In this document: piece by piece, positions 1-64,000 of the stretch
Numbering within the stretch: position 1 is the stretch's first letter
How the letters are laid out: every line of letters starts with the position of its first letter
Assembly: GCA_001791995.1 (NCBI GenBank)
Contig: MGFR01000002.1
Location: 36,457-100,456, forward strand
Reading direction: 5' to 3'
Origin: Candidatus Woesebacteria bacterium RBG_13_46_13
GTDB taxonomy: Bacteria > Patescibacteriota > Microgenomatia > UBA8517
Length of the DNA: 64,000 nucleotides
Position numbers and translations under genes: made by a program
Notes under the pieces: generated by a model
What the model was told of the DNA's origin: nothing
Database searches by the model: none
The model's input: only the letters and a program-made list of their open reading frames with translations

Positions 1-894
1 TTCCTCTCCGTGATCCGAGGTGATAATAAATATTGTCTTGTCAAAGAGCCCAAGTTTTTTATACTCCTCAATAAATTTTCCGAAGGCCTCATCTGCCCTT
101 TGAACTTTTTCGTCATAAAGGTCGCTTAAAAAGCGTACATCCTTATCGGAAAGGGAAATTTGGCCGGTTAAAAGGGCATCTTCCCTTAATTTTTTCTGTT
201 CTTCCTTGGATCCCGTTAAGGGACCTTCGTAGTTAAAATCCAAAAATCTTCTGTCATATCCATTCTCCGGCGTGTGTTGGCCGTGGATACCGTAGGAATG
301 AAGAAAGACGAATAATTTTTTGTCTTTATTTTCCGATATCCAGCGCAGGGCTTCGGGAACGGTAATGTCAAAACCTCCAAAGTCCTCTTCATCGAAATAT
401 TTATCAAATCCCTTGGAAAAGCCAAATTTCCCATTTAAGGCGGCGCCTCCCGTGAATCCGCCGGTTGTATAGCCGTTCTCCTTAAGAATTTGCGGCAACG
501 TTAGCAAAATGTTGTTCAAATTTTCAGGGGTAGATAGAACCTCTTCTTGAGAAGCAAGAAAGCTATACTCGTTTAATATCTTGTGCTTGGACGGATATAC
601 TCCGGTAAACCAGCTTATCGAGGAGGGGAGCGTCCATGAAGAAACGCTTATCGCGTTTGTAAATTTGAATCCATTTTCCGCGAAAAAGTCTATAGAGGGA
701 GTGGTGGTTCTTTGATAACCGTAAGAATGAACCCGGGAAGCACCCAAATCGTCAAAAGAAACAAACACGATGTTGCAGCCGGGACAAGAAACAACTGGGG
801 TATATTTTGTAAATTGGGGTTTTAGCCATAGTGCTATCACCAAAATGCAAATTGCAGGAAAAAGAACAAATAAAAAAACCTTTAATTTATGCAT
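1..894 (-). CDS. Sulfatase / alkaline-phosphatase-superfamily hydrolase, partial (C-terminus lies beyond the window start)
   Basis: Manual translation of the reverse complement from the ATG at 892-894 gives MHKLKVFLFVLFPAICILVIALW...FDDLGASRVHSYGY...TSDHGEE with no stop before position 1. The N-terminal TM anchor and the DHGE-type motif fit sulfatase/AP-family enzymes. It is absent from the ORF track because it has no in-window stop. Confidence 0.55.
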   Translation of the reverse strand, partial: MHKLKVFLFVLFPAICILVIALWLKPQFTKYTPVVSCPGCNIVFVSFDDLGASRVHSYGYQRTTTPSIDFFAENGFKFTNAISVSSWTLPSSISWFTGVYPSKHKILNEYSFLASQEEVLSTPENLNNILLTLPQILKENGYTTGGFTGGAALNGKFGFSKGFDKYFDEEDFGGFDITVPEALRWISENKDKKLFVFLHSYGIHGQHTPENGYDRRFLDFNYEGPLTGSKEEQKKLREDALLTGQISLSDKDVRFLSDLYDEKVQRADEAFGKFIEEYKKLGLFDKTIFIITSDHGEE

Positions 895-917
895 CAATCG
901 TAATATGTTAACACCTG

Positions 918-1580
918 TTGTTTGATAATATAAAATTGTCTCAAAGTCCAATTATGAAAACGGGTATCAAACTCCTTCTTGTTGTTGGGGCAACCGCCCT
1001 CTTCCTAATTTTTAACCATTTCTGGAAATGCGAAGGATTAAGATGCCTTTCATTCACTGGCCTTGAAAATTATAAGACAATCGAAGTCTACAAAAATGAT
1101 GCTTCTTCCTATAAGGCAATGCTTTCCATAGACAGCGGGGAACTTCTTAGGGTGGAGACAAGATATGGGTGGGAACCGTCGCAGGCGCAAAAGTATATAT
1201 CTTCGGAAACCCAAAGAATAAAGGGCCTATTCGCCGACGCCCCCGCTCCTTACCCAGGCGATGTGTCCAATGAAATAGTTTGTGCCAAGGAATACGCTCC
1301 AAAATATTTCGAAAAGAACATTGGCGACACAAAATTATATTATTTTTTGGGAAATATGAATTCTCGTCTTACACTGGGGGGGTGCAGCCCCGCCCAGGCC
1401 GTTTATAAAGTACAACTCGGATGGATTTATTGTTCGCAGCAAAAGAATCTCTATCAGCTGGAATTTATAGTTCCCGCCTCTTCGTACGATAAAAATCCGG
1501 AAAGATATGAAGGAGTTCTGGTCTCAATTAGATGTGTAAACCCTCTTAATTATTTGAAAACCGGAAGAATTTTACCCTGA
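918..1580 (+). CDS. Hypothetical protein with N-terminal hydrophobic anchor (start may be the internal Met at 954)
   Basis: 220 aa ORF in the track. A hydrophobic segment follows MKTGIKLLLVVGATALFLIF. No recognisable family. Confidence 0.4.
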   Translation: MFDNIKLSQSPIMKTGIKLLLVVGATALFLIFNHFWKCEGLRCLSFTGLENYKTIEVYKNDASSYKAMLSIDSGELLRVETRYGWEPSQAQKYISSETQRIKGLFADAPAPYPGDVSNEIVCAKEYAPKYFEKNIGDTKLYYFLGNMNSRLTLGGCSPAQAVYKVQLGWIYCSQQKNLYQLEFIVPASSYDKNPERYEGVLVSIRCVNPLNYLKTGRILP

Positions 1581-3547
1581 ACAAAAACAGGGATTTCTTT
1601 GCCCAGCGCCTTCATAATGGTGGGGTATTCGTCTACCATATCAAACGGTAAATTTCCGAGGAAGTTGCCCTTTTTGATATTGGGTCCGGAAATAATAAAA
1701 GGAGCCCACATGCCTGGAACCTCATCGGATTTTATGGCTTGTTTATAGCCAGTTTCCAGCGGGATGGAAAATACTTCGAGACCCTGGGTCATTTTTTCGC
1801 TCCATCCGTAACCAGGCTTGTTAGCAATTACCAAGTCTCCTATTCTTGCGGGGTCAAGGCGCAACTCCTCGCGCGCATTTTCCCACTTTACTATTTGAGC
1901 GACAGGGCTTTTTCCATCCGAGTCCCGCAAAGACGAGATTGTAGCTATAACCTCATTTCTTAGTCTTTCGTATTCGGCTCCGCTAGCCCTTTGATAATTT
2001 CCGGCCAAGCCGTTTGGATTTACAAAGACATGGGTCATTTTAAGAAAGATGACTTTTGAATTCTTCCAGTCGACAATCGGTTCTCCGGTTTGAGGGTCTA
2101 TTTTAAACTTGAGCCATCCCTTTTGAGCAAAAAGATTATTAAGTTGAACGCTTTGGTTTAAAGGAACGTTTCCGTGGTCCGATGTAAAAACGATATAAGT
2201 TTTTGGGCCGGAGACTTTTAGAATTTCTCCCACCATATCATCGAGTTTCTTATACATGTCTTTTACCTCTTCCCAAAGCTTATCTCTTTCTTCTTTCGAA
2301 ACTGTGTTGTAAAGGGATCCCTCTGGGTCAACATACCCCATCCACCAACGGCTTGTTAATATTTGATTAGGACTATATATATCGTGGATTACAACGGAAG
2401 GCTTGAAAGACTCAACCAGGGGAGCAATGGCTTTCTTGTGCCATTCGAACGATAAATTGCTTTCTTCCCAAAGGATATTTTTGTCTTCGGGGTAGTAGAC
2501 CAGCTGTGGAGGAAAGTTGTCGGCGAAATCTACCATTGGCCCGACCTTGTCAAGCAAAATTTTTGCGGCTTCCGCCGGTTGTGCAACAAGTTCGTTGAGG
2601 TTGTTGTAAAAAGCCCTAATTCTATAAAAATTATTGGGGCCAACCTTTATTAATGCTATTTTGACGGAAGTTGAGACGTCTGTTTCAGCCGTGTCGGTTT
2701 TCCACTTAAGGACAATAGGCTGCCAATTGCTCCATTGACCCGGGGAAAGAGTAGAGAAAACTGTCTTTTTATCCAAAGAAAAGGCCACTTTGTCATAATT
2801 AACCTTCCCGTCGTCTGTCGAGTCGAGAATTAGCGCCCAGATTTTCGCACCCCAGCCTACAAGCGGTACTTCCAGGGTATCCGAATAGCTGTATGGAGCA
2901 TTTTCCCAGCCGCCGGCGGGCTTTGCGTCTTCATAGATGGTAAGTTGAGGTCCGAAGTAGAAAAAACGAGCCTCCGTTCCCTGTTTGGTGCGTTGGGAAA
3001 GATTTCCCTTGGTTTCAAAATTCAAAGGTGCGAAATCTGCCCCCCATCCTCCCCATCGACCTCGAATGACAACCCCCTTATTCAACTCGGGCGGAGTTGA
3101 ACCAGGAATGGAAAGAAGGGCCACCTTTTCTCCTTGTTTCTCAAGGGTTACCCATATCGGCTCGACCTTTTTTGCCACAGACCTGAAACCCGGAACGGCT
3201 ACTTTATCAAGAGGTTTTCCTATTTCCCTCATTGGACCATCGGTAACGCCGTGTGTTTCGGGATACGAACCGGTTAAAAGAGTTGCGAAATTGGCTGGGG
3301 TGTGCCCGGGGTAGGTAGGTTTGACGTACCCATATGAACCTTTTTCCATAAGCTTTTTAATGTTGGGAAGCTTCCCTTCGTTTGCCCATTCGTAAATGTT
3401 GAAGAGGTTTGGTTCGGCTCGAACCCCGTCCGGGATAAACCAATAAAGTTTGAGGGGGGAGTAGACGGAGTTTTTGAAGACTATCAGAGCGAGTATAAGG
3501 ATTAGGGCGATTACAATTTTCTTGAGCACTACCTGAACTTTTACCAT
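1550..3547 (-). CDS. Alkaline phosphatase-superfamily enzyme, type I phosphodiesterase / nucleotide pyrophosphatase-like, membrane anchored
   Basis: 665 aa. N-terminal TM helix (IVIALILILALIVF). The C-terminal FTSDHGNVP motif and overall layout are typical of PF01663-type AP-family enzymes. Confidence 0.6.
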   Translation of the reverse strand: MVKVQVVLKKIVIALILILALIVFKNSVYSPLKLYWFIPDGVRAEPNLFNIYEWANEGKLPNIKKLMEKGSYGYVKPTYPGHTPANFATLLTGSYPETHGVTDGPMREIGKPLDKVAVPGFRSVAKKVEPIWVTLEKQGEKVALLSIPGSTPPELNKGVVIRGRWGGWGADFAPLNFETKGNLSQRTKQGTEARFFYFGPQLTIYEDAKPAGGWENAPYSYSDTLEVPLVGWGAKIWALILDSTDDGKVNYDKVAFSLDKKTVFSTLSPGQWSNWQPIVLKWKTDTAETDVSTSVKIALIKVGPNNFYRIRAFYNNLNELVAQPAEAAKILLDKVGPMVDFADNFPPQLVYYPEDKNILWEESNLSFEWHKKAIAPLVESFKPSVVIHDIYSPNQILTSRWWMGYVDPEGSLYNTVSKEERDKLWEEVKDMYKKLDDMVGEILKVSGPKTYIVFTSDHGNVPLNQSVQLNNLFAQKGWLKFKIDPQTGEPIVDWKNSKVIFLKMTHVFVNPNGLAGNYQRASGAEYERLRNEVIATISSLRDSDGKSPVAQIVKWENAREELRLDPARIGDLVIANKPGYGWSEKMTQGLEVFSIPLETGYKQAIKSDEVPGMWAPFIISGPNIKKGNFLGNLPFDMVDEYPTIMKALGKEIPVFVQGKILPVFK

Positions 3548-3635
3548 TATCCGTATTGTTTTTCAACCACCATTGGGAATGTTGTTGTATTGGAGATTTA
3601 TGGCCTGAAATTGTATAATTAGCGCTAGAATTCCC

Positions 3636-4520
3636 ATGAAGAGAGCACTATTGGCGGTCGTTTTTGCGTTATTGCTTTATTTGGCTTTTGTTCGGCCGGC
3701 ATTGGCCGTGGTTGTTAGTCCCAAACCAACCGCAACGGTTGCTCCCACGGCAACTCCCACACCCATTCCGACTCCGGTGGCCGATTTAACCGAAAAAACC
3801 AAAGAAACCCTGGGTCCACTTGAGGCACTTCTGCAGGCTCAAAAACCCGGTCCGGTTTGGCCTTTTAACCCCATAAAGCATGCGATCAGAAACGCCGTAG
3901 CGGCAGGAGTTCCGGCAAATACCATAGTTTTGCTCCTTCTTTTGCCTGTGGTTGCCGCAATTATTGCGGCCTTCAGGCACCTGGTGGGACTAAGGGGGTT
4001 TGGAATTTTCCTCCCGGCTGCTTTGGCCGTAACCTTTGTGGCCACCGGTCCGGTTGTGGGGATAGGGCTCTTCTTAACGATTGTCAGCGTTTCGATTCTG
4101 GCCAGGACGCTACTGCGGAAAACCAAGACCAAGCTTCAGTATCTGCCGCGAATGGCCCTGATCCTCTGGTTTGTGGTTTTTGGTGTCTTGGGCATTTTAT
4201 TTGCAGCCCCCATCATCAGACAGCCGCAGCTGAGCAAGGTTTCCATCTTTCCCGTCCTTATCCTGGCTCTGTTGGCCGAGGACTTTACCCGGGTGCAGCT
4301 AGGCAAATCCGCCCAGACCGCGATTAATTTAACATCCGAAACATTGGTTTTGGCCCTGGTTTCGTATTTGTTCCTGACGCTTGAACCGGTAAGGCAATTT
4401 GCTCTTCTTAACCCTGAAATATTACTTATCGGCGTGGTTATCTTCGACGTTGTTTTGGGTAAGTATGTCGGGTTGAGGATTTTGGAGATTTGGCGCTTTA
4501 GGAAACTTATCAACAGCTAA
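3636..4520 (+). CDS. Multi-pass (7TM-like) membrane protein with a signal/anchor and a Pro/Thr/Ala-rich N-terminal segment
   Basis: 294 aa. MKRALLAVVFALLLYLAF anchor, PKPTATVAPTATPTPIPTPV linker, then about 6-7 hydrophobic helices. Its stop at 4518-4520 is directly followed by the ATG at 4522 of an ATP-grasp gene. The layout resembles 7TM proteins that partner alpha-L-glutamate-ligase-like enzymes. Confidence 0.55.
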   Translation: MKRALLAVVFALLLYLAFVRPALAVVVSPKPTATVAPTATPTPIPTPVADLTEKTKETLGPLEALLQAQKPGPVWPFNPIKHAIRNAVAAGVPANTIVLLLLLPVVAAIIAAFRHLVGLRGFGIFLPAALAVTFVATGPVVGIGLFLTIVSVSILARTLLRKTKTKLQYLPRMALILWFVVFGVLGILFAAPIIRQPQLSKVSIFPVLILALLAEDFTRVQLGKSAQTAINLTSETLVLALVSYLFLTLEPVRQFALLNPEILLIGVVIFDVVLGKYVGLRILEIWRFRKLINS

Positions 4521-4521
4521 A

Positions 4522-5808
4522 ATGAAACCCTCTTCGATTCTTGGACTTAATGCCCGTTCCCAGCTTTTTTCCTACCTCTATAATTCCCCCAAAGGAAAAA
4601 GCGTTGCCGATTCGAAACTGGCCACCCATAGGGTATTGGACAAAGTCCAAATCCCAAACCCGGAAATTTTCGCAAAGTTCAAAGAACCCAGAGACGTTGA
4701 AAAATTCAACTGGGAGAGCCTTCCGGATGCTTTCGCACTCAAGCCTTCCAAAGGTTTGGGAGGAGAAGGGATAATAGTTGTTAAAAAAAAGGCACAGGAC
4801 TTGAAAGGTTGGATAACTACCCAAAGACAAAGGGTTACAGTTGATGATTTAAAACTTCACACCTCCGATATTTTGGAGGGAGCCTACTCGATGGACAATG
4901 CACCCGATGTCGCTTTTGTCCAGGAGTATGTAGGCAGGCACAAGGCCTTTCGCAAGTATGCCTACCGGGGAACTCCTGATATTCGGGTCATTGTTTTTAA
5001 CAAAGTTCCGATTATGGCCATGCTTAGGCTTCCGACCAAAGAATCGGGGGGAAGAGCAAATCTGCATCAGGGAGCAATCGGGGTGGGGATTGATATCGCA
5101 ACAGGGATTACCACCAAAGCAATCTGGCACGGAGGGCTCATTAGATTCAAACCCGATACTGGGCGCAAACTTCACGGAATAAAAATTCCCCACTGGACCC
5201 AAGTACTCGAAACGGCAGCCAAGGCCCAGAGTGCTTCCGGTTTAGGCTATCTGGGGGTGGATATTGTCCTTCATCCGGAAAAAGGGCCGATGGTTTTGGA
5301 AATCAATGCCGAGCCGGGCTTAACCATCCAGCTTGCCAATATGGCAGGATTGAGAAAAAGGCTGGATAGGATAGAAGGGTTGGAGGTAAGGGATGCCGAA
5401 CACGGCGTAAAAATCGCCAAGGCGCTCTTTGCGGCCGATTTCGCGGACAGAGTCAAAGCGGAGGAGGGAATTATCACAATTCCGGTTATGGAGGAGATTA
5501 AAGTAAAGGATAAGCGTGGCAAGAAGATGGTTATTCCCGCCAAGATAGACACCGGCGCATTCAGAACCTCCATCGACAAAACTCTGGCCAAAGACCTCGG
5601 TCTTTTGCAGGAGGAGAGTATCCTTTGGGAAAGAAGATTCAGAAACGCGATCGGAAAAGAGGAAAGGCCAATTATTCCTTTTACCTTCTGGTTAAGGGGA
5701 AGAAGAATAAAAACCACCGCAGGGGTGGCGGACAGAAGTAGACTAAGACGACCCGTCATTGTAGGAAGACGAGACCTGACCGGTTTTTTGGTAAATCCCG
5801 AAAAATGA
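4522..5808 (+). CDS. Alpha-L-glutamate ligase-like ATP-grasp enzyme fused to a C-terminal retropepsin-like aspartic protease domain
   Basis: N-terminus ILGLNARSQLFSYLYNSPKGKSVADSKLATHRVLDKVQIP resembles the RimK-related alpha-L-glutamate-ligase-like family. The C-terminal part has PAKIDTGAFRTSID, a D-T/S-G-A aspartic protease signature, as in the putative ATP-dependent zinc protease / retropepsin-like domain usually found next to RimK. Confidence 0.7.
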   Translation: MKPSSILGLNARSQLFSYLYNSPKGKSVADSKLATHRVLDKVQIPNPEIFAKFKEPRDVEKFNWESLPDAFALKPSKGLGGEGIIVVKKKAQDLKGWITTQRQRVTVDDLKLHTSDILEGAYSMDNAPDVAFVQEYVGRHKAFRKYAYRGTPDIRVIVFNKVPIMAMLRLPTKESGGRANLHQGAIGVGIDIATGITTKAIWHGGLIRFKPDTGRKLHGIKIPHWTQVLETAAKAQSASGLGYLGVDIVLHPEKGPMVLEINAEPGLTIQLANMAGLRKRLDRIEGLEVRDAEHGVKIAKALFAADFADRVKAEEGIITIPVMEEIKVKDKRGKKMVIPAKIDTGAFRTSIDKTLAKDLGLLQEESILWERRFRNAIGKEERPIIPFTFWLRGRRIKTTAGVADRSRLRRPVIVGRRDLTGFLVNPEK

Positions 5809-6716
5809 AAAAAATATTAATCATCGCCGGGGGCGGAACAAAACACATGGAGCCTTTTAAGGTGGAGGGGGAGAAGCTGGGACTAAAGGTGGTCACCGCC
5901 AGCTTTTCGGATCTCTCATACACCACAGAAGGGGAGTTAAAATTATTTGTAAAGGGACTTCTGGTTGAATCTTTTGACGTAATCTATGTCAGACTCGTCG
6001 GAAAAAGATTTGAAGATGTCTCGCTTTTGGTCAATTATGTCAAGGAAAAAGGAATAAGAATTGTAGACAAAATATACGAAAAATCTCATATAATCCGCCT
6101 TCCTATTGCCAAGGCATTGGAGGTAAAACTTCTCTCCCAGGCAGGGGTTGTCCTCCCCAAGACTTTCTTCGCGAAACTCTCCGAAATTAAGCAAAAGGCT
6201 CCCGAACTGTACGGATCCCCCTTTGTTATCAAAGGAACTACCGGTAAACAGGGGCACGCGGTTTGGTCACCGAGAAATGCCGAAGAGCTGGAAAAACTTT
6301 ATCAGGAGCTTAAAGGTAAGGAGAAAGAAGGCAAAAGGTTTTTGGCACAGGAGTTTATCAAGGCCAGCCAAAGGATTAGGGTTTTTGTCGTCGGAGGAAA
6401 AGCAATTGCCGCCATAACCAGACCGACTCGCTGGAGGAGGCGTTTTATCGCCAAGGTGAATGGGGAATTTCCGGAGGGAAGACGTGAAGCTCTACTCCCG
6501 GTTCCCCAGGAGGATGCAGATTTGGCCGTAAGTGCGGCCAACGCTTTGGATGTCGATATTGCCGGGGTGGATGTTATTCACGAAGACTCAACCGGGAAAG
6601 CCTACGTTTTGGAGGTCAATAGCGCCCCCCGCTGGGAATCAATAACTAAAGACACCGGCGTTAACGTCGAAAGAGAGATACTGTTGTATCTTGATAGTAT
6701 AATGTCAGAGAAATGA
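5805..6716 (+). CDS. RimK-family ATP-grasp ligase (ribosomal protein S6 glutamate ligase-like)
   Basis: MKKILIIAGGG..., GSPFVIKGTTGKQGHAV, RVFVVGGKAIAAITRP, AGVDVIHEDSTGKAYVLEVNSAP are ATP-grasp RimK-like motifs. Start overlaps the upstream stop (ATGA at 5805-5808). Confidence 0.75.
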   Translation: MKKILIIAGGGTKHMEPFKVEGEKLGLKVVTASFSDLSYTTEGELKLFVKGLLVESFDVIYVRLVGKRFEDVSLLVNYVKEKGIRIVDKIYEKSHIIRLPIAKALEVKLLSQAGVVLPKTFFAKLSEIKQKAPELYGSPFVIKGTTGKQGHAVWSPRNAEELEKLYQELKGKEKEGKRFLAQEFIKASQRIRVFVVGGKAIAAITRPTRWRRRFIAKVNGEFPEGRREALLPVPQEDADLAVSAANALDVDIAGVDVIHEDSTGKAYVLEVNSAPRWESITKDTGVNVEREILLYLDSIMSEK

Positions 6717-7348
6717 CCGAACTAAAAGACTTAAAGGACGGGCCGTTTGAGGAAAGGGTTGCGGAAGTTGACCGCTGGGTTATTGCCTATGCTTCAGAAG
6801 GGGCGATCGGTTTAATTGACCGGGAGATTCTTAGGGGGGTACTTTCTGAAGTTGGTGCGAATTTTGAAAATTTGGACGAGGACGGTACAAAATCCCTTGC
6901 CCAATACTCCAACAAAGGGAAACATTTGGGAATGGAACAAGTTTGGGGTGAGCGTAGAGCCGAATTTAAAACCTGGACCGAGGCTTGGGTGGAAACTTAT
7001 GAAAGAAGAACAGGAAAAGAGCTTCCGAAAGTGGTTTTTACGGATGAGGAGACAGGCGAGAAAAGACCGTCGAAGACGGAAGGAATGAGGCAGTTATTGG
7101 GTGAGCTAACGGCATATGCATCCGGTTGTCTGAGCTTTCCCGAGTTGGCAAAGATACTGATTACTAGGCGTTATAATTTTGGCAAACCAAAGGATCAGCC
7201 GGCAGAGGAAGGCGGGAGAAGGAAAATTACGTTTTCCGGTCACAATATAAGCCAAGAAACGGGTAAAGAAAAACCTTTTGCTCCGGCTTCTTTTCCTCCG
7301 GAATTTCCCCTGGATGCTTGGGAAAAGATTAAAAGTTGGCGGAAATGA
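6713..7348 (+). CDS. Hypothetical protein (operon member)
   Basis: 211 aa, acidic and charged, no recognisable family. Start overlaps the RimK stop (ATGA) and its stop overlaps the next gene. Confidence 0.5.
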   Translation: MTELKDLKDGPFEERVAEVDRWVIAYASEGAIGLIDREILRGVLSEVGANFENLDEDGTKSLAQYSNKGKHLGMEQVWGERRAEFKTWTEAWVETYERRTGKELPKVVFTDEETGEKRPSKTEGMRQLLGELTAYASGCLSFPELAKILITRRYNFGKPKDQPAEEGGRRKITFSGHNISQETGKEKPFAPASFPPEFPLDAWEKIKSWRK

Positions 7349-7935
7349 CCCCCAGAGACAGCTATCTCAGGCGTTTTCGTAAATACGGAGTTGACCCCAG
7401 GACGCTTAAGTGGCAAAGCCAAAAAGCCGCCGAGCAAAGATATTTGGAGATAACCACCCTTACGGATTTTAACGGAAAGTCTGTCTTGGATGTCGGCTGC
7501 GGTTTCGGGGATCTGGTAGCCTTCATTAATTCCAAAACCGAAAACTTCTCCTATACGGGGATAGACTTGATTAACGAGTTTATTTTAGCTGCCAGAAAAA
7601 AATATCCTGGCTTTAGCTTTGTCATGGGGGACTATTTTTCAGACCCCCTTGAGGAAAAATTCGACATCGTTGTTGCCAATGGGTCTCTAAACTCAAATGT
7701 CCCCGACAATTACGCTTTTAGGAAAAAAGCCATCAAAACAATGTTCGATCACGCAAGGCAAGCGGTTATCTTTAATATGGCAGGAGGGTTTGCTCCCAAA
7801 GAGACGGCCCGGGGAAGTAACGTGTTCTTTGCGGACGCTTCCAAGATAGTCGGATTTTGCGAAAGTCTTACCTCCTCAGTCGTTTTGACAGACCACCCCG
7901 GCCGGCGGGAATTTACCGTAATTATGGCCCGTTAG
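7336..7935 (+). CDS. Class I SAM-dependent methyltransferase
   Basis: Motif I VLDVGCGFGDL and downstream DIVVANGSL are typical of Rossmann-fold MTases. Overlaps the upstream ORF by 13 nt. Confidence 0.65.
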   Translation: MAEMTPRDSYLRRFRKYGVDPRTLKWQSQKAAEQRYLEITTLTDFNGKSVLDVGCGFGDLVAFINSKTENFSYTGIDLINEFILAARKKYPGFSFVMGDYFSDPLEEKFDIVVANGSLNSNVPDNYAFRKKAIKTMFDHARQAVIFNMAGGFAPKETARGSNVFFADASKIVGFCESLTSSVVLTDHPGRREFTVIMAR

Positions 7936-7986
7936 TGCTATAATATCCACGTTCTTTGGCAAATCCAAATCCAAAAGGAGGAGAGC

Positions 7987-8268
7987 ATGGAGGCACAAGC
8001 TTACTTTAACTGGATCCGTCGTCGGGCCGCGACACTGATTGTTGTTTCAGGTTTCCTGATTGTCGGCGCTATTGCGGCCTTCCTCTTCGGCAGGCCCGTG
8101 GTCGGAATGGTTCTGCTCTTGGGAGGGTTCATTCCCGGCTCTATGGCGGGAACCATCGGCTCGGCGAGCGAGCAGAAAGGCTGCTTTTGGTTTGCGGCAA
8201 GCATTATCTGCTGGCTCGCATTTTTGGGAGTGGTTGCCTGGGCTGTCTACGCCAACCTTTTCGGATAG
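7987..8268 (+). CDS. Small membrane protein (3 predicted TM helices)
   Basis: 93 aa hydrophobic ORF preceded by AAAGGAGGAGAGC ATG, a strong SD. Confidence 0.45.
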   Translation: MEAQAYFNWIRRRAATLIVVSGFLIVGAIAAFLFGRPVVGMVLLLGGFIPGSMAGTIGSASEQKGCFWFAASIICWLAFLGVVAWAVYANLFG

Positions 8269-8282
8269 GAAAGCCTCACCAT

Positions 8283-8333
8283 GTGCGCGGGATTATCCCG
8301 AAAGAGATGATTCCGCGCACGAAGTTTTTATTT
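8283..8333. terminator. Stem-loop (GTGCGCGG...CCGCGCAC) followed by a T-rich tract; probable terminator between convergent genes
   Basis: 8 bp GC-rich inverted repeat at 8283-8290 / 8313-8320, followed by GAAGTTTTTATTT. Lies between the stop of the 7987-8268 gene and the stop of rplL. Confidence 0.4.
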
Positions 8334-8729
8334 CAACTCCACTTTTGCTCCGGCTGCTGTTAGCTTATCGCTTGCAGCTTTTGCATCTTCCGCTTTTGCG
8401 TCCTTTAAAACCTCAGCCGGAAGAGTTTCGGTCATACCTTTTGCATCCATCAGAGTCAGGTTTTGATTGATTTCCCTAAGTGCTTTGATAACACCTATTT
8501 TATTTGCTCCTGCGTCCGTCATTACAACAGATTGGGTAGCTGCAGCTGTTGCGGCACCCGCTTCTGCTGCGGCTGGAGCTGCTGCCGGGGCTGCTGCGGC
8601 AACCGGCATCGCCGAGACTCCGAGTTTCTCCTGAAGTGTACTTACCAATTCCGAAAGTTCGATAACCGTAAGTTTGCCTATCTCTTCTGTCAATTCATCG
8701 ACTTTTTTGGTTTTTTTCTCTTCTGCCAT
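8328..8729 (-). CDS. rplL: 50S ribosomal protein L7/L12
   Basis: MAEEKKTKKVDELTEEIGKLTVIELSELV...AAAAPAAAPAAAEAG...KVELK has the classic L7/L12 N-terminal dimerisation domain, Ala/Pro hinge and C-terminal domain. The track ORF extends to a GTG at 8738; the ATG at 8727-8729 is preferred because it avoids overlap with rplJ. Confidence 0.9.
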   Translation of the reverse strand: MAEEKKTKKVDELTEEIGKLTVIELSELVSTLQEKLGVSAMPVAAAAPAAAPAAAEAGAATAAATQSVVMTDAGANKIGVIKALREINQNLTLMDAKGMTETLPAEVLKDAKAEDAKAASDKLTAAGAKVELK

Positions 8730-8730
8730 G

Positions 8731-9249
8731 TTACTCACCGCCTTTCGATTTTAAGATATAAATAAGTTTTTGCATGTTTCCCTCAAGGGTTCCGACCAAT
8801 CCGTAAGAGGGGGAGAGAAGTACTCCCAAGACCTGTCCCAAAAGCACATCTCTGCTGGGAAGGGTGGATATTTTAAGCAGGCTTTCGCTGTCCTGGAAGG
8901 CACCGTCAATTACTCCGACCTTGAGCTTGGGAACCTCGTATTCCTTTGCAAAGGTTCCAAGTATCTGTACCGGAGCAATGGCATCATCTTCACCAACGAC
9001 CAAAGCCGTCTGGCCGGAAAGAATCTCATCCTGGAGAATTTCGGGACTGACCCTAGCGGCTTCCCCCGCGCGTTTTAACAAGGTGTTTTTAACAACCAGC
9101 ATCTTGGCACCCACCTCTTTGAGTCTTCTTTTTAATTCCTGCTGGCTTTTGACGGACAGACCCTGATAATTAATAAGCACCACGGATTTAGCCGTCTTTA
9201 GCTCCTGGGTCAGGTTTTCGACAAAGAATATTTTTTCTGCCTTTTTCAT
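8731..9249 (-). CDS. rplJ: 50S ribosomal protein L10
   Basis: MKKAEKIFFVENLTQELKTAKSVVLINYQGLSV...; canonical rplJ-rplL order. Confidence 0.9.
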   Translation of the reverse strand: MKKAEKIFFVENLTQELKTAKSVVLINYQGLSVKSQQELKRRLKEVGAKMLVVKNTLLKRAGEAARVSPEILQDEILSGQTALVVGEDDAIAPVQILGTFAKEYEVPKLKVGVIDGAFQDSESLLKISTLPSRDVLLGQVLGVLLSPSYGLVGTLEGNMQKLIYILKSKGGE

Positions 9250-9261
9250 TTTGTTTGCATT

Positions 9262-9283
9262 AAAAAAGCGCCTTCGAGGCGCC
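9262..9283 (-). terminator. Intrinsic terminator / attenuator hairpin about 13 nt upstream of the rplJ start
   Basis: On the minus strand: GGCGCC-TCGAA-GGCGC (5-6 bp GC stem, 5 nt loop), immediately followed by TTTTTT, then AATGCAAACAAA ATG (rplJ). Confidence 0.45.
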
Positions 9284-9369
9284 TATATACAAGATACTTA
9301 TATACGCTTTTGCCTCGGCACGAATTATGGTTCGACTTGGCGCACCACGTGCTGTCTTGGGACAGAGAT

Positions 9370-9397
9370 ATTATAAATTAAAGGGGATTATTGTCAA
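9370..9397 (-). promoter_or_regulatory. Near-consensus sigma70-type promoter (TTGACA-16 nt-TATAAT) upstream of the rplJ leader
   Basis: Minus strand: TTGACA (9392-9397), ATAATCCCCTTTAATT spacer, TATAAT (9370-9375). Confidence 0.35.
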
Positions 9398-10146
9398 CCG
9401 TTAGCTTTGCCTTCACCCCGCAGAATCCTTAAAAAGGGAATTCTGTCGTACCAGCGTCTTTTAATCTCCTGCCCTCGGCTAATGGATTGCTTGGCGGCAA
9501 CTTGTTCAAGGGCTGGTGCGGGGGTTGCTGGGGGCTGGGTTTTGGTCTCAACCACCTGCCCGATGCCTCTTTGGGCTACCTGTTCGCGGTAGTCGGGGGC
9601 CGGCCTAACCGGGCCTTGCCTAACGGCGGTTTCGACATATTTGGGGGCAAGTCTGGTTTGCTCTCTTTTTAACCAGGAAGGGGCTGTTGCGGGGGCCTCT
9701 GTCGAGGTGGCGGTTGTCGGAAAGGTTTCCGTTTGTGAAGGCGTCTCGGCAGGAGGGGTAACCGGAGCTGGCGTTCTCCTTACAAAGACAGAAGGCGCTT
9801 GGGCTTTGGCATCGATTTCTTTTTGAGTATCCATTATTGCATTAAATCTTCTAACCCCCTCGTCTCTTATTCCGCTTTTGGCCTTAACCGCTTCCGGGGT
9901 CGTTCCCTCCCAGTTGGCCATGCTTGCGGCTAGTCTGTTGCGATCGGTTAAGGGCTCGAGTTTGTTCTCGGCCGTTATGGTATCGGACCCTTTAGCTTCC
10001 TCTTCCTGTCCGCCGCTTTTGGTCTTAACTTTTCCCGGGGTCGTTCCCTCCCAGTTGGCCATGCTTGCGGCTAGTCTGTTGCGATCGGTTAAGGGCTCAC
10101 GTTGATCCTCGGCCATGAGTATTATTCTAACAGGGGCAAAAGGCAA
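9394..10146 (-). CDS. Hypothetical Pro/Thr/Ala-rich protein with an internal duplicated 21-residue motif, inserted between rplA and rplJ
   Basis: 250 aa ORF filling the whole rplA-rplJ gap. The motif EPLTDRNRLAASMANWEGTTP occurs twice and is encoded by two 64 bp identical DNA repeats. The start may be the internal Met (MAEDQREPL). Confidence 0.5.
   Translation of the reverse strand: MPFAPVRIILMAEDQREPLTDRNRLAASMANWEGTTPGKVKTKSGGQEEEAKGSDTITAENKLEPLTDRNRLAASMANWEGTTPEAVKAKSGIRDEGVRRFNAIMDTQKEIDAKAQAPSVFVRRTPAPVTPPAETPSQTETFPTTATSTEAPATAPSWLKREQTRLAPKYVETAVRQGPVRPAPDYREQVAQRGIGQVVETKTQPPATPAPALEQVAAKQSISRGQEIKRRWYDRIPFLRILRGEGKANG
9894..9957. repeat. 64 bp direct repeat, copy 1 (intragenic)
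   Basis: CCGGGGTCGTTCCCTCCCAGTTGGCCATGCTTGCGGCTAGTCTGTTGCGATCGGTTAAGGGCTC is identical to the copy at 10035-10098. Confidence 0.85.
10035..10098. repeat. 64 bp direct repeat, copy 2 (intragenic)
   Basis: Exact copy of 9894-9957, 141 bp away, in the same reading frame of the 9394-10146 ORF. Confidence 0.85.
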
Positions 10147-10160
10147 GATACAACTCGGGG

Positions 10161-10955
10161 TTAGATTTTAACCTTGACTGAAGGGCCCATACTGGCTTTG
10201 GTGTAGGCTTTAACTATCTGTTTGTCTTTACCGAGTGCAGTCAATACTGCCTCGGCATTTGCGATTAGTTCCTTGTCCGGTTGGCTGACCTTACCGAAGA
10301 CGGTATGGATTAAGGGTGCTTCTTTTTCGGTTTTAACTGTAATGGCGTTGGCGGAGAAGGCCTTGGCTTTTTTCGGATCGGAAATTAAAGTCCCGTTTTT
10401 GGGATTGGGCATGAGTCCTTTGGGACCCAAAATCCTGGCAAAAGGAACCAACTTCGGCATCATTTCGGCCGTTGCCAAGAGAATATCGAAATCAATCTTG
10501 CCTTCCTTGAGTTTGGCGACAGTTGCCTCGTCTGCGATTTCTATCTTCTTTTCCTTTCCGGCCGAGTGGGGGAATTTGACGTTGGCGCTCACCCCAACCT
10601 TTTTTAGAACCAGATGCAACTCGAGTGAGCCGTCAAACTTGGAATATGAAGTTTCTTTGGCCAAATTGATCGCTTCGGGGAGCGGATAAAGAGTTATGGG
10701 GTTTATCTTGGTTTTTGCCTCCTGATATTTTTTGCCCCTGACCTTGGGAGCATTGACTTTTTTTTCCTTAGCCCCCCCTTCGGTTCCTTCGGCAGTCGTG
10801 GTTTCCGTAGGTAATGGTTCGGCCTCAATGGTTTTAATTCTTTGTCCACCCTTTAGCCCCGCAATATGAATTTTCTCCGGTTTTGCCGACTGTTTTTTGT
10901 GCTCTTTCTTTTCTTCTACCCCTTCGCCGATGAATGCTGTTTTGGTTTTGCCCAT
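10161..10955 (-). CDS. rplA: 50S ribosomal protein L1 with a K/E-rich N-terminal extension of about 70 aa
   Basis: PITLYPLPEAINLAKETSYSKFDGSLELHLVL...GPKGLMPNPKNGT is conserved L1 core. Adjacent to rplK. Confidence 0.9.
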   Translation of the reverse strand: MGKTKTAFIGEGVEEKKEHKKQSAKPEKIHIAGLKGGQRIKTIEAEPLPTETTTAEGTEGGAKEKKVNAPKVRGKKYQEAKTKINPITLYPLPEAINLAKETSYSKFDGSLELHLVLKKVGVSANVKFPHSAGKEKKIEIADEATVAKLKEGKIDFDILLATAEMMPKLVPFARILGPKGLMPNPKNGTLISDPKKAKAFSANAITVKTEKEAPLIHTVFGKVSQPDKELIANAEAVLTALGKDKQIVKAYTKASMGPSVKVKI

Positions 10956-10956
10956 T

Positions 10957-11385
10957 TTATCCTTCTATTTTTATTCCCATGGAACGGGCTGTTCCGGCAA
11001 CGATTTTCTTGGCCGCCTCAACGTTGTCGGTATTCAAATCTTTCATTTTCTCCTGGGCGATTTTCCCCAGTTGGGCATCGGTTAAGGTTCCCGCGGTTTC
11101 TTTGGGGGTAACCCCCGAGCCTTTTTCGATTCCCAACTCTTTTTTAATCATGTCCGCAACCGGGGCCAGTTTGGTGATAAATTCGAAACTTCTGTCTTCA
11201 TAAATGGTAATTACCGCCGGGACAGTGTTGCCCTTCATGGCTGCGGTTGCCTCGTTATATTGTTTGACAAACTCCATGATGGCAACCCCGTGCTGTCCCA
11301 ATGCGGGCCCCAATGGGGGAGCGGGCGTAGCTTCCCCTGCGGGAAGGTTGACCTTGATTACGGTTTTAACTTTTTTGGCTGCCAT
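10957..11385 (-). CDS. rplK: 50S ribosomal protein L11
   Basis: [44 protein letters not shown]... has the canonical L11 N-terminus. Confidence 0.9.
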
Positions 11386-11480
11386 TTAAATAAAAAATTA
11401 TTACGGGAGTCGCGAAGCGATTTGAAGCTTTCGACACCCGTAGTGTCTCCCTCGAGGTCCGAGGTAAGTGATATTTTAGG

Positions 11481-12095
11481 CTAGACTTTGGCTATTTGCA
11501 AGAAGTCCAGCTCAACCGGGGTTTCCCGGCCGAAAATCGAAACCAATACTTTTACCTTGCCTTTTTCTTCGTCAATCTCGTGAATGGTTCCCAAGAAGTC
11601 CGCGAACGGTCCGTCGGTAATTTTGATAGCCTCACCCACGGAGAACTTGGTTTTAAATCTCGGGGCCGGGGCCGAGATGAACTTTTGAATATTGGTAACT
11701 TCTTCATCCGAAAGGGGAGTCGGGGCATTTCCCGCTCCAACGAATCCTGTTATTCCCGGAGTTGTTCTTACTGCCAGCCAGGTGGGGTCATCCAAAATCA
11801 TCTTGACCAAAAGGTATCCCGGGAATATTTTTTCCTTGACGGTGGCTTTTCTGCCGCCTCTGATCACAACCCTATCCTGGGTGGCAACCAAGAGTTCGAA
11901 GATTTTTCCCTGGAGACTCATCGTTTCGACTCTTTGTCTTAAGGTTTCCGAAACCCTGGCCTCATGCCCGGAGGCGGTGTGAACCACATACCATCTGGCT
12001 TTGGGGTCGGTTGTTTCGGAAATGACGATATGGCCGGGAATTTTTTTCTTCCCGGTTCCGCGCTCATCGACTGCAACAGGAGTGTCTTTATCCAT
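11481..12095 (-). CDS. nusG: Transcription termination/antitermination factor NusG
   Basis: WYVVHTASGHEARVSETLRQR... is the NGN domain. The C-terminal KOW (GEAIKITDGPFADFLGTIHEIDEEKGKVKVLVSIFGRETPVELDFLQI) and the position between secE and rplK also fit. Confidence 0.9.
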   Translation of the reverse strand: MDKDTPVAVDERGTGKKKIPGHIVISETTDPKARWYVVHTASGHEARVSETLRQRVETMSLQGKIFELLVATQDRVVIRGGRKATVKEKIFPGYLLVKMILDDPTWLAVRTTPGITGFVGAGNAPTPLSDEEVTNIQKFISAPAPRFKTKFSVGEAIKITDGPFADFLGTIHEIDEEKGKVKVLVSIFGRETPVELDFLQIAKV

Positions 12096-12280
12096 TAACG
12101 ATTGAAAAGAAGACCCAGAGCCTTAGTAAAGATAAAATCGAGCCCTCCAAGATAAATTGCCACAATTAGCGAGATAGAAAAAACTACTAGCGTAAGTCTG
12201 ACTACCTCTTGCCGTTTTGGCCAAGTTACTTTGGAGAGTTCTCCTCTTACTTCGGAAAAAAACCCCAGAACCTTCTCCAC
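12095..12280 (-). CDS. secE: Preprotein translocase subunit SecE
   Basis: 61 aa with the SEVRGELSKVTWPKRQEV motif followed by a single TM helix. Immediately upstream of nusG. Confidence 0.8.
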   Translation of the reverse strand: MEKVLGFFSEVRGELSKVTWPKRQEVVRLTLVVFSISLIVAIYLGGLDFIFTKALGLLFNR

Positions 12281-12320
12281 GCTGAAAATTGTAACAAATT
12301 GATTTATAATTGTCTACTTT

Positions 12321-13571
12321 ATGAGAGACAAAGAGCGCAGTCGTCCTGGCGTCCCGGACATTCCCGGACTTCATAAAGGTAGGATTGAAGCCCAGAGGGA
12401 AGTATGGGCTTCTCGAAGAAGGGTGGGTTTCCCCGACAGGCGGGCGGACCTTTTCGTGATTGCCAAAGACGACGAATATTTTTTGGATTTGCCCTACTTG
12501 GCGATCCCCGGAAGGGATGACCTGCCGAGTCTATCCTCCTGGGTTCCCCGGGTGCAATCAATAACAGGAGCAATATTTACCACACGCTGGGTAGATGTTG
12601 CCCCGGACTCTTCTTTGGATGAGGTTCTTCCGCTGGGCGGCCGTTATCTTATTGAAGGCAAAATTTCCCCGAAAATCGCCAAGGCCGCCAAAATCTCGAG
12701 ACTTGTTCCACAGGAAATATTCGGGGGCTTGCCGGCAGCCATGAGACAGCAGGAAGAAATTGCCCACGACCTGGGGGTTAACAAGGGGGTGGAGCAAAGA
12801 AGAATCGAATCGGTTTTGGTAGGAATTCACGGTTTAACCGAGACGCTCTTGGAAGGAGACATTACCGAAATGACTCTGCAAAAAATGGCGAAAGAGACGG
12901 AAAAAATTCTGAGGCATGAGAACTTGTTAAAATCCAAAGATGCCATCTGGAGCAAGGTGGTGGATTACACGCTCCGCGCAGCCAAAAAGGATAGACTCAA
13001 TAGAACCAACCCGACGGCATCGCGGATTCTGGCCCGGGCTGCTTATCTGAGGGTTGTCGACTTGGAACTTTTGCTACGGGAGGCCCGACAAAAAGCAGTG
13101 AGAACTTTTGAGTATTTGGAAACGGTTAATGTTGCCTCCCGTCTGGCTTTTGAAGATGCACTCCAAGCTCTTGCAGAGGCTGAGAAAAGAATCGAAGCCT
13201 CTGGTGGTTATCTGGTAAACGGTACCCACACCCACCTGATGGCCAGAGAGTCGTGGGAGATAGAAGGAATAGTCCGCGGCGTAGCAGATAATGTTTTGGA
13301 GCCAATACAGGCAGCTCCTTACTTAGGGGTGGCTGCTTTGGCACGGGCGGTACTTACTGGAGTCAGGTATAAATCCCGGGAGGGTATCAGCCAGCTAAGA
13401 GAAGTTTTGCGCTATGTGGGTTTAGAGAAGGAGCTGGATAAAGCCTCGGTAGCGGATTATCTGATTCTGCGCTACGGAACCCCAGCCGTTCGCCGGCTGC
13501 ATCACGCCCAGACTCTGTTGGGGATGGCGCTGGCTGACCCAGACTACAAAGAGACAGCCGTTTTTAAATGA
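12321..13571 (+). CDS. Hypothetical protein (416 aa, largely alpha-helical, no recognisable family)
   Basis: Long ORF with good coding continuity. Stop overlaps the rnhB start (ATGA). Confidence 0.5.
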   Translation: MRDKERSRPGVPDIPGLHKGRIEAQREVWASRRRVGFPDRRADLFVIAKDDEYFLDLPYLAIPGRDDLPSLSSWVPRVQSITGAIFTTRWVDVAPDSSLDEVLPLGGRYLIEGKISPKIAKAAKISRLVPQEIFGGLPAAMRQQEEIAHDLGVNKGVEQRRIESVLVGIHGLTETLLEGDITEMTLQKMAKETEKILRHENLLKSKDAIWSKVVDYTLRAAKKDRLNRTNPTASRILARAAYLRVVDLELLLREARQKAVRTFEYLETVNVASRLAFEDALQALAEAEKRIEASGGYLVNGTHTHLMARESWEIEGIVRGVADNVLEPIQAAPYLGVAALARAVLTGVRYKSREGISQLREVLRYVGLEKELDKASVADYLILRYGTPAVRRLHHAQTLLGMALADPDYKETAVFK

Positions 13572-14269
13572 GGACTCCTTCGTTTAGATTCGAAAAGATA
13601 CTTTGGGAAAAAAGATACAAGTTCGTTGCGGGGGCCGACGAGGTTGGCAGGGGTAGTTTTGCCGGACCGATTGTAGCCGGTTGTGTAATCTTTCCGCAAA
13701 AATTATTAATTCCCAAAGAAATCCATATCAATGATTCCAAAAAGTTAAGCCCAAAAAGAAGAGAAATAGCCGAGATCTGGATAAAGGAGAACTGTTTGGG
13801 ATGGGGTATAGGGCAGGTGAACACTACTTTAATTAATCGAATCGGTATGGCTAAGGCCACAAGAATGGCGTTCAGGAAGGCGATATCCGCAGCCAGAAGC
13901 AAATCGGGTCAGCCCATCGATTATCTGCTCGTTGACGCCTTTTTCGTCCCTTACACCTCGGGTCTTCCAGTCAGACGCCGAAAGGATTCACGCGGACGCT
14001 TCAGGAAAAACCCGAGAGGCAGACAAAAGGCGATTGTTGACGGAGACGAAAAGAGCTTAACCATCGGGGCGGCCTCGATTATCGCCAAGGCATACCGTGA
14101 CAAATTAATGACCGGTCTGGGCCAAAAACCCAAGTTTAGAATATACGGATGGGGGAGAAATAAAGGCTACGGAACCAAAGAACACCAAGCCGCCATTCTT
14201 AAACACGGAATAACCCGCTATCACAGAAAAGCTTTTGTTAATAGTTTCTTTTCTTCTCGAGCTCGATGA
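13568..14269 (+). CDS. rnhB: Ribonuclease HII
   Basis: AGADEVGRGSFAGPIVAGCVI (the DEVGRG catalytic motif), GWGIGQV and DSKKLSPKRRE. Contains an unusual basic insertion RRRKDSRGRFRKNPRGRQ. Confidence 0.85.
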   Translation: MRTPSFRFEKILWEKRYKFVAGADEVGRGSFAGPIVAGCVIFPQKLLIPKEIHINDSKKLSPKRREIAEIWIKENCLGWGIGQVNTTLINRIGMAKATRMAFRKAISAARSKSGQPIDYLLVDAFFVPYTSGLPVRRRKDSRGRFRKNPRGRQKAIVDGDEKSLTIGAASIIAKAYRDKLMTGLGQKPKFRIYGWGRNKGYGTKEHQAAILKHGITRYHRKAFVNSFFSSRAR

Positions 14270-14432
14270 GGTACTTGATGCGGTATTTTTTCTCTTTGCG
14301 GCGCTCGGCTGGTTTTTTATAGCGTTCCCTGTCCCTCAACTCCAGCAAAATGCCCTCGTTAAGGACTTTTTTCCTGAAACGAGCAATCAAGCGATCTTCC
14401 GATTCGCCCTTTTTCTTTTTGACGACGAACAT
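14238..14432 (-). CDS. rpsU: 30S ribosomal protein S21
   Basis: MFVVKKKKGESEDRLIARFRKKVLNEGILLELRDRERYKKPAERRKEKK fits the S21 family. Convergently overlaps the 3' end of rnhB by about 30 nt. Confidence 0.8.
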   Translation of the reverse strand: MFVVKKKKGESEDRLIARFRKKVLNEGILLELRDRERYKKPAERRKEKKYRIKYLIELEKKRNY

Positions 14433-14540
14433 TGTTCGTAATCGCCCCCTTCCGGTATAGAGTAAGTTTACTCATACAAATCACCTGGCCTATTTTACCA
14501 GTTTTAGTCAATTAAGAAAACTGGTATCATATTCTCTGCC

Positions 14541-15545
14541 GTGGCAAAGAAAGCCTTAATAACGGGAATAACCGGCCAAGACGGAAGTTATCTGGCGGAA
14601 CTTCTACTAAAAAAAGGATACGAGGTCTCGGGTATTGTCAGAAAATCCAGCCACCTCCGCTACGCAAACATCGAGCTTATCCAGGAAAGTCTTAATTTAA
14701 TTCAGGCGGACCTGCTCGACCCAGTATCGCTAAGGGAGGCAATTCAAATTGTAAAACCGGACGAGATTTACAATTTGGCTTCCCAGTCCGTACCCAGGGA
14801 AAGCTTCAAACAACCTATTCACACCGCAGAAATTACGGGCCTTGGCGCTCATCGGGTACTGGACGCGGCTTGGGATATTGTTCCCAAAGCCAAATTCTAC
14901 CAGGCATCCTCGAGCGAAATGTTCGGTTGGGTAAAAGAAATTCCCCAAAATGAGGAAACTCCCTTTAATCCGGCTAACCCCTACGCCGCGGCGAAGCTGT
15001 ATGCCCACAATATTGCCAAAATCTACAGAGAGAGTTACAAAATGTTTATCTCCTGCGGCATACTTTTTAACCATGAATCCCCCAAAAGATGGCTGGGATT
15101 TGTGACCCAAAAAGTCGCTTACGCGGCGGCTTGCGCGAAGCTGGGAGTCAAAAACTCTCCTTACTTAAACGAGGAAGGGGAGCCCATCGTCAAGAATGGG
15201 AAAGTTGCGATGGGCAACCTGGACGCAAAACGGGATTGGGGCTATGCCGGCGATTTCGTCATAGCCATGTGGTTGATGTTGCAGCAGGATAAACCCGACG
15301 ATTTTGTCGTTGCCACCGGCGAGACCCATACCATCAAGGAGCTCTGCGAGAAAGCCTACGATTATGTCGGTCTTAACTGGAAGGATCATGTTGAGGTTGA
15401 CGAAAGATTCGTCAGACCTACCGAGACCGGACCCTTGGTGGGTGATTACGCCAAAGCCAAGAAGGTTTTGGGATGGGAACCCAAGGTCGGTTTTGAAAAG
15501 GTCATCGAGATGATGGTTGATGCCAACATCGCCCGCCTGAAGTAG
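14541..15545 (+). CDS. gmd: GDP-mannose 4,6-dehydratase
   Basis: KKALITGITGQDGSYLAELLLKKGYEV... with the SDR extended fold YAAAKLYAH and the conserved gmd C-terminal region. Confidence 0.9.
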   Translation: MAKKALITGITGQDGSYLAELLLKKGYEVSGIVRKSSHLRYANIELIQESLNLIQADLLDPVSLREAIQIVKPDEIYNLASQSVPRESFKQPIHTAEITGLGAHRVLDAAWDIVPKAKFYQASSSEMFGWVKEIPQNEETPFNPANPYAAAKLYAHNIAKIYRESYKMFISCGILFNHESPKRWLGFVTQKVAYAAACAKLGVKNSPYLNEEGEPIVKNGKVAMGNLDAKRDWGYAGDFVIAMWLMLQQDKPDDFVVATGETHTIKELCEKAYDYVGLNWKDHVEVDERFVRPTETGPLVGDYAKAKKVLGWEPKVGFEKVIEMMVDANIARLK

Positions 15546-15546
15546 A

Positions 15547-16173
15547 CTAGCTCCTTTTCGGATTTCTCGCAAATACAAGAACCTTGTTTCCGCTTGCTCC
15601 CAAATCCGCAGAATTCGGCCGAAAGGTATCCCGGATCGCGTTTGAGGCAATTGTTCGCTGGAAACCGTGCTCGTGCATCCAGCGAGCGGTTGTTTGCAGA
15701 GCCTCCCGAAGATACCCTTGGGCCTCGAAGGTGCGGTTGTCGAAGACCAGAAGAAAAAACTGGTATTTACTGGGATCCAGGAATTTTTCCAACTCGTCAT
15801 TGATTATATTTCCCTCGACCACGTCTTTGGGGTTGGGGGCAACGGAGATCAGGCAGTCGGGCTTAAATTCGGGTACCTCGGCGGCGAGATCGGAATACAC
15901 AAACATCCTTGCGTCTTTATGGACGGAAACCCCGGATTGAACACCAACTGTCTCTCCCGAGGCTGCGATTGCCGGGTCGGCTCCCACCCAGACATCGCCC
16001 TTTCCGAGCTTTACCGAAAGTCTGGGTTTTTCCCCACAGCCAATATCCAGGTAGCTTCTGGCTGGTTTTTCCACAAAAGCGGAGACAAACTCTTGCCGGG
16101 AGGGGTTGAGCCTCGCGGCCACATAGGGGGTTCTAAGCGTTTCGATTTGATTTCCTGCTTCCATAATGTACAA
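15547..16173 (-). CDS. Hypothetical protein, possible Rossmann-fold methyltransferase-like
   Basis: 208 aa. SYLDIGCGEKP resembles SAM-binding motif I. Otherwise unassigned. Confidence 0.4.
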   Translation of the reverse strand: MYIMEAGNQIETLRTPYVAARLNPSRQEFVSAFVEKPARSYLDIGCGEKPRLSVKLGKGDVWVGADPAIAASGETVGVQSGVSVHKDARMFVYSDLAAEVPEFKPDCLISVAPNPKDVVEGNIINDELEKFLDPSKYQFFLLVFDNRTFEAQGYLREALQTTARWMHEHGFQRTIASNAIRDTFRPNSADLGASGNKVLVFARNPKRS

Positions 16174-16714
16174 TATAGGACTAATTATGAGCCCTGAACG
16201 AACTAATTATAACGGAATTCCCACAGGAATTGTCATTGAGAAAGCAGAATCTCCCGAAAGGCAGAAGATCCTAGCGGAGATAGTTAAGTATGGGATGGGC
16301 TTTTCCCGGGGGAAAATTCAGGATGCAAGCTCGATTTCTCTTCAGGTAGCCGCACAGCGACCCGTCTTTCTGGATTATCTTTCCTATATAATCTTCGGCA
16401 GGATAGTCAGGCTTTCAACCCAATGCCCGGAAGAGAAAAAAGAGGTGTGTATATCGGTAAAGTTTGCCCATGAGCTTGGAGAGTATATTAACCTCCAAGT
16501 TACTAAGTCTCGGAAAAACGGATTAAAGAGTGTGGATTTTACCCAAGAGGAAGGAAGAGTCATTGTTCAAAAATCCTTCGAACACATTAATGCAGATGCC
16601 ATTTTTGCACAGCTTAGCGAGTCGGAAATGAGTTTGGTCAGAAGGTTCGGTTCGACGATTATTCCTGATAATCCAAAGGCAGAGCAAAGACCCAGCGAAT
16701 TCCGCCTCGAATAA
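16166..16714 (+). CDS. Hypothetical protein
   Basis: 182 aa ORF, no recognisable motifs. Confidence 0.4.
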   Translation: MYNIGLIMSPERTNYNGIPTGIVIEKAESPERQKILAEIVKYGMGFSRGKIQDASSISLQVAAQRPVFLDYLSYIIFGRIVRLSTQCPEEKKEVCISVKFAHELGEYINLQVTKSRKNGLKSVDFTQEEGRVIVQKSFEHINADAIFAQLSESEMSLVRRFGSTIIPDNPKAEQRPSEFRLE

Positions 16715-16721
16715 ACCTCCT

Positions 16722-17396
16722 TTAGTGAACGGGGATGACGTTTTGAGAGTAGGTGTTGTTTCCCTCGTTTGATTCATCGACCCCATTGTCTACATCGGCA
16801 ATTGCCCTGGTGGTATAGTTTGCCCATCCTCCATAAGTGTAGTTACAGAAAACCGTTCTGGCTCCATGGGCGGGGATACTGGCAACGTTTGCCCTGCAGG
16901 CATAGGTTGGTGCCGAAATTGTAGCCCACCATTCCCAGTAAAAGTCTCCGGAGGCAACATTACCCTGGTTGGAAATTATTACGGTTAAGGTAAAAGCTTC
17001 TCCCATAACCGGAGGGTGATTGAAAGAGTAGCTGGAGATATAAAGGTCGGCGCGGTTGTCCGGAGTCGGAGTGGGTGTCGAAGTTGGTGTGGGCGAGGCA
17101 GTTGCGGTAGGTTTCTTGGTAGGGGAAAGGGTTGTTGTTTCCGTAGGCGTTTCGGTTACGCTAATCTCTGCCCCCTCAACGGTTGGAGTCGGAGTTATGT
17201 TTTCGGTTGAAACAGGGGTCTTTTTGGATGAGCCGAGAAAGAAAGCTACTCCTGCGATAATTACCAATACCAGAACAACAATGATTACAATTAAGGTTTT
17301 ATTTGTCGGGCCGGGTTTTGGATTTTCTTGGGGAGCGGGAATTACCTGTTCATCCTCCATTGCCAGGATAATAGAATGGATACAAGCCGAAGTCAA
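16722..17396 (-). CDS. Membrane-anchored surface protein with Thr/Pro-rich linker and CARDB-like C-terminal domain
   Basis: N-terminal TM (LIVIIVVLVLVIIAGVAFFL), then TPTPTVEGAEISVTETPTETTTLSPTKKPTATASPTPTSTPTPTP linker. The C-terminal segment ...ISNQGNVASGDFY...VDESNEGNNTYSQ resembles CARDB domains. Confidence 0.5.
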   Translation of the reverse strand: MTSACIHSIILAMEDEQVIPAPQENPKPGPTNKTLIVIIVVLVLVIIAGVAFFLGSSKKTPVSTENITPTPTVEGAEISVTETPTETTTLSPTKKPTATASPTPTSTPTPTPDNRADLYISSYSFNHPPVMGEAFTLTVIISNQGNVASGDFYWEWWATISAPTYACRANVASIPAHGARTVFCNYTYGGWANYTTRAIADVDNGVDESNEGNNTYSQNVIPVH

Positions 17397-17428
17397 GAGA
17401 GTATATTTTGTGGTAATATCTACTTGGT

Positions 17429-18475
17429 ATGCCTGCGAAAGCCAAGAAAACCCCCAAGGTCAAACTCCAGACGGATAAAGATGCCTTAAAAAAGCTTAAG
17501 TTGGTCGCCGTTGCCTATTCGCACGTCGAGCGTGAATGGTTTCCCACCGAGGATGCTTATACCGCGGAGGTAGAGGTCGAAGAGCGTGCCCAGGAGGTAA
17601 TCGAGGAAGTGCAAAAACTGGGGATAGAAGTGAAGGGCTACAAGGGCGACCAGTATTTTTTGACGAACCTCTTGGTGGATAAACCCGACTTGGTTATCAA
17701 TCTGGTCGATACGCTCCGGGGGAAGGATAGGCTGCAGACTTCGGTTCCGGCGGCTTTGGAACTTTCCAACATTCCCTATACCGGCGCAGGCATGGAGGGG
17801 CTGATTATCGGCAACAGCAGAAACCTGACAAAAAGGCTGTTTATCGCCTACGAAATTCCGACTCCCCAGTTTCAGTTTATTAGAAGGGCAGGGACCGCGG
17901 TTCTGGAGAGCTTGGGCCTGCCTTTAATCGTAAAACTCAACGAAAGCGGGGGATCAGTGGGAATAGATAACAACGCAGTTAAAGAAACCTTAAAAGACGC
18001 CCAGAAAAAGGTAGACGACATGATATCGGCTTATAAAATACCGGTGGTGGTCGAAAGATTTATCGACGGACCGGAAATTACGGTTGTGGTTTTTGACGAC
18101 GGGGTAAAAAAGCAGGTGTTTATGGGCGAGAAGATTTTCAGGAAGAAGCCCGACGGAAAGCACTTCTTTACCAGTATTGAGTCCTACGACGATTTCGATT
18201 CCTACAGATACAAATTTGTGGCGGAGCCTCTGCAGGGGAAAATTGCGACTCTTGCGGTCAGGGCCTTTAACGGACTGCACCACAAAGACTATGCCAAGTT
18301 CGATATCAGGGTAGAGGAGACAACCGGTATTCCGTATTTTACCGACAGCAATCCCAATACCGCTTTCGGACCGGATAAGGGTCTGCCCATGACCGAGGTA
18401 ATGAATTTATATGGAATTGCCTTCCAAGATACCCTGACCAGCATGTTATCCAAATATGCAAAAACTCTTCAGTAA
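17429..18475 (+). CDS. D-alanine--D-alanine ligase-family ATP-grasp enzyme with N-terminal extension
   Basis: LPLIVKLNESGGSVGI (Ddl-like ATP-binding strand), ...DIRVEETTGIPYFTDSNPNTAFGP... (Ddl-like C-terminal motif), GPEITVVVFDDG. Divergent from canonical ddl at the N-terminus. Confidence 0.65.
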   Translation: MPAKAKKTPKVKLQTDKDALKKLKLVAVAYSHVEREWFPTEDAYTAEVEVEERAQEVIEEVQKLGIEVKGYKGDQYFLTNLLVDKPDLVINLVDTLRGKDRLQTSVPAALELSNIPYTGAGMEGLIIGNSRNLTKRLFIAYEIPTPQFQFIRRAGTAVLESLGLPLIVKLNESGGSVGIDNNAVKETLKDAQKKVDDMISAYKIPVVVERFIDGPEITVVVFDDGVKKQVFMGEKIFRKKPDGKHFFTSIESYDDFDSYRYKFVAEPLQGKIATLAVRAFNGLHHKDYAKFDIRVEETTGIPYFTDSNPNTAFGPDKGLPMTEVMNLYGIAFQDTLTSMLSKYAKTLQ

Positions 18476-19055
18476 CCCTTATTTCCCGGAACTTTCAAGA
18501 GTTACCCAGATAACCTCGTCGCACTGCGGACCGGCGACCCTGGAGATGCTTTTGGGCTTTTTGGGTATCGAAGTTGATCAGGAGGCGATTGTGGAGACAA
18601 CGGGGGTTGGCCAAAAGCTGCCTGTTCACGGCATGATAATCTCCGAGATGGGGGAGGCCGTCAGGAAGCTGGCTCCCCAAGTGCAGTTTTGGTTTAAGGC
18701 CAATTCCAGCTTAAACGAGTTAAGCCAGTTGGTAAGAAATTATAAATACCCTGTAGGAATAGAATGGCAAGGGGTCTTTTACGAGGATGCGGATGATGAC
18801 AACGGACACTACAGCGTGATTACCCATATCGACACAACCAACAATATCATTATGGTTGCCGACCCCTACAAGCGCTTTGCTGGAACCGACAGAATTTTCC
18901 ACATTCTGGAGTTTGAGGACAGATGGTGGGACGAAAACGAGATTAAGGACCCCTATACGGGAAAGGTAAGCCAGGAGAGAGATTATCACATGATGTTTGT
19001 GATTACCCCCAAACAAGAAAATTTTCCCGAAACTTTTGAGATGATACGGGGTTAG
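18456..19055 (+). CDS. Papain-fold cysteine peptidase-like protein (C39-like / BtrH-N-like)
   Basis: QITSSHCGPATLEMLL has Gln, then Cys-Gly in the nucleophile position, and a downstream GHYSVITHID candidate catalytic His. Overlaps the preceding ATP-grasp gene by 20 nt, suggesting translational coupling. Confidence 0.5.
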   Translation: MQKLFSNPYFPELSRVTQITSSHCGPATLEMLLGFLGIEVDQEAIVETTGVGQKLPVHGMIISEMGEAVRKLAPQVQFWFKANSSLNELSQLVRNYKYPVGIEWQGVFYEDADDDNGHYSVITHIDTTNNIIMVADPYKRFAGTDRIFHILEFEDRWWDENEIKDPYTGKVSQERDYHMMFVITPKQENFPETFEMIRG

Positions 19056-19058
19056 CCC

Positions 19059-19376
19059 CTAGCGGAAAAGGATCAGAAGAACCACGGTTAAAATTCCGAA
19101 GAAGAGAAGCCAGGCGGTAGTTGCCAGAACAACCCGAATGGCTTTTTTGGTTTCTTTTTTCTCCCACCACAGGAGAAACGGATAATACCCGAAAAGAAGC
19201 GTACAGATAATTACCGAAAGAACAAAGATTAGAAGGAAGAGGGTCGGCCCCAGGAAATTATCCATGTTACCGAAGATGGAATTTCCGCCCCACATCAGAA
19301 GACCGATCAAGCCCACATATACGGCTAATCCTAAGGCCTGAAGAAAAGCGATAAATTCCAGCGATAGTTTTTTCAT
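19059..19376 (-). CDS. Small membrane protein (3 TM helices)
   Basis: 105 aa hydrophobic ORF. Confidence 0.4.
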   Translation of the reverse strand: MKKLSLEFIAFLQALGLAVYVGLIGLLMWGGNSIFGNMDNFLGPTLFLLIFVLSVIICTLLFGYYPFLLWWEKKETKKAIRVVLATTAWLLFFGILTVVLLILFR

Positions 19377-19424
19377 TGCCCCTTTAATTATACAGAGTCA
19401 TATCAACTCGTCTATGTTATACGG

Positions 19425-20321
19425 TTATCTTCGGGAACGAACAAGAAACGCAATTGATGCCAGCAAGAGTATTCCTGCTGATGCAATTATTGCGGCGGAC
19501 TTAAAAGGTGAGCTTGGGGTTGGGGGAGTTATTGTGACTTCGCGGGTTATCTTTTCAGAGACGGTTGGCGTCGGGGAGGAGGTTATAACTGGCTTTTGTG
19601 TCGGAGTGGGTGAGTTTACGGCAAGAGCGGCTTTTGCCGATAATTCATTAGAGATCGGTCCAAGGGTGCACCCGTTTCCCGGAATCACTATAAAATAGTA
19701 AATTACACCGGTACCAAGACTTCCTACCGTATACGAGGTGGTGTTTGCTCCTCCAACGTTGGGGTTGCCAAAAATATAAGTTCCCTTTTTCGTTCCGTAA
19801 TAAACGGTATAAAAAGTTACAGGGTCGGTTGCCTTCGTCCAGGTGAGTTTGATCTGGGAATTAGATATCGGAGTTGCCGAGACAAGTTTAGGAGGGCCAC
19901 CCGGGGCGGCGTCGGTGCAGGTGGTGGAATAAAAAGTCACGTGTCCGATTCCCGGGAGGGCAACGTTCTGGGTTTTATCGACGATATCGAGCGAATCGAC
20001 TCCTTCCTTGGTCGATTTGATGTAAAAAACTGCCTTACCCGAGCTATCGAGCTTGTTTGATTCAGGAGCGACTATAGCCGAGGGATCATCTGTCACCACA
20101 ACGCTTACTTCCTCTCCTGCCAGGGGAGTGCCGTAGGCATCCTTCACAGTAACGGTTAATACCGCCTCGGTTTTCCCATCGGCCGGTACTCTATCGGAGC
20201 CGGACATCGTAGCTACGATACTGGAACTATGAAAATCAGGAGAATTGTAAGCTGCCGTCCATTTGGAAAAAGCAAAAAAGAAAGCAAGAAAAAGAAAGGC
20301 TATTAATAATATTTTTCTCAT
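19425..20321 (-). CDS. Secreted/cell-surface protein with Ig-like/FN3-like beta domains and C-terminal TM anchor
   Basis: N-terminal signal (MRKILLIAFLFLAFFFAFS). Beta-rich repeats (TVTVKDAYGTPLAGEEVSVVVTD; KLTWTKATDPVTFYTVYYG is FN3-like). C-terminal SAAIIASAGILLLASIAFLVRSRR anchor. Confidence 0.5.
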   Translation of the reverse strand: MRKILLIAFLFLAFFFAFSKWTAAYNSPDFHSSSIVATMSGSDRVPADGKTEAVLTVTVKDAYGTPLAGEEVSVVVTDDPSAIVAPESNKLDSSGKAVFYIKSTKEGVDSLDIVDKTQNVALPGIGHVTFYSTTCTDAAPGGPPKLVSATPISNSQIKLTWTKATDPVTFYTVYYGTKKGTYIFGNPNVGGANTTSYTVGSLGTGVIYYFIVIPGNGCTLGPISNELSAKAALAVNSPTPTQKPVITSSPTPTVSEKITREVTITPPTPSSPFKSAAIIASAGILLLASIAFLVRSRR

Positions 20322-20385
20322 ATATTTATTATAGACAGGTACCCTGAGAGGGTGAAGTATTGAAGGCAGTAATTCTGAAGTTGGC

Positions 20386-20482
20386 AGGCCTTAGTATCCG
20401 AACTTCGAACAATTTGGCACGAAGTGAGCTCGTTTGACATAAACAAAATGCGAGGATTTATAAATCCTCACCCAGTTTTTGC
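20386..20482. repeat. Island intergenic repeat, full copy 1 (core A ACTTCGAACAATTTGGCAC, core B AATCCTCACCCAG)
   Basis: About 80% identical to 22264-22362. Core B lies about 60 nt upstream of the start of the 20538 gene. Confidence 0.6.
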
Positions 20483-20537
20483 TTAAAGATATAAATTGCA
20501 TTAGAATCGCCTGGCTAGTAAATTAAAAAAAGAGCGT

Positions 20538-21194
20538 ATGAAAGCCATTTTGGGAAGAAACAAACAACTTATGGATGTTTTTCTAGATTTAGACCCACTA
20601 CCTGTCAATAATACTGATGAGGAAGTCGGTAGGAGTTTTTTATTTAGATTTCGACCTAATTTAGCAAACATTGGAAAACGAACGAAGCAAATAAAAAGGA
20701 TTGGGATGGCATACGATACCCCAAGTGTTGCGATGTACGATCAAGCAAAAGATCTTTATAGTCTCGGATATTTTGTCTCTTCAATAATAGTTTGTAGGTC
20801 TACTGCAGAATATTTGGCGTTTGAGATATTTCTTGAGGAGGTTGAGCTGGAAGGTAAAACGGAGATTATAGAGTCAGTAGCGGAGAGTTTAGATTTTAGA
20901 AAAGTAGTTAACGAGTTTCTTTATAATCCAAAAAAAGGTTTTGCGTATATTAACAAGGACACGCACGACATATTTAATAATCTTTATTCATTGGCTAACA
21001 ATTGGGTTCATCCTAGAAAGATCAAGGATAAGGTTAAAATCGAAAAAGTTGCATTTAAGTCACTGGAAATGCTAGGTTCTTTACTTTCATCTCTTCGAGA
21101 TGTGATGAAAGATTATAAAGTTGTTAAAGGTTCACTAGTAAGGAAAGCTACTGCAAGAAAGAAAGTTAGGCCAATTATTTTGGGACACAAGTAA
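20538..21194 (+). CDS. Hypothetical protein (AT-rich island)
   Basis: 218 aa ORF in a low-GC segment, no family recognised. Confidence 0.45.
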   Translation: MKAILGRNKQLMDVFLDLDPLPVNNTDEEVGRSFLFRFRPNLANIGKRTKQIKRIGMAYDTPSVAMYDQAKDLYSLGYFVSSIIVCRSTAEYLAFEIFLEEVELEGKTEIIESVAESLDFRKVVNEFLYNPKKGFAYINKDTHDIFNNLYSLANNWVHPRKIKDKVKIEKVAFKSLEMLGSLLSSLRDVMKDYKVVKGSLVRKATARKKVRPIILGHK

Positions 21195-21204
21195 ACAGAA
21201 TAAG

Positions 21205-22197
21205 TTAGAGCCCGAGGAGAAGCAGCTTACTTGGATCTAATTGTTCAACAAAATGATATTCCCCAGTTTTTCCGTCCTTCAGCTTATATGTAATTTTTTC
21301 GGAATTACGAACAGTCATTGAACCCAACATTACAATTTTGCCATCAATTATGGTCCCTATATGTCCGGTTGGGAATAATAGACCGTTTTGACTAACAATT
21401 GCGGCCAAAATGTGACCTCCAACGGTTGCAAACTTGTATTTTATGCTCTCTTTGTTTACGAAGCTCATCAATGTTTCGGCATCCTTGTACATTACCGACT
21501 CCAAGTTCACCGCATTTCTTTCCCCGAATTCAAGCTCTGAAAGTAAAAGGGGTGGGACAACGACCGTTACAGACTTTTGATTTGGATGAAAAGCGACATA
21601 AGAATACAAAGGCACCTCATTTTTTACAAAAGTACAGTTCCTAACATCAATTTCCAGCGTAATCATTCTCGTTTGGGGATAGTCTATTTCAACATACATA
21701 CCTTTTGTTAATTGGCCGTTATTTTTTGACATTGCATTTACAAGACCATCAATTATGTCCTGGTCGATTGATTGGTGCATATGGGTGCCTTCACCCCTCG
21801 CTTTTAAGGGATTAGACATATTGTTTCCTAGAATTGAGCTTTCTATGGTTTGCTTTTTAGTTGGGTTAAAACCTGCGATTATGAGGGCGACATTTCCATA
21901 CCTTCCTGTCGAATTGACGTATTCACTTATTATAGTTTTTAGATCAGTGTCAATAATACTTTCGAGCTCATCAAAAGAAGAACTCTCTTTAATTTTAGAT
22001 TTGAGGTCATTTAGTATAAAAGAAGCAGGGGCAGCGTCTCCGGCTTCAAGAGCATCGATTTGATGGTTGAGCACGAATGCTTTTATCAAATCATCATCAT
22101 ATTTATCTGGTCTACCATCCGAGTATCGAGTTGTGGCTCTAGTATCAGAAACAAGAAACATTTTCTTGGCCAGATGAACCCCCAGAATCAGTGACAT
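21205..22197 (-). CDS. Hypothetical protein (AT-rich island); N-terminus uncertain
   Basis: The track ORF runs to 22311 but its 5' end overlaps the conserved intergenic repeat. An internal Met (MSLILGV... or MFLVSD...) is more likely the start. Confidence 0.4.
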   Translation of the reverse strand: MSLILGVHLAKKMFLVSDTRATTRYSDGRPDKYDDDLIKAFVLNHQIDALEAGDAAPASFILNDLKSKIKESSSFDELESIIDTDLKTIISEYVNSTGRYGNVALIIAGFNPTKKQTIESSILGNNMSNPLKARGEGTHMHQSIDQDIIDGLVNAMSKNNGQLTKGMYVEIDYPQTRMITLEIDVRNCTFVKNEVPLYSYVAFHPNQKSVTVVVPPLLLSELEFGERNAVNLESVMYKDAETLMSFVNKESIKYKFATVGGHILAAIVSQNGLLFPTGHIGTIIDGKIVMLGSMTVRNSEKITYKLKDGKTGEYHFVEQLDPSKLLLLGL

Positions 22198-22263
22198 TTG
22201 ACAGATTATAGCATTCCAAATTAAGCACGGGGGACGAGGACTACGTACACTGAATGTGAGGGC

Positions 22264-22362
22264 GGGCCTTAGTATATCAACTTCGAACAATTTGGCACAA
22301 GATGAGCTCATTTGATGTAGATAAAGTCCAACAATTTCTTAATCCTCAACCAGCAATTGCTT
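22264..22362. repeat. Island intergenic repeat, full copy 2
   Basis: GGCCTTAGTATATCAACTTCGAACAATTTGGCACAAGATGAGCTCATTTGATG...TTTCTTAATCCTCAACCAGC. Core B is 48 nt upstream of the 22401 gene. Confidence 0.6.
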
Positions 22363-22400
22363 ACAATTAACCGGCAATATAGAATTTAGGCATCGCTAAA

Positions 22401-22793
22401 ATGAAAAGATTGTCCCCAAATGAAAAATGGAACAGATTTAATAAAAAACTAGAGGAGTTGATGAAATCGAATGATTTTTATGGTTTGGGAGTAATTTATC
22501 AGGAAATGGCCAACTTCTTAAATAATGAAGGGAAAGATTCCAAAGAAATGCTTAATAAAGCCCATGAGATGAAGCTCACACATCACAGAAATTATATAAA
22601 GAATTTACGATACGATTCTCCAATCTGTGTAGGGGTTGAGGTTCGTTGCACAGATGATAGTTGTAGAAGCTGTAAAAGCTTGCAAGGTAAAGTTTTTGAT
22701 TTTGATAAAGCCATAGAGACAAATCCTTTACCTGTTAGAAATTGTAGCCATGAATATGGTTGCAGGTGTGTTTATCTTCCTGTAGCTAATTGA
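22401..22793 (+). CDS. Hypothetical protein with Cys-rich C-terminus (possible zinc ribbon)
   Basis: 130 aa; the C-terminal segment ...CVGVEVRCTDDSCRSCKSLQGKV...CSHEYGCRCVYLP carries several Cys pairs. Confidence 0.45.
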   Translation: MKRLSPNEKWNRFNKKLEELMKSNDFYGLGVIYQEMANFLNNEGKDSKEMLNKAHEMKLTHHRNYIKNLRYDSPICVGVEVRCTDDSCRSCKSLQGKVFDFDKAIETNPLPVRNCSHEYGCRCVYLPVAN

Positions 22794-22807
22794 GTGGAGA
22801 AAGGTCA

Positions 22808-22835
22808 AGAGTTTCTTAATCCTCGGCCAGCCTTC
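22808..22835. repeat. Island intergenic repeat, half copy (core B only: TTTCTTAATCCTCGGCCAGCC)
   Basis: 40 nt upstream of the 22869 gene. Confidence 0.5.
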
Positions 22836-22868
22836 GGTCTTACCTAATTTCTGATAAAATATGGCTGT

Positions 22869-23390
22869 ATGAAGATGGATCAGCTGATAGACAAGAAGAA
22901 GTTGAAACATCCAGACTTTTGGTTTGTTAAGGCACACGCATACGCTTCAGCATGCCTTTTTATATTAGAAGAATTTTCCAGGGCGATTAAAGACAAAGAC
23001 GGGGAGAATAGGACTAGACTAAAAGAAGTTACTCTTAGCCTCTCTTCCGTTGGGGCAACTCCCTATTTAGTCGGAATTTCTAGCGAATTGTATATGAAGG
23101 GGTACTTAATATCTAAAGGAGAAAAACCTGACGCGCTAAAGAGGGTAGGTCACAACTTAAAAACCATTAGAGAAAAATGTGCAACTTTTGGAGACCCGAG
23201 GTTTAATGATAAAGACCTAATCTTTCTTGCCGATACTCTTGGCAAATATTTGATGGAGGATGGGGGAGTTAGATATCCAGATAAAAATGACTTACCTATT
23301 TATATACCAATTTTTAAAAACATTTTAAATATGTTTCATAAATTAAGTATTGAAGTGTCAGACACCCCTGCTAAAGGAGAAGATACTTGA
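22869..23390 (+). CDS. Hypothetical protein (AT-rich island)
   Basis: 173 aa, predicted helical, no confident family. Confidence 0.45.
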   Translation: MKMDQLIDKKKLKHPDFWFVKAHAYASACLFILEEFSRAIKDKDGENRTRLKEVTLSLSSVGATPYLVGISSELYMKGYLISKGEKPDALKRVGHNLKTIREKCATFGDPRFNDKDLIFLADTLGKYLMEDGGVRYPDKNDLPIYIPIFKNILNMFHKLSIEVSDTPAKGEDT

Positions 23391-23392
23391 TT

Positions 23393-23440
23393 TAAATAGT
23401 TCCACTTCGAACAATCTGGTGCAGGATAAGCCTTGAGATG
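23393..23440. repeat. Island intergenic repeat, half copy (core A-like: CACTTCGAACAATCTGGTGCAGGATAAGCC)
   Basis: Similar to the first half of the full copies. Confidence 0.45.
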
Positions 23441-23579
23441 GGGAAGATACAATAATTTCTAGGTTCAACATATGTTTCAATAACGATAACCAGCAACTAA
23501 ACTGGGTGAAATTCAAATATTTATTTCAAATGGAACCAATGTTTTTTCAAGTTATGATAAATCTTTATAGACTAGATAT

Positions 23580-24497
23580 TTAATATTTCTTAAAATCAGT
23601 AAGTCTTTCAAAAATCTTTTCCATAGCCTCAGCAAAAGTACCAGAAATAGGAATAGTATTTCCGCTCCTGCCAGAACTAGTATTCCATTCTTCAAACTTT
23701 TGTTTATCACCCACATAGAAAATGTTCGCATGGGTTTCTCTTAGAGGATCCCATATATGATAATCTTGTGGGTAAGGCTTTACTCCCACAATTATTACTT
23801 GTTTTACATTGAGTATTAGATTTTTCCACTCCTTTTGGATATGCTCAATAAAATCAAAACCTAATGGAGCCGGTTTATTCTCTGTAAAAAGAGCCATTAC
23901 TGGATACAAAGGGGTATCACTAGTTAATTTTTCAGTTACTTTTTCGGGGGTGTTTAGTGAGTATATTGGCGCTTTTATTCGCATATCTGAACTAAAATTG
24001 ACATACCTATTCATTCCCTCAAAATCGAGGAACCAGTTGCATGAACCATGAAGTTTTATAAGTAATATACCTCCTTTATTGGGGGGAATAAGATAATTTG
24101 TTTTAAAACCATTTCTAGTAAGTTCTCCGTCAAGCAAGCAATCATAATTAAGTGTTGATAGTATTGTGTCATCGCTTTTTATCTTAATAAGATATTTAAT
24201 AATCTCACCATATCGGGTTTCATTTTTTGGAGTGAATCTATTAAAGTAAATACCTAATTGTTGGAGCAATAAAGAAGATATATCGCTGTGTTTTTTCCAT
24301 AATGAGTCCATACCTTTTTCAAAATTTTGCAAAAATAAAGTATTGAGATCTTCTGGCAGCTTTCCCCAGGTGTCCGGAAACGTAGAAACTAATATAGAGT
24401 GAAGTTCTCCTCCCAATGGAGGTTGATGGGGAAAAATGTCCCCGCAGTCATGACTTGCACCAGCACCAAATAAAAATACGGTATTAATCTTACCCAT
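23580..24497 (-). CDS. SIR2-like domain protein (SIR2_2 / DUF4020-type NAD-binding fold), standalone
   Basis: N-terminal VFLFGAGASHDCGDIFP matches the SIR2_2 signature (LFxGAGxS...G.P), and LIKLHGSCNW supplies the HGS motif. 305 aa, no fused effector or sensor domains. Confidence 0.6.
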   Translation of the reverse strand: MGKINTVFLFGAGASHDCGDIFPHQPPLGGELHSILVSTFPDTWGKLPEDLNTLFLQNFEKGMDSLWKKHSDISSLLLQQLGIYFNRFTPKNETRYGEIIKYLIKIKSDDTILSTLNYDCLLDGELTRNGFKTNYLIPPNKGGILLIKLHGSCNWFLDFEGMNRYVNFSSDMRIKAPIYSLNTPEKVTEKLTSDTPLYPVMALFTENKPAPLGFDFIEHIQKEWKNLILNVKQVIIVGVKPYPQDYHIWDPLRETHANIFYVGDKQKFEEWNTSSGRSGNTIPISGTFAEAMEKIFERLTDFKKY

Positions 24498-24675
24498 TTT
24501 AAGCCCGCCTCGTTCATCAAGTATCCAGGTACATGTCCAAATACCATGGAAATCTACTTAAAATTCTCTTCGCCCTTGACTTTTCTATATAATATCACTT
24601 GAGGCTAGCAGGGGCTAGAAACTATGTAGGGAACTTTTTCAAGGTTGAATTTCACCAAGTTGATATGATTTATTA

Positions 24676-24906
24676 ATGAAGTGCTATTATATGAGTAAGA
24701 TGAAAAAGGAATCTGTAATAGGAATCCTAATATTGTTGGGTTTGGTTTATTGGTTTGCGATTAGACCATCAAACATAAGAAGCCATTGTCACAATCTTGC
24801 TGATGAAAACGCAAGAATTTGGGCAACGTCGGTAAAGGATGGTAAGGAAAGTGAAATATATGACCGTTCACTGGAAAAGTGCATCAATGAAAAAGGATTG
24901 AGGTAA
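24676..24906 (+). CDS. Small secreted/membrane-anchored protein
   Basis: 76 aa with an N-terminal hydrophobic segment (SVIGILILLGLVYWFAI) and two Cys. Confidence 0.3.
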   Translation: MKCYYMSKMKKESVIGILILLGLVYWFAIRPSNIRSHCHNLADENARIWATSVKDGKESEIYDRSLEKCINEKGLR

Positions 24907-25021
24907 GAGGCTTCATCCGCCCAGATAAGAAACTTCTATTATCTAAAAGCACCACCTTCGGGTATGCACCGTAGTATAATTATCTTGTAGGTAAAGAGAG
25001 TTCTCTAAGTAAAAGAAGGGA

Positions 25022-25237
25022 TTGAGGATGATCGGTACTAAAGTTATCTTAACAGTATTATTTAATGTTGCGGGTATTGTAATTATCGCTTGGGGTATGT
25101 TCAACGACAAAATTTGGGTTATGGCAGTCGGCGGTGCGCTTACGGGCATAGTAATTGGGCTTATGTACGACGACTTGTTAGGTCAGATTAGGGATGTGAA
25201 GATTGACGAAGAAGAGGAAGAAGAGGAGGACCAGTGA
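25022..25237 (+). CDS. Small 2-TM membrane protein with poly-Glu C-terminal tail
   Basis: 71 aa; ...KIDEEEEEEEDQ. Confidence 0.35.
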   Translation: MRMIGTKVILTVLFNVAGIVIIAWGMFNDKIWVMAVGGALTGIVIGLMYDDLLGQIRDVKIDEEEEEEEDQ

Positions 25238-25247
25238 GGAGCTACCA

Positions 25248-25451
25248 ATGAAAGAGGATGAAATTAAAAAAGAAAAAAAGAAGTTAAATAAGTATTTTAT
25301 ATTCTTTTTGATATCTACGGTTGGGTCAATGGTTCTCGGAGATGATAGCCAACTAGGTATGATATTTTCGGCGTTATCACTCATTTCTTTAATTGTTTTA
25401 ATTGCAAAAGGGGTTGACTACAAGAGGAAAGTTAACGAAATAAAAAAGTAG
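25248..25451 (+). CDS. Small membrane protein (start uncertain; track ORF begins at 25203)
   Basis: A lysine-rich N-terminus followed by two hydrophobic helices. Confidence 0.3.
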   Translation: MKEDEIKKEKKKLNKYFIFFLISTVGSMVLGDDSQLGMIFSALSLISLIVLIAKGVDYKRKVNEIKK

Positions 25452-25456
25452 TCCTG

Positions 25457-25527
25457 CAGGGGCGGAGAGAATCGAACTCCCATTGCGGGTTTTGGAGACC
25501 CGCGTCCTACCATTGAACGACGCCCCT
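25457..25527 (-). tRNA. trnW: tRNA-Trp (anticodon CCA)
   Basis: Reverse complement: AGGGGCG TC GTTCAATGGTAGGAC G CGGGT CTCCAAA ACCCG CAAT GGGAG TTCGATT CTCTC CGCCCCT G. The acceptor stem pairs, the anticodon loop is CU-CCA-AA, and the T-loop is TTCGATT. Confidence 0.85.
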
Positions 25528-25565
25528 AGACAAGCGCAATTATACCAATTTTTGGGTTTGGATGC

Positions 25566-25742
25566 TTATTTCAGCTTCGAGGATTCTTTATGGGGGGTAA
25601 CCTTCCGGCAGGTTCTGCAGTACTTGTTAAGCAGCAGCTTCTTTTCTTCCATGTTGATCTTGTTCCTTTCGGTAAGATAGTTCTGGTTCTTACAGACGGA
25701 ACAAAGCAAGGCTACATGTTCTCGCGCACCTTTTTTTGCCAT
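25566..25742 (-). CDS. rpmG: 50S ribosomal protein L33
   Basis: Manual translation gives MAKKGAREHVALLCSVCKNQNYLTERNKINMEEKKLLLNKYCRTCRKVTPHKESSKLK, 58 aa, with the CxxC...CxxC L33 zinc ribbon. Missing from the ORF track (under 60 aa). Confidence 0.8.
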   Translation of the reverse strand: MAKKGAREHVALLCSVCKNQNYLTERNKINMEEKKLLLNKYCRTCRKVTPHKESSKLK

Positions 25743-25784
25743 ACGTTGCGTATTTTACCTAAAGCAGGCTCTCTAAACAATAGG

Positions 25785-25856
25785 GAGCCGAGGGTGGGAA
25801 TCGGACCCACGACCTAGTCATTACCAATGACTTGCTCTACCACTGAGCCACCTCGG
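25785..25856 (-). tRNA. tRNA-Thr (anticodon GGT)
   Basis: Reverse complement: GCCGAGG TG GCTCAGTGGTAGAGC A AGTCA TTGGTAA TGACT AGGTC GTGGG TTCGATT CCCAC CCTCGGC T. Acceptor and anticodon stems pair; anticodon GGT. Confidence 0.85.
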
Positions 25857-26009
25857 CGCATGAGAATTATATCAAAAACTTGCTATACTCAAAGAAATGA
25901 GCCGTACCCAAGCCCTGCTTCTGATTCTTGCCGCAGCCTTCTTTATTGTCCTGATCTACGTTGTCAGCCACCTTACGGCCTTTGGCCCTTCGGGAGTCTT
26001 CAAATAGGG

Positions 26010-26094
26010 TGCTGGGACTAGGATTCGAACCTAGGTAGGCCTTTCGACCGCCAGATTTACAGTCTGGTGCGATTGTCCGCTCCGCCATCCCAGC
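26010..26094 (-). tRNA. tRNA-Tyr (anticodon GTA, long variable arm)
   Basis: Reverse complement: GCTGGGA TG GCGGAGCGGACAATCGC ACCAGA CTGTAAA TCTGG CGGTCGAAAGGCCTACC TAGG TTCGAAT CCTAG TCCCAGC A, a type II tRNA. Confidence 0.85.
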
Positions 26095-26095
26095 T

Positions 26096-26170
26096 TGGAG
26101 CCGACGAGTGGATTCGAACCACTGACTTGCTGTTTACAAAACAGCTACTCTACCGCTGAGTTACGCCGGC
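26096..26170 (-). tRNA. tRNA-Thr (anticodon TGT), CCA encoded
   Basis: Reverse complement: GCCGGCG TA ACTCAGCGGTAGAGT A GCTGT TTTGTAA ACAGC AAGTC AGTGG TTCGAAT CCACT CGTCGGC T CCA. Confidence 0.85.
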
Positions 26171-26174
26171 GCAA

Positions 26175-26215
26175 GGCAAATTATACCACAATCTGAAGCT
26201 GATTATCGGAAATTT
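26175..26215 (-). promoter_or_regulatory. Probable promoter of the tRNA-Thr-Tyr-Thr-rpmG-tRNA-Trp transcription unit (extended -10 TGTGGTATAAT)
   Basis: Minus strand: TTCCGATAATCAGCTTCAGATTGTGGTATAATTTGCCTTGC immediately precedes the tRNA-Thr 5' end. TATAAT lies at 26180-26185. Confidence 0.4.
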
Positions 26216-26401
26216 GGAGAATGGAATGACCCTGCCTTGAAGGCTCGGGAAGAAGTTTTCCCCGCAACTTGCAGGTGGGTGGGCTCAGCCCTAGCCCGCA
26301 GGCTAAAGCGATTTGCCCTCCCAAGAAAACTTTCAGTGAGGAAAATTTCCCCAAGTCTCCTCAACAGGGTCACCTTAATTGTATCAAGCGGGGTCAATAA
26401 A

Positions 26402-27079
26402 CTAAATGATACCGCTGCCGGGGATGAGGATCCTAAGGACAAAATTCAGTACGGGGGCGACTATCAACGAGAAGATAGATGCTCCGCCGAAGGTGGGGAA
26501 AATCAAAAACAGCAGTAGAATCATGCCGTATCTTTTGAGGAATAAATCCACAGAGAGGGCCTGTTGTCTGGGGAGTAAGCCTACCAGGACCTTTCCGCCG
26601 TCCAAGGGGTGGATAGGGATTAAATTGAAGATAGCCAGTATGACATTAAGAGCTATGAATGGATAGAAAAGTGCCGAATAGTAAGACAGGGGGGAGAAAG
26701 GGGAAGAGGAGAGTCTGACAATGAGGGACAGAATAGAGGCGAGTGTTAGGTTGGCTAGGGGTCCGGCAAAAGAGATAAGGGCTGAATCCCTTCTTGGATT
26801 TTTTAGGTTATAAGGATCGAAGGCAACAGGCTTTGCCCAACCGAAGGGGATAATGTATCTAAAGCCTTCAAGCCCTGGAATTGTTGCAAGACTCCTAAGG
26901 ATAACCAAAACTAAAAGTAGGGTGGTTCCGATCGGGTCGTAGTGGACGATGGGGTTTAAGGAAAGCCTGCCCATTAACCGTGGAGTAGGGTCTCCAAGCC
27001 TATCGGCCATCCAAGCATGGGCGGCTTCGTGGATGGTGATGGCAACAACAAACGCCAGTATCCAGACAATTATCGACAT
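26402..27079 (-). CDS. Peptidase M50 family (site-2 protease-like) integral membrane metalloprotease
   Basis: HEAAHAWMADRLGD is the HExxH motif in a TM helix. Multi-pass membrane protein. LDGG motif near the C-terminus. Confidence 0.7.
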   Translation of the reverse strand: MSIIVWILAFVVAITIHEAAHAWMADRLGDPTPRLMGRLSLNPIVHYDPIGTTLLLVLVILRSLATIPGLEGFRYIIPFGWAKPVAFDPYNLKNPRRDSALISFAGPLANLTLASILSLIVRLSSSPFSPLSYYSALFYPFIALNVILAIFNLIPIHPLDGGKVLVGLLPRQQALSVDLFLKRYGMILLLFLIFPTFGGASIFSLIVAPVLNFVLRILIPGSGII

Positions 27080-27151
27080 GGGCTTTACGTAATCAGTGTT
27101 CTAATAGTATAATACTTCGACTTCAAGGCTAAAAGTCCCTTGAGTAAAGAA

Positions 27152-27400
27152 ATGGCATATATTTGCGACAATTGCGGCAAGAGCATCGTTTCAGGGCGTT
27201 CGCAGCACCACAGGCGGGGTGTTGCCGGGAGACGTTGGGCAAAAAGAGCCCAATCAACCCTAAGAACATTCAAGCCGAACTTGCAGAAGGCTGCGATTCT
27301 GGTTGCCGGCAAGAAGGTTTCGATGAAACTCTGTACCAGGTGTCTTAAAAGATTCAAGAAAGAAGGAAAACTTTACTCTGCAAAGACTGCGTCGGCGTAA
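27152..27400 (+). CDS. rpmB: 50S ribosomal protein L28
   Basis: MAYICDNCGKSIVSGRSQHHRRGVAGRRWAKRAQSTLRTFKPNLQKA... has the L28 family pattern (C-x2-C-G-K...SH...R.F.PNLQ). The track ORF starts 12 nt earlier. Confidence 0.75.
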   Translation: MAYICDNCGKSIVSGRSQHHRRGVAGRRWAKRAQSTLRTFKPNLQKAAILVAGKKVSMKLCTRCLKRFKKEGKLYSAKTASA

Positions 27401-28314
27401 CCTCTTTTAAATTCGTCCCAGGATACCGGACTTTTTCCTTCAAGCTGAACCAAATCCAATTCTAATTTCCCGTCACCCTCGTGTGCCTTTAATATTTTAA
27501 TTCTCAACTTCTGATTCCTGATTTTTATTTTCGTCCAAGCACACGGCCAGGGATAGAGCGCCCGGATAAAATTGTTGAGATTGCCGGGGTTGGGGACAAG
27601 AGCCAGATCTCTGACAAAGGAAACCGACCTTTCTTCCTTTATCTTGTCCGACCCGGAAAGGGCGGCAGCCAGGTATTCGGGAGGGATAAATCCATCCTCT
27701 CGCTTAACCAATAAAGTATATGATGCTTCGTCGTGGTTTTGGGCTCTGGGAGTAATCTTGCCCTTTATAAAGACAGGGATAAGTTCGACCAAGACTTCGG
27801 CGCCCCTTAAAAAAAGTTTTGCCCTGAGAGTTTCGCAGCTATCATCGGCTGCGATTTCTTCCTTGAACTGGGAAACAATCGGTCCGTGGTCCATCTGGCT
27901 ATCAAGCTTAATTATGGTTACTCCCGTTTGGGTCAGCCCCGAAGCAATTGCCGCCTGTACAGGGGATGCTCCCCTGAATTTAGGCAGCAGCGAGGGGTGG
28001 ATGTTTAATATTCCGTATTTGAATCTTTTGATTACGGCCTCGGGAATTATTGAGCCATATGCAGCCAGGATACCCAAATCCGCCTCCGGGCCTTTTTCCA
28101 ACAAATCCGTATTCTTATAAAATGTCGGAATCTTTCTTTGATGCGCCCAACCATCCACGGGGGAATAAGTGACAATTTTCTTCCTGCCGACAGGCTTTGG
28201 AGGTTGAGTGACAACAGCCACGACCGAGGAGCCGAGGTTGACCTTAATCTTTTTATGGATATTCTCGACAACCGGTAAAACATACTCTGGTGTTCCGAAG
28301 AAGACGATTTTCAT
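27373..28314 (-). CDS. fmt: Methionyl-tRNA formyltransferase
   Basis: MKIVFFGTPEYVLPVVENI..., ILNIHPSLLPKFRGASPVQAAI. Adjacent to def. Confidence 0.9.
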   Translation of the reverse strand: MKIVFFGTPEYVLPVVENIHKKIKVNLGSSVVAVVTQPPKPVGRKKIVTYSPVDGWAHQRKIPTFYKNTDLLEKGPEADLGILAAYGSIIPEAVIKRFKYGILNIHPSLLPKFRGASPVQAAIASGLTQTGVTIIKLDSQMDHGPIVSQFKEEIAADDSCETLRAKLFLRGAEVLVELIPVFIKGKITPRAQNHDEASYTLLVKREDGFIPPEYLAAALSGSDKIKEERSVSFVRDLALVPNPGNLNNFIRALYPWPCAWTKIKIRNQKLRIKILKAHEGDGKLELDLVQLEGKSPVSWDEFKRGYADAVFAE

Positions 28315-28318
28315 TTTC

Positions 28319-28852
28319 CTAAATCAGTTCAACCTCCACCCATTCTCCGCCCTCCATTTTATAAAGGGTTTTCTTCTGTTCCAGGAGTCTGTCGACGAAC
28401 ATGATCCCGTTTAAATGGTCGATTTCGTGTTGGACGATCTGGGCGGTAAAACCCGTAAACTCCTCCACTTTTTCTTTTCCCTCGGGAGTAAGGTATTTGA
28501 TCTTGACGGTGGTGGCTCTTTTGAGAGGGGTGTAGTAGTTGGGTAGAGAAAGACAGCCTTCCAGAATCGAATGCTCTTTGTGGGATGCATAACCCTGTTT
28601 TTTGGAAACTTCGACGATTTCGGGGTTAATTACCGGCACTATTTCTTTGCCCTTGGCCATAACGAAAACTCGTAGGTTAATTCCTATCTGGCAAGCGGCC
28701 AGACCCACTCCTTCCGGATCCTTTTGAGCGGATAGGGTGTCGCTTAAGTCTTTAATGAGGTTGGTAACTTTTTTGTCGACCTTTTTGACCGGTTTTGATA
28801 TTCGTCTTAAGACCGGGTCTTTTGACCCGACAATTTTTCTAATCATGCCCAA
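28319..28852 (-). CDS. def: Peptide deformylase
   Basis: GVGLAACQIGINLRVFV, EGCLSLP and QHEIDHLNG are the three def motifs. Confidence 0.9.
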   Translation of the reverse strand: MGMIRKIVGSKDPVLRRISKPVKKVDKKVTNLIKDLSDTLSAQKDPEGVGLAACQIGINLRVFVMAKGKEIVPVINPEIVEVSKKQGYASHKEHSILEGCLSLPNYYTPLKRATTVKIKYLTPEGKEKVEEFTGFTAQIVQHEIDHLNGIMFVDRLLEQKKTLYKMEGGEWVEVELI

Positions 28853-28861
28853 TTATATCAT

Positions 28862-30913
28862 TTAGGGCGATTTCTTGGTTAATTTTTCCAGTTCGGCCTG
28901 GACGATCGAGTCGTTGGGGTCGATGCGGGTCAGGATGTAGCCAAACTCTTCAATCGCTTTTTGTTTTTGGCCTTTGTCCGCAAGCGTCAGGGCGTAGGCC
29001 AGCCTGGCGTCCCGGTAGTTGGGTTTCATGGCGATAGCTTTTTCAAACTGCAAAAGCGCCTCCTCTTCCTCACCGGTTCTCAAGTAGGTTAGGCCCAGAT
29101 TGTAAACAAGCTTGGCGTCGGTCGGGGCGAGAGCGAGCGACTCGTTGATAATGGCAATCGCATCTTGCAGGTAGCCGGGCTCTATCGGGGAGAGCTTGAT
29201 ATACATCGTGGTTGCATTTCGTTTAAGGTTGACGTTTTTGGGGGAGAGGGAGACTCCTTTGGAGGATTCCTTAATCGCCTCCAGGGCGAATTCCCCGGCT
29301 TTGGTGTCTTCTTTGGCCTCGGAAAGGGCAACGGCAATCCCCGTGGTTGATTGGGACAGCTCGTCCCAGAAGATAGATTCATGCGGGGATAGCTTGACCG
29401 CCTTAACCAGGGCCTGGCGTGCGTTTACATAGCCGCCCTTATCGTTCAAGGTCTTTCCCTGGGCAAAAAGCGTATCCGCGTACCAGTAGCGGAAGATGGA
29501 TATCAACAGATAACCGGAAATACCCAGTAAAACCAGCAAGCCGGCTTTTTGGGAAGTGTTTAGCCTGGCGGTTATTGATTTTTCCGTATCAGGCTTTCCC
29601 GACGAGATAGCTATGGCAATGGCCGGAAAGAGGAAAAATTCAAGCGCGGTTGGTACTACCGAGAAGCCGAAGAAGTTGGTGACAAGGAGACTGATATAGC
29701 CCGACAAGAGGGCAATATTTAATATCTTTTTCTTGGCCAGGATGGCGGCAACGGAAAAGCCGATAAGTATCAGATAGGTTGCGGTACCGAAAGTTCCGGT
29801 TGTAGCTAGGAAATTTAGGTATTCGTTGTGGGCTTTGTTATAAAGGAAATCCCATTCGGACACCAGGTTGTGTTCGATGGGGCGATAGTTGTAGTAAGAA
29901 TAGGCGAATGTTTCTACGCCCGTTCCGAAAAGGGGATAGTGTTTCCAGATTTCGATAGCCCCCCTCCAGACAATTTTTCGAATCTTGCCGGAATCGGTTC
30001 CTCCCACCTCAAGCGCCGGTCCCTGGAAGGAAAGTTGCGGCAGGGTAGCCTGACCTCGGACTATTTTAAATATATTCGGGCTCCAGGGTGTTCCTATCGT
30101 TACGACCAGAATCAAAAAGAGGGAGTTGATACCCACAAATTTTTTGACAAAGCCTTTGACACCCTGGCTCTTTTTTCTGCTGCCCCAATACACAAAGGGC
30201 CAGAAGGCCAAAGAAGCTGCCGCAAACCCGATCAGGCCGGAGCGTGATTTGGTAAAAAGCAGCGTCAGAAAAAATATTACTGAAAGAGCCAGAAAGAACC
30301 AAACTTTTTTACCTTTCTCCTTAAGAATAAAGGCCCAGGTCAGAGGGATAAGGGCCACCAGCCAGGCCGCCAGCCAGTTGGGTTGCCCCAGGGTAGAAAA
30401 GACCCTTTGGGCAACATCCTGGACCCAAATATCTTTATCTATTCCGAAATGTTCCAAAATTCCGTAGACGCTTACCAAAAAAGCCGAAACCAAGAGAAAA
30501 CGCAGGGCAGAGAGTGTTTTTTTGGCATCAATGTTTGAGACCCAGGCCCAATACAAAAGCGAGCAGGAGATACTCGAGGCCAGCCCTCCGTTGAACCTTG
30601 AGTAATAACCCAGGAAGGAGGTCCGGGCGTCAAACGAAAAAATTGTCGAAACAAGTTGGGAGAAGAGGAACAACAACAGAGGAATGTCTAATATTGTGCG
30701 ACGGAATATGATTTTCTTGGCCAGTAGCATTTTGGCCAACCATGCGGCAACGATTAGGCTTGTCAGAATATAAACCGCTACTATCTTGTTGAATTCAAAA
30801 AGTTCTGAAGTATACGGCAGCAGAATTATCGGGATAAAGAACAAAAGGATTCTTACCAAGAGAAAAATAGCCCTTTCAAGCACTTGACCCATTTCAAACA
30901 ATTTACTATACAT
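28862..30913 (-). CDS. O-antigen ligase (Wzy_C)-like polytopic membrane protein with C-terminal TPR repeats
   Basis: A block of about 10 TM helices with a periplasmic loop. The C-terminal segment ...NLGLTYLRTGEEEEALLQFEKAIAMKPNYRDARLAYALTL... is TPR-like. The track ORF extends to 31051 and would overlap mreB; an internal Met at 30913 or 30892 is preferred. Confidence 0.6.
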   Translation of the reverse strand: MYSKLFEMGQVLERAIFLLVRILLFFIPIILLPYTSELFEFNKIVAVYILTSLIVAAWLAKMLLAKKIIFRRTILDIPLLLFLFSQLVSTIFSFDARTSFLGYYSRFNGGLASSISCSLLYWAWVSNIDAKKTLSALRFLLVSAFLVSVYGILEHFGIDKDIWVQDVAQRVFSTLGQPNWLAAWLVALIPLTWAFILKEKGKKVWFFLALSVIFFLTLLFTKSRSGLIGFAAASLAFWPFVYWGSRKKSQGVKGFVKKFVGINSLFLILVVTIGTPWSPNIFKIVRGQATLPQLSFQGPALEVGGTDSGKIRKIVWRGAIEIWKHYPLFGTGVETFAYSYYNYRPIEHNLVSEWDFLYNKAHNEYLNFLATTGTFGTATYLILIGFSVAAILAKKKILNIALLSGYISLLVTNFFGFSVVPTALEFFLFPAIAIAISSGKPDTEKSITARLNTSQKAGLLVLLGISGYLLISIFRYWYADTLFAQGKTLNDKGGYVNARQALVKAVKLSPHESIFWDELSQSTTGIAVALSEAKEDTKAGEFALEAIKESSKGVSLSPKNVNLKRNATTMYIKLSPIEPGYLQDAIAIINESLALAPTDAKLVYNLGLTYLRTGEEEEALLQFEKAIAMKPNYRDARLAYALTLADKGQKQKAIEEFGYILTRIDPNDSIVQAELEKLTKKSP

Positions 30914-30977
30914 TTTTGAGCCTTGCAATGAACTTTGCCAAAAGATATCCTTGCCTTGCCTAACAAACTGACGATAT

Positions 30978-32030
30978 ATGAGACTTCCATTGGTAAATAG
31001 ATTATTCGGGTTATTCTCCCACGATGTCGGAATCGACTTAGGAACAGCCAATACCTTGGTCTATGTCAAAGGCAAGGGGATTGTCATTAGGGAGCCCTCT
31101 GCGGTTGCCAGACACAAAAAAACCAAAGAAATCCTGGCCATCGGGACTTCGGCCAAAAGAATGTTGGGTCGAACTCCCGCCATGATAGAAACCATCAGGC
31201 CCTTAAGGGACGGGGTTATTGCCGACTTTGATGCAACGGCCGCGATGCTGACCTACTACATTAAAAGAGTCCACGAATCGGGAAGCGTTATTCCCAAAAT
31301 TCCCCGGCCCAGAATCGTTATCGGGATTCCCTCGGGGGTGACCGAAGTGGAGAGGCGGGCGGTGGCGGATGCGGCGGTTGCGGCTGGAGCCAGGGAGGCG
31401 CATCTGATTGAAGAACCCATGGCTGCGGCCATCGGGGCGGCTCTACCCATCGAAGATCCGGGAGGGGTTTTTGTAGTCGATATCGGCGGGGGGACCAGCG
31501 AGATTGCGGTCATTTCTTTGGGGGGGATTGTCTTGGGCCGCTCGATAAGGGTTGCCGGGGATGAAATGGATGAGGCGATAATCAACTATGTCCGGCTTAA
31601 ATACTCGTTACTTATAGGGCAACCGTCGGCGGAAGAGGTCAAGATCGGGATCGGCTCGGCCATCTCCGGCAAGGATAAGTTTGCTGTGGTTCGGGGCAGG
31701 GATTTGGAAAACGGACTGCCCAAATCAGTGAAGTTGGCCAGTAGCGAGGTGAGGGAGGCCCTGACTCCCACCATCCAGGAGATTATCGGCAGTATTTCCG
31801 ATACCATCGAAGAGACCCCGCCGGAGCTTATTTCTGATATTATGGAGCGGGGAATTATTTTGGCCGGAGGCGGCTCACTTTTGCCGGGGATAGACAGGGT
31901 GATATCGGAAGCAACCAAGATGCCGGTTTGGATAGCGGATGACCCTTTAACCTGCGTTGTTAGAGGCTGCGGAAAGGTCTTGGAAGATGCCAGGCTATTG
32001 GCCAAGATGAGGGTCACCCGGGGGCTTTAA
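30978..32030 (+). CDS. mreB: Rod shape-determining protein MreB
   Basis: DVGIDLGTANTLVYVKGKGIV...VVDIGGGTSEIAVISLGG...ILAGGGSLLPG are actin-fold MreB motifs. Confidence 0.9.
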   Translation: MRLPLVNRLFGLFSHDVGIDLGTANTLVYVKGKGIVIREPSAVARHKKTKEILAIGTSAKRMLGRTPAMIETIRPLRDGVIADFDATAAMLTYYIKRVHESGSVIPKIPRPRIVIGIPSGVTEVERRAVADAAVAAGAREAHLIEEPMAAAIGAALPIEDPGGVFVVDIGGGTSEIAVISLGGIVLGRSIRVAGDEMDEAIINYVRLKYSLLIGQPSAEEVKIGIGSAISGKDKFAVVRGRDLENGLPKSVKLASSEVREALTPTIQEIIGSISDTIEETPPELISDIMERGIILAGGGSLLPGIDRVISEATKMPVWIADDPLTCVVRGCGKVLEDARLLAKMRVTRGL

Positions 32031-33620
32031 ATGGAAACTCTTTCTGCCACAAGAAATCAGAGTTGGTTATCCTGGTTTTTGAGAGGGATTTTAATACTGG
32101 GGTTTCTGCTTCTTATCGGCCGGCTTTTTGAACTTCAAGTTATCAAAGGCAATTACTTTCGCTCCATAGCCGAAGGCAACAGGATTCGCAGGATTCCCAT
32201 AACCGCGGCCCGGGGAAAAATATTGGCAAGGGGCGGAGAAGTTTTGGCGGGCAGTATCGAGGTCAAAAGAAAAATAGTGTTTGATAAGAACTCGGGGTAT
32301 TCAAAAGTTGAAGATATTTCCGGAGCTTCGCCGGAAGATGTTGTCAGCGAATGGAAAAGGGATTATCCCTTGGGTCAGGCCTTCGCCCACGTCGGTGGAT
32401 ATTTGGGAGAAGTGGCTCCGGAGGAGGTGGACAAGATTAATCCGCAATGTCCCGAGAAGGGACCGAGACACCCCGGTCAGCTTATAGGAAGAAGCGGATT
32501 GGAGCAGGAGTACGAATGTACTCTGGCAGGAATCGAAGGAGAAGAATTGGTTGAGGTGGATACCCAGGGGAATAAGGTCAGGGTTTTAGGCAGGAGAGAG
32601 CCGACCGCAGGGCACGACTTGAAAACCTCAATCCAGTTTGGTCTTCAGAAAAAGGTAGCCCAGACTCTTAACGGAAAATCCGGGGCGGCGGTTGTTACGG
32701 ACGGGACAGGTCAGGTTTTGGCTCTTTATTCGTCCCCCTCCTTTAATCCGAAAAATCCTGGCGAGGTCCTTACCGACCCCAATCTTCCTCTTTTTAATCG
32801 AGCGATAGGGGGTCAGTACCATCCAGGCTCGGTTTTCAAACCGGTTGTTGCCATTGCTGCCCTTGAGGAAGGGAAGATAGATGAAAATTATACCTATGAA
32901 GATACGGGTAAAATTACCGTCGATTCTGCCTACGGCAGCTTCTCCTACACCAACTGGTACTTTAACCAATATGGCGGGACAGAGGGAAAGATTGGACTGG
33001 TTCGTGCAATTGCCCGCTCTACGGACACCTTTTTTTACAAACTCGGAGAAATAGTCGGAATCGACAAATTGGTTTATTGGATGGAAAAGATGGGATTGAC
33101 GGCAGGGGTAAACATTGACATCCCGGGTGAAATTCAAAATTTAATTCCGTCTCCCGCATGGAAGCTTAAGGTAAAAGGAGAACAATGGTTTTTGGGCAAT
33201 ACTTACCATTTATCCATCGGACAGGGGGACTTGGCCCTGACCGTTGTCGGGCTCCATCGGGCGCTTTTGGCAATTGCTAACGGCGGAGCGCTTTGCGAAT
33301 TAGGAATTGCGCAGAACCCCCGCTGTACCAATTTGAAACTTGAAGAGAAGAAGGTCGAGCTTGTTAAGGAGGGAATGATGCAGGCCTGCAGTACAGGCGG
33401 AACCGGCTATACATTCTTTGATTTTACCCCGCAGGTTGGTTGCAAGACCGGAACTGCCGAGACAAACGAAGACGGGAAAACACACGCGTGGTTTAACGTT
33501 TTTGCGCCAACCGAGTTCCCCGAGATTTCGGCAACTGTTATGATTGAGAGGTCCGGAGAGGGCTCTAAAGTTGCCGGTCCTTTGGCGAGAGAGATTTTTG
33601 ATTATTGGTTTCATCCATGA
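32031..33620 (+). CDS. mrdA: Penicillin-binding protein 2 (transpeptidase)
   Basis: N-terminal TM, GSVFKP (SxxK) and KTGTAE (KTG) motifs. Directly follows mreB with no mreC/mreD. Confidence 0.85.
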   Translation: METLSATRNQSWLSWFLRGILILGFLLLIGRLFELQVIKGNYFRSIAEGNRIRRIPITAARGKILARGGEVLAGSIEVKRKIVFDKNSGYSKVEDISGASPEDVVSEWKRDYPLGQAFAHVGGYLGEVAPEEVDKINPQCPEKGPRHPGQLIGRSGLEQEYECTLAGIEGEELVEVDTQGNKVRVLGRREPTAGHDLKTSIQFGLQKKVAQTLNGKSGAAVVTDGTGQVLALYSSPSFNPKNPGEVLTDPNLPLFNRAIGGQYHPGSVFKPVVAIAALEEGKIDENYTYEDTGKITVDSAYGSFSYTNWYFNQYGGTEGKIGLVRAIARSTDTFFYKLGEIVGIDKLVYWMEKMGLTAGVNIDIPGEIQNLIPSPAWKLKVKGEQWFLGNTYHLSIGQGDLALTVVGLHRALLAIANGGALCELGIAQNPRCTNLKLEEKKVELVKEGMMQACSTGGTGYTFFDFTPQVGCKTGTAETNEDGKTHAWFNVFAPTEFPEISATVMIERSGEGSKVAGPLAREIFDYWFHP

Positions 33621-34189
33621 GGAAACTTTCTGTCCTGGGAAAAATATTAAAGTCCGACGCAAACGCGATTGCTGTTGTCGGGGCAAGAAAGATGTCCCCA
33701 AGGGGAAGAAGGCTGACGGCTAAATTCGTAGACAAATTAGCAAAGGCGGGATATACGATAGTATCCGGTCTGGCGATAGGGATAGACACCGCGGCCCACG
33801 AGGCGGCCCTTAGGGCCGGAGGAAGAACGATTGCGGTATTGGGATCCGGGATAGATATTATCTATCCTTATAGCAACAAGGATCTTGCCGGGAGGATAGC
33901 CAAATCGGGAGCCGTTGTTTCTGCTTTCCCCAAAGGGACAAAACCATTCGGAAAAAACTTCTTGGCAAGAAACAGAATTATAGTTGGTCTTGCAAAAGCG
34001 GTTTTGGTGATTGAGGGAGCAAGAAGAAGTGGTACACTTTCAACCGCTTCCTGGGCAGCCAATGACGGGAAAGATGTTTTTGCAATTCCCGGCTCTGAAG
34101 CAACCGATTGGTTGATAGATCAAGGAGCGACTGTTGCAAAGACGCCAGAGGAAGTAATAGAGTATCTTGATGCAGCTAATCATTGTTGA
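33617..34189 (+). CDS. dprA: DNA processing protein DprA/Smf (Rossmann-fold core only)
   Basis: AVVGARKMSPRGRRLTAKFVDKLAKAGYTIVSGLAIGIDTAAHEAAL...GSGIDIIYP... Immediately upstream of topA, the usual partner. Confidence 0.7.
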   Translation: MRKLSVLGKILKSDANAIAVVGARKMSPRGRRLTAKFVDKLAKAGYTIVSGLAIGIDTAAHEAALRAGGRTIAVLGSGIDIIYPYSNKDLAGRIAKSGAVVSAFPKGTKPFGKNFLARNRIIVGLAKAVLVIEGARRSGTLSTASWAANDGKDVFAIPGSEATDWLIDQGATVAKTPEEVIEYLDAANHC

Positions 34190-36161
34190 GTCACCGACAA
34201 AGGCGCAAACTCTTGCCCGGTTTTTGGGGAACGGCTATTCCGTCGAGGCCACCCGGGGACACGTCATGGATTTGCCGAAAAGCGAATTGGGGATAGATAC
34301 CGCCAAGGATTTCGCTCCGACTTATGTCCCCGTCGAGAAAAGCAAAGATGCGGTAGAGCTGATTAAAAAAGAAGCCAAAAAAGCCGAAAAAATATTTTTG
34401 GCTACAGACCCGGACCGGGAGGGAGAAGCAATTGCCGCCCATGTCAAAGAAATAGTGGGTAACTCCAAGACCGTCAGAATTGTATTCCACGAAATTACCA
34501 AAGACGCCGTTGAGGAGGCCATCGGGGCACCGAGGGACATCGACCATAACCTGGTTGATGCCCAGATTGCCCGCAGGGTACTGGACAGACTGGTCGGTTA
34601 TAAACTCTCACCGCTTTTGTGGAGAAAAGTCAGAAGGGGTCTTTCCGCGGGCAGGGTGCAGACGGTTGCCGTGAGGTTGATTGTTGAGAAAGAAAGGGAG
34701 ATAAAGAAGTTTAAATCCGAAGAGTATTGGGAAATAACAGTCGAGGTTAAAGGCAAAGGCGCCAAGCCTTTTGCTGTAAAGCTTGCCAAAATTGGCGACA
34801 AACCCGCTACGGTTAAAAACGCAGCCGAAGCCAAGACTATTGTCGCGGATTTGGACAAATCCAAATACAAAGTCGACGATATCGTCAAGAAAGAAGTTGT
34901 CAAAAATCCCTACGCGCCGTTTACGACTTCAACCATGACCCAGGCGGGGGCCAGAATCTTCGGCTGGTCGGCGAAAAGAACGATGTCCATTGCCCAACAT
35001 TTATACGAGCAGGGACTGATTACCTATCACCGAACGGACTCGGCCCACATTGCCGAGGGTGCGGTTAAAAAACTGCGCGACTATATCAAGAGCGAATACG
35101 GCGAGAACTACCTACCTCCAAGCCCCAGACTTTATAAAACCACATCCAAGGTTGCCCAAGAAGCGCATGAGGCCATCCGTCCGACAAATATTGGGGCTGA
35201 CTTCAAATCGAAATCCAAATATGCCAAGGACGAAGAAACCCTATATGGGCTTATCTGGAAAAGGTTCGTGGCCTGTCAAATGAGCTCGAGTGTCTATGAC
35301 GAAACCACGATTGATGTTGCGGCTAAAAAGAATGTTGGGAAAACCGCTGCAGATTATCTCTTAAGAACCACCGGTCAAACCATGAAATTCGACGGTTGGA
35401 GGAAAGTTCTTCCGGCAGGCAAAGTTGCGGAAGAAGATACAGTTGTTTTACCCGAGGTGGAAAAAGACGAAGCACTTCAATTGATTAAAGTGAACCCGCT
35501 GCAGAAGTTTACCGAGCCGCCGGCAAGATTCAACGAAGCATCACTAATCAAAACCCTCGAGAAGCTGGGTATCGGGCGGCCTTCTACTTATGCACCGATA
35601 ATCTCAACAATTCAAATCAGGAATTATGTCGAAAAGGACGAAGGCAAGTTTACCCCGACAACCATCGGAGTTGCGGTCAACGATTTTCTGATGGAACATT
35701 TTCCGGACGTATTCGATTATCAGTTTACCGCCGAGATGGAAGACAGTCTGGATAAGATAGCCGACGGAAAGGCCGAATGGACCGGACCGATAAAGAAATT
35801 CTGGAGCCCTTTTGCAAAAACTTTGGAAATTGTCGAGAAGGGGAGTAAAAGGGTAAAGATTGAAGTTGAAAAACTCGGTAAGAAATGCCCGAAATGCACG
35901 GAAGGGGAGCTCGTTATCAGAATCGGCAGATTCGGAAAGTTTATTTCCTGCTCCCGTTTTCCGGATTGCGATTATACCGAAAAATACATTGAGAAAGTCG
36001 GAATGAAATGTCCCAAATGTGAGAAAGGGGATGTAATTGTGAAGAAGACTTTTAAGGGAAAGAAGTTCTACGGCTGTTCCCGCTATCCGGATTGCGATTT
36101 TGCCAGCTGGAGAAATCCGAAACAGGAAAAGACACAAAATATAGCGGATAAATCCAATTAG
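34167..36161 (+). CDS. topA: DNA topoisomerase I
   Basis: LIIVESPTKAQTLARFLG (TOPRIM), the active-site region ...GLITYHRTDS..., and C-terminal C4 zinc ribbons (CPKCTEGELV...CSRFPDCDY; CPKCEKGDV...CSRYPDCDF). Confidence 0.9.
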   Translation: MMQLIIVESPTKAQTLARFLGNGYSVEATRGHVMDLPKSELGIDTAKDFAPTYVPVEKSKDAVELIKKEAKKAEKIFLATDPDREGEAIAAHVKEIVGNSKTVRIVFHEITKDAVEEAIGAPRDIDHNLVDAQIARRVLDRLVGYKLSPLLWRKVRRGLSAGRVQTVAVRLIVEKEREIKKFKSEEYWEITVEVKGKGAKPFAVKLAKIGDKPATVKNAAEAKTIVADLDKSKYKVDDIVKKEVVKNPYAPFTTSTMTQAGARIFGWSAKRTMSIAQHLYEQGLITYHRTDSAHIAEGAVKKLRDYIKSEYGENYLPPSPRLYKTTSKVAQEAHEAIRPTNIGADFKSKSKYAKDEETLYGLIWKRFVACQMSSSVYDETTIDVAAKKNVGKTAADYLLRTTGQTMKFDGWRKVLPAGKVAEEDTVVLPEVEKDEALQLIKVNPLQKFTEPPARFNEASLIKTLEKLGIGRPSTYAPIISTIQIRNYVEKDEGKFTPTTIGVAVNDFLMEHFPDVFDYQFTAEMEDSLDKIADGKAEWTGPIKKFWSPFAKTLEIVEKGSKRVKIEVEKLGKKCPKCTEGELVIRIGRFGKFISCSRFPDCDYTEKYIEKVGMKCPKCEKGDVIVKKTFKGKKFYGCSRYPDCDFASWRNPKQEKTQNIADKSN

Positions 36162-36214
36162 TTTGCGTATTGACAGACCCTCCTTCTACTTGATAAAACC
36201 ACAAAGACATTAGA

Positions 36215-37132
36215 ATGTTGGAAAGAGATGCTGGTTTAGAAAAATATTCGGTTGAGACCAGTGAAGGATATCTTCCGGTTGTTGATTCAGAAGTTTTTTT
36301 CTCTCAAAAAGGGACACCATACTTAAAACACCCCGGTTTGGCGCTACTATCAGTACCTCACGTTGATCTTCGCGGGCTTAAGGGTTTTTTAAAAGGATTT
36401 CCCCCTGAATACAAATTTATCGAGTATCTTGAAGATCCTACGCCGCTTCCTCCTGCCGAAAACCTTTGCAAGACGGCCGGACAACTTTGCTATATGAGTT
36501 TTGGTCCAAAAAGAAGCATGAATGCGGATGCTTGGAAATATTTTGACGGAGCGAAATCTTCCGGACACGGTTCGATATTGGAGCATGCGAATTTTAGTTT
36601 TCTGGTCTACGGGGCTTCGAGGGCATTTACACACGAGCTGGTTCGACACCGTGCGGGTGCGGGATATTCTCAGGTCAGCCAGAGATACGTATCGGGGGCG
36701 ACATTAAGGTTTGTGGAGGGGGAAGAGTATCAAGGGGACGGAGTACTTCATAAAATGTTTGAGGATTGGGTAGATAAAGCGGGTGAGGAGTATGAAGCCA
36801 GGATCCAAAGGCTGATAGAACTTCAACAGCAGGGAGGAGTGATATTAACGGGTGAGACCAAAACAGATTTGCGAAAAAAGGTACAACAGGCTGCAAGAAG
36901 TTGTCTTCCCAACGAGACCGAAGCCCCTATTGTTGTAACCGCCAACGTCAGGGCGTGGAGACACATCGTAAATATGAGGGCCAGTGAACATGCGGCGGTC
37001 GAGATAAGAAGGGTGGCTTTTGATATTTGGAGATGTTTGGTGACGGTTTCGCCTATTCTTTTCGGCGATTTCACGCCGGTTCATCTTCCCGACGGCACAC
37101 ACGCAATAACAACACCTTATCCGAAAGTCTAA
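36215..37132 (+). CDS. thyX: FAD-dependent thymidylate synthase ThyX
   Basis: ThyX signature RHR-x7-S in HELVRHRAGAGYSQVSQRY. Confidence 0.85.
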   Translation: MLERDAGLEKYSVETSEGYLPVVDSEVFFSQKGTPYLKHPGLALLSVPHVDLRGLKGFLKGFPPEYKFIEYLEDPTPLPPAENLCKTAGQLCYMSFGPKRSMNADAWKYFDGAKSSGHGSILEHANFSFLVYGASRAFTHELVRHRAGAGYSQVSQRYVSGATLRFVEGEEYQGDGVLHKMFEDWVDKAGEEYEARIQRLIELQQQGGVILTGETKTDLRKKVQQAARSCLPNETEAPIVVTANVRAWRHIVNMRASEHAAVEIRRVAFDIWRCLVTVSPILFGDFTPVHLPDGTHAITTPYPKV

Positions 37133-37134
37133 AA

Positions 37135-38001
37135 ATGAACAGCGAGAGATTACTCGGGAAAGATGGCTTGGATTCACCTGAACAGCCAAAAAGGAATCTC
37201 TGGATCGTAGTAATGGGAGTACCCGCTTCCGGAAAAAGTACCCTCGCTGAAGTTGTGAGCGATAGGCTGGGTTTTACCCACGTTCCCGAACTGAAAGTGG
37301 AGGACGAGGCCCTCTTTACCAGATACTATGAAGATCCCCAAAGGTACTCCTTTGCTATGCAAAGTATTTTCCTTTTTAACAAGTGGCAACAAACACACGG
37401 AAGTGCTGCGGTAGGCGTTCCGGGGATCAAAGAGCTGCTGGCCCAGGGGCCGGTAATTTCTCAACCCCCAATCTGGCAAGATGCCTTGTATGCCCGCGCA
37501 AGAATGGGGAGGAACTCCGAATACAGGTACTACGAGGAATTCTATAAAGGCCTAGTCTCTGTTGACACTTTTCCCGTACCGGATTTGGTGATTTATATGA
37601 GAATCAGCCTTGCCAACACCCTCTTAAGAATTCAGAAGAGGGCAGAGAAAGAGCCGGGGAGGGCTGTTGAGTTAAACGAGAAATCCTCCTATTGGAAGAA
37701 ACTTTGGAAATTCCACGAAATATGGGTCGCAAGAAACCTCGGTAAAATGAAAATAGCCGTAATTAACGGGGACCGATTCAATTTTTGGGCGTTCGAAAAC
37801 GATGAAGTAGCCAAAGAAGCCCTGCTTCAGGAATTTCTTCACCTTGCCAGATATCACCTGGTGGGCCCTCTGGGGGGTCCATCCAACCCGGCCAAAGACT
37901 TGCTTATCCCGGAAGCGATATTAAAACACAGACCTCCGGTTAGGAGTTACGACATTACTCCAGGTTTAAGTACGGACCAGAAGGCTTTACAAAGAAGATG
38001 A
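37135..38001 (+). CDS. Deoxynucleoside kinase (dNK/dCK-dGK family)
   Basis: Walker A MGVPASGKSTLAE. ...FAMQSIFLFNKWQQ... is typical of deoxynucleoside kinases. The track ORF starts at 37027 inside thyX; the ATG at 37135 right after the thyX stop is preferred. Confidence 0.65.
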   Translation: MNSERLLGKDGLDSPEQPKRNLWIVVMGVPASGKSTLAEVVSDRLGFTHVPELKVEDEALFTRYYEDPQRYSFAMQSIFLFNKWQQTHGSAAVGVPGIKELLAQGPVISQPPIWQDALYARARMGRNSEYRYYEEFYKGLVSVDTFPVPDLVIYMRISLANTLLRIQKRAEKEPGRAVELNEKSSYWKKLWKFHEIWVARNLGKMKIAVINGDRFNFWAFENDEVAKEALLQEFLHLARYHLVGPLGGPSNPAKDLLIPEAILKHRPPVRSYDITPGLSTDQKALQRR

Positions 38002-38678
38002 GAAGCGGATATTTTATTACGCTTGAAGGAGGGGAAGGTTCGGGTAAATCCTCGGTAGGAGAGGTTCTCTATCTGTATTTGCAAAAGCTGGGACTCCCCG
38101 TCAGATTCTTGCGGGAGCCCGGAGGAACAGAGGTGGGGGAAAAGATTAGGGATATCTTAAAAGACAAAAGCTTGAGCAGTATGAGTATTAAGACGGAGCT
38201 TTTACTTTTTGAAGCGGCCCGTGCACAGATAGTCGAGGAAATAATCAGGCCCGGATTGGTAGAGGGCAAGATAATGATTTTGGACCGGTATGGGGATTCG
38301 AGTGTCGCCTATCAGGGTTTCGCCCGGGATCTGGGAACGGCTTGGGTTAAGGGGCTTAACCACTGGACTACCGATAATCTTCAGCCCGATTTAACGCTCC
38401 TTTTCGATATTGACCCGGAGATAGCCCTAACGCGGAAAAAACAGAGGGAAAACGACAGACTTGATTCCCTGGAGTTGGAATTCCACAGAAAAGTAAGGAT
38501 AGGATACCTAGATCTATCCAGGGCCGAAACTAGTGAGGGGAGACGCAGGTGGTGTATTGTCGACGCTTCACAACCGTTGGAGGAGGTTACGGGCGTAACC
38601 TTAAGCGTCGTTCGGGAAAAGCTGATTGTCGCAGGCTTTATCGAAGCTCCAAACATTCGCAAAGAGGCACGGGGTTAA
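37998..38678 (+). CDS. tmk: Thymidylate kinase
   Basis: YFITLEGGEGSGKSS (P-loop), REPGGT, the DRY motif in ILDRYGDSSVAYQG. Confidence 0.9.
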   Translation: MRSGYFITLEGGEGSGKSSVGEVLYLYLQKLGLPVRFLREPGGTEVGEKIRDILKDKSLSSMSIKTELLLFEAARAQIVEEIIRPGLVEGKIMILDRYGDSSVAYQGFARDLGTAWVKGLNHWTTDNLQPDLTLLFDIDPEIALTRKKQRENDRLDSLELEFHRKVRIGYLDLSRAETSEGRRRWCIVDASQPLEEVTGVTLSVVREKLIVAGFIEAPNIRKEARG

Positions 38679-38697
38679 GCTATAATACCCCCATCTT

Positions 38698-39591
38698 ATG
38701 CAAAAGCTAATCGAGTGCGTGCCGAATTTTTCCGAGGGCAGGCGGGTGGCCGTTATCCAAAAAATCGCCTCCGCTGCCAGGAAAATTCGTGGAGTGGAGG
38801 TTTTGGACGTTGAATGGGACAGATCCCATAACCGTTCCCTGATAACCATTGTCGGTGCTCCCGAACCGGTATTTAGGGCGGTCTTTGCGACCATTAAAAC
38901 CGCAACTGCCCTTATCGATATGAAGAAACACAAAGGGGAACATCCCAGAATCGGGGCAACGGATGTAGTCCCTTTTGTTCCGGTTGCGGGGACAACCCTT
39001 AAGGAGTGCGTGGCTCTGGCCAATAAACTGGGCAGGAAGATTGCCAAGGAGCTTAAAATACCGGTTTACTTATACGAATCAGCAGCCAGAAAGAAGACCA
39101 GGGTTAACCTCGCGGATGTCAGGGAGGGGGAATACGAGGGTTTACTTACGGAAATTAGGACCAATCCCGAAAGAATTCCCGATTATGGACCTGCCAAACT
39201 TCATCCTACGGCCGGGGCGGTTGTTGTTGGAGCCAGAAAATATCTGGTGGCCTTTAACGTAAATCTGGATACACACGACATCGCCATTGCCAAAAAAATC
39301 GCCTCCCGCATCCGGGAGAAAAACGGAGGACTTCCCAAAGTAAAAGCGTTAGGATTTAAGGTGGAAGGGTATGCACAAATTTCCATGAATTTGGTGGATT
39401 TCGAAAAAACCAATTTCGACGAGGCCTATAGAGCCATCGAAAAAGAAGCCAGGAAATTCAAAGTGGGAATAAAAAGTTCGGAAATCTACGGAATGGTTCC
39501 GCTTGCCTCGGTGGTTAAAGCGATAGCCGCCACATTCAAAACCAAGAATTTTCAGGCAGATCAGGTGTTGGAAAAACGATTATATGAATAA
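38698..39591 (+). CDS. ftcD: Glutamate formimidoyltransferase (FtcD N-terminal, transferase module)
   Basis: LIECVPNFSEGRR... is the conserved start of formiminotransferase domains. Length about 300 aa. Confidence 0.8.
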   Translation: MQKLIECVPNFSEGRRVAVIQKIASAARKIRGVEVLDVEWDRSHNRSLITIVGAPEPVFRAVFATIKTATALIDMKKHKGEHPRIGATDVVPFVPVAGTTLKECVALANKLGRKIAKELKIPVYLYESAARKKTRVNLADVREGEYEGLLTEIRTNPERIPDYGPAKLHPTAGAVVVGARKYLVAFNVNLDTHDIAIAKKIASRIREKNGGLPKVKALGFKVEGYAQISMNLVDFEKTNFDEAYRAIEKEARKFKVGIKSSEIYGMVPLASVVKAIAATFKTKNFQADQVLEKRLYE

Positions 39592-40093
39592 AATAAAAAA
39601 TCAGAAAATAGAACAATTTCTGGATGATCTCTCCTCTTCTTCCGCGACCCCAGGAGGAGGTGCGACTGCGGCACTTACAGCTGCGATGGCAGCATCTCTG
39701 GTCGAAATGGTTGCGGGTTTGACCTTGGGAAAGACGGGATACGAAAAAAATCAAAAAGAGATAAGGACTATAAAAACTAAAGCGGCCAAAGCGGGAAAGA
39801 TTCTTGTTGTTCTGGCGGATGAAGATGTTACCGCATATAACAGTGTAGTTGCCGGGTACGGGGCCAAGGATAAAAAGAGAATAAAAACGGCTCTGATGAG
39901 AGCCACCGATGTTCCTTCAGATGTCATAAAACTTGCCAACCAAGTTGAGAAAATGGCAGCCAGAATGGTTGTAATCGGAAACAAAAATGCGGTCTCAGAT
40001 GCGAAATCGGCGCTTTTTCTTTCCCAGTCTGCAGCCAAATCGGCCTTGGAAAACGTCAAGATAAATAAGCGCGCACTTGCGGGGATTAAATAG
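39584..40093 (+). CDS. Formiminotetrahydrofolate cyclodeaminase (FtcD C-terminal, separate gene)
   Basis: FLDDLSSSSATPGGGATAALTAAMAASLVEMVAGLT... is the cyclodeaminase/cyclohydrolase family signature. Overlaps the ftcD stop by 8 nt. Confidence 0.75.
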   Translation: MNKIKNQKIEQFLDDLSSSSATPGGGATAALTAAMAASLVEMVAGLTLGKTGYEKNQKEIRTIKTKAAKAGKILVVLADEDVTAYNSVVAGYGAKDKKRIKTALMRATDVPSDVIKLANQVEKMAARMVVIGNKNAVSDAKSALFLSQSAAKSALENVKINKRALAGIK

Positions 40094-40177
40094 CTTTGCT
40101 ACAATACCCCTGACACACATCAGTCACGTCTCCTGGATTCTTCCGACTGATGGCGGGCAAAGGAGACAGAAAAATTC

Positions 40178-40888
40178 ATGACAAGTAAAATTTCGTTGGA
40201 AAAACTTCTTGAGGCAGGGGCCCATTTCGGGCACCAAGCCAGGCGTTGGAATCCCAAAATGTCTTCCTACCTTTACGGGGTTGAGGAGGGAATCCATATT
40301 TTCGATTTACCGAAGACCAAGATTGCTCTTGAGGAGGCTCTCGAAGTATTGACCAAAGCCTCCGCCGAGGGCAAGGTCATTCTGCTTCTGGGTACCAAAA
40401 AGCAGGTTAAGGACAAGATAATCGAGGTTGGTAAAGAGACGGGATGTCCCTATGTTTCTGAGCGTTGGCTCGGGGGAACGCTGAGCAATTTCGAGCAGAT
40501 CAAAAGGACGATAGATAAGCTGGCCGACATGAAGGTCAAGATGGCTGCCGGAGATTATGCCAAATTTACCAAGAAGGAAAGGCTGCTTATCGAACGGGAT
40601 ATCGCCAGGATGGATCGGTTTTTGGGAGGGATTACGCAGTTGGAAAAATTACCCGACATCCTTTTTATCGTGGATACCCACAAGGAAAAGGGAGCTGTCA
40701 GAGAAGCCACCAAGGCCAAGATCGGAACCGTGGGTATTGTCGATACCAATGCCGATCCGACCCTCATCGATTATCCCATACCCATGAACGATGACGCTTC
40801 AAAAGCCCTTGACTATGTTATGGATCTGGTTAAAGATGCAATTATTGCGGGTCAAAAAAAGATCAAGCCGGTCAAGGAGGCAAAATGA
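40178..40888 (+). CDS. rpsB: 30S ribosomal protein S2
   Basis: LLEAGAHFGHQARRWNPKM. Confidence 0.9.
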   Translation: MTSKISLEKLLEAGAHFGHQARRWNPKMSSYLYGVEEGIHIFDLPKTKIALEEALEVLTKASAEGKVILLLGTKKQVKDKIIEVGKETGCPYVSERWLGGTLSNFEQIKRTIDKLADMKVKMAAGDYAKFTKKERLLIERDIARMDRFLGGITQLEKLPDILFIVDTHKEKGAVREATKAKIGTVGIVDTNADPTLIDYPIPMNDDASKALDYVMDLVKDAIIAGQKKIKPVKEAK

Positions 40889-41346
40889 AAATAGACATTG
40901 ACGCCATCAGGAAATTAAGAGAGGAAACCGGAGCACCCGTTATCAGGGTTAAAAAGGTATTGGAGGAGGTTGGGGGAGATACAAAGAAGGCATTTACTAT
41001 CTTGAGGGAAGAGGGCTTCGAGAAAGCCTCCAAAAGGGAGGACAGGGAAACCTCGCAGGGGGTAGTTGAGTCCTATGTCCACCATTCCGGAAAAGTGGCC
41101 TCGGTTGTAGAGCTTTTTTGCGAGACCGACTTTGTTGCCAGAAACGAGCTTTTCCGCGAGCTGGCCCACAATCTGGCTCTTCAGGTTGCCTCGATGGAGG
41201 CCAAAGACGCCAAAGAACTTTCTGAGCAGGAATTTATCAAGGATCCTTCCAAAAAGGTTGGGGATTTGGTAAAAGAAGTTATTGCCAAAACCGGAGAAAA
41301 TATTCGCATCGGCAGAATATTTAAGATAGAATTGGGAAAAGAATAG
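40885..41346 (+). CDS. tsf: Elongation factor Ts (short form)
   Basis: IRKLREETGAPVIRVKKVLEEVGGDTKKAFTILRE is the UBA-like N-terminus. rpsB-tsf order. Confidence 0.85.
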   Translation: MKIDIDAIRKLREETGAPVIRVKKVLEEVGGDTKKAFTILREEGFEKASKREDRETSQGVVESYVHHSGKVASVVELFCETDFVARNELFRELAHNLALQVASMEAKDAKELSEQEFIKDPSKKVGDLVKEVIAKTGENIRIGRIFKIELGKE

Positions 41347-41352
41347 TTCTTA

Positions 41353-41907
41353 ATGGACGAGTCTTCAATTCGCTCGCGAATGAAACAGGTTGTGGAGCTT
41401 ATGGCCTCCGACATCGCCGGGCTCAGAACAGGCCGCGCCACCCCGGCTCTAGTTGAGGGGTTGACCCTTGCCGTCTACGGCGGAACCCAAAAACTCAAGG
41501 TTCAGGAGCTGGGAACAATCAGCGCACCGGATACGCAAACTTTGGTTATTGATCCTTGGGACAAGAGTGTAATCGGAGAGATCCGTCAGGGAATAGCTGC
41601 GGCGAACATTGGCATGAACCCGATGATTGACGGAGAGATAATTAGGATTAGTTTCCCCCCTTTAACGACCGAGGACAGGGAAGCCTACACCAAACTTCTT
41701 TCCACCAAGCTCGAAAACGGACGGATTATGGTGAGGCAAATCCGGGGAGAAGGGATGCACGATATCAAGCAGAAGTTTGAGGAAAAGACCTTAACCGAGG
41801 ATGAAAAATTTGCCCAGGAAAAACTGCTCCAGGAAATTACGGACGAGAATATAAAAATAATCGACGAGATGGGCGAGAAAAAGAAACAAGAGCTTCTTTC
41901 GCTCTGA
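41353..41907 (+). CDS. frr: Ribosome recycling factor
   Basis: MKQVVELMASDIAGLRTGRATPALVEGLTLAVYG... Confidence 0.9.
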   Translation: MDESSIRSRMKQVVELMASDIAGLRTGRATPALVEGLTLAVYGGTQKLKVQELGTISAPDTQTLVIDPWDKSVIGEIRQGIAAANIGMNPMIDGEIIRISFPPLTTEDREAYTKLLSTKLENGRIMVRQIRGEGMHDIKQKFEEKTLTEDEKFAQEKLLQEITDENIKIIDEMGEKKKQELLSL

Positions 41908-41922
41908 TATACTAATCTTTGC

Positions 41923-43026
41923 ATGATAATCTCGATTCTGGTTTTCTTGGCCGTTCTTTCCATTTTGGTCATGGTCCACGAGCTGGGCCATTTTATTGTG
42001 GCCCGCCGCTCCGGTGTCTGGGTTGAGGAATTCGGATTTGGCATTCCCCCCCGGCTTTTCGGCAAAAAAATCGGCGAAACGATATATTCTATTAATGCGC
42101 TTCCTTTCGGGGGATTTGTCAGACTTCACGGCGAGTCAAGCGAAGAAGGGATAATCCACCCCAGAAGGGCATTTCTGAATAAAAGCAAAAAGGTCAGGAC
42201 GGGGATTGTGGTTGCGGGGGTGATTATGAATTTTCTTCTGGCGGTTGTGGCTTTCGCCGTTGTTTATTCGTTCTTGGGAATTCCCAAAGAAACCAATAAT
42301 GTAAAAATCGTCGAAGTGGACCCGGGATCTCCGGCCCAGACAGCGGGGATACTGGTCGGGGATATCGTCAAAACGATTGACAAAAAAGAGGTCGCCTCAA
42401 ACGATTCCTTTGTGAACCTTATCGAGGAGAAAAAAGGCAAAAAGGTGACTCTTGAAATAGAAAGAGAAGGGACCCCTTTGAAGAAGATAACCATCACTCC
42501 GCGGGAGAGCCCCCCCGAGAACGAAGGTCCGTTGGGGGTGGTAATTACGACAACCGAATTATATTACCCTCCCGTCTGGCAAAGACCTTTTGTCGGAGTC
42601 TATTACGGATTTAAGGAAGCTCTGATCTGGGGAAAGATTGTCATCGACGGCTTTGTAAAAGTGTTTAGAGACCTGGCATCAGGTGTGGGACCCAAAGAAA
42701 TCTCCGGCCCGGTAGGCATTTTTGCAATCACCACCCAGGCCGCCAAAGGCGGAATCCTCCAGCTTATCAGTTTCGTGGGGATCCTTTCGGTCAATCTGGC
42801 GATACTTAATATTCTGCCTTTCCCGGCCCTCGACGGAGGCAGGCTGGCCTTTATCGCCATTGAATCCGTGATCGGCAAAAAGGTGCTGCCGAAAGTTGAG
42901 GCGGTAGTCCATACCGTGGGGATGATTATTCTTATTATCCTGCTTTTGGCCGTTACCGCACGGGATATCCAAAAGCTGATTGCGGCCGGATCCATTTCTA
43001 AGTTTGTAGAATCGGTGATAAAATGA
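41923..43026 (+). CDS. rseP: RIP metalloprotease RseP (M50 with PDZ domain)
   Basis: VHELGHFIVAR is HExxH in TM1. PDZ segment GSPAQTAGILVGDIVKTID. C-terminal ...LNILPFPALDGG... Confidence 0.85.
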   Translation: MIISILVFLAVLSILVMVHELGHFIVARRSGVWVEEFGFGIPPRLFGKKIGETIYSINALPFGGFVRLHGESSEEGIIHPRRAFLNKSKKVRTGIVVAGVIMNFLLAVVAFAVVYSFLGIPKETNNVKIVEVDPGSPAQTAGILVGDIVKTIDKKEVASNDSFVNLIEEKKGKKVTLEIEREGTPLKKITITPRESPPENEGPLGVVITTTELYYPPVWQRPFVGVYYGFKEALIWGKIVIDGFVKVFRDLASGVGPKEISGPVGIFAITTQAAKGGILQLISFVGILSVNLAILNILPFPALDGGRLAFIAIESVIGKKVLPKVEAVVHTVGMIILIILLLAVTARDIQKLIAAGSISKFVESVIK

Positions 43027-43063
43027 GCCGAGCCTGAATATTCGGGAATCTTAATGTAAATCA

Positions 43064-44287
43064 ATGTTGCAATCACAATTATTCCCCAAGACCTTAAGAG
43101 AAGCCCCCAAAGAAGCGGAGAGTGTTAACCATAAACTTCTGGTCAGGGCAGGCTTTATCGACCAGTTGATGGCAGGTTCCTGGACGCTATTACCGTTGGG
43201 TTATCGGGTTGTTGCCAAAATCATTCAGGTTGTTCGGGAGGAAATGAATGCCGTCGGTGGGCAGGAAATGCTCATGCCTCTTTTGCATCCGAAGAATATT
43301 TGGAACGAAACCGGCAGGTGGGATAAGGCCAAGGAGGTTATGTATCAGTTTATGGACGCCAGGGGCAAGGAATTCGCCCTTTCTTTTACCCACGAAGAGA
43401 TAGTCATGGACCTTTTAAGGAAAAATATCAAAAGCTACGCCGACCTTCCCGTTGCCGTTTATCATTTCTCCACCAAATTCAGAAATGAACCGCGGGCCCG
43501 CTCGGGAATTCTCAGGGGCAGGGAGTTTTTGATGAAGGATCTTTATTCCGCCCACGTTTCCGAGGCCGACATGCTTAGCTATTACGAGAAAGTGAAAGAC
43601 GCCTACAAGAAAATATTCACCAGATTAGGTTTTGACTTTAGGGTGATAGAGACAGGCGGCGGAGTTTTTACCGACAGAAGGACCCACGAGTTTCAAGTAT
43701 TGGCAAAAGGAGGAGAGGATACCATCTTTTACTGCGACAGCTGCGATTGGGGAGAGAACAAAGAAATATTTGGCGGAAAGGCGGGGGAGGCTTGTCCTTC
43801 TTGCAAGAAAGGTAAAGTGCTGACCTCGAGTGCCATCGAGGTTGGTAATATTTTTCCTCTGGGGACCTGGTATGCGGAGAGAATGAGAGTCTACTATGCG
43901 GACGAAAAGGGAATGAAAAAACCCGTCTGGTTTGCCAGCTACGGGATAGGTCCGACCAGAACCATGGGAGCATGGGTCGAGGTCTCCCACGACGAGAAGG
44001 GAATAATCTGGAATAAGACCCTGGCCCCATTCGCAGTTCATTTGATTGAACTACCCGGAGCTAAGAACGCAAAGAAAGTTTATGAAGATCTTCAAAAGGC
44101 GGGGATAGAGGTTCTTTGGGACGACAGAGAGGTCGGAGCAGGAGAAAAATTTGCCGACGCGGATTTGATCGGAATTCCGGTCAGGACAGTTGTTTCTGAC
44201 AAAACGGGAGACAAAATCGAGCTCAAAAAGAGGGATGGTGACAAGACCGAGCTTGTCACATTTGAAGAACTGACCAAAAGGTTGTAA
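43064..44287 (+). CDS. proS: Prolyl-tRNA synthetase (compact form without editing insertion)
   Basis: MLQSQLFPKTLREAPKEAESVNHKLLVRAGFIDQL... is a class II aaRS. C-terminal zinc motif CDSCD...CPSCKKG. Confidence 0.85.
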   Translation: MLQSQLFPKTLREAPKEAESVNHKLLVRAGFIDQLMAGSWTLLPLGYRVVAKIIQVVREEMNAVGGQEMLMPLLHPKNIWNETGRWDKAKEVMYQFMDARGKEFALSFTHEEIVMDLLRKNIKSYADLPVAVYHFSTKFRNEPRARSGILRGREFLMKDLYSAHVSEADMLSYYEKVKDAYKKIFTRLGFDFRVIETGGGVFTDRRTHEFQVLAKGGEDTIFYCDSCDWGENKEIFGGKAGEACPSCKKGKVLTSSAIEVGNIFPLGTWYAERMRVYYADEKGMKKPVWFASYGIGPTRTMGAWVEVSHDEKGIIWNKTLAPFAVHLIELPGAKNAKKVYEDLQKAGIEVLWDDREVGAGEKFADADLIGIPVRTVVSDKTGDKIELKKRDGDKTELVTFEELTKRL

Positions 44288-44300
44288 TATCGAGCCTCTG

Positions 44301-45269
44301 GTGAAAAGGAAAAAGATAGTTGTGGTTGGTGGGGGGACCGGAACCTACCAGGTTCTTATGGGCCTCAAAAAATACCCCGTTGATATTTCGGCCGTAATCT
44401 CCATGTGCGATTCCGGAGGCTCCACGGGTAGGCTGCGCAAAGAGTTGGGGATTCTTCCTCCCGGTGACGTCAGAAGGGCTATTTTGGCCTTATCGGATTT
44501 GCCTTTTGCCAGAAAAACCTTGGAGGAGGTTTTCGATTTTCGCTTTGAGGACGGCAAAACCCTGGCCGGCCACTCCCTCGGCAACATCCTCCTGGCCGCC
44601 CTCACCCAGATAACCGGAAGCATGGATAAGGCGATAGAAGAGGCTTCAAGAATCTTAAACGCATCGGGAAATATTTACCCCGTGACTTTGGACAAAACCA
44701 ACCTGGTTGCAATTTTAAGAGATGGTACCCGGGTCTTTGGGGAGACAAACATCGACATGAGGAACATTAAGCCCGAAGTCCCTATTAAAACTGTTTTCTT
44801 AACACCCAAGGCTAAAGTATTCAAGGGAGCGGCAAAAGCTTTAAAAGAAGCCGACCTGATTGTTCTCGGGCCGGGAGACTTGTATTCGAGTTTGGTTCCT
44901 ACCGTTTTGGTCAAAGGGGTAACCCGGGCCATCAAAAAATCCAAAGCCAAGCTGGTATACGTTGTTAACCTGATGACCAAACGGGGAGAATCGGACGGAT
45001 TTAAGGCTTCGGATTTCGTAAATGTTATCCAAGAATATCTGTCCGATTCGGCCAATAGCCTTGGCTATGTCATCGTCAACCGGCGTGTCAACGGATCTAA
45101 AACCAAAATAAGCTCCTGGTACAAGCGCTACGGTTCTATCCCGGTTGTCAACGATATCGCCAGAAGCAAGCGGCCGTACAAGATTGTCTCAGGTCAGTTT
45201 GTGGACACCACAACCTTTTTCAGACACAACCCGGACAAGATTGCCAAGACCATATTCTCGCTTCTTTAG
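44301..45269 (+). CDS. YvcK/CofD-like (UPF0052) gluconeogenesis factor family protein
   Basis: KIVVVGGGTGTYQVLMGLKKY...AVISMCDSGGSTGRLR...GPGDLYSSLVP. Confidence 0.75.
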   Translation: MKRKKIVVVGGGTGTYQVLMGLKKYPVDISAVISMCDSGGSTGRLRKELGILPPGDVRRAILALSDLPFARKTLEEVFDFRFEDGKTLAGHSLGNILLAALTQITGSMDKAIEEASRILNASGNIYPVTLDKTNLVAILRDGTRVFGETNIDMRNIKPEVPIKTVFLTPKAKVFKGAAKALKEADLIVLGPGDLYSSLVPTVLVKGVTRAIKKSKAKLVYVVNLMTKRGESDGFKASDFVNVIQEYLSDSANSLGYVIVNRRVNGSKTKISSWYKRYGSIPVVNDIARSKRPYKIVSGQFVDTTTFFRHNPDKIAKTIFSLL

Positions 45270-45317
45270 ACGTTTGTGGTCCTTGTCGGAGAGTAAAGAA
45301 GTTACTATACTGATGCC

Positions 45318-45638
45318 GTGAAAGACTGCATCTTTTGCAATATAATCTCGGGAAAGGTTCCTGCCGAGATAGAAAAAGAAAGCGAAAAAATAGTCGTTTT
45401 CAAAGATAAATTCCCAAAAGCTCCAGTCCATTTGCTTTTGGTTCCCAAGAAACATTACCGCGACATTACCGAGGCGGATGGGGATATCTGGGAAGAGATA
45501 CGCTCTCTCGCCGTAGAGCTTGCCAAAGAGAAGAAAATGACGGGTTTCAGGTTAGTGCACAACGCCGGAGCCGCAGCCATGGTTCAACACATGCACGTTC
45601 ACTTTCTTGGGGAAGTGCTTATGGAGAGGGAATTATGA
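45318..45638 (+). CDS. HIT family hydrolase
   Basis: CIFCNII... and the histidine triad HMHVHFL. Confidence 0.8.
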   Translation: MKDCIFCNIISGKVPAEIEKESEKIVVFKDKFPKAPVHLLLVPKKHYRDITEADGDIWEEIRSLAVELAKEKKMTGFRLVHNAGAAAMVQHMHVHFLGEVLMEREL

Positions 45639-46081
45639 TTGCAGATACCATTACTAAACAAATTGCCGAAGCCCTCAAAGCCAGGGACGAAATAAGGTTG
45701 TCTACCCTGCGTCTTTTATCCTCCGCCCTCAATTACGAATTTATTGCCAAGCAGCACAAGCTTTCCGAGGAAGAGGAGCTGGTGGTGGTCGGGCGCGAAG
45801 CCAAAAAAAGGAAAGAGGCGATAGAGGCTTACGAAAAAGCCGGAGCCCAGGACCGGGCCGACAAAGAAAGAAAGGAATTGGAAATTCTTTCCGCATGGCT
45901 ACCGGCCCAAATGCCGGATAATGAAATCGAAGCCATTGTCACCGAGGCCATATCCCAAACCGGAGCAACCTCAATTGCCGAAATGGGCAAGGTGATGGGG
46001 GCGGCTATGGCGAAGGTCGCCGGGCGGGCCGACGGGACAAAAGTCTCGGAGATGGTCAAACAAAAACTATCTAATTTATAA
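45635..46081 (+). CDS. GatB/YqeY domain protein
   Basis: MIADTITKQIAEALKARDEIRLSTLRLLSSAL... is the typical YqeY start. Confidence 0.75.
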   Translation: MIADTITKQIAEALKARDEIRLSTLRLLSSALNYEFIAKQHKLSEEEELVVVGREAKKRKEAIEAYEKAGAQDRADKERKELEILSAWLPAQMPDNEIEAIVTEAISQTGATSIAEMGKVMGAAMAKVAGRADGTKVSEMVKQKLSNL

Positions 46082-46110
46082 ACCGTTAATGCAACACCAA
46101 TTAGTCATCC

Positions 46111-46503
46111 ATGATTAAGATCAATGTTAAAAAACAAAGCAGCTACCCCGTCAGCACAAGCAAATTAAGAGCGGCATTAAAAGATTTCTTCAAGGGCCAG
46201 GGAATCGTATCCGATGCGGAGGTCTCGGTCGCAATCGTGGGGGAGGCGAGAATGCTCTCGCTGGGAAAAAAGTATCTCAAGGAGTCCTCGCGCGTGGCCC
46301 ATGATGTTTTGTCCTTTACCCAGGAGGAAGTAAGGGGTAAATTTATATACCCACCGGACGGGTTGATACACTTGGGAGAGATAGTTATTTGTTATCCGCG
46401 GGTTGTGGCCACGGCCAAGAAAGAGGGCAAGTTGATTGACGAAGTTGTGATTGAATTGGCGGTTCACTCCGCACTGCATTTGATGGGAGTACATCACGAA
46501 TGA
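46111..46503 (+). CDS. ybeY: Endoribonuclease YbeY (rRNA maturation)
   Basis: HSALHLMGVHHE at the C-terminus is the H3xH5xH motif. Confidence 0.85.
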   Translation: MIKINVKKQSSYPVSTSKLRAALKDFFKGQGIVSDAEVSVAIVGEARMLSLGKKYLKESSRVAHDVLSFTQEEVRGKFIYPPDGLIHLGEIVICYPRVVATAKKEGKLIDEVVIELAVHSALHLMGVHHE

Positions 46504-47987
46504 TTACTTATTACAGAAAATACAGACCCCAGAGGATAGAGGAGCTGGATATTGCCGAGGTCAGGGAAAGCCTCGGGCGTATCGTTAAAGCCGGCAAGAT
46601 TCCCCACGCCTTCCTTTTTTCGGGACCCAAAGGAACGGGTAAAACTTCAGCCGCAAGAATTATTGCCAAAATCGTAAATTGCAAAAAGCCAAAATCTGCC
46701 CCCTGCAACAAATGCGAAGAGTGTACCTCCATCAACCGGGGAGCCAATATCGATGTGGTCGAGTTGGACGCGGCCAGCCATAGAGGCATAGAGGATGTCA
46801 GGAGTTTAAGGGATGCGGTTAAGCTTGCCCCCGCCAAGGCCAACAAGAAAGTTTATATCATCGATGAGGTTCACATGATGACCGTTGAGGCCTCAAATGC
46901 GCTTTTGAAAACCCTGGAGGAGCCTCCCGAACACGTGATGTTTATCCTGGCAACCACCAATCCCGAAAAACTTATCGAAACCATCCGTTCCCGAACAACC
47001 AATATTGCCTTCCGTAAAGCCACGACCGAAGAGATTGTCAGATCTCTTTCCCGGGTGGTTAAGGGAGAAAAGATAAAAATAAAGCCGGACGGACTGGCCA
47101 AAATTGCCTCTGGGGCGGGGGGCTCCTTCCGCGATGCGGTAAAGGTTCTTGAGCAGCTCGTTTCGGAAAAAAGACCTCTGGCTGCGGATTCGATTGAGGA
47201 ATTTCTTTTCCAGACCAAGGCGATCGGGGTCGAGGGGTTAATTGAAATTCTGGGGCGTAAAGATGCCAAATCTGCCCTGGAGGAGGTGGCCAGGATATCG
47301 GCCCGCGGGGTTACGATATCCAACCTACTCGAAGCCCTAATCTCCAGTTTAAGGGTGTCGCTTTTGGGCAAGGTAGGTATAGGTAGCGACAATCTAAAAA
47401 GCTTTTCCAAGGCCGATGTTTTGATCCTGATAAAACTATTTTCAAGGGCACAGTCAGAGATTAAGGATGCCATTATCGAGGAGCTGCCGTTGGAGATTGC
47501 CATGGTTGAGTGGTGTGAAGATATTGAGGGAAACCCCCAACCTGTTCGGCCGGATCCGGAAACAAAGACATCCGAACCCGCGGCTGCCCCTGCTAAAGAG
47601 CAAGCCCCAGTGGGACATGCAGCCATCGGTTCGACCCTCAAGGCAATCAGCGAGGAGATCTGGAGAACTATTTTGGCACAGGTCAAACCCATCAATACTT
47701 CCATCGAGGCGCTTTTAAGAGCCGCCAAACCGATAGGCTATGACGGTAAGGTGCTAACCCTGGGCGTCTACTACCGCTTCCACAAAGAAAGGCTGGAAGA
47801 TACCCAGCACCGCCGGGTTTTGGAAGATGTGGCCGGGGGAGTATTGGGAACACCCATAAAAGTGGTCTGTACTTTAACCGAACAGGAGCCAAGGCCCAAA
47901 CCGCAGGTGGTTGAAGAAAAAACCGTTTTGACCGAGGGAGAGGATAAAGATATAATCAAAATTGCCGAAGAGATATTCGGAAACTAA
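46500..47987 (+). CDS. dnaX: DNA polymerase III subunit gamma/tau
   Basis: YRKYRPQRIEEL..., GPKGTGKTSAARIIAK..., zinc module CNKCEECTSI. Confidence 0.9.
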   Translation: MITYYRKYRPQRIEELDIAEVRESLGRIVKAGKIPHAFLFSGPKGTGKTSAARIIAKIVNCKKPKSAPCNKCEECTSINRGANIDVVELDAASHRGIEDVRSLRDAVKLAPAKANKKVYIIDEVHMMTVEASNALLKTLEEPPEHVMFILATTNPEKLIETIRSRTTNIAFRKATTEEIVRSLSRVVKGEKIKIKPDGLAKIASGAGGSFRDAVKVLEQLVSEKRPLAADSIEEFLFQTKAIGVEGLIEILGRKDAKSALEEVARISARGVTISNLLEALISSLRVSLLGKVGIGSDNLKSFSKADVLILIKLFSRAQSEIKDAIIEELPLEIAMVEWCEDIEGNPQPVRPDPETKTSEPAAAPAKEQAPVGHAAIGSTLKAISEEIWRTILAQVKPINTSIEALLRAAKPIGYDGKVLTLGVYYRFHKERLEDTQHRRVLEDVAGGVLGTPIKVVCTLTEQEPRPKPQVVEEKTVLTEGEDKDIIKIAEEIFGN

Positions 47988-47989
47988 AA

Positions 47990-48271
47990 ATGTTTGACAA
48001 ATTTAAACAAATAAACGAGTTGCGCAAAATGCGCTCCCAGGCAATGGAGCTGCAAAAAGAACTCGAGAAAATAAAGGAGTCCACCGAAAAAGGAAACATG
48101 AAGGTGGTTGTCACCGGAGATCAGAAAATTGCCTATATCGAGATTGACGGAGAAGAAAAGCGGGAATTGGCCGATTTGATTAACGAGGCCATGAAGAAGG
48201 TTCAAAAAGAAGCTGCCAAGAAGATGCTCGAGATGGGTGGTGGACTCTCCGGCCTTCTCGGAAAAATGTAA
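47990..48271 (+). CDS. ybaB: Nucleoid-associated protein YbaB/EbfC
   Basis: 93 aa, ...MRSQAMELQKELEKIKE...VVVTGDQKIAYIEIDG... In the dnaX-ybaB-recR context. Confidence 0.85.
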   Translation: MFDKFKQINELRKMRSQAMELQKELEKIKESTEKGNMKVVVTGDQKIAYIEIDGEEKRELADLINEAMKKVQKEAAKKMLEMGGGLSGLLGKM

Positions 48272-48879
48272 TGAGGATAGCCAAGCCCATAGCGGCTCTT
48301 ATCGAAGCATTCGAAAAACTTCCCGGAATAGGTCCCAAGACGGCTCAAAGACTGACTTTCTATTTACTCCATGTGCCGCAGCGGGAACTGAATTTATTCG
48401 CGCAGTCCCTCTCAAGAATCAAAAAAGACACCGTTCTTTGTGGCACTTGCCGTAATGTTTCGGAGACGGACCCCTGCCCAATCTGTTCCGAAGCCTCAAG
48501 AGATGTCTCCACTATAATGGTAGTAGAGCAACCGCTGGATATTTTGGCCTTCGAAAAAACCGGCAAATACCGGGGGCTCTATCACGTTTTGCACGGGAGC
48601 ATTAGCCCCTTGGAAAATATCGGACCGGATGAGATATATATCGATGATTTGCTGCGCAGGGTCTCGAGTAAAAAATCGCGGGTCAAAGAGCTCATAATTG
48701 CCACCAATCCGACGATGGAGGGGGAGGCAACGGCAATGTATCTGAACAAGAAATTAAAAATGAAAAATTTGAAATTAACTATTTCGAGGTTGGGAATGGG
48801 AATTCCCACTGGAGCGGATTTGGAATACGCGGATGAAACGACACTTTCCCAGGCGATTGCCGGAAGGAGGGAAATTTAA
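48271..48879 (+). CDS. recR: Recombination protein RecR
   Basis: LIEAFEKLPGIGPKTAQRLTFYLL is the HhH, followed by a C4 zinc finger (CGTCRNVSETDPCPIC) and Toprim. Confidence 0.9.
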   Translation: MRIAKPIAALIEAFEKLPGIGPKTAQRLTFYLLHVPQRELNLFAQSLSRIKKDTVLCGTCRNVSETDPCPICSEASRDVSTIMVVEQPLDILAFEKTGKYRGLYHVLHGSISPLENIGPDEIYIDDLLRRVSSKKSRVKELIIATNPTMEGEATAMYLNKKLKMKNLKLTISRLGMGIPTGADLEYADETTLSQAIAGRREI

Positions 48880-49326
48880 ATGGCGGGTATTGTAGCCGAC
48901 AGTGCCAAAAGTGCCAAGAGCCTGGCCCAGCAGGTAGCCAGGCAAATGGCCAGGGAGCCTCTGGAAGTTCTTAAAGAGGCCGGACAACAGGTAGCAGGAA
49001 CAGAAGAGCGGCCATCGCAGGAAACCGCGGCGCCGAAAGAAGCTGGTTTTTTGCCCGAAGAGAAGGCGCGAATCGAGTCGCAGGGAGCAAGAGCGCTGGC
49101 TGCGCTTGAAGAGGAACTGAAGGATATCCGGATAGAGAAAGGGAGAAAAGAGCTTATCCAAAAAGAAGAAGAAAGGGCCCAGGTGGTTGCCCAAGAGAAC
49201 CAGAAAAACGAAGCGTTACCAGGAATCCCCGCAAAACCCTCTAGGAGGTTTCCGGGTTTTGGACAGAAGGCCCAGGCGGAAAAACAAAAAACCCGTATCG
49301 AAAAACCCCTGCCGCCGTCGGGTTAA
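48880..49326 (+). CDS. Hypothetical charged/low-complexity protein
   Basis: 148 aa, E/K/A/Q-rich. Confidence 0.4.
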   Translation: MAGIVADSAKSAKSLAQQVARQMAREPLEVLKEAGQQVAGTEERPSQETAAPKEAGFLPEEKARIESQGARALAALEEELKDIRIEKGRKELIQKEEERAQVVAQENQKNEALPGIPAKPSRRFPGFGQKAQAEKQKTRIEKPLPPSG

Positions 49327-49361
49327 TTTACAATTACCCCCCAACAATTTACAATTGATTC

Positions 49362-50765
49362 GTGGCTGATATTTATTTATATAACTCCCTTTCCCGCCAG
49401 AAAGAATTGTTTGCCCCGCTTAAGGCCCCTGATGTCGGAATGTATGCCTGCGGTCCCACTGTTTATGATTATCAGCACATCGGCAATATGCGCCGTTATG
49501 TCGGAGACGACACTCTCAAAAGAGTTCTGGCCCTAAACGGTTTTAAAGTTAAGCACGTTATGAACGTTACCGACGTGGGACATTTGACCTCGGATGCCGA
49601 TACGGGAGAGGACAAGCTGGAAAAAAGTGCTGCCGAAAAAGGAAAGAGCGCAGCCGAAATTGCACGATTTTTCGAAGAGCAGTTTTTCTCTTCAACGGAT
49701 GCCCTAAATGTTATCAGGCCCGACATTCTCTGCCGCGCCACCGAACATGTTTCCGAGCAGATAGAGCTTATCAAAAAGATAGAAGAGAACGGTTTTACCT
49801 ACCTGACGGATGACGGAGTTTATTTCGATACGACAAAACTCAAAGATTACGGACGCCTTGCCGGCGGAAAAGAGGGAATTAAACCCGGGGTCAGAGTCGA
49901 TATCGCCGGAAAGAAAAACCCAACCGATTTTGCCTTGTGGAAATTTAGCCCCAAGGATTCAAAAAGACAAATGGAATGGGATAGCCCCTGGGGGACGGGC
50001 TTCCCGGGTTGGCATATCGAATGTTCGGCAATGAGTATGAAATATTTGGGAGAGACCTTTGATATCCATACGGGTGGAGTAGATCACGTTGCGGTTCACC
50101 ATACCAACGAGATTGCCCAAAGCGAAGCCGCGACAGGCAAGGCACCGGTTAAATATTGGGTCCATTATGAATTTTTGCAGGTGGATGGGGCTAAAATGGC
50201 CAAAAGTTTGGGAAATACCTATACGGTTACCGATGTCGAAAAGAAAGGATTTGACCCCCTGGCCTTAAGATATCTTTTTCTTTCTGCCCACTACCGCGAC
50301 AGCCTGAATTTTACCTGGGAGTCATTGCAAGCCGCCCAAAATGCCCTGGAAAAGCTGCGTTCGGCGGTCGCCGCATTGAAAGACGAGAAGACCAGAACGG
50401 CTCTTTCGTCCGAAAAGGATGCAAAAACGCAAACGTTTCGTGAAGAATTTGTTAAATCGGTAAATGACGATATCAATACCGCCTCGGCCCTGGCCGTAGT
50501 CTGGCAGATGCTTAAAAGCAATATTCCTTCGGAAGATAAATACGATTTGGCAATCGCTTTTGATGAGGTTTTGGGATTGGGGCTGGCTAAAGCCACTGTT
50601 GGCAAAGTCGAGATTCCCGGAAAAGTGCAAGAACTTCTCGATAAAAGGAATCAATTAAGAGAGCAGGGTAAGTTTGAGGAAGCAGACGGGGTTAGAAAAG
50701 AGATAGAAGAGGCGGGATTTGTTTTGGAGGATTCGTCCCAAGGCACGAAAATTAAACCCCGATGA
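49362..50765 (+). CDS. cysS: Cysteinyl-tRNA synthetase
   Basis: MYACGPTVYDYQHIGNMR is the HIGH region. KMAKSLGN is the KMSKS motif. Confidence 0.9.
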   Translation: MADIYLYNSLSRQKELFAPLKAPDVGMYACGPTVYDYQHIGNMRRYVGDDTLKRVLALNGFKVKHVMNVTDVGHLTSDADTGEDKLEKSAAEKGKSAAEIARFFEEQFFSSTDALNVIRPDILCRATEHVSEQIELIKKIEENGFTYLTDDGVYFDTTKLKDYGRLAGGKEGIKPGVRVDIAGKKNPTDFALWKFSPKDSKRQMEWDSPWGTGFPGWHIECSAMSMKYLGETFDIHTGGVDHVAVHHTNEIAQSEAATGKAPVKYWVHYEFLQVDGAKMAKSLGNTYTVTDVEKKGFDPLALRYLFLSAHYRDSLNFTWESLQAAQNALEKLRSAVAALKDEKTRTALSSEKDAKTQTFREEFVKSVNDDINTASALAVVWQMLKSNIPSEDKYDLAIAFDEVLGLGLAKATVGKVEIPGKVQELLDKRNQLREQGKFEEADGVRKEIEEAGFVLEDSSQGTKIKPR

Positions 50766-51400
50766 AAACAGCCGCAGTAATTTTTGACCTCGACGGAACC
50801 GTTTTGGACAACGAAGACGAATACGGCGCATCTTTTAAGGCGGTGTTGGAATCCCTCGGAGGTAAAGACATTTCCGAGTATCCTCAGGTGGGAGGGATTG
50901 GGGTCAAGGAAAACTGGCCCATTCTTTTGGAAAAATACCACCTCAAATCCGTTAAATCCATCGAAGAGCTGGCTCACAAAACCCAAGAGGAGTATTTGTC
51001 GCGTCTTTCAAGCGTTACCTTAAAACCCGGTTTTGAGGATTTTGTAGCATCCCTTAGGGAAAAAGAAATCAAGACCGCCCTGGCTACTTCCAACGGCTGG
51101 TGGGTGGTCGATGAGGTTTTTGACAAACTCAGACTGGACGTCTATTTCGATATTGTAACCACGGGGGAAGAGGTTAACTTTAAAAAGCCCGACCCGGACT
51201 TGTTTCTGGTCACTGCCGATAAATTGGGACTAATGCCCGCGGAGTGTATCGTTATCGAGGATGCGGCCAGCGGTATCGAAGCGGCACGCAGGGCCGGAAT
51301 GAAATCTTTTGCGATAGCCAGAGACAAAGAGAATGCCCAAACATTAAAGGCAGCTGATAAAATAGTTTTTGCCTATAAGGAGATAACTATTAATGTCTGA
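50762..51400 (+). CDS. HAD-superfamily hydrolase (beta-phosphoglucomutase-like subfamily)
   Basis: AVIFDLDGTVLDNE (motif I DxDGT), ...KTALATSNG..., ...IVIEDAASGIEAARRAGM... Confidence 0.7.
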   Translation: MKTAAVIFDLDGTVLDNEDEYGASFKAVLESLGGKDISEYPQVGGIGVKENWPILLEKYHLKSVKSIEELAHKTQEEYLSRLSSVTLKPGFEDFVASLREKEIKTALATSNGWWVVDEVFDKLRLDVYFDIVTTGEEVNFKKPDPDLFLVTADKLGLMPAECIVIEDAASGIEAARRAGMKSFAIARDKENAQTLKAADKIVFAYKEITINV

Positions 51401-51899
51401 AGCCCAAGAACAGCCGGGCCATCAATTGGAGTGGGGCTATGAAATTCCCACACTGGTGGCGGAAAGGATAAAACAAAATGCGCCGATAATCGGCGGTCTG
51501 GACGTTGCGAAAGTACTTAGGGGGCACGTTCTGCAACTAATACTCGGAGACGACTCCGGTGTTTTCGGTACCGCCGTGCTTTGGTTTGACGCCAAGATAA
51601 TGAAGCCGGAGGAGGCAATTGCCCACAAAGAGATATTTATGAATAGGGTCAGGTGGGAACTTGAACAAGACGAGACCCCGCAGAGGATAAAAGAGATGTT
51701 GATTCCCTATCAAAAAAAATTAACGGAGACCAATTGGGATACGGAGGCAAAAGTCCGAGAGTCGAGAGCCGTCTGGGAAGAAACGGTCCATTCCAAGGTA
51801 GCCGGGATGGTTGAGGCAAACGAGGATGGTTACAAGGACGCAAGGGATGAGTATGAGCGTTACGAGGACGAGGTCAGAAAAAGAAAACTCAACCGCTAA
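51393..51899 (+). CDS. Hypothetical protein
   Basis: 168 aa ORF overlapping the upstream stop. Confidence 0.45.
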   Translation: MSEAQEQPGHQLEWGYEIPTLVAERIKQNAPIIGGLDVAKVLRGHVLQLILGDDSGVFGTAVLWFDAKIMKPEEAIAHKEIFMNRVRWELEQDETPQRIKEMLIPYQKKLTETNWDTEAKVRESRAVWEETVHSKVAGMVEANEDGYKDARDEYERYEDEVRKRKLNR

Positions 51900-52215
51900 A
51901 GGTAATTCTTTTTAATTCGAAGCGTTTGATAACTAGACCAATATGGTCGATTAAGGGAAAATAATTTTTGACCTCCGCCTGAAATTTCTCCGCCAGATTG
52001 GTGGTGTAGTTTGAGTAGCCGGCTTTTTCGGATTGTCTGCAGAGCTTACCTTCCCACTCTTTAACCACCAGCATGACCTCCGCCCCGATGCGGTTATATT
52101 CCTCCTGGTTGGCGTCGGTATCCAGGGAATATTTATCGTGGATGAGCCTGAACTTTGCGAAAAGATCCTTATTTGCATCTAGCATTCTGCGGGCGTACTC
52201 TTTATATTTGGGCAT
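51889..52215 (-). CDS. Hypothetical protein
   Basis: 108 aa ORF, convergent with the upstream gene. Confidence 0.4.
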   Translation of the reverse strand: MPKYKEYARRMLDANKDLFAKFRLIHDKYSLDTDANQEEYNRIGAEVMLVVKEWEGKLCRQSEKAGYSNYTTNLAEKFQAEVKNYFPLIDHIGLVIKRFELKRITFSG

Positions 52216-52260
52216 AATTAGAAATTATATACAAGAAATCGGTTTGATATAATCCCAAAT

Positions 52261-53985
52261 ATGCAAGGAATAATTTTCGAATCCGGGAATAAGGACAAAG
52301 AAGAAGCGAAAGAAACTCCGAAACAGGATCAGGCCGAGGTGGTTAAGGAGACGGCTCCGGAGGTAAAAGGAAGCCTAAGCGCAGAGGCTTTGACCCTTCT
52401 GAAATATTATCAGTCGACCATTAAGGAAGAAACTTCCCAACAATGGGAACCGAAAGTTAAAGTGGGGGAAACCCTCTCGGGGGTTGCCCAGGTTTACGAG
52501 AGGTTAAGATACGCGGTTGACTACAAGAAAGAGCACCTCTTAAGAAGAAATGCCATCGAGCGCATCCTCAAGCGGCAGCTTAGGACGGTGGAAAGAAATC
52601 CGCGTGAGATAGCCGACAACCTGATCAAGGAGCTTATCTGGGCAAGATACTTAAGAAACGATTATCTGCCCGTGTCCCGTACCGAGGCCGCAGCCGGAAT
52701 AATTGCCAAATACTTAAAGTTTTTTAGTCTTATCCCCAGCCGTTATCACGATAGGAAAGAAGGGGCCTGGTGGAGAGACTGGCTGATCTCGATTGCCTCC
52801 TGTGAGCTTGAGGAAGCAATCGATCCGTCCCTAATCTCAATCGACGCTTTATCCCTTTCAACCCTTGCCTGGTTTAAGAAACGCTACCAATGGTTGGGGG
52901 ACGGACTTGATGATACCCAAAAAGACATCCAGACAACGATTGCGGTTTACCGGGGACTTTTCAGAACGGATGATGCCAGAACCGCATATCATCTTCTGAA
53001 AAACATGTATCCCCAGTGGAGCAATATTCGCGCCGAGGATCTCGACGGAAATACTCCAAAAATTTTCGATCTCTTTGCTACCATCCGTGCGGACTTAAAT
53101 CCCGCGATTCAAACCAGACTTTACAGATTCGTACAAAGACAGATTTCGGCTTTTCAAATCCTCAAAGAAGTTATCGAGCAGGATGTGGAGAATGCAGCCA
53201 GGGTCTTTGCCAATCCCCAGGTTTTGGAAGAAGCCGTTTATGACGTTTGTGAGGAAAAGTACGGAGAGATTAGCGACAGGGTTGCCCGGGGGATTATCCG
53301 GAGCATTATCTATATCTTTGTGACCAAGATTTTCTTTGCGATAGTCATTGAAATTCCTTACGAATACTATTTTCTGGGAGGGATCAGCTATGTGCCTCTT
53401 TTGACCACGGTTCTTATCCCCATCCTTTTTGTCTTTTTGGTGGCCCTGACTATCAAAAAACCAAATGAAGCCAATACCCAAAGAATTTTGGAAAAGATAT
53501 CCGACTTTGTTTATGTATCGGGTCGCAAGGAAAAAACCAAATTCAGTCTAACCGCAGCCAATAGGGGAGGAATAATGTATAAGGCCTTTGCCTTTGTCTA
53601 TAGCGTCCTTTTCCTTTTGATTTTCGGAGCGATTTCGTATTTGCTGCAGAAGATCGGCTTTAATTTCGTAGGAGGAGTGATCTTCTTTATCTTCTTATCC
53701 TTGGTTCTCTTATTCGCCTACCGGGTTAAGTTTACCGCCTCGGAGCTGAATGTCACCGAGCCGAAAGAAAGTCTTTTGTCCCACCTGATGACAAATTTGA
53801 GTCTGCCGTTATTGGATGTGGGAGTCTGGTTGTCCGATAAATTTTCCAGATTTAACTTTTTGATAGTGTTTTTGGATATCCTGATCGAGGCGCCTCTGAA
53901 AAACATCATCGGAGTTGCGGATGAATGGACCTCGTTTGTGAAGGAGAGAAAAGAGGAAGTCGTCGAAATCCCCGTCGAGAGATAA
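52261..53985 (+). CDS. Hypothetical large protein: soluble N-terminal region plus C-terminal polytopic membrane region
   Basis: 574 aa. Hydrophobic helices from about residue 330 onward (IIYIFVTKIFFAIVIEIPY..., LLIFGAISYLLQKIGFNFVGGVIFFIFLSLVLLF...). Confidence 0.5.
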   Translation: MQGIIFESGNKDKEEAKETPKQDQAEVVKETAPEVKGSLSAEALTLLKYYQSTIKEETSQQWEPKVKVGETLSGVAQVYERLRYAVDYKKEHLLRRNAIERILKRQLRTVERNPREIADNLIKELIWARYLRNDYLPVSRTEAAAGIIAKYLKFFSLIPSRYHDRKEGAWWRDWLISIASCELEEAIDPSLISIDALSLSTLAWFKKRYQWLGDGLDDTQKDIQTTIAVYRGLFRTDDARTAYHLLKNMYPQWSNIRAEDLDGNTPKIFDLFATIRADLNPAIQTRLYRFVQRQISAFQILKEVIEQDVENAARVFANPQVLEEAVYDVCEEKYGEISDRVARGIIRSIIYIFVTKIFFAIVIEIPYEYYFLGGISYVPLLTTVLIPILFVFLVALTIKKPNEANTQRILEKISDFVYVSGRKEKTKFSLTAANRGGIMYKAFAFVYSVLFLLIFGAISYLLQKIGFNFVGGVIFFIFLSLVLLFAYRVKFTASELNVTEPKESLLSHLMTNLSLPLLDVGVWLSDKFSRFNFLIVFLDILIEAPLKNIIGVADEWTSFVKERKEEVVEIPVER

Positions 53986-54022
53986 CTATAATTCAGATTT
54001 TATCTATACTATAATTGGAAGA

Positions 54023-54922
54023 ATGGGCGAAACAGGCGAGACTCCAAAATCAGAATCTTCAAAAAGGCCGATATTACCTGAAATTTCCGAACACTCAAAA
54101 ATCGTTGAAGCCGCCAAAAGGAGATATTCCAGCCTGGGCGGCGTTTTATCCTGGAGCGGGTTTCCAAAGGAAGAACTTGATGAAATTTATGTTTGGTGGG
54201 ACGGATATAAAAAGACGGAAGATAAACTGCAGAGGTTTGAGATCGTTATGTCTTCAGGCAAATTGCCTGAACTTGAAGGGGAACAGTTAAAGAAAGAGTG
54301 GGAAGAGATTCGGGTACCGGTAGACTCCATCAACAGACAAATCGTCGAGTTTACCCGGGCCGACAAAGTGGAGGGTAATAAGCTGGGCTCCGTAGTTAAT
54401 CTCATGAAGGATGTAGATGAAAACCTTTCGTGGTTTACCCAGGCACTTGCCTTGGGGGAAGCACTTGTGGCGACCCGGGCCGAAAACCCGGACGATAGGC
54501 TGATGAGAATAAAAATTGCCCAAGGTGCATGGGAGGAGCTTTTGAATTCATTCACTTATGCCAAGCTGCACTACGCCGCCGAAACCGACATGGTTGTTAC
54601 AACGGAGGACGACCTGGAAGAGCAGAAAGCGGAACTCATGGCCTCTCTGGGCAGAAAGCCCTGGGGTGTAAGACAAACGGAAAAGAACAGGAAGGTCTAT
54701 AAAGGGTTACGCAAACAGATAATAGCTTCAGAATACGATACGGAAATTGCCGATAACCTGAAAATTGTTTGGGATTCGGCCAGAGGTTCGGTTCCTCAAG
54801 GAACATCCGCACTGGATATTTTAAGTGCAAACGAATTGGTTCTTCAAGGGCTTCATGCAGAAGGAGCCTTCGAGTGGGATCTTGAGGAGCTGGAAGAAGC
54901 GGGAGAAGGAGAAGAGGAATAG
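54023..54922 (+). CDS. Hypothetical protein with acidic C-terminus
   Basis: 299 aa ending ...LEELEEAGEGEEE. No family recognised. Confidence 0.45.
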   Translation: MGETGETPKSESSKRPILPEISEHSKIVEAAKRRYSSLGGVLSWSGFPKEELDEIYVWWDGYKKTEDKLQRFEIVMSSGKLPELEGEQLKKEWEEIRVPVDSINRQIVEFTRADKVEGNKLGSVVNLMKDVDENLSWFTQALALGEALVATRAENPDDRLMRIKIAQGAWEELLNSFTYAKLHYAAETDMVVTTEDDLEEQKAELMASLGRKPWGVRQTEKNRKVYKGLRKQIIASEYDTEIADNLKIVWDSARGSVPQGTSALDILSANELVLQGLHAEGAFEWDLEELEEAGEGEEE

Positions 54923-54927
54923 CTTCT

Positions 54928-55629
54928 GTGGAAGAAAAAACATTGTTATCCGTAAAAGGATTAAAAGTTAAATTCAATAGTCACCTGATTATTGACGACG
55001 TATCCTTCGATGTGGAGAGAGATTCCACCTTGGCCATTATCGGACCCAACGGGGCCGGAAAGTCGGTTCTTTTCAGGGCAATACTCGGGCTTATTCCTTA
55101 CGAGGGGACCGTTACCTGGGCCCCCAAGGTTAAAATCGGTTACGTCCCCCAAAAATTGTTTGTCGCCAAAGACTTCCCCTTAACCGTAGCGGAGTTTTTA
55201 CGTTTTAAAGAGGGGGATAATCAGAAAATAGACGAAGCCCTTGTATCAGTCGGATTTAAGGAAAATAAAACGAAACTTTTAAAAACCAGACTGGGGACTC
55301 TTTCGGGGGGAGAGCTTCAGAGAGTTCTTATCGCCTCCGCTGTTTTGGGAAGCCCGAACGTTCTCCTTTTTGACGAACCGACCAGCGGTGTGGATATTTC
55401 GGCAGAAGAGACCATCTACAGCTTAATCGACAGACTGAAAAAGGAGAAGGATTTGACCATAATATTTATTTCTCACGAATTGCAGGTTGTCTATAAATAT
55501 GCCGACGGCGTGCTTTGTTTGAATAAAGAGAAGATTTGCTTTGGACCTCCGAGAGAAGTGGTGGATAAAGAAAGTCTGGCCAAGCTATACGGCGAAGACG
55601 TAAGTGTATATAAACACCATGAACACTAA
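54928..55629 (+). CDS. ABC transporter ATP-binding protein (Zn/Mn uptake ZnuC-like)
   Basis: GPNGAGKSVLFRAILG is Walker A. LSGGELQRVLIASAVL is the signature. LLFDEPTSGVD is Walker B. Confidence 0.8.
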   Translation: MEEKTLLSVKGLKVKFNSHLIIDDVSFDVERDSTLAIIGPNGAGKSVLFRAILGLIPYEGTVTWAPKVKIGYVPQKLFVAKDFPLTVAEFLRFKEGDNQKIDEALVSVGFKENKTKLLKTRLGTLSGGELQRVLIASAVLGSPNVLLFDEPTSGVDISAEETIYSLIDRLKKEKDLTIIFISHELQVVYKYADGVLCLNKEKICFGPPREVVDKESLAKLYGEDVSVYKHHEH

Positions 55630-56386
55630 TTTTGCTTTCTTGTTGTTTGTCGGCGCCCTGGCGGGGGCGGCCTCCGGTTATTTGGGTTCATTCATGGTCC
55701 TAAAGCGGATGTCTCTTGTGGGAGATGCCCTTTCCCACGTGGCCTTGCCCGGAATGGCAATTGCTTTGATGCTTTCGGTCAATCCCATACTCGGAGCGCT
55801 TCTGGCACTAGGGCTTGCGGTTATCGGAATCTGGTACATCGGGGAGAAGTCCGAAATCTACCCCGAGGCTTTGGTGGGAATATTTTTTACGGCAAGTTTG
55901 GCAATCGGGATCTTAATTACCCCCGAGCCGGAGCTTCTGGAAGTGCTTTTCGGTAACATCGAAAAAGTTACGGGGCTTGAAGGTATTTTGGTAATCGCTG
56001 CGTCGCTATTGATATTTGTCGTCACCAAGCTGATATCCAACAAACTTGCCCTGGGTATTGTCTCCGAAGACCTGGCCAAATCCGAAGGGATTAAAGTGTC
56101 CAGGATTAACCTTATCTATCTGCTTTTGGTAGGTCTGGTAATTGCTCTGGGAGTGAAATTTTTGGGCACGCTTTTAACCGGAGCTCTGGTGATTGTCCCC
56201 GCCGCGGCAGCCAAGAACCTGGCCAGGGCCATCGCGGGCTACCAGATGCTCTCGATAGTTTTTGGAATCTTATCCGTGGTAATAGGTATTTTTATTGCCA
56301 CCTTGGCGGGAATTTCATCGGGGCCGGCCGTGGTTTTGGTTGCCATCGGATTTTTCGTAGTCAGCTATATCTTCAAAAGGAACTAA
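55604..56386 (+). CDS. ABC transporter permease (ZnuB/ABC-3 family)
   Basis: Eight hydrophobic helices. ...SLVGDALSHVALPGMAIA... is typical of ABC-3 metal permeases. Confidence 0.8.
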   Translation: MYINTMNTNFAFLLFVGALAGAASGYLGSFMVLKRMSLVGDALSHVALPGMAIALMLSVNPILGALLALGLAVIGIWYIGEKSEIYPEALVGIFFTASLAIGILITPEPELLEVLFGNIEKVTGLEGILVIAASLLIFVVTKLISNKLALGIVSEDLAKSEGIKVSRINLIYLLLVGLVIALGVKFLGTLLTGALVIVPAAAAKNLARAIAGYQMLSIVFGILSVVIGIFIATLAGISSGPAVVLVAIGFFVVSYIFKRN

Positions 56387-56466
56387 CAAACAGAAAAGGG
56401 GAGAATTGTTGAATCAGTACTGCCAGCTACAATTTATCTAACTCGACAATCTGCGACTTACCTACT

Positions 56467-56500
56467 GTTGACAAGTACTACAACCAGTAGTAGTATATTA
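56467..56500 (+). promoter_or_regulatory. Promoter (TTGACA-17-TAGTAT) with an embedded inverted repeat TACTAC-AACCA-GTAGTA (candidate operator)
   Basis: ctgTTGACAagtactacaaccagtagTAGTATatt. Confidence 0.35.
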
Positions 56501-56515
56501 AGTATAGCAACTAGA

Positions 56516-56665
56516 GTGAAACAACGAGTTACATTATTTATTAACCCTTCGATTGTTAAGCACGCCAGAGCCCAGGCGATTGTTGAGGAATTAACACTTA
56601 GTCCTCTTGTAGAAAAAGCTTTGATTAGATATTTGCCCAAAATAACAATAGTTAAAAGGGGGTGA
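56516..56665 (+). CDS. Small ribbon-helix-helix (CopG/Arc-like) DNA-binding protein
   Basis: VKQRVTLFINPSIVKHARAQAIVEELTLSPLVEKALIRYL matches the RHH pattern (beta strand KRVTL, then two helices). GTG start at 56516; the track ORF begins at a TTG inside the promoter. Confidence 0.45.
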   Translation: MKQRVTLFINPSIVKHARAQAIVEELTLSPLVEKALIRYLPKITIVKRG

Positions 56666-57054
56666 GTAATATGACAGAAACTGTAAGAGAAACTGTAACG
56701 ACTCGAGACGATAGCCCGGCGACTTCGGTTAAAGCGGGGGCAACCGGTACCCAAACAGTGCAACGTTTAGTCTATTTTCTATTCGGAATACTAGAGATAC
56801 TCCTGGCTTTCCGTTTAATCTTTAAGTTAGCAGGCGCAAGTTACGGAGGTGCCTTTGTGGGTTTCATTTATAGCGTGACCCGAATATTTATCTTGCCCTT
56901 TGGTGGAATATTCCGTCAGGCTACTGCTCCCGGAGCAGAAACTGCCGCAATTCTTGAACCGGCGACATTGGTTGCCATTATTGTCTACGCTGTTTTGGCT
57001 TGGGGCATTGTGGCTTTAGTCAAGATACTTTCAGGCGAACAGCAAACAGATTAG
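56662..57054 (+). CDS. YggT-family membrane protein
   Basis: ...LLAFRLIFKL...GFIYSVTRIFILPFGGIF... is YGGT-like. Overlaps the RHH gene stop (GTGAGTAATATG). Confidence 0.5.
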   Translation: MSNMTETVRETVTTRDDSPATSVKAGATGTQTVQRLVYFLFGILEILLAFRLIFKLAGASYGGAFVGFIYSVTRIFILPFGGIFRQATAPGAETAAILEPATLVAIIVYAVLAWGIVALVKILSGEQQTD

Positions 57055-57082
57055 ACTAATTTATAGAGGGGGGTGAAGAAAT

Positions 57083-57325
57083 ATTAATATTATTATTTAT
57101 TGGGCCATCTTTGGACTTATTGCAGGTGCAATTGCCAATTTTATTGCACCCAGCTCAAAGGGGGGCATTATCGGATCAATAGTTTTGGGTGTTATTGGGG
57201 CTATAGTGGGAGGATACTTGGGACGAATGCTTTTTGGCGTTGGGGTAACTGGGTTTAACCTAACATCCTTTATTGTGGCGGTTGCCGGATCACTACTTGT
57301 GATTTTTGTAGGTAGACTGCTTTAA
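57083..57325 (+). CDS. GlsB/YeaQ/YmgE-family (transglycosylase-associated) small membrane protein; no canonical start codon
   Basis: The frame translates ...IIIYWAIFGLIAGAIANFIAPSSKGGIIGSIVLGVIGAIVGGYLGRMLFGVGVTGFNLTSFIVAVAGSLLVIFVGRLL*. The conserved N-terminal helix has no in-frame ATG/GTG/TTG after the TGA at 57074. A strong SD (AGAGGGGGG) sits 9-10 nt before an ATT at 57083. Confidence 0.5.
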   Translation: MNIIIYWAIFGLIAGAIANFIAPSSKGGIIGSIVLGVIGAIVGGYLGRMLFGVGVTGFNLTSFIVAVAGSLLVIFVGRLL

Positions 57326-57338
57326 ATGAGGATTAAAT

Positions 57339-57863
57339 ATGAGTATTAAGATTCGTAATCAAAGCGGGAGCGTGACTCTTTGGCCGGAAAAGCTTAGTGT
57401 ACAGAAAGAAGAGATTAAAGCTGTAGATAAACAAAAAAGAGCGGACGTGAGAGCCGTTGCAAAATTGGTTAAAAAATCCAATAGAATACTACTTAGCATT
57501 TCTTCGCATGCATTTCCATTTGATTTATTTCCCGACACCATAAACGTTGAGGAAGGAAGAATCACTATTATCACCCGTACTTTTTTCCTTTCTGCTCGGG
57601 TACACAGTGTCGATATCAAAGACGTCTCAAATATCTTTGTCAATGTCGCACCTTTCTTTGCTCAGCTGGTTATCATTTCAAAAACATTTGAAGAAAATGA
57701 AGTACGAATAAAAAATTTGAGAAAAGACGAGGCAGTTTTTGCCAGAAGAATCATCGAGGGGTTACGGATCTTTGAAAATAAACGAATAGACACCTCCAAC
57801 TATACAGTGAAAGAACTTGTGGCCAAACTTCAGGAATTAAGCACGACAGAAATTGTAACGTAA
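57339..57863 (+). CDS. Hypothetical protein
   Basis: 174 aa ORF. Confidence 0.45.
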   Translation: MSIKIRNQSGSVTLWPEKLSVQKEEIKAVDKQKRADVRAVAKLVKKSNRILLSISSHAFPFDLFPDTINVEEGRITIITRTFFLSARVHSVDIKDVSNIFVNVAPFFAQLVIISKTFEENEVRIKNLRKDEAVFARRIIEGLRIFENKRIDTSNYTVKELVAKLQELSTTEIVT

Positions 57864-57902
57864 CTATTTATTTTTACACCCGAATGTTAGAATGGCTTCA
57901 TT

Positions 57903-58820
57903 GTGGGCCTTTCTGTTGGAATAGTTGGATTACCAAACGCAGGGAAATCCACGCTTTTTAATGCACTCGCCTCCAGGCGCTTGGCTGAGACCGCACCTAG
58001 GCCATTTACTACAATCGAGCCCCATGAGGCGGTGGTTGAGGTCCCCGATGATAAATTAAAAAAACTTTCGGATTTGGTTAAACCCGACACTGCTATTCCC
58101 GCAAGCGTAACCTTTATTGATATAGCAGGATTAGTCAGGGGAGCGCACAAAGGGGAGGGACTTGGAAATCAGTTTTTGGGACGCATCAGGGAAGTAGATG
58201 CCGTTATCCATGTAGTTCGTGCATTCGAGGACCCGGGGGTTGCTCATCAGCATCCCTCCCACGAACCTGGTTCAATCGATCAAATATTGGAAGACATAGA
58301 AATTGTGAACATAGAGCTAGAACTTGGAGGGATTTCTGGAAAACCGATCATCTACGTTCTTAACGTAGACGAGGGGGATTTAAACAATATGGAATTTATC
58401 TCCCGGGTTGAGGAGAAATTCAAAGAAAAAGCTTTGCTTATTTCAGCAAAATTGGAGGAAGAATTTATAGACCTTACTAAAGAGGAAAAGGCAGCATACA
58501 TGGGGAGTATCAGACCAGGCCTTGATAGACTTATTCTTTATGCGTATGAACTTTTGGGTCTTATCACTTTCTACACAATTAAGGGAGGGAAAGAGGTTCG
58601 TGCATGGAGTATCAAAAGGGGAGCAGCGGCAGTCGACGCGGCCGGGGTTGTACACACGGATTTTGCCAAAGGATTTATAAAGGCGGAGGTAATTAATATT
58701 GATGAACTCTTGGGTTTAGGAGGATGGAAGGAGGCGAAAGAGAAGGGAAAGGTAAGACTTGAGGGAAGGGATTATCAAGTTAACGACGGAGACGTAATTG
58801 AATTTAGGGTTGGAGTTTGA
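57903..58820 (+). CDS. ychF: Ribosome-binding ATPase YchF (Obg family, compact)
   Basis: GIVGLPNAGKSTLFNAL is G1. The C-terminal TGS-like end is ...VRLEGRDYQVNDGDVIEFRVGV. Confidence 0.85.
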   Translation: MGLSVGIVGLPNAGKSTLFNALASRRLAETAPRPFTTIEPHEAVVEVPDDKLKKLSDLVKPDTAIPASVTFIDIAGLVRGAHKGEGLGNQFLGRIREVDAVIHVVRAFEDPGVAHQHPSHEPGSIDQILEDIEIVNIELELGGISGKPIIYVLNVDEGDLNNMEFISRVEEKFKEKALLISAKLEEEFIDLTKEEKAAYMGSIRPGLDRLILYAYELLGLITFYTIKGGKEVRAWSIKRGAAAVDAAGVVHTDFAKGFIKAEVINIDELLGLGGWKEAKEKGKVRLEGRDYQVNDGDVIEFRVGV

Positions 58821-59056
58821 CCCCCAAAATCCTTTCGGCCTTTGCCCTATCCCCATCCTGGAGGGCATTCGCTGCAGCCATAAGGTCCTTATATACAGGT
58901 ACTTCGGTACCGAACTGGGTTGCAAGATGCGCGGCCGAATCTCTCAAATATTTGGGAGTCACTTTTTCTGTTGAGCCTGGATGGTCTGTTTCGGCTGTTG
59001 CCATTGGGAGATTTTAACAATTGAGGGAAACATTTTCAAATGATATACTTCGCCGT

Positions 59057-59341
59057 ATGCAAAAGTACGAATTAACCATAGTTTTCGATGCAAAAATAAG
59101 CGCCGCGAAGCGAAAAGCGGTTAGGGAGGCCATTGAGAAGGCGGTTGGCCTTTTGAAGGGGAAAATAGGAGCTGTTGCCGATTGGGGAGAAAAGGACCTG
59201 GCCGGCAAAATTAAGAAGGCAACCAGAGGGTATTATATTTATTTTCCGCTCGAACTTTCTTCCGATTCTGCCAAGAAATTATTGGAGAAAATGAAGTCGG
59301 AGGATGCTATAATCAGGTACTTATTGGTGAGGGAAAAGTAA
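59057..59341 (+). CDS. rpsF: 30S ribosomal protein S6
   Basis: MQKYELTIVFDAKISAAKRKAVREAIEKAV... fits the S6 family. The track ORF begins at 59021; the internal Met at 59057 matches the usual S6 N-terminus. Confidence 0.8.
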   Translation: MQKYELTIVFDAKISAAKRKAVREAIEKAVGLLKGKIGAVADWGEKDLAGKIKKATRGYYIYFPLELSSDSAKKLLEKMKSEDAIIRYLLVREK

Positions 59342-59838
59342 TGGCAAGAAGTCTTAATAAAGTACAGTTAATTGGAAATTTGACCCGCGATCCGGAGCTG
59401 CGCTACACCCCGCAGGGGACAGCCGTTTGTACCTTCGGAGTTGCCACAAATAGACAATGGACAACGGAGTCCGGCGAAAAGAAGGAAGATGCCGAGTTTC
59501 ACCGGGTTGTTGCTTGGAACAAGCTCGCCGAGATTTGTTCCCAGCTCTTGACCAAAGGCAGAAAGGTTTACGTCGAGGGCAGGCTGCAGACCAGAAGCTG
59601 GACCGGCCAGGACGGGAACCAAAGGCAGACAACGGAGATAGTAATTTCCGATATGGTAATTTTGGATCCAAGACGGGACGTTACCCCCGGAGACGACTTT
59701 GATATTCCCGAGGAGCCGGCCGCAGAGGCAGCTCCCGAGGAGGCAAAAACCGAGGAAAAAGCAGAACCCAAGAAAAAAGCAAAAGCCAAAAAGTCGACCG
59801 CTAAGCCCGAGCCGTCCGAGGAAGACATCCCCTTCTAG
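59341..59838 (+). CDS. ssb: Single-stranded DNA-binding protein
   Basis: NKVQLIGNLTRDPELRYTPQGTAVCTFGVATNRQW is the OB fold, with the acidic C-terminal tail ...EEDIPF. Confidence 0.9.
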   Translation: MARSLNKVQLIGNLTRDPELRYTPQGTAVCTFGVATNRQWTTESGEKKEDAEFHRVVAWNKLAEICSQLLTKGRKVYVEGRLQTRSWTGQDGNQRQTTEIVISDMVILDPRRDVTPGDDFDIPEEPAAEAAPEEAKTEEKAEPKKKAKAKKSTAKPEPSEEDIPF

Positions 59839-59856
59839 AGCCTGCTTACAAGTACA

Positions 59857-60111
59857 ATGAAACAGAAAAAATCCAAAAGAAAATCTTCAAGTATCCGGCT
59901 TAGACCGGTCAGCACCAATTGTCCTTTTTGCAAAATCAAAACCAATCCCGATTACAAAAAATATGAGGATTTGGCTAAATATCTTACCGACAGGGCCAAG
60001 ATTATTCCCAAAAGCCGCAGCGGAATTTGCTCCAAACACCAAAGACGCTTGGGGATTGCGATAAAAAGAGCCCGCCATTTGGGACTTCTTCCCTTCACGG
60101 GAAGTATTTAG
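59857..60111 (+). CDS. rpsR: 30S ribosomal protein S18
   Basis: ...CPFCKIKTNPDYKKYEDLAKYLTDRAKIIPKSRSGICSKHQRRLGIAIKRARHLGLLPF. Confidence 0.85.
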   Translation: MKQKKSKRKSSSIRLRPVSTNCPFCKIKTNPDYKKYEDLAKYLTDRAKIIPKSRSGICSKHQRRLGIAIKRARHLGLLPFTGSI

Positions 60112-60131
60112 TTGGTTACAATTACTCTGTG

Positions 60132-61382
60132 ATGAAACCATCATTCCTACCCAGAATCAATTTTGTAAAAGCCAGAAAGATTATTTTATTTGTCTTTATA
60201 GCGGCACTTCTTTTCGGGGGAGGATATTTCCTCGGCTCGTCGGGCTTTAAGGCTAACCTCAATAAATTTCCCAAGGTAACCATATCCAGAGAAACACCTC
60301 CGGATAAAGGAAATTTGGATTTCTCCCTCTTCTGGAGAGTATGGGATAGCCTTAGCGCCAAGTATTACGACAAGACTAAAATTAATCCGGGAAAAATGGT
60401 TTACGGGGCGATTTCCGGAATGGTATCCGCGATAGGGGATCCCTATACGGTTTTCTTGCCTCCGGAAAAAAATAAAGTAATCCAGGAGGATTTGGGGGGC
60501 AGTTTTGAAGGCGTGGGAATTCAGATAGGCTATAGGGGAACACAACTGGCGGTTATTGCACCCCTCGCCGATTCTCCCGCGGAGAAGGCCGGGGTCAAAG
60601 CGGGTGATTTTATCATCGGAATTAAAGACGCGGCGGATGGTGCCGATACCGGAACGGACGGAATGTCTTTGGCGGACGCGATCTCCCTTATCAGGGGAAA
60701 GGCCGGGACAAAAGTAACTCTGACTCTTTTGAGGGACGGATCGGTCGAACCGATTGTGGTCGAGCTGACCCGGGAAAAGATGGACGTTCCCAGTTTAATT
60801 CTTAGCTATAGCGGAGAAGGTGGCTCAATTGCCCACATCAGGCTTCTTAAATTCGGCGGTGAGACCGATACCGAATGGACAAAAACGGTTAGAGAAATAA
60901 TCAAGAAAGACAATGTCAAAGGAGTAGTTCTCGACTTGAGAAATAACCCCGGAGGCTATTTGCAAGGTGCGGTTGACATCGCATCGGAATTTTTGAAAAA
61001 CGGTTCGGTGGCCGTAATTGAGGAAAAAGGAGACGGCAGCAAAAACGAATTCAAGGTCCAAAAACTGGGACTTCTGCTTAATATGCCCACGGTGGTTCTT
61101 ATTAACGGGGGCTCGGCATCCGCTTCGGAGATTTTGGCCGGAGCCTTAAGGGACATCAGAAAAATTTCCCTGGTAGGCGAAAAGAGCTTCGGAAAGGGAA
61201 CCATACAGGAGCCAGAAGAGCTCGGGGGCGGAGCCGGAATTCACATTACCATTGCCAGGTGGTTGACCCCCAACGGCACCTGGGTTAACGGCAAAGGGCT
61301 TGAACCCGATGTTAAGATTGAAGACGATACAAAAACCGCCGAGGACGAACAACTTCAAAAAGCGATAGAGCTTTTGCAATGA
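60132..61382 (+). CDS. ctpA: Carboxy-terminal processing protease (S41, with PDZ)
   Basis: N-terminal TM. ...GSFEGVGIQIGYRG... and the PDZ segment SPAEKAGVKAGDFIIGI. Catalytic region ...LINGGSASASEILAGAL...K. The start is taken at MKPSFLP after the rpsR stop. Confidence 0.8.
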   Translation: MKPSFLPRINFVKARKIILFVFIAALLFGGGYFLGSSGFKANLNKFPKVTISRETPPDKGNLDFSLFWRVWDSLSAKYYDKTKINPGKMVYGAISGMVSAIGDPYTVFLPPEKNKVIQEDLGGSFEGVGIQIGYRGTQLAVIAPLADSPAEKAGVKAGDFIIGIKDAADGADTGTDGMSLADAISLIRGKAGTKVTLTLLRDGSVEPIVVELTREKMDVPSLILSYSGEGGSIAHIRLLKFGGETDTEWTKTVREIIKKDNVKGVVLDLRNNPGGYLQGAVDIASEFLKNGSVAVIEEKGDGSKNEFKVQKLGLLLNMPTVVLINGGSASASEILAGALRDIRKISLVGEKSFGKGTIQEPEELGGGAGIHITIARWLTPNGTWVNGKGLEPDVKIEDDTKTAEDEQLQKAIELLQ

Positions 61383-62227
61383 AAAAAATCCTAATTGGGG
61401 CAGCGACAACTTTGGTACTTTTGGTGGCAATCACCGGGGGAGCTGTAGCGGATAGGCTTTTCGGCTTTAGACCCCTGGATAAGTTCTTCCCCAGAGGAGA
61501 GAATTTCAGGATTGACCAGACCGTAATTAATGAGGAAAGCGTGGTTATCAAAGTTGCCGAAGAAGTTTCTCCTTCCGTGGTTACGGTTTCGGTGCAAACT
61601 CCTCCGCGAAGGGTTTTGCAGTTTGACCCGTTCGGGGGCGGATTCAGCCAGAAGATAGAAGCAGGGCAGACCCAGGATATCGGCACTGGTTTTGTGGTTA
61701 CCCAAGACGGCTTGATCGTTACCAACAAACACGTTGTCTCCCTTAGCGGGGCTACTTATAAAGTAATCACCAAAGACAATACGGAATACGAGGTTAAAGA
61801 AATCCATACCGATCCTGCAAACGACATTGCCATTATCAAGATAGAGGCATCGGAGCTGACCCCGGTTGATTTGGGAGATTCCTCAAACTTAAAGGTGGGC
61901 CAGTTTGTGATTGCCATCGGGACCGCCTTGGGGGAGTTCAGGCATACGGTTACAACCGGGGTAATATCCGGCCTTGGCAGGGGAATAACTGCGGGAAGCG
62001 CCTACCAGGGTTATATCGAAAAGCTGGATGACGTTATCCAGACCGATGCCGCCATTAATCCCGGGAATTCCGGAGGACCCCTGGTTAATTCCGCCGGTCA
62101 GGTAATCGGCATCAACGTAGCGGTGGCCTCCGGAGCCCAGAACATCGGATTTTCGATTCCCGTCAACGTGGTCAAAGAAGCTCTGACCAAATTCTCGCAA
62201 GCTCCAACAGCTTCTCCCGCGCCTTAA
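61379..62227 (+). CDS. Trypsin-like serine protease (HtrA/DegP S1C family, no PDZ)
   Basis: GTGFVVTQDGLIVTNKHVV (His), ...NDIAII... (Asp), GNSGGPLVNSAGQVIGIN (Ser). Confidence 0.8.
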   Translation: MKKILIGAATTLVLLVAITGGAVADRLFGFRPLDKFFPRGENFRIDQTVINEESVVIKVAEEVSPSVVTVSVQTPPRRVLQFDPFGGGFSQKIEAGQTQDIGTGFVVTQDGLIVTNKHVVSLSGATYKVITKDNTEYEVKEIHTDPANDIAIIKIEASELTPVDLGDSSNLKVGQFVIAIGTALGEFRHTVTTGVISGLGRGITAGSAYQGYIEKLDDVIQTDAAINPGNSGGPLVNSAGQVIGINVAVASGAQNIGFSIPVNVVKEALTKFSQAPTASPAP

Positions 62228-62272
62228 ATACAAGTTGACGAGGAAGGCCCAAAGCACTAGAATTCCGACAGG

Positions 62273-62770
62273 ATGAGCCCTGAGGCCAAAACCGTTACGG
62301 AAAGCTATTTAGAAGGAGTAAAGTATCTGCCAGAGTGGAGAAAGGTTTTTTCGGCGGAGTTTTCAAGAATAATTTCCCAGACCGACATCAAATACGAAAA
62401 AGGAACCTATGATGGCCTGCAACAGCTGGGATTAAAAGTAGAGCTGGACGGGGTATCCCGCCAGTTGATGCGGATTCTTCCTGCCACTGCGGATTTCCCC
62501 CAACTGGTTTTTAGGTTGTATGAAGGACGCATCAAGCTCTTGTCGGGAAATAAAAACCGGGAATGGCGTGATTGGGTCAAGGGCCTGTGGATAGATTTGG
62601 CGGAGGGAATGGTAGGCATGAGCCTGGGGGATATTGCGGGGAAAGAGGAAAGCGTAAAATTCTTCGGGTTAAGACGAAGGTTCGACGCCCAAACGACTGA
62701 TGAAATGCATATCAATCTCTTTCCGCAAAAGACGATCGTTTTGGATGCTCCGCTTTCTTTTAAGAGGTAA
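62273..62770 (+). CDS. Hypothetical protein
   Basis: 165 aa ORF. Confidence 0.4.
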   Translation: MSPEAKTVTESYLEGVKYLPEWRKVFSAEFSRIISQTDIKYEKGTYDGLQQLGLKVELDGVSRQLMRILPATADFPQLVFRLYEGRIKLLSGNKNREWRDWVKGLWIDLAEGMVGMSLGDIAGKEESVKFFGLRRRFDAQTTDEMHINLFPQKTIVLDAPLSFKR

Positions 62771-63458
62771 GGCTACGGGTCAGCTCGGTGACTTTATCCA
62801 AATGTCCTTCGAGTATGGCCTCCAAATTTCCCCAGGATTTTCCGATTCTGTGGTCGGTGACGCGGTTTTGGGGGAAATTGTAAGTTCTGATTTTCTCGGC
62901 ACGCATGCCCCGGCCGATGACGCTTCTGTAGCCGGCAATGGTGAGCATCTTTTCCTCTTCGGCTTTTTCCCAGAGTTTGGCCCGGAGTAAATCCATGGCA
63001 ATTTTGCGGTTTTGTTCCTGGAAACGCTCACGCTGGGCGGAAACCACAATTCCGGTCGGTTTATGGATCAGCCTCACCGCGGTTGAGACCTTCTGAACAT
63101 TCTGGCCTCCCTGGGAAGAGGAATGGAAAAACTGCATTTCGAGATCCACGGGATTTATCCTGACTTCGGATTCGGGAATCTCGGGTAGAATTGCCACGGT
63201 CGCCGTTGAGGTATGAATTCTGCCGTGTCTTTCGGTCGTGGGAATTCTTTGCACCCTGTGTACTCCCGACTCGTTTTTGAGGATATCAAAAGCTCCCGGC
63301 CCAACAATCTTCACCACAGCTTCATCAACAGGAAAGACCTTCCAGCCGAGCTTGGTTGCATAGCGGATATACATCCGAAGCAAGTCTCCCGACCAAATTT
63401 TGGCTTCGTCTCCTCCGGTTGCACCACGGACTTCAAGGTAAAGAGTTTGATTCTCCAT
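62760..63458 (-). CDS. prfA: Peptide chain release factor, RF1-type (PxT motif), lacking N-terminal domain 1
   Basis: MENQTLYLEVRGATGGDEAKIWSGDLLRMYIRYA is the start of RF domain 2. RVQRIPTTERHGRIHTSTATVAILPE carries the PxT tripeptide. SSQGGQNVQKVSTAVRLIHKPTGI carries GGQ. Only 232 aa, against about 360 for canonical RF1. Confidence 0.75.
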   Translation of the reverse strand: MENQTLYLEVRGATGGDEAKIWSGDLLRMYIRYATKLGWKVFPVDEAVVKIVGPGAFDILKNESGVHRVQRIPTTERHGRIHTSTATVAILPEIPESEVRINPVDLEMQFFHSSSQGGQNVQKVSTAVRLIHKPTGIVVSAQRERFQEQNRKIAMDLLRAKLWEKAEEEKMLTIAGYRSVIGRGMRAEKIRTYNFPQNRVTDHRIGKSWGNLEAILEGHLDKVTELTRSLTS

Positions 63459-63464
63459 AGGGAG

Positions 63465-63785
63465 CTATTTAGACTGGCGAAGTGCGGCCAGCGTATCCGG
63501 CCTGTCCATTTCTTCCTGAATTTTCTTGAGCCTTTTGATACGCCTTTTTTCGGTTTTGGAGACAACCTTGGTCACGGCCCCCGCCTGCCTGGTCTTGAAA
63601 GCCTCGACCCTGCCTGCCGTGTCCAGGTATTTCATCTGGCCGGTATAGAAAGGATGACAATTGGAGCAAACATCCACTTTTATCTCGGGCACGCTGGCCC
63701 CGACCGTGAATGTATTACCGCAGGCACAGGTGACCTTTGCCTCCGGATACCATTTGGGATGGATTTGCGCTTGCATAGTCGTCAA
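63465..63785 (-). CDS. rpmE: 50S ribosomal protein L31 with a C-terminal extension of about 35 aa
   Basis: MQAQIHPKWYPEAKVTCACGNTFTVGASVPEIKVDVCSNCHPFYTGQMKYLDTAGRVEAF is the canonical L31 with its Zn-ribbon, followed by KTRQAGAVTKVVSKTEKRRIKRLKKIQEEMDRPDTLAALRQSK. Confidence 0.8.
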   Translation of the reverse strand: MTTMQAQIHPKWYPEAKVTCACGNTFTVGASVPEIKVDVCSNCHPFYTGQMKYLDTAGRVEAFKTRQAGAVTKVVSKTEKRRIKRLKKIQEEMDRPDTLAALRQSK

Positions 63786-64000
63786 TTATAGCTTCTTTTT
63801 TTGACTTCGGCAACGCCGACGCCGACGGCCACGATTGCTGCCCCGATCAGAAAGACCGGGGTGACCTTTTCGCCCAGCCAGATAACGGCCAGGGGAGCGG
63901 CAAAAAGAGGGTAGAGATAGGCAAAAAGCGAAGCTTCGGAAATCTCGATTGTTTTTTGGGCCATATTCCAAAGCGAATAAGCCAGGGTGCCGGAAATGAT
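63782..64000 (-). CDS. EamA/DMT-family transporter, partial (N-terminus beyond window end)
   Basis: The C-terminal helix-rich segment ...ASLFAYLYPLFAAPLAVIWLGEKVTPVFLIGAAIVAVGVGV... is typical of the EamA C-terminal half. The ORF is open to the window edge. Confidence 0.45.
   Translation of the reverse strand: MISGTLAYSLWNMAQKTIEISEASLFAYLYPLFAAPLAVIWLGEKVTPVFLIGAAIVAVGVGVAEVKKRSYN

Follow-up and report, generated by a model that had tools for sequence, protein, structure and literature searches.

A Patescibacterial operon with an RloABC-like core of seven-helix membrane protein and ligase–protease fusion, and variable accessory genes

Within the window (the whole 64,000-nt stretch of Candidatus Woesebacteria bacterium RBG_13_46_13 DNA that was analysed), an ORF check placed five genes, g1 to g5, on the same strand and at the coordinates given in the initial annotation (Table 1). 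The close packing described there was confirmed: g1 and g2 are separated by a 1-nt gap (4520/4522), while g2/g3 and g3/g4 are joined by ATGA overlaps at 5805-5808 and 6713-6716. A 13-nt overlap of g4 and g5 at 7336-7348 had also been claimed, but this hinges on use of TTG 7336 as the start codon. With the in-frame ATG at 7345 as the start, overlap with the g4 TGA (7346-7348) creates a third ATGA junction, and the g5 homolog in a related locus, L003, as called, begins likewise at an ATGA-type junction. The g5 start is probably ATG 7345. Base composition across the operon was unremarkable.

Table 1. Features of the operon and its flanks (window coordinates)
Feature	Position (nt)	Strand	Residues	Description
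Promoter-like site	3591-3619	+		TGGAGA-17 nt-TATAAT, 5' of g1; consensus scan, 10/12 matches, pattern only
g1	3636-4520	+	294 aa	RloB-type 7TM core without transglutaminase domain
g1 signal peptide			aa 1-24	
g1 linker			aa 25-59	Disordered, Pro/Thr
g1 TM helices			aa ~94-278	Seven helices
g1 cytoplasmic tail	4470-4502	+	aa 279-289	Conserved GLRxxExxRFR
g2	4522-5808	+	428 aa	ATP-grasp + retropepsin fusion
g2 N-terminal domain	4522-5421	+	aa 1-300	RloC-type (alpha-L-glutamate-ligase-like) ATP-grasp
g2 C-terminal domain	5494-5808	+	aa ~325-428	RimB/RloA-type retropepsin
g2 catalytic Asp	5548-5550	+	D343	Codon, in AKIDTGA motif
g3	5805-6716	+	303 aa	RimK-family ATP-grasp paralog
g4	6713-7348	+	211 aa	Soluble protein, orphan family
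g5, TTG start	7336-7935	+	199 aa	Class I SAM-dependent methyltransferase
g5, ATG start (preferred)	7345-7935	+		Same
Membrane ORF	7987-8268	+	93 aa	Strong Shine-Dalgarno; TM-like hydropathy
Terminator-like hairpin	8282-8321	+		16-bp stem; between operon and convergent rplL; pattern scan

Short gene overlaps are common genome-wide in the compact host genome, and therefore the overlaps alone show operon packing and no more. Conservation of gene order is stronger support for coupling. The five genes occur in identical order in L003, L051, and L052, where the g4 proteins are 55-93% identical, and the same genes are found in L048, L013, and L050 with the positions of g4 and the methyltransferase swapped. 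The five-gene set is a real operon. In every Woesebacteria locus the operon is convergent on rplL. The hairpin in Table 1 is the sole strong terminator-like hairpin; it lies 3' of the 93-aa membrane ORF, and the pattern scan placed no terminator in the stretch that separates g5 from the ORF, which may be on the same transcript as the operon. Homologs of the ORF were found only in L051 and L077, the closest relatives, and in none of the 43 census loci.

The distribution of the system was established in a census of 43 Patescibacteria genome loci, 42 of which were informative for the pair of 7TM and fusion genes. A 7TM gene lay directly upstream of the fusion in all 42 of these loci, which span Microgenomates, Parcubacteria, Saccharibacteria, and Gracilibacteria; co-conservation of the 7TM/ligase/protease trio, which the initial annotation had named as a check, was thus seen across Patescibacteria. 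Between one and three further ATP-grasp genes were present in 31/39 loci, and the tailoring genes (methyltransferase, GNAT, carboxypeptidase, or extra ligases) differed by locus. A fixed five-part machine was rejected, since the census shows g3-g5 to be variable; they are lineage-specific accessories, found only in some Woesebacteria. The Gracilibacteria locus L046 has a MATCAP/QEGLA metallocarboxypeptidase in place of the retropepsin, fused to the same ATP-grasp, and free-standing MATCAP-like genes are present in four further operons. Both observations count for a ligase-plus-peptidase logic of the core.

Profile searches recovered all of the families that had been predicted, and g4 remained without a match, also as predicted. 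The g1 product, expected to be 7TM_transglut-like, scored 93.7 bits against PF14402 (cutoff 25), and the NCBIfam RloB profile aligned to it only over positions 312-506 of 508. An AF2 model had a pLDDT of 73.6 (~80-90 in the TM core); no solved structural relative was found. According to topology and conservation analysis, the most conserved regions of g1 are its cytoplasmic loops (conservation 0.59-0.69, K+R 14) and C-tail, compared to 0.42-0.45 and K+R 3 for the outside loops. Over its last 3-12 residues, the 7TM protein shows no conservation. The N-terminal Pro/Thr/Ala-rich segment had been put forward as a substrate or ligase dock. This is unlikely: the segment is predicted to be extracellular because it follows a signal peptide, while neither signal nor TM segments were predicted in g2-g5, and the model shows it as disordered (pLDDT <50). 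It is also the least conserved part of g1 and is missing from many orthologs; the ectodomain of 7TM relatives is missing in some and consists of a Pro/Thr linker or a PKD domain in others. Judged by its conservation and predicted topology, g1 is the apparent obligate membrane partner of g2, with its conserved face and GLRxxExxRFR motif pointing into the cytoplasm.

The fusion of an ATP-grasp ligase to a retropepsin in g2 proved to be real. The ligase domain scored 228 bits against PF14397 (cutoff 31.4) and 271 bits against TIGR02291, compared to 59 bits against rimK_fam. The TIGR02291 score is under the equivalog cutoff of 314, which counts against an Rlo-type reading of the operon. The domain keeps the Mg/ATP residues and catalytic K/D/E/N, and carries a RimK-like RANLHQGA loop (R-x-N-L-H-x-G). 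Single-sequence matches of g2 to PF05618 and RloA3 were weak. A profile built from an alignment of 37 retropepsin domain sequences matched the RloA structures 9g58/9g59 (9e-10) and 2pma (6e-7), followed by Ddi1 and ApRick. In this alignment, D-[TS]-G-A is invariant and I-I-G-R-x-[DN]-L is invariant or nearly so; the catalytic Asp, R382, and R405 are each kept in 37/37 sequences, and K341 in 35/37. The key residues of g2, K341, D343, R382, and R405 (along with a VGRRDL motif), map onto RloA K46, D48, R114, and R137. In RloA, K46, R114, and R137 coordinate poly-glutamate, and the R114A and R137A substitutions abolish activity and complementation (PMC12239564). The spacing between the two arginines is 23 residues in both proteins, but the flap region, from the catalytic Asp to R382, is 39 residues long in g2 versus 66 in RloA, and substrate recognition may therefore differ.

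Among the accessory genes, g3 matched, as anticipated for a RimK paralog, PF08443 (88 bits), TIGR00768 (128.8 bits; cutoff 143.4), and RimK structures in the PDB (E ~1e-15). Its orthogroup retains the catalytic K/D/E/N, but the EFRSNLHRGG loop is replaced; the g3 substrate loop is Arg-rich (TRPTRWRRRF..KVNGEFPEG). The g4 protein, whose length and uncharacterised status were as annotated, is only mildly acidic (pI 5.7). Its confidently predicted fold is helical, with a hairpin, and conserved motifs include YSNKGKHLG, SKTEGMRQF, and PFAPASFPPEFP; searches for sequence or fold relatives of known kind found none, making g4 an orphan protein. The assignment of g5 to class I methyltransferases held, with scores of 43.7 bits against PF13649 (cutoff 27) and 40 bits against PF13847. 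Its best NCBIfam matches, which are weak, were a phthiotriol (hydroxyl) O-methyltransferase and then the carboxyl O-methyltransferases Mtf2, BioC, and Tam.

A neighbourhood of ATP-grasp, 7TM-inactive-transglutaminase, and aspartyl-protease genes was reportedly described by Iyer, Abhiman, Burroughs, and Aravind (Mol Biosyst 2009), who are said to have predicted, mainly from proteobacterial examples, the addition and removal of a peptide tag at the membrane. The initial annotation had matched the core trio to such an association; the same three families are indeed found here, and the trio is co-conserved. That work is not known to have covered the g4 family or the CPR architecture, in which the protease is fused, the transglutaminase domain is missing, and several ligases are present. 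The five-component architecture had been considered unstudied, which holds for the five-gene version but not for the core trio, as it corresponds to RloABC, a stress-tolerance system of Pseudomonas aeruginosa whose proteases cleave poly-glutamate (Lormand et al., mBio 2025; PMC12239564). By family content, the core is a variant of RloABC. In both, one operon unites the families of RloA (PF05618-type retropepsin), RloB (PF14402 membrane protein with seven helices), and RloC (TIGR02291/PF14397 ATP-grasp). The g2 protein has retained the catalytic Asp together with the Lys/Arg/Arg set that coordinates poly-glutamate, and g1 ends at the RloB C-terminal motif. RloA is secreted, whereas the g2 protease lacks a signal peptide and forms the C-terminal part of a fusion with a cytoplasmic ligase; g1 lacks the periplasmic inactive transglutaminase domain of RloB, and most Patescibacteria loci carry the additional ATP-grasp genes. 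The hosts differ as well, 96% of RloB matches falling in Proteobacteria according to the authors (PMC12239564).

Similar logic is found in other systems. Poly-glutamate is trimmed by RimB, which also stimulates RimK to make poly-alpha-glutamate; hybrids of the two proteins have activity (Little et al., JBC 2025; PMC11957791). As in g2, a glutamate ligase of the ATP-grasp fold is paired with or fused to a poly-glutamate-cleaving retropepsin, both activities are cytoplasmic, and g3 is of the RimK family. In RimBK, however, the protease is N-terminal to RimK, whereas in g2 it sits on the C-terminal side of a ligase of the RloC subfamily, and the Rim system, which targets S6, has no membrane partner. 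A comparable pairing is that of tubulin tyrosine-ligase-like (TTL/TTLL) enzymes with MATCAP/TMCP carboxypeptidases, where an ATP-grasp ligase extends an acidic C-terminal tail and a peptidase removes residues; in L046 the ligase is itself fused to a MATCAP-family domain. MATCAP proteins are reported to process acidic tubulin tails and to deglutamylate (PMC10499314). The resemblance is one of logic alone: tubulin is absent, and the window carries a retropepsin rather than a MATCAP domain.

With a probability only slightly better than even (about 0.55), we consider the operon to represent the Rlo system in its Patescibacteria form, supplemented by tailoring genes specific to certain lineages; its core would build and trim glutamate chains at the membrane. 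Rather unlikely, in our estimate, is reversible protein tagging, in which the ligases would add a short glutamate-rich C-terminal tail and the fused peptidase would strip it, the models being RimK/RimB on S6 and TTL/MATCAP on tubulin, and the target the 7TM cytoplasmic tail, g4, or an unlinked protein. RimK and RimB do act on a protein C-terminus, but RimK also makes free poly-glutamate, for which a protein acceptor is unnecessary (PMC11957791). No partner other than the 7TM protein is linked universally, and conservation is high in the cytoplasmic C-tail of this protein, yet the lack of conservation at its very end argues against a tag there. A conserved SW[RK] motif lies only a few residues from the end of most g4 homologs, but g4 cannot be a general target because it is rare (3/43 genome loci). 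The Gracilibacteria switch to a MATCAP-type carboxypeptidase, from a family that trims protein tails, fits a C-terminal tag, and tagging is said to be the original comparative-genomics prediction of Iyer et al. in 2009. The S6 of this genome, ending in ...YLLVREK, has no acidic tail, which speaks against tagging and also against modification of S6 or another ribosomal protein by RimK-type glutamylation. The latter would agree with the family of g3 and with the position of the operon next to the rplL-rplJ-rplA-rplK cluster, on which it converges in every Woesebacteria locus. However, the orientation is convergent rather than one of co-transcription, the core has a membrane protein as its obligate partner, Parcubacteria versions lie away from ribosomal genes, and g3 has no RimK substrate loop, so that we give this explanation hardly any credence.

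It is improbable that the ATP-grasp ligases, akin to D-Ala-D-Ala or D-aspartate ligase, work at the inner face of the membrane and add amino acids to a precursor of peptidoglycan or to some other lipid-linked precursor of the envelope, with the 7TM protein handling the lipid-linked intermediate and the peptidase editing. A same-strand class A PBP gene comes after the module and its 1-3 extra ATP-grasp genes in at least 13 Parcubacteria loci (with a stop/start overlap in L036), but this linkage may be plain synteny because the upstream YebC and RuvC genes show equal conservation in these loci. An UppS-like prenyltransferase lies upstream in several Woesebacteria loci and some ATP-grasp paralogs match Ddl models; against this, the operon in the window has no PBP, Mur, or Fem gene, Woesebacteria operons merely abut the rplL cluster, and the protease retains poly-glutamate-binding residues. 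Envelope phenotypes of related systems would also favour this reading: Pseudomonas rlo mutants are beta-lactam sensitive, misshapen, and die under hypo-osmotic conditions (PMC12239564), and a Shewanella RloB-like mutant hypervesiculates. Very improbable is a small modified peptide natural product, built by several L-amino-acid ligases, capped by N-/C-terminal tailoring, and exported by the 7TM protein. The variation of tailoring genes between loci would suit it, as would the solved methyltransferases nearest to g5, the RiPP tailoring enzymes LahSB and BamL; these matches are weak (E ~1e-5 to 1e-6) and stem for the most part from the SAM-binding fold, and a core conserved over whole candidate phyla with minimal genomes fits housekeeping better.

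For the Rlo-type reading, the most likely core product would be short acidic glutamate chains. By analogy with RimK, the g2 ligase domain would add L-glutamate singly, using ATP, to a C-terminal carboxylate, which might belong to free glutamate, a protein tail, or an envelope precursor, forming alpha-linked acidic chains, and the fused protease would cut them, setting their length and regenerating acceptor ends as RimB does for RimK. Both domains would be active at the inner membrane face, docked on g1, which may export the product or be regulated by it; an exporter role is speculation, given a 7TM fold without a solved relative. The g3, g4, and g5 products would be optional, extending, binding, or capping the chain, with g5 possibly capping the carboxylate. 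Against this reading, up to three extra, mutually divergent ATP-grasp ligases suggest that the product may be a mixed peptide rather than plain poly-glutamate. Judging from the phenotypes in Pseudomonas, the system probably serves cell-envelope or osmotic homeostasis. In P. aeruginosa, the lethality of an rloA1-3 triple deletion is suppressed by deleting rloB or rloC (PMC12239564). Product handling may differ between the two systems, since the protease is cytoplasmic here and RloA is secreted.

The five same-strand genes g1 to g5, encoding a 7TM membrane protein, an ATP-grasp/retropepsin fusion, a RimK paralog, an orphan protein and a methyltransferase, lie exactly where the initial annotation had placed them. 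As listed, their junctions comprise one 1-nt gap and two ATGA overlaps. The 13-nt overlap assigned to g4 and g5 probably does not hold: an in-frame g5 ATG at 7345 overlaps the TGA of g4, creating a third ATGA junction, and is preferred as the start because the called g5 homolog in L003 (L-numbers denote related loci retrieved for comparison) is arranged in the same way. Since short gene overlaps are frequent throughout the compact source genome, conserved gene order is the better evidence that g1–g5 form one unit, as had been proposed. Identical genes in identical order were found in L003, L051, and L052, and L013, L048, and L050 carry the same five genes with the positions of g4 and the methyltransferase exchanged. 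The operon reading as a whole proved real and mostly correct. A pattern search located a promoter-like site upstream of g1, and the sole strong hairpin near the operon lies 3' of a 93-aa membrane ORF that comes after g5. This ORF was rejected as a component of the system, being kept only in the nearest relatives, L051 and L077. A type I phosphodiesterase/nucleotide pyrophosphatase family protein (665 aa, membrane-anchored) is encoded divergently from the operon, and the closest relative, L051, has the same neighbor.

Coordinates of the operon genes and of other features of the window
Feature	Position	Strand	Basis
g1, 7TM membrane protein	3636-4520	+	ORF listing
g2, ATP-grasp/retropepsin fusion	4522-5808	+	ORF listing
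g3, RimK paralog	5805-6716	+	ORF listing
g4, orphan protein	6713-7348	+	ORF listing
g5, methyltransferase	7336-7935 (listed ORF)	+	ORF listing; start 7345 preferred
Phosphodiesterase/nucleotide pyrophosphatase family protein	1550-3547	-	
250-aa ORF	9394-10146	-	
71-aa ORF, candidate gene	25022-25237	+	
299-aa ORF	54023-54922	+	
S6 homolog	59021-59341	+	

The system is of the Rlo/Rim type and not categorically new, and the core trio is not unstudied, as had been supposed: work exists both on rloABC (PMC12239564) and on the retropepsin RimB, the glutamate ligase RimK, and their hybrid RimBK (PMC11957791). The P. aeruginosa operon was named rloABC by Lormand et al. (mBio 2025, PMC12239564). Runs of at least eight glutamates are cut by RloA and its two paralogs, all of them secreted retropepsins; RloB combines a 7TM domain with an inactive transglutaminase, and RloC is a cytosolic ATP-grasp protein. 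Loss of all three proteases is lethal in low-salt medium and impairs cell shape, biofilms, and beta-lactam tolerance; deletion of rloB or rloC suppresses these effects (PMC12239564). Little et al. (JBC 2025, PMC11957791) showed that RimB shortens the poly-Glu tails of S6 and enhances the production of poly-alpha-Glu by RimK; natural RimBK hybrids, in which the protease is N-terminal, are active (PMC11957791). A Shewanella RloB-like mutant hypervesiculates. No description of an Rlo-like system in Patescibacteria was found in the literature searched.

The N-terminal part of g2 matched PF14397 at 228 bits (cutoff 31.4; profile positions 3-277 of 278) and TIGR02291, the alpha-L-glutamate ligase-like model, at 271.3 bits (profile 10-304 of 317; equivalog cutoff 314.2 not reached). 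Judged by these profiles, the g2 ligase is in the same family as RloC, without NCBI equivalog status, and its domain retains RimK-like catalytic and loop residues. The C-terminal part gave weak matches to PF05618 and RloA3. When this domain was aligned from 37 diverse loci, D-[TS]-G-A was invariant and I-I-G-R-x-[DN]-L near-invariant, and the resulting profile matched the RloA crystal structures 9g58/9g59 (9e-10) and 2pma, followed by Ddi1 and ApRick. These motifs and matches make the retropepsin assignment, as a sequence-based one, secure, and bear out the earlier claim of an ATP-grasp enzyme fused to an aspartic protease. Moreover, K341, R382, and R405 around D343 of g2 correspond to K46, R114, and R137 of RloA, which were shown experimentally to coordinate poly-Glu around the catalytic D48 (PMC12239564). 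Conservation in the alignment is complete for D343, R382, and R405 (37/37 each) and reaches 35/37 for K341; the R382-R405 spacing, 23 residues, is identical to that of R114-R137. While RloA is secreted with a signal peptide, the protease studied here is the C-terminal part of a soluble protein. Hydropathy analysis revealed no TM or signal segments in g2-g5, and the maximum 19-residue value in g2 was 1.15, with no hydrophobic segment. The domain order also differs from that of RimBK, where RimB precedes RimK; in g2 the ligase comes first and is RloC-type. Since ligase and protease share one soluble polypeptide, one recombinant protein is enough to assay their chemistry.

Membership of g1 in the 7TM family was confirmed by a PF14402 (7TM_transglut) score of 93.7 bits (cutoff 25), and seven TM helices are predicted by both the hydropathy profile and the AF2 model. 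The protein thus has the seven-helix domain of RloB but lacks the periplasmic inactive transglutaminase domain: the match to NF052267 (NCBIfam RloB; 67 bits, cutoff 900) covers only profile positions 312-506 of 508, the C-terminal 7TM half, and profile searches detected no transglutaminase domain in g1. Its N-terminus consists of a signal peptide and a Pro/Thr linker that is disordered in the model. This linker had been suggested as a substrate or ligase dock; both roles are disfavored because its predicted location is extracellular, apart from the soluble ligase. Among 43 orthologs, the most conserved parts of g1 are the predicted cytoplasmic loops and a C-terminal GLRxxExxRFR motif (conservation 0.59-0.69), and 14 Lys/Arg residues fall in these cytoplasmic loops and the motif vs. 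3 in the outside loops. The N-terminal ectodomain varies by lineage: many Parcubacteria proteins (217-236 aa forms) have none, those of Woesebacteria have a signal peptide with Pro/Thr linker, Falkowbacteria proteins carry a PKD domain, and the proteobacterial ones a transglutaminase domain. Versions of ~520 aa with an N-terminal PKD rather than transglutaminase domain were seen in L036 (1494-3047) and likewise in L033, L034, L041, and L042. A fold search with g1 returned no convincing structural relative. Both the 7TM domain and g4 were modeled, confidently or moderately, without structural relatives, which makes them targets for structural and functional work.

The description of g3 as a RimK-like ATP-grasp enzyme was likewise sustained. 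It has a RimK-type ATP-grasp domain (PF08443, 88.2 bits, cutoff 21; PDB RimK structures 7qyr, 5zct, and 4iwx, E ~1e-15), and the catalytic K/D/E/N columns are invariant in A4, the alignment containing g3. It differs from RimK in scoring 128.8 bits against TIGR00768, under the cutoff of 143.4, and in the substrate loop, EFRSNLHRGG, which in the g3 orthogroup is replaced by the Arg-rich TRPTRWRRRF..KVNGEFPEG. By profile matches to PF13649 (43.7, cutoff 27), PF13847 (40, cutoff 27), and PF08242 (36.6, cutoff 30), g5 is a generic class I SAM methyltransferase with a Rossmann-type SAM-binding domain, as had been proposed. Its best NCBIfam matches were weak, to the phthiotriol (hydroxyl) O-methyltransferase and then to the carboxyl O-methyltransferases Mtf2, BioC, and Tam, with all scores against equivalog-level models far under the cutoffs; the nearest solved structures are peptide-tailoring methyltransferases. 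Because all these matches are too weak, no substrate was assigned to g5. PADLOC anti-phage defense models gave no match for g1-g4 and a generic methyltransferase match for g5.

In most informative contexts, g4 homologs have an ATP-grasp, methyltransferase, or rplL gene as neighbor. In one exception, L002 (7796-8432), the homolog is broken into two overlapping ORFs in surroundings rich in transposase, resolvase, and PIN genes, and is probably a disrupted copy. In L072 (2164-5095), and likewise in L073 and L074, the gene for a g4-family protein (36% identity) is not part of an Rlo-like operon; it is flanked by genes for a polysaccharide deacetylase (PF01522) and a YibE/F membrane protein, with a Mur-ligase-like gene nearby on the opposite strand. 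The g4 and methyltransferase genes are often adjacent, in either order. A role of g4 as dedicated methyltransferase partner was rejected, as g4 occurs without a methyltransferase in L001, L017, L018, and L064 and the methyltransferase occurs without g4 in L015; g4 is also too rare to be a universal acceptor.

The fusion protein has >7,000 relatives, of which the best 120 are full-length proteins, without exception from Patescibacteria. Among species-representative genomes, 43 loci were recovered, belonging to Microgenomates, Parcubacteria, Saccharibacteria, and Gracilibacteria; the presence of the module in Saccharibacteria is exemplified by L031. The 7TM gene lies directly upstream of the fusion gene in 42/42 informative loci, and the trio is co-conserved across Patescibacteria. 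One to three further ATP-grasp genes follow directly 3' of the fusion in 31 of the 39 loci with sufficient downstream DNA for a ligase count. Other accessories differ among loci and include g4 (rare), methyltransferase, GNAT, MATCAP/QEGLA-type metallopeptidase, and large proteins without assignment. The abundance of fusion relatives in small-genome phyla, with a 7TM gene always adjacent, argues that a working system needs no more than ligase, peptidase, and 7TM protein and can do without the transglutaminase domain and protease secretion.

In L046 (15-3388; Candidatus Gracilibacteria, DATDAE010000112.1), a 777-aa protein encoded directly 3' of a PF14402 7TM gene joins the ATP-grasp domain (PF14397/TIGR02291) to a MATCAP/QEGLA metallocarboxypeptidase, with no retropepsin. 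This replacement by a non-homologous peptidase is good evidence that what has been conserved is the pairing of a ligase with a peptidase that reverses its work. Stand-alone MATCAP-like genes are present in the operons of L010, L025, L030, and L031. An apparent 7TM-ligase-protease triple fusion in L020 (6002-8119) was rejected as an artefact, since a run of 100 N spans the gene junction. Many contigs (L005, L006, L009-L011, L014, L017, L018, and others) are titled "uncultured Gammaproteobacteria", "Alphaproteobacteria", or "Bdellovibrionales" and carry the Patescibacteria-type operon beside a Patescibacteria-like rplL cluster; the titles are probably taxonomic mislabels.

The conservation in g2 of the RloA residues for poly-Glu, together with the RimK-like ligase residues, points to a core that would make and trim alpha-linked glutamate-rich chains, which may be free, exported, or attached to a protein or an envelope precursor. 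Both steps would be carried out by enzyme docked on g1 at the cytoplasmic side of the membrane, and g3, g4, and g5 would contribute optional tailoring. We give this model as a whole, built from sequence comparison, a probability of about 0.55. Independent support for a cycle of addition and trimming on a C-terminal acidic chain comes from the change of peptidase in Gracilibacteria. Such chemistry could instead serve reversible tagging of proteins, a possible though doubtful reading. RimK modifies an acidic C-terminal extension of S6 in E. coli and Pseudomonas. The S6 homolog of the source genome is short and ends in ...IIRYLLVREK, without an acidic C-terminal extension or the C-terminal Glu-Glu targeted by RimK; this makes S6 an unlikely target, and ribosome modification as the function of the operon is hardly credible.

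Modification of cell-wall precursors can draw on gene neighborhoods. In the Parcubacteria loci L025, L027-L030, L033-L037, and L040-L042, a gene for a class A penicillin-binding protein (PBP) comes next on the same strand after the block of 7TM, fusion, and 1-3 ATP-grasp genes, at gaps of -8 to about +46 nt, and in some Woesebacteria loci a UppS-like gene lies 5' of the block. The unrelated YebC and RuvC genes, which lie 5' of the block in the PBP-linked loci, are equally syntenic, and for this reason the envelope link is suggestive only; the adjacency may reflect a functional cell-wall link or mere conserved synteny. We regard precursor modification as distinctly unlikely, and production of a small peptide natural product as very unlikely. 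Making and trimming of glutamate-rich chains at the membrane remains the preferred reading.

A bolder proposal, which we consider rather unlikely when taken as a whole, is that the Patescibacteria module is a template-independent, membrane-coupled peptide-polymer factory supplying an envelope polymer of CPR cells. Up to four different ATP-grasp ligases would assemble a defined acidic oligopeptide whose core is poly-alpha-glutamate and which in some lineages is capped by methylation or acetylation; the fused peptidase would set its length, the 7TM protein would be a seven-helix exporter of a type not recognized before, and g4 would be a new-fold enzyme or pathway chaperone. The exported product would be the fixed anionic polymer of the CPR envelope, standing in functionally for teichoic acids or osmoregulated periplasmic glucans. 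If true, the same logic would also account for the unsolved Rlo phenotypes of Pseudomonas, where the trio affects survival under osmotic stress, tolerance of beta-lactams, biofilms, and cell shape. Candidate phyla whose genomes are very small have conserved a pared-down version of Rlo. The interest of the system lies in this phylum-wide retention by minimal genomes, the fusion of ligase and protease in one cytoplasmic protein, and the loss of the transglutaminase domain, as well as in the peptidase swap, the multiplicity of ligases, and two proteins, g4 and the 7TM core, without structural relatives.

The 71-aa candidate gene product has two hydrophobic segments and a predicted C-terminal end, KIDEEEEEEEDQ, that is a poly-glutamate tail, the type of sequence cut by RloA/RimB-type proteases. 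The 299-aa ORF has an acidic C-terminal tail, ...EELEEAGEGEEE. The 250-aa ORF, which contains EPLTDRNRLAASMANWEGTTP twice along with Pro/Thr/Ala-rich stretches, lies between rplJ and rplA and is an unusual insertion in the rplKAJL cluster.

Follow-up and report, generated by a model that had tools for sequence, protein, structure and literature searches.

We analysed a stretch of 64,000 nucleotides from Candidatus Woesebacteria bacterium RBG_13_46_13 (the window), which contains a gene encoding an ATP-grasp ligase domain and a protease domain in one polypeptide. The genes around this fusion are tightly spaced or overlapping. The features are as follows, in window positions:

3591..3619, + strand: promoter-like site TGGAGA-17-TATAAT (consensus scan, 10/12; pattern match only)
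3636..4520, + strand: RloB-like 7TM membrane protein, 294 aa (PF14402, NF052267)
4522..5808, + strand: fusion gene, ATG start, 428 aa, single ORF
4522..5376, + strand: ATP-grasp ligase domain, RloC/alpha-L-glutamate-ligase-like, aa 1-285 (PF14397, TIGR02291)
5377..5469, + strand: conserved helical connector, aa 286-316, GLEVRDAEHGVKIAKALFAADFADRVKAEEG, exclusive to fused forms
5470..5805, + strand: compact retropepsin-like aspartic protease domain, aa 317-428
5548..5559, + strand: catalytic D343-T-G-A346 motif with the invariant K341 ahead of it (sequence match)
5805..6716, + strand: second ATP-grasp ligase, RimK-like, 303 aa (PF08443), with a 4-nt overlap with the fusion stop codon
6713..7348, + strand: 211-aa protein with no Pfam/NCBIfam match, overlapping its neighbours
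7336..7935, + strand: class I SAM-dependent methyltransferase, 199 aa (PF13649 and related families)
7987..8268: membrane ORF, 93 aa
8282..8321, + strand: terminator-like hairpin, 16-bp stem (pattern match only), which would close the operon after the 93-aa ORF

Promoter-like sites were not enriched relative to shuffled sequences (7 found, 4.9 expected). The 7TM gene ends with a stop codon 1 nt ahead of the fusion ATG. Its product is predicted to carry seven TM helices, an N-terminal signal or anchor (aa 8-26) and, outside the cytoplasm, a linker of about 68 aa that is rich in Pro and Thr; an N-out/C-in topology fits both hydropathy and the positive-inside rule. It matches PF14402 (7TM_transglut, E = 1.6e-26, 93.7 bits vs 25), and the RloB profile NF052267 gives 67 bits against a 900-bit cut-off, covering only profile positions 312-506, that is, the 7TM part. 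A transglutaminase-like domain was not found in this protein with the Pfam/NCBIfam profiles; the 68-aa linker stands in its place.

The N-terminal part of the fusion protein had been described from the sequence as a RimK-related ligase of about 300 residues, and this assignment is borne out. ILGLNARS lies at aa 6-13 and ADSKLATHRVLDKVQIP at aa 29-45. The PF14397 (ATPgrasp_ST) profile matches aa 13-285 (E = 1.6e-67, 228 bits vs a cut-off of 31.4). TIGR02291, 'alpha-L-glutamate ligase-like protein', is by far the top family (E = 9e-81), although its score of 271.3 bits is below the 314.2-bit cut-off. In a fold search, the top solved structures were ArgX/LysX and RimK (E = 1e-10). K74, D247, E260 and N262, which we take to be the ATP- and Mg-binding residues (the Lys of K-P..G, and the Asp and E-x-N as Mg ligands), do not vary among 48 close and 5 distant homologues, although the mean column identity is 28%. 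The name of PF14397 is 'sugar-transfer associated', and some proteins in the family may accordingly modify glycans instead of peptides.

The last 110 or so residues had been described as a retropepsin-like domain with a DTGA motif, and profiles and model agree with this. PAKIDTGAFRTSID is found at aa 339-352. DTGA alone is weak evidence (by our estimate, about 0.02 chance occurrences are expected at such a protein length). PF05618 (Zn_protease/RimB-like) scores 22.7 bits on the whole protein and 27.0 bits on the isolated domain, with a gathering score of 27, and every one of 40 homologous domains is matched at E <= 0.01 (best 6e-11). A direct sequence search of the full fusion protein against the PDB returned no match at E <= 1e-3, and the PDB matches came solely from domain profile and fold searches: a profile of 40 domains matches RloA2, RloA and Lpg0085 (E = 2.4e-6 to 4.6e-3), and the C-terminal part is predicted to adopt a retropepsin fold. 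The second PF05618 motif, a hydrophobic-Gly-Arg-Asn/Asp sequence before the C-terminal strand, is present as V-G415-R416-R-D418-L; G415 is invariant, R416 nearly so, and a short helix is modelled at aa 416-419. Judged by these matches, the domain is a divergent, shortened PF05618 subtype. Because its score is at or just under the Pfam threshold, it has been overlooked in the annotation of about half of the homologues.

With a pI of 10.9 the domain is strongly basic, and it contains no Cys; the median net charge of the protease domains is +12. K341 and R405 are invariant and both align with RloA, RloA2 and Lpg0085; a Lys two residues ahead of the catalytic Asp and the Arg of D-R-S are common to these three proteins. 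RloA uses conserved Lys/Arg residues including K46, which contacts polyglutamate (PMC12239564), and K341 sits two residues before the Asp, as RloA K46 does. The basic charge and these two residues point indirectly to polyglutamate as a possible substrate.

All 120 homologues keep DTGA, and of 162 domain instances examined in family representatives and cluster members, 161 have D[TS]G. This bears on the idea that the protease domain is a non-catalytic module for regulation or oligomerisation of the ligase, comparable to RimB, since RimK has a higher ATPase activity once RimB is bound (PMC11957791). Degenerate motifs do occur: the fused domain of locus L088 has DTR instead of DTG, and one representative carries ATG at this position. 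However, the gene with the lost motif at L088 is followed by a separate gene with two intact protease domains. Together with the near-complete conservation of D[TS]G and of K341, R405, G415 and R416, this makes a purely non-catalytic role quite improbable.

We asked whether the two domains are truly encoded by one gene. Relatives of the fusion were found in 271 species-level genomes, of which 80 loci were examined in detail; all of these apparently belong to Microgenomates-type Patescibacteria. A single ORF of at least 400 aa with both domains was present at 75 of the 80 species-level loci (422-515 aa). Many independent assemblies contributed a total of 120 full-length homologues with 67-80% identity, and in assemblies from NCBI, JGI, ENA and Logan more than 120 protein clusters show a single ORF. 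The 'hypothetical protein A2V61_02265' of Candidatus Woesebacteria bacterium RBG_19FT_COMBO_47_8 is 100% identical. Two adjacent genes could in principle have been joined by a frameshift or an assembly error, and at one related assembly the gene is split in two ORFs (L037) and at another locus the ORF is shorter (L024). However, the loci that depart from the single ORF are contig ends or isolated assemblies, and the connector is conserved at the protein level, so that an artefact has next to no probability. On sequence evidence, the ligase-protease fusion is a real, widely conserved gene of Patescibacteria, which are ultra-small bacteria. Of the two outcomes that the preliminary description named as refuting it, a C-terminal region without a modelled retropepsin fold and an artificial joining of two genes, neither was observed. 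The same description had also stated that such domains are usually encoded by separate adjacent genes, which is correct for rimB/rimK and rloA/rloC (PMC12239564, PMC11957791).

The connector has a mean column identity of 0.83-0.87, which is higher than that of the protease domain. It is missing from stand-alone ligases, and those of related cassettes stop at about aa 285. AF2 predicts helices at 292-302 and 307-314, with pLDDT < 50 for 307-316, and an A-E-E-G motif lies directly ahead of the first protease strand. An internal start that would give a separate protease was unconvincing; V311 is encoded by GTC, and the string GGAGGAGG is 19 nt from the next ATG (M322).

Retropepsins classically autoprocess. 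The strong conservation, the A-E-E-G motif and the low model confidence in the connector could be explained by a self-processing polyprotein: the protease domain would dimerise and cut itself off the ligase at the connector, as in Gag-Pol, yielding separate RloC-like and RimB-like proteins, and the fusion would serve stoichiometric co-expression. However, RloA cleaves only where about 8 Glu stand in a row (PMC12239564), and the connector contains two, while conservation of a helical segment suits a structural or regulatory role at least equally. Two relatives also have further enzymatic domains after the protease (P0235, a ligase-protease-MATCAP carboxypeptidase, and P0230), for which a multi-domain enzyme is the simpler explanation. 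We consider self-processing unlikely.

The gene order was then compared among the 80 loci. A 7TM homologue is directly upstream on the same strand in 72 of them, and a RimK-like gene directly downstream in 57, often as two paralogues. The RimK-like gene of the window matches PF08443 (E = 6.9e-25), and scores 128.8 bits against 143.4 for TIGR00768 and 60 bits against 331 for PRK10446. The methyltransferase has a homologue in 7 of the 80 loci and is thus an occasional member. The 211-aa protein, with a homologue in just 3 of 80, is probably in the same operon, yet not a conserved member of the cassette. As judged from this gene order, the fusion gene belongs to a conserved cassette and occupies its centre, between an upstream RloB-like 7TM gene and a downstream gene for a RimK-like ligase.

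The same modules are arranged differently elsewhere. The compact protease subtype is found fused extracytoplasmically to the N-terminus of a 7TM protein (P0195, P0202, P0207, P0260 and P0129), and the members with a named source are Chloroflexota. At loci L081-L086 such a protease-7TM fusion is followed by a stand-alone ATPgrasp_ST gene. Tandem two-domain protease relatives also occur (P0121, P0129), which indirectly favours pairing of two protease domains to form the Asp dyad. In the triple fusion P0201 (protease-7TM-ligase), the C-terminus of the 7TM part continues directly into the N-terminus of the ligase, and this junction shows that the ligase would dock at the cytoplasmic C-terminus of the 7TM module. 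These alternative fusions suggest that the 7TM, ligase and protease modules form one system, in which the protease can occupy either side of the membrane.

Based on these results, we propose, with a probability of roughly 0.55, that the fusion protein is a cytoplasmic bifunctional enzyme of the Rlo/Rim type, whose ligase builds acidic chains and whose basic protease cuts them in cis. The protein has no signal peptide or TM segment by hydropathy, and it is therefore predicted to be cytoplasmic. The N-terminal domain, RloC-like and of the RimK/LysX clade, would consume ATP and join amino acids (glutamate being the most probable) in alpha linkage to a carboxylate acceptor, giving acidic oligo- or polypeptide chains. 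The retropepsin domain would be active only as a pair of copies, and oligomerisation of the ligase would permit this pairing. It would then act as an endopeptidase on the acidic chains, and so limit their length, release them or reverse the modification. The enzyme would work at the membrane with the upstream RloB-like 7TM protein and usually with one or two downstream RimK-like ligases.

Several published results are consistent with this proposal. RimB and RloA both cut polyglutamate in vitro (PMC11957791, PMC12239564), RimB binds RimK (PMC11957791), and a protease-less mutant is rescued by deletion of rloB or rloC (PMC12239564). From these parallels we infer glutamate as the building block and polyanionic chains as the protease substrate; dimerisation of the protease and physical coupling to the 7TM protein are likewise presumed. 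Orthology to RloBC is not established, because the N-domain is under the TIGR02291 cut-off and the 7TM protein has no transglutaminase-like domain.

Candidate acceptors were considered one by one. The C-terminus of the 7TM protein is unlikely, as it is fused to the ligase in P0201. The fusion protein's own C-terminal tail is not supported as acceptor: only 37 of 115 tails end in D/E, and other domains lie beyond the protease in P0235 and P0230. RimK-type modification of ribosomal protein S6 is also unlikely, since the S6 homologue in the window (59021..59341) ends in ...IIRYLLVREK and has no acidic Glu-rich tail.

It had also been suggested that the fusion implies tightly coupled add-and-cleave chemistry, for example self-processing or maturation of the product. 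Such coupling would be plausible given the precedent of RimK and RimB. However, in relatives the protease is found at the extracytoplasmic end of the 7TM protein, which speaks against a 'self-maturation' that is purely intramolecular. Proteases of the same subtype outside the membrane cannot touch a cytoplasmic ligase, and thus a model in which both act on the same bound chain fails for the family as a whole.

The variable position of the protease could also be explained by synthesis and export of a polymer. The ligase would make a polyanionic peptide, for example poly-alpha-glutamate, which passes through the 7TM protein, or is transferred to it, on its way to the envelope, and the protease would be a factor for chain release or length, acting before export (in the cytoplasm, as here) or after it (at the outer face of the 7TM protein, or as secreted RloA). 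The side of the protease varies by lineage while the 7TM protein and ligase are constant, and the P0201 junction positions the ligase where the 7TM module opens to the cytoplasm. Loss of the secreted RloA proteases does harm only in cells that have RloB and RloC, as would be expected from the build-up of an exported product, and no candidates for a genome-encoded polyglutamate were found (PMC12239564). In 4 distinct contexts the cassette has a glutamate dehydrogenase gene next to it, which is a weak hint; such adjacency is rare (about 4 of about 84 distinct contexts, none in the window), and we rejected this gene as a conserved neighbour. In addition, PF14402 has no known transport function, and a cytoplasmic endopeptidase fused to the synthase seems counter to the export of long chains. 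We therefore hold this explanation to be possible but doubtful.

Stated in general form, it is a tentative suggestion that the 7TM protein, the RloC-like ligase and the retropepsin are a membrane-embedded machine, making a non-ribosomal polyanionic peptide that is passed across or anchored at the membrane. The protease would then be an interchangeable module for release or length, outside in the 7TM fusions and RloA and inside in the ligase fusion. Patescibacteria are host-attached cells with minimal genomes. If the suggestion is true, it would reveal an unrecognised pathway for an envelope polymer in Patescibacteria and supply a biochemical function for the Rlo system of Pseudomonas.

Under our preferred reading of a bifunctional enzyme, the fusion is a new arrangement of parts of the recently described Rlo/Rim systems that add and trim glutamate. 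A literature search on retropepsin, RimK or ATP-grasp proteins in Patescibacteria/CPR found nothing on a ligase-protease fusion, and neither did one on MATCAP with ATP-grasp. Contextual links among these ATP-grasp, 7TM and peptidase families were reportedly first described by Iyer et al. 2009. The fusions provide a line of evidence, independent and drawn from sequence, that the ligase, the protease and the 7TM protein function as a unit, and they extend the system well past Proteobacteria, to Patescibacteria and Chloroflexota. Any model of the product and its destination has to account for the switching of the protease between sides. The single-chain form is handy for biochemistry, because one soluble protein bears both predicted activities.

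Four known groups were compared with the fusion. Retropepsins of the retroviral or Ddi1 type (HIV-1, foamy virus, EIAV, Ddi1 RVP and ApRick) share just 16-26% identity with the protease domain, which differs from them in its basic surface, its unrelated genomic context and its position at the C-terminus of a ligase.

RimK-RimB (RimABK) of Pseudomonas consists of a cytoplasmic dimeric retropepsin-like protease and an ATP-grasp alpha-L-glutamate ligase (JBC 2025, PMC11957791). The fusion would make permanent the pairing that RimB and RimK achieve by binding; a RimK-like gene is in the same operon, and RimK is among the top solved folds for the N-domain. However, the protease-bearing ligase is RloC-like (PF14397) and not RimK proper, RimA is absent, and the cassette includes a 7TM partner. 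S6 (...LLVREK) lacks the Glu-rich tail to which RimK adds residues, and thus an RpsF cycle is unlikely here.

The retropepsin-7TM_transglut fusions have a protease of this compact subtype (profile E = 1e-18 to 1e-23 vs 1e-6 for RloA2), and the same 7TM and ligase families in adjacent or overlapping genes. In contrast to the fusion described here, their protease is behind an N-terminal signal or anchor on the opposite side of the membrane, and their ligase is a separate protein of 288-290 aa without the connector.

Beyond RimK alone, the closest characterised system is RloABC of Pseudomonas, with a secreted retropepsin (RloA), an inactive-transglutaminase/7TM protein (RloB) and an ATP-grasp protein (RloC) (mBio 2025, PMC12239564). 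Several differences exist between the two. The protease here has no signal peptide, lies on the ligase C-terminus and is predicted to be cytoplasmic, whereas RloA is periplasmic; it is also compact, with roughly 16 residues between two matched blocks where RloA2 has about 48, and it has none of the periplasmic disulfide cysteines of RloA. The 7TM protein has a Pro/Thr-rich linker where RloB has a transglutaminase-like domain, one or two RimK-like ligases are extra, and the N-domain is below the TIGR02291 cut-off. The host belongs to Patescibacteria, whereas RloB was reported to be 96% proteobacterial (PMC12239564). Nevertheless, the same three modules (PF05618 retropepsin, PF14402 7TM protein and PF14397/TIGR02291-type ligase) are encoded together in both systems, and both proteases show a basic surface and a DTGA motif with a Lys two positions before it.

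We found that the ORF at 4522..5808 (+), which begins with ATG, encodes a 428-aa protein. Its sequence is that of 'hypothetical protein A2V61_02265' from Candidatus Woesebacteria bacterium RBG_19FT_COMBO_47_8 (100% identity), which places the window in the Microgenomates group of the Patescibacteria (CPR). The gene belongs to a run of close-packed genes, all on the same strand (3636-8268).

Features of the fusion gene and its probable operon
3591-3619, promoter-like site (pattern match only)
3636..4520 (+), 7TM protein; stop 1 nt before the ATG of the fusion gene
4522..5808 (+), ligase-protease fusion
5805..6716 (+), RimK-family ATP-grasp protein; 4-nt overlap with the fusion gene
6713..7348 (+), ORF for a protein of unknown family
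7336..7935 (+), SAM methyltransferase
7987..8268 (+), 93-aa membrane ORF
8282-8321, terminator-like 16-bp hairpin (pattern match only)

Since the fusion protein has no hydrophobic segment, both of its domains are cytoplasmic. Divergent from the cassette, at window 1550-3547 (-), lies a gene for a protein of the type I phosphodiesterase/nucleotide pyrophosphatase family (665 aa), anchored by an N-terminal TM segment; it was not kept beside the cassette across 80 related loci.

A ribosomal protein L10 leader (RF00557, 48.4 bits) was detected at window 9253-9379 (-), upstream of rplJ-rplL (8328..9249). Directly upstream of this leader is a Pro/Thr/Ala-rich ORF of 250 aa (9394..10146) that carries the internal repeat EPLTDRNRLAASMANWEGTTP twice and has no family match. 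The window also contains a low-GC stretch at 20000-26200 (36-40% vs about 48%), next to a cluster of four minus-strand tRNA genes (Trp, Thr, Tyr, Thr; 25456-26170). The ORFs of this low-GC stretch gave no Pfam match except a weak proteasome/Ntn-like one for 21205..22311 (-), and the stretch may be an acquired island.

The preliminary description had proposed a covalent ligase-protease fusion and had named an artificial joining of two genes by a frameshift or sequencing error as what would refute it. We checked this issue, and judging from its conservation the fusion is real. Both domains occur in a single ORF of at least 400 aa in 75 of the 80 loci retrieved; in the exceptions, three loci (L018, L029, L057) are cut by contig ends, L024 has a shorter ORF of 357 aa, and L037 has two ORFs. 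DTGA is present in each of 120 full-length homologues of 426-448 aa from NCBI, JGI, ENA and Logan assemblies, at 67-80% identity and 99-100% coverage. When GTDB was scanned with a single genome for each species, 271 genomes proved to encode a relative of the C-domain. The joining segment (aa 283-320, ...LEVRDAEHGVKIAKALFAxRFADRVKAEEGIKT) has a column identity of 0.83-0.87, compared with 0.5-0.8 in the protease domain, and stand-alone ligases of related cassettes stop at about residue 285, without it. Thus, joining of two genes by an assembly artefact is excluded. The connector proper (window 5377-5469 (+), aa 286-316) outscores either flank of the protease domain in conservation, yet its AlphaFold pLDDT is below 50 at aa 307-316; it may serve in docking, in regulation or as a cleavage site. 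Retrovirus-style self-excision at this conserved connector is a possible alternative reading, of low probability.

Residues 13-285 of the fusion match PF14397 (ATPgrasp_ST, E 1.6e-67). Among the NCBIfam models, TIGR02291 ('alpha-L-glutamate ligase-like protein') fits best (E 9e-81), although the score of 271 bits falls short of the 314-bit cut-off. The closest solved folds to the full-length AlphaFold model (pLDDT 84) are ArgX/LysX and RimK (E about 1e-10). These results agree with the alpha-L-glutamate-ligase-like ATP-grasp domain first read from the sequence. K74, D247, E260 and N262, which from general knowledge of the fold we take to be the nucleotide/Mg residues, show no variation, even among relatives with 30-45% identity.

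For the C-terminal domain, the D-T-G-A motif alone proves little; about 0.02 occurrences are expected by chance in a protein of this size, by our own estimate. PF05618 scored 22.7 bits against the whole protein and 27.0 bits against the isolated domain, which is exactly the gathering score, and it matched 40/40 homologous C-domains tested (best E 6e-11). Searched against the PDB, a profile of these 40 domains retrieved RloA2 (9g59, E 2.4e-6), RloA (9g58) and Lpg0085 (2pma), with ApRick and Ddi1 next. The retropepsin-like assignment is thus borne out. Both retropepsin motifs are kept, namely D343-T-G-A and V-G415-R-R-D-L ahead of the last strand. The matched blocks are about 16 residues apart in the profile alignment, compared with about 48 in RloA2; the long flaps of RloA fall in this region of the fold (PMC12239564). 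The domain, by this alignment a shortened retropepsin, is near viral proteases in size (about 110 residues). Its median net charge is +12 over 40 homologues (pI 10.9), K341 occupies the position of the polyglutamate-contacting K46 of RloA, and R405 lines up with the Arg conserved in the D-R-S motif of RloA, RloA2 and Lpg0085 (profile alignment; PMC12239564). These features point indirectly to an acidic protease substrate.

Across the 80 loci, a 7TM homologue lies directly upstream in 72 and a RimK-like ligase directly downstream in 57, often as two paralogues, with intergenic gaps mostly of -4 to +15 nt. The window 7TM protein matches PF14402 ('7TM_transglut', E 1.6e-26) and, in its 7TM part only, the NCBIfam RloB model; in place of the transglutaminase-like domain it has a signal/anchor and a Pro/Thr-rich linker of 68 aa. 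An N-out/C-in topology is consistent with hydropathy and the positive-inside rule. In four distinct contexts outside the window, a glutamate dehydrogenase gene adjoins the cassette (L081:7412-8695, L027:2190-3377, L033:2462-3484, L088:8-688), a weak hint that glutamate supply is tied to the system. Many MAG records labelled 'uncultured Gammaproteobacteria/Pseudomonadales', and one 'Bathyarchaeia', bear a Microgenomates-type cassette at 50-70% identity (e.g. L003, L004, L007, L050, L018). Some have chromosomes of about 0.5-0.6 Mb (L050 is OZ246397.1, 615 kb), and the labels look wrong or like placeholders.

When 1.84 billion cluster representatives were searched with a profile, 1690 proteins matched at E <= 1e-3 (444 at E <= 1e-10), and architectures were counted among 150 listed representatives and 12 cluster members. 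Among the matches listed, about 36 were ligase-protease proteins as in the window (fragments counted), 28 were signal/anchor-protease-7TM_transglut proteins, whose source-named members are Chloroflexota, and 86 were short forms with or without an N-terminal hydrophobic segment, some certainly fragments. In the protease-7TM loci L081-L086, a gene for a stand-alone ATPgrasp_ST protein (288-290 aa) comes next. Other architectures were tandem two-protease proteins (P0121), tandem protease plus 7TM (P0129), anchor-protease-7TM-ligase (P0201, P0275), ligase-protease-MATCAP carboxypeptidase (P0235, L091:95-2491) and ligase-protease-YdjC (P0230, L089:1159-3225). P0171 is a class I lysyl-tRNA synthetase that ends in the same protease domain; its only source is one 4-kb contig, and it may be artefactual. 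In P0201, the 7TM part ends in its conserved cytoplasmic tail (GxRLTExxRF), which joins directly onto the ligase N-terminus (LGMNxRN). At L088:2712-4777 (Logan SRR33375177), a 430-aa ligase fusion has the motif MVDTRAF (DTG to DTR, Gly to Arg), and a separate 258-aa gene after it (P0121) holds two intact tandem retropepsin domains. It looks as if a dead fused domain was replaced by a covalent pseudo-dimer; the tandem duplications of P0121 and P0129 (L081:5001-6464) resemble an independent repeat, in bacteria, of the retropepsin-to-pepsin transition, from dimer to bilobed monomer. D[TS]G is present in 161/162 domain instances (listed representatives and fetched cluster members).

From these architectures, the P0201 junction, L088 and the D[TS]G count, we conclude that the three modules form one functional unit, that the ligase would dock on the 7TM protein at its cytoplasmic end, that protease activity is required, and that the side of the membrane on which the protease acts, outer or inner, differs between lineages. 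A purely regulatory, inactive protease domain is unlikely. Because the protease is found on either side, it is attractive to extend this to a product that is passed across the membrane, with the protease as a release or length factor; this synthase-exporter model has a low probability. Our preferred reading (probability about 0.55) is a cytoplasmic bifunctional enzyme. Its ATP-grasp domain would build alpha-linked acidic chains, presumably of glutamate, on a putative acceptor, and its retropepsin domain, probably paired via oligomerisation, would cut them, with the 7TM partner acting together with the enzyme.

Both domain families and their operon-level partnership are already known, and this is no new kind of system. 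In the searchable literature we did not find descriptions of a covalent ligase-retropepsin enzyme, of its conservation across hundreds of Patescibacteria species, or of complementary fusions moving the protease across membrane sides. Iyer et al. (2009) reportedly first tied the ATP-grasp, 7TM and peptidase families by context. Databases call the named homologues just 'alpha-L-glutamate ligase-like', 'sugar-transfer associated ATP-grasp' or 'hypothetical'. The fusion should serve specialists more than it startles them; more surprising are the protease's changes of side and the occurrence of the system in CPR.

Two Pseudomonas systems combine the ligase and retropepsin families as separate genes (PMC11957791, PMC12239564). 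RimB, a dimeric cytoplasmic retropepsin, cleaves polyglutamate whether terminal or internal; it also binds RimK, whose ATPase it stimulates (PMC11957791). The S6 homologue in the window (59021..59341 (+)) ends in ...IIRYLLVREK and has no Glu-rich acidic tail; thus, a canonical RimK/S6 cycle seems unlikely here, and the RimK-like ligases of this genome probably use another acceptor. RloA is a secreted RimB paralogue that has a basic substrate channel and in vitro cuts runs of 8 or more Glu, RloB is an inactive-transglutaminase/7TM protein reported to be 96% proteobacterial, and RloC is a cytoplasmic ATP-grasp protein; in a mutant without all three protease paralogues, deletion of rloB or rloC rescues the defects fully or partly (PMC12239564). 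The window cassette has the same module set as RloABC (7TM, RloC-like ligase, retropepsin), but it differs by an extra RimK-like ligase, and the location of its protease is RimB-like.

Follow-up and report, generated by a model that had tools for sequence, protein, structure and literature searches.

An orphan gene with an internal tandem duplication between rplA and rplJ of a Candidatus Woesebacteria bacterium

In the E. coli-type arrangement of the rplKA and rplJL genes, with the promoters PL11 and PL10, the order is secE-nusG-rplK-rplA ... rplJ-rplL, and a strong promoter (PL10) is found directly before the L10 leader, upstream of rplJ. L10 leaders that act by transcription attenuation have been described. 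The locus analysed here lies in a stretch of 64,000 nucleotides from Candidatus Woesebacteria bacterium RBG_13_46_13 (the window) and keeps this order on the minus strand. The ORFs of secE (12095-12280) and nusG (11481-12095) are followed by rplK (uL11, 10957-11385), rplA (uL1, 10161-10955), rplJ (uL10, 8731-9249) and rplL (bL12; maximal ORF 8328-8738, with the ATG at 8729 as the likelier start), all four ribosomal proteins having clear Pfam matches. As in the E. coli-type system, a promoter matching the consensus at 12 of 12 positions (TTGACA-16-TATAAT, 9370..9397, minus strand) immediately precedes an L10 leader RNA recognized by Rfam (RF00557, 9253-9379, minus strand; 48.4 bits for a gathering score of 44). 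In the leader, a GC-rich hairpin (9284-9266) and the T run after it stand immediately ahead of the rplJ ATG and look like an attenuator or terminator. The uL1 protein of this locus carries an N-terminal extension of about 70 amino acids that is lineage-specific and conserved.

The locus differs from the E. coli-type arrangement in that rpoB and rpoC do not follow rplL and in that the space between rplA and PL10 is filled by a gene for a 240-aa protein whose stop codon lies in the -35 box of the promoter. An earlier note on this DNA had placed an ORF between rplA and rplJ, and it is indeed present on the minus strand (9394-10146 in its maximal frame of 250 aa, counted from a TTG). The description of this orphan gene that follows, which covers its reality, its architecture, its duplication history and its transcription layout, is considered highly probable.

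Translation of the orphan ORF most likely starts at the ATG at position 10116 rather than at the TTG at 10146, because the proteins of all relatives begin with MAED. The coding sequence would then cover 9394..10116 on the minus strand (723 nt, 240 aa, MAEDQREPL...GEGKANG) and end with a TGA codon at 9394-9396. The in-frame upstream extension (10117..10146, minus strand) is absent from all relatives, overlaps a putative promoter and is probably untranslated. In the orthologous locus of an 82%-identical species (L001) the sequence upstream of the start diverges from that of the window.

Comparison with the L001 ortholog yields a dN/dS of 0.096 at a dS of about 1.0, far from the value near 1 across relatives that the earlier note would have taken as a sign that the ORF is not coding. 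The same pair of loci gives 0.087 for rplA and 0.060 for rplJ, and the orphan sequence evolves about three times faster than these two genes. Its GC3 of 0.54 is like that of the neighbour genes, its raised overall GC being due to second codon positions that reflect a composition rich in Ala, Pro, Thr and Arg. A long spacer could hold a chance ORF, or the remnant of a decaying gene, with the low-complexity Pro/Thr/Ala-rich composition found here; such an ORF would lack a known domain and might carry an in-frame stop as does one relative (L006). Such an origin is nevertheless extremely improbable: the dN/dS value is counted as already refuting it, blocks of residues are conserved in relatives down to 35% identity, and the frame is kept in more than ten loci, including translationally coupled split forms provided with a Shine-Dalgarno sequence. 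The orphan ORF is thus a genuine protein-coding gene. Acquisition by horizontal transfer or with a mobile element was discarded, as GC3 is native, no inverted repeats were found and there is no paralog of the gene within the window.

The TGA stop codon of the gene is inside the -35 hexamer of the perfect rplJ promoter (9397 to 9370), and the end of the ORF is 14 nt upstream of the L10 leader, which leaves the ORF outside the leader. The same overlap of stop codon and promoter occurs in L001, L003, L006, L007, L093 and L094. The complete order of stop codon, promoter, leader, hairpin and rplJ is found in the window, L001, L006, L093, L094 and L095, scored where the sequence reaches far enough (the excerpts of L003, L007 and L010 end within the leader). 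Since the stop codon lies in the PL10 -35 box, upstream of the leader, the ORF is the last gene of the rplK-rplA stretch and is outside the rplJL unit. Its co-transcription within the stalk operon, as had been proposed from its position, is therefore not borne out, and the gene seemingly has a promoter of its own.

The window ORF is not preceded by a Shine-Dalgarno sequence. Upstream of its ATG the hexamers TTGTAT (10153-10148) and TAGAAT (10129-10124) are separated by an 18-nt spacer, the latter being followed by 7 nt and the ATG; together they form a putative promoter (10124..10153, minus strand) recognized by sequence only. Six related loci have the pattern TTGCAA-17/18-TA(A/G)AAT-6/7-ATG. 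In five of the six TTGCAA falls inside the coding end of rplA, so that its conservation may be partly due to constraint on the coding sequence. The motif TAnAAT-N5-8-ATG occurs 16 times in the window; a run of at least 80 open codons comes after nine of these occurrences, and three match ORF starts (52261, 54023 and 20321) to the nucleotide. This agreement with the consensus suggests that the orphan gene has an additional promoter giving a leaderless mRNA. The gene would probably be transcribed by two routes, namely read-through from the rplK promoter and initiation at its own leaderless promoter.

The intervening gene had been regarded as an insertion into an otherwise universal gene arrangement, a premise that does not hold in Microgenomates. 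Among 80 Microgenomates loci fetched through uL1, 57 have both rplA and rplJ in order, at distances ranging from 75 to 3677 nt. The distance is at most 330 nt in 13 loci, 331-500 nt in 11, 501-1000 nt in 9 and more than 1000 nt in 24; the gap thus exceeds 500 nt in 33 of the 57. The wider gaps are occupied by unrelated genes, in many cases encoded on the other strand; examples are genes for a class I tRNA-synthetase-like protein, an FAD oxidoreductase, an IS1595 transposase and a PP2C phosphatase, besides several whose products have no known function. The junction between the rplKA and rplJL transcription units is a permissive insertion site in Microgenomates, and the order of genes in the ribosomal cluster should not be assumed to be fixed in this group. 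As the junction accepts unrelated genes, location in a ribosomal operon is weak evidence for function when it refers to this position.

Many Woesebacteria have a small hydrophilic ORF of 60-200 aa on the same strand directly after rplA, often starting with M-[AS]-E. Homology to the orphan family was not supported for those of L015, L019, L022, L023, L025, L027, L029, L030, L031 and L043, with hmmsearch E-values of at least 0.1 in a database of 283 sequences. An all-against-all phmmer comparison linked only L017 to the family, marginally and via P0012, and hhalign of the small Woesebacteria ORFs against the orphan family gave a probability of 0.2%.

The orphan family amounts to about 13 proteins in total among the billions searched. 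Three relatives were retrieved from 5.8 billion clustered proteins and eight by a profile search, while an exhaustive HMMER search of 1.84 billion representative proteins gave eight matches. A third protein search, with a C-terminal profile, added only P0013, and a metagenome scan only the partial locus L097. No relative was confirmed in two scans that covered one genome for each GTDB species, one of them a scan of genome contigs with the family's own patterns. The best uL1 matches in such a set place the organism in Candidatus Woesebacteria (Microgenomates, Patescibacteria), the nearest being only 68% identical. About ten relatives, with identities of 35-97% and originating from separate metagenomes or samples, occupy the rplA-rplJ slot on the same strand. 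The slot was checked where flanking sequence suffices (P0001-P0003, P0006-P0008, P0012 and P0013); the neighbours on the short P0010 contig are untyped.

No Pfam domain was found in any member (best E = 0.28, at chance level), NCBIfam families matched none of them, and a PDB profile search had no hits at E <= 10. This agrees with the impression of the earlier note that the repeated motif resembles nothing known. In the same three resources (Pfam, NCBIfam and PDB) neither sequence nor profile comparison linked the orphan protein to a known family of ribosomal proteins or of ribosome-biogenesis factors. The sole member with a source name is annotated as a hypothetical protein, and the literature search returned no account of a gene located between rplA and rplJ in these bacteria. 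The family is new, previously unannotated and confined to a small subclade of Candidatus Woesebacteria. The locus gives no sign of a new kind of system and its importance is modest.

The proteins of the family have a pI of 8.9-9.6 (9.6 for the window protein) and a GRAVY of about -0.9. AlphaFold2, run with a seven-sequence alignment, predicts no globular fold for the window protein (pLDDT 55, pTM 0.19) and only isolated helices at residues 10-20, 58-69, 74-106, 147-156, 176-185 and 203-232. The first two correspond to the two copies of a duplicated motif. Confidence peaks in helix 74-106, where the pLDDT is about 85 around residues 91-100, and in the C-terminal helix, with values of 81-85 in a region predicted as helices 203-225 and 227-232. 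The orphan protein is accordingly modelled as basic and mostly intrinsically disordered.

The protein is built from two modules. The N-module is composed of the MAED start, a short helical motif and a longer helix. MAED and a helix G-V-x-R-F-K-x-I are among the conserved blocks of the protein. The C-module contains P-x-W-L-K-R-E-Q, which extends to the block P-x-W-L-K-R-E-Q-x-R-L, then K-Q-S-I-x-x-G-Q-E-I-K and the tail R-W-x-D-R-I-P-F-L-R-I-L-R-G-E; the latter two are parts of the C-terminal conserved block E-Q-V-A-A-K-Q-S-I-x-x-G-Q-E-I-K-K-R-W-x-D-R-I-P-F-L-R-I-L-R-G-E. One gene codes for both modules in the window, L001, L003, L007 and L010. In L093, L094 and L100/L101 they are encoded by two genes, an N-part of 148-185 aa and a C-part of 76-113 aa opening with M-S-E-P-G-x-E-I-P-K-P-A-W-L. 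The split genes overlap in ATGA, and an internal AGGAG is found about 10 nt upstream. L095 has the N-module alone. From these sequences the family is one of two modules, produced from a fused gene or from two translationally coupled genes. The family segment D-R-I-P-F-L-R recalls the FtsZ C-terminal peptide D-I-P-x-F-L-R, whose I-P-x-F-L spacing places hydrophobic residues at i, i+3 and i+4. Mimicry of this peptide was rejected on inspection, as the family segment is one residue shorter and has I, F and L at i, i+2 and i+3.

The N-module of the window protein is marked by an in-frame tandem duplication of 141 nt (47 codons). Repeat unit A, the N-terminal copy EDQREPLTDRNRLAASMANWEGTTPGKVKTKSGGQEEEAKGSDTIT (9972..10112, minus strand), has a diverged 3' part, while repeat unit B ENKLEPLTDRNRLAASMANWEGTTPEAVKAKSGIRDEGVRRFNAIM (9831..9971, minus strand) aligns collinearly with the one unit that the L001 ortholog has. 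The two units are 79% identical overall and share an identical core of exactly 64 nt (10035..10098 in unit A and 9894..9957 in unit B, minus strand), the identity stopping at once on both sides, not one base further. A 21-residue motif is therefore duplicated through two identical 64 bp repeats, just as the earlier note had described. The 141-nt units are bounded by ATGG, present at the start codon and again at the Met of AIMD. These boundaries fit a microhomology-mediated tandem duplication, which would have arisen in the lineage of the window between the two ATGG sequences.

Variation in repeat number, which had been anticipated between strains, is found between close species: L001 has a single copy, while two copies are present in the window and in L006. 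The L006 locus, 97% identical and from a different sample, repeats this two-copy arrangement and shows a single difference in the core. The repeat is thus not an assembly artefact, an eventuality raised in the earlier note, given that an independent contig has the same structure. A length of 64 nt is below that of typical short reads. An in-frame TAA interrupts the linker of copy A in L006, and all differences between the window and L006, this stop codon included, fall in copy A. The TAA may be a real disruption, in which case the first copy is perhaps dispensable, or an error of the contig.

Intragenic tandem repeats homogenised by gene conversion, a form of concerted evolution, are known from bacterial surface proteins. 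The orphan gene resembles them in that its copies are identical in the core yet 20% away from the copy of the ortholog, with a sharp boundary between core and flanks. It differs in having only two copies, a tract of 64 nt and a product that is a cytoplasmic disordered protein. Copies A and B show no difference over the 64 positions of the core and 29 over the 77 positions of the flanks (38%; Fisher p = 1.3e-9), while 13 of the 64 core positions differ from the L001 ortholog. The paralogous cores are consequently closer to each other than to their ortholog, which is the pattern of concerted evolution. The 3' flank of copy A differs at 24 of 63 positions from copy B and likewise at 24 of 63 from the L001 ortholog.

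The earlier note had attributed the identity of the repeats to recent duplication or to gene conversion. A simple recent tandem duplication, in which the differences between flanks result from rapid relaxed divergence of a redundant linker, would explain why L001 has a single copy, the duplication then post-dating the split of the species unless L001 lost a copy. It would also suit the concentration of window-L006 differences in copy A, stop codon included, which suggests relaxed constraint. This explanation is nonetheless improbable, considering that the flanks are 38% diverged yet none of the estimated 16-20 or so synonymous sites in the core has changed and that the 3' flank of copy A is as distant from copy B as from L001. 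Of the two proposals gene conversion is the one that agrees better with the data, recency of the duplication being insufficient by itself. The core identity could also stem from a partial copy made in a second, later event. The best reading of the mosaic, which goes beyond a simple young duplication, remains that the 64-nt core was homogenised by gene conversion; conversion would have kept the core identical after the duplication, with drift in the remainder of copy A. The locus would then illustrate, cleanly and on a small scale, the conversion of a tract of about 64 nt within a tandem duplication of coding sequence.

Counterparts of the duplicated motif were sought in more distant members of the family. 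Its equivalence to their RELTEEARKLNTIAMGTG block or to their N-terminal AKATMERLQRKGILP block was not retained, as the best E-value of leave-out HMMs was 0.13; the position after MAED favours the N-terminal AKATMERLQRKGILP block as counterpart, the HMM support being not significant. Leave-out HMMs also gave no support to the repeats PELTTEERRKIQEIN and PNLTPEERSRIAEIN in the N-modules of L094 and L093 being the same motif duplicated independently. Internal duplication as such recurs within the orphan family.

Lineage-specific ribosomal proteins are known from several bacterial groups and from organelles, such as bTHX in Thermus, bS22 and bL37 in mycobacteria and the plastid-specific proteins, which are basic, taxon-restricted and largely unstructured on their own. 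The orphan protein shares with them a basic character, restriction to a clade, a largely unstructured chain and the lack of outside homologs. It differs from them by its two modules, its only moderate basicity and its greater length, those proteins being mostly much shorter; they were, moreover, found physically in ribosomes. The ribosomes of candidate phyla radiation bacteria are reduced and remodelled, and to our knowledge none has been examined structurally. If binding to the ribosome proved true, the orphan protein would be among the first lineage-specific ribosomal components proposed for these bacteria.

An association of the orphan protein with the ribosome is tentatively put forward as the best guess at its function, though it rates as rather unlikely. 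The protein might assist the large ribosomal subunit or its rRNA as an accessory factor or assembly partner, made alongside uL11 and uL1, and its short helical motifs would, at low confidence, fold on binding. A ribosomal or RNA-related role is favoured by the slot, strictly conserved in spite of a sequence that changes at about three times the rate of rplA and rplJ, and by the features of a basic disordered protein with helical motifs. The extension of uL1 by about 70 N-terminal residues at this locus also speaks for a ribosomal role. Arguments against it are the lack of similarity to ribosomal proteins, biogenesis factors or solved structures, the permissive nature of the junction, the confinement of the family to a small clade, the in-frame TAA in copy A of L006, and the apparent own promoter, which suggests that expression does not depend wholly on the ribosomal genes. 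The tails of the protein, cationic and amphipathic, would equally suit docking to a membrane or to a partner. The gene, though outside the stalk unit, may still code for the ribosome-associated factor that the earlier note proposed from its position. The best explanation as a whole, in which the real gene with the history and layout described above also has a ribosomal role, is given somewhat less than an even chance.

A more specific version of the ribosomal role is that of a Woesebacteria-specific two-module protein of the large subunit, acting on the uL1/uL11 side as a structural accessory or as a chaperone of assembly, that would help compensate for a remodelled L1 stalk. Selection on the copy number of its N-terminal motif would then explain the duplication and the gene conversion. 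Microgenomatia were reported to lack Der and helix H78 of 23S rRNA, which belongs to the L1 stalk, and CPR bacteria to be without bL9 and uL1 in patterns that depend on the lineage (PMC12641178). These losses, with bL9 maybe also missing beside H78 and Der in Microgenomatia, are counted in favour of a ribosomal role and of a compensation at the L1 stalk. In this detailed form the proposal is a long shot.

The ends of both modules tend to be cationic amphipathic segments, with hydrophobic moments (muH) of 0.42-0.88 and net charges of +3 to +6. The values are 0.88 for the N-module of L100 KKGLLQRLGNLFRRQPK, 0.61 for P0008 SFLTRFWNNLTGRS, 0.80 for P0010 and 0.42 for the window protein, whose tail has a proline in mid-segment. 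MinD and FtsA have C-terminal amphipathic membrane-targeting sequences. By hydrophobic-moment calculation, the orphan protein may resemble them in having a short cationic amphipathic segment at the chain end after a flexible region; it differs by lacking an ATPase or actin-like domain and by the proline in the tail of the fused form. The protein might accordingly be a lineage-specific adaptor or scaffold unrelated to the ribosome and settled at a permissive junction, whose amphipathic terminal helices anchor it to a membrane or a partner and whose duplicated N-terminal motif is a binding site with a copy number that matters.

Such a docking role is held to be doubtful, to the same degree as association with the ribosome. 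Consistent with it are the muH values of the tails, which are comparable to those computed alongside for the membrane-targeting sequences of FtsA and MinD from E. coli, the presence of unrelated genes at the junction in relatives, the apparent own promoter, the fast evolution and the modular architecture in fused and split forms. It is at odds with the mid-segment proline and the only moderate hydrophobic moment of the window tail, and no signal peptide or transmembrane segment is evident when the hydrophilic sequence is read by eye. Amphipathicity alone also predicts weakly, and docking does not require the strict same-strand slot after rplA, ending in the rplJ promoter, that is kept at identities of 35-97%. 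The fused and split forms of the family provide two natural constructs for binding tests.

The junction between rplA (uL1) and rplJ (uL10) is highly variable in Microgenomates. It was surveyed in 80 loci (L013-L092) fetched through uL1, and in the 57 that have both genes in order it spans 75 to 3677 nt, exceeding 500 nt in 33 of them. The intervening space is occupied by unrelated genes, in many cases encoded on the other strand, examples being genes for a tRNA-synthetase-like protein, a FAD oxidoreductase, an IS1595 transposase and a PP2C phosphatase.

Many Woesebacteria have near rplA a small hydrophilic ORF of 60-200 aa on the same strand, which starts ~30-55 nt past rplA and ends ~110-165 nt short of rplJ. 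Such ORFs are found at L015:4855-5073, L019:4831-5148, L022:4851-5063, L023:3126-3368, L029:4788-5030, L030:4798-5199, L031:4823-5428 and L043:4842-5048. Their products often begin with M-[AS]-E and feature a basic carboxyl terminus. Only those of L023, L029 and L034 cluster with one another, and homology between these small proteins and the orphan family encoded between rplA and rplJ in the window could not be demonstrated.

In a strain 97% identical to the window (L006:36-320), repeat copy A, the amino-terminal copy, has a GAA codon of its linker replaced by an in-frame TAA, and the core of this copy carries one base change. Either the first copy is genuinely disrupted in this strain or the short contig contains an error. 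The split forms, in which separate genes code the N- and C-modules, have a ~40-aa internal duplication within the N-module (L094:3200-3402 and L093:90-289; ..QPELTTEERRKIQEIN.. and ..VPNLTPEERSRIAEIN..), whose sameness with the motif duplicated in the window is not demonstrable.

The uL1 protein of the window has a ~70-aa amino-terminal extension (window 10746-10955, minus strand; MGKTKTAF..KIHIAGLKGGQRIK..) that lies outside the coverage of the Pfam L1 model and is kept across Woesebacteria, Gottesmanbacteria and Amesbacteria loci. Within the L10 leader, directly before the rplJ ATG, a GC-rich hairpin is followed by a T run (window 9266-9284, minus strand). This arrangement is conserved in relatives and looks like a transcription attenuator. 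Several window genes without a Shine-Dalgarno sequence have a -10-like hexamer, TAnAAT, 5-8 nt upstream of their ATG (starts at window 52261 and 54023 on the plus strand, 20321 and 10116 on the minus strand), and leaderless transcription may be widespread in the genome.

Neither rpoB nor rpoC follows rplL (bL12) in the window. A 16-bp hairpin terminator (window 8282-8321) separates rplL from a convergent plus-strand ORF coding a hydrophobic protein of 93 aa (window 7987-8268). The cluster at window 3636-7935 (plus strand), also convergent with rplL, codes a 7TM_transglut protein, an ATPgrasp_ST protein, a RimK-like ATP-grasp protein, a 211-aa protein of unknown function and a methyltransferase; its genes are also neighbours in loci L010, L011 and L095. 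The 416-aa protein encoded divergently from secE and adjoining RNase HII (window 12321-13571, plus strand) has no Pfam match and is a conserved neighbour in loci L003, L007 and L012. Four tRNA genes are clustered at window 25457-26170 on the minus strand.
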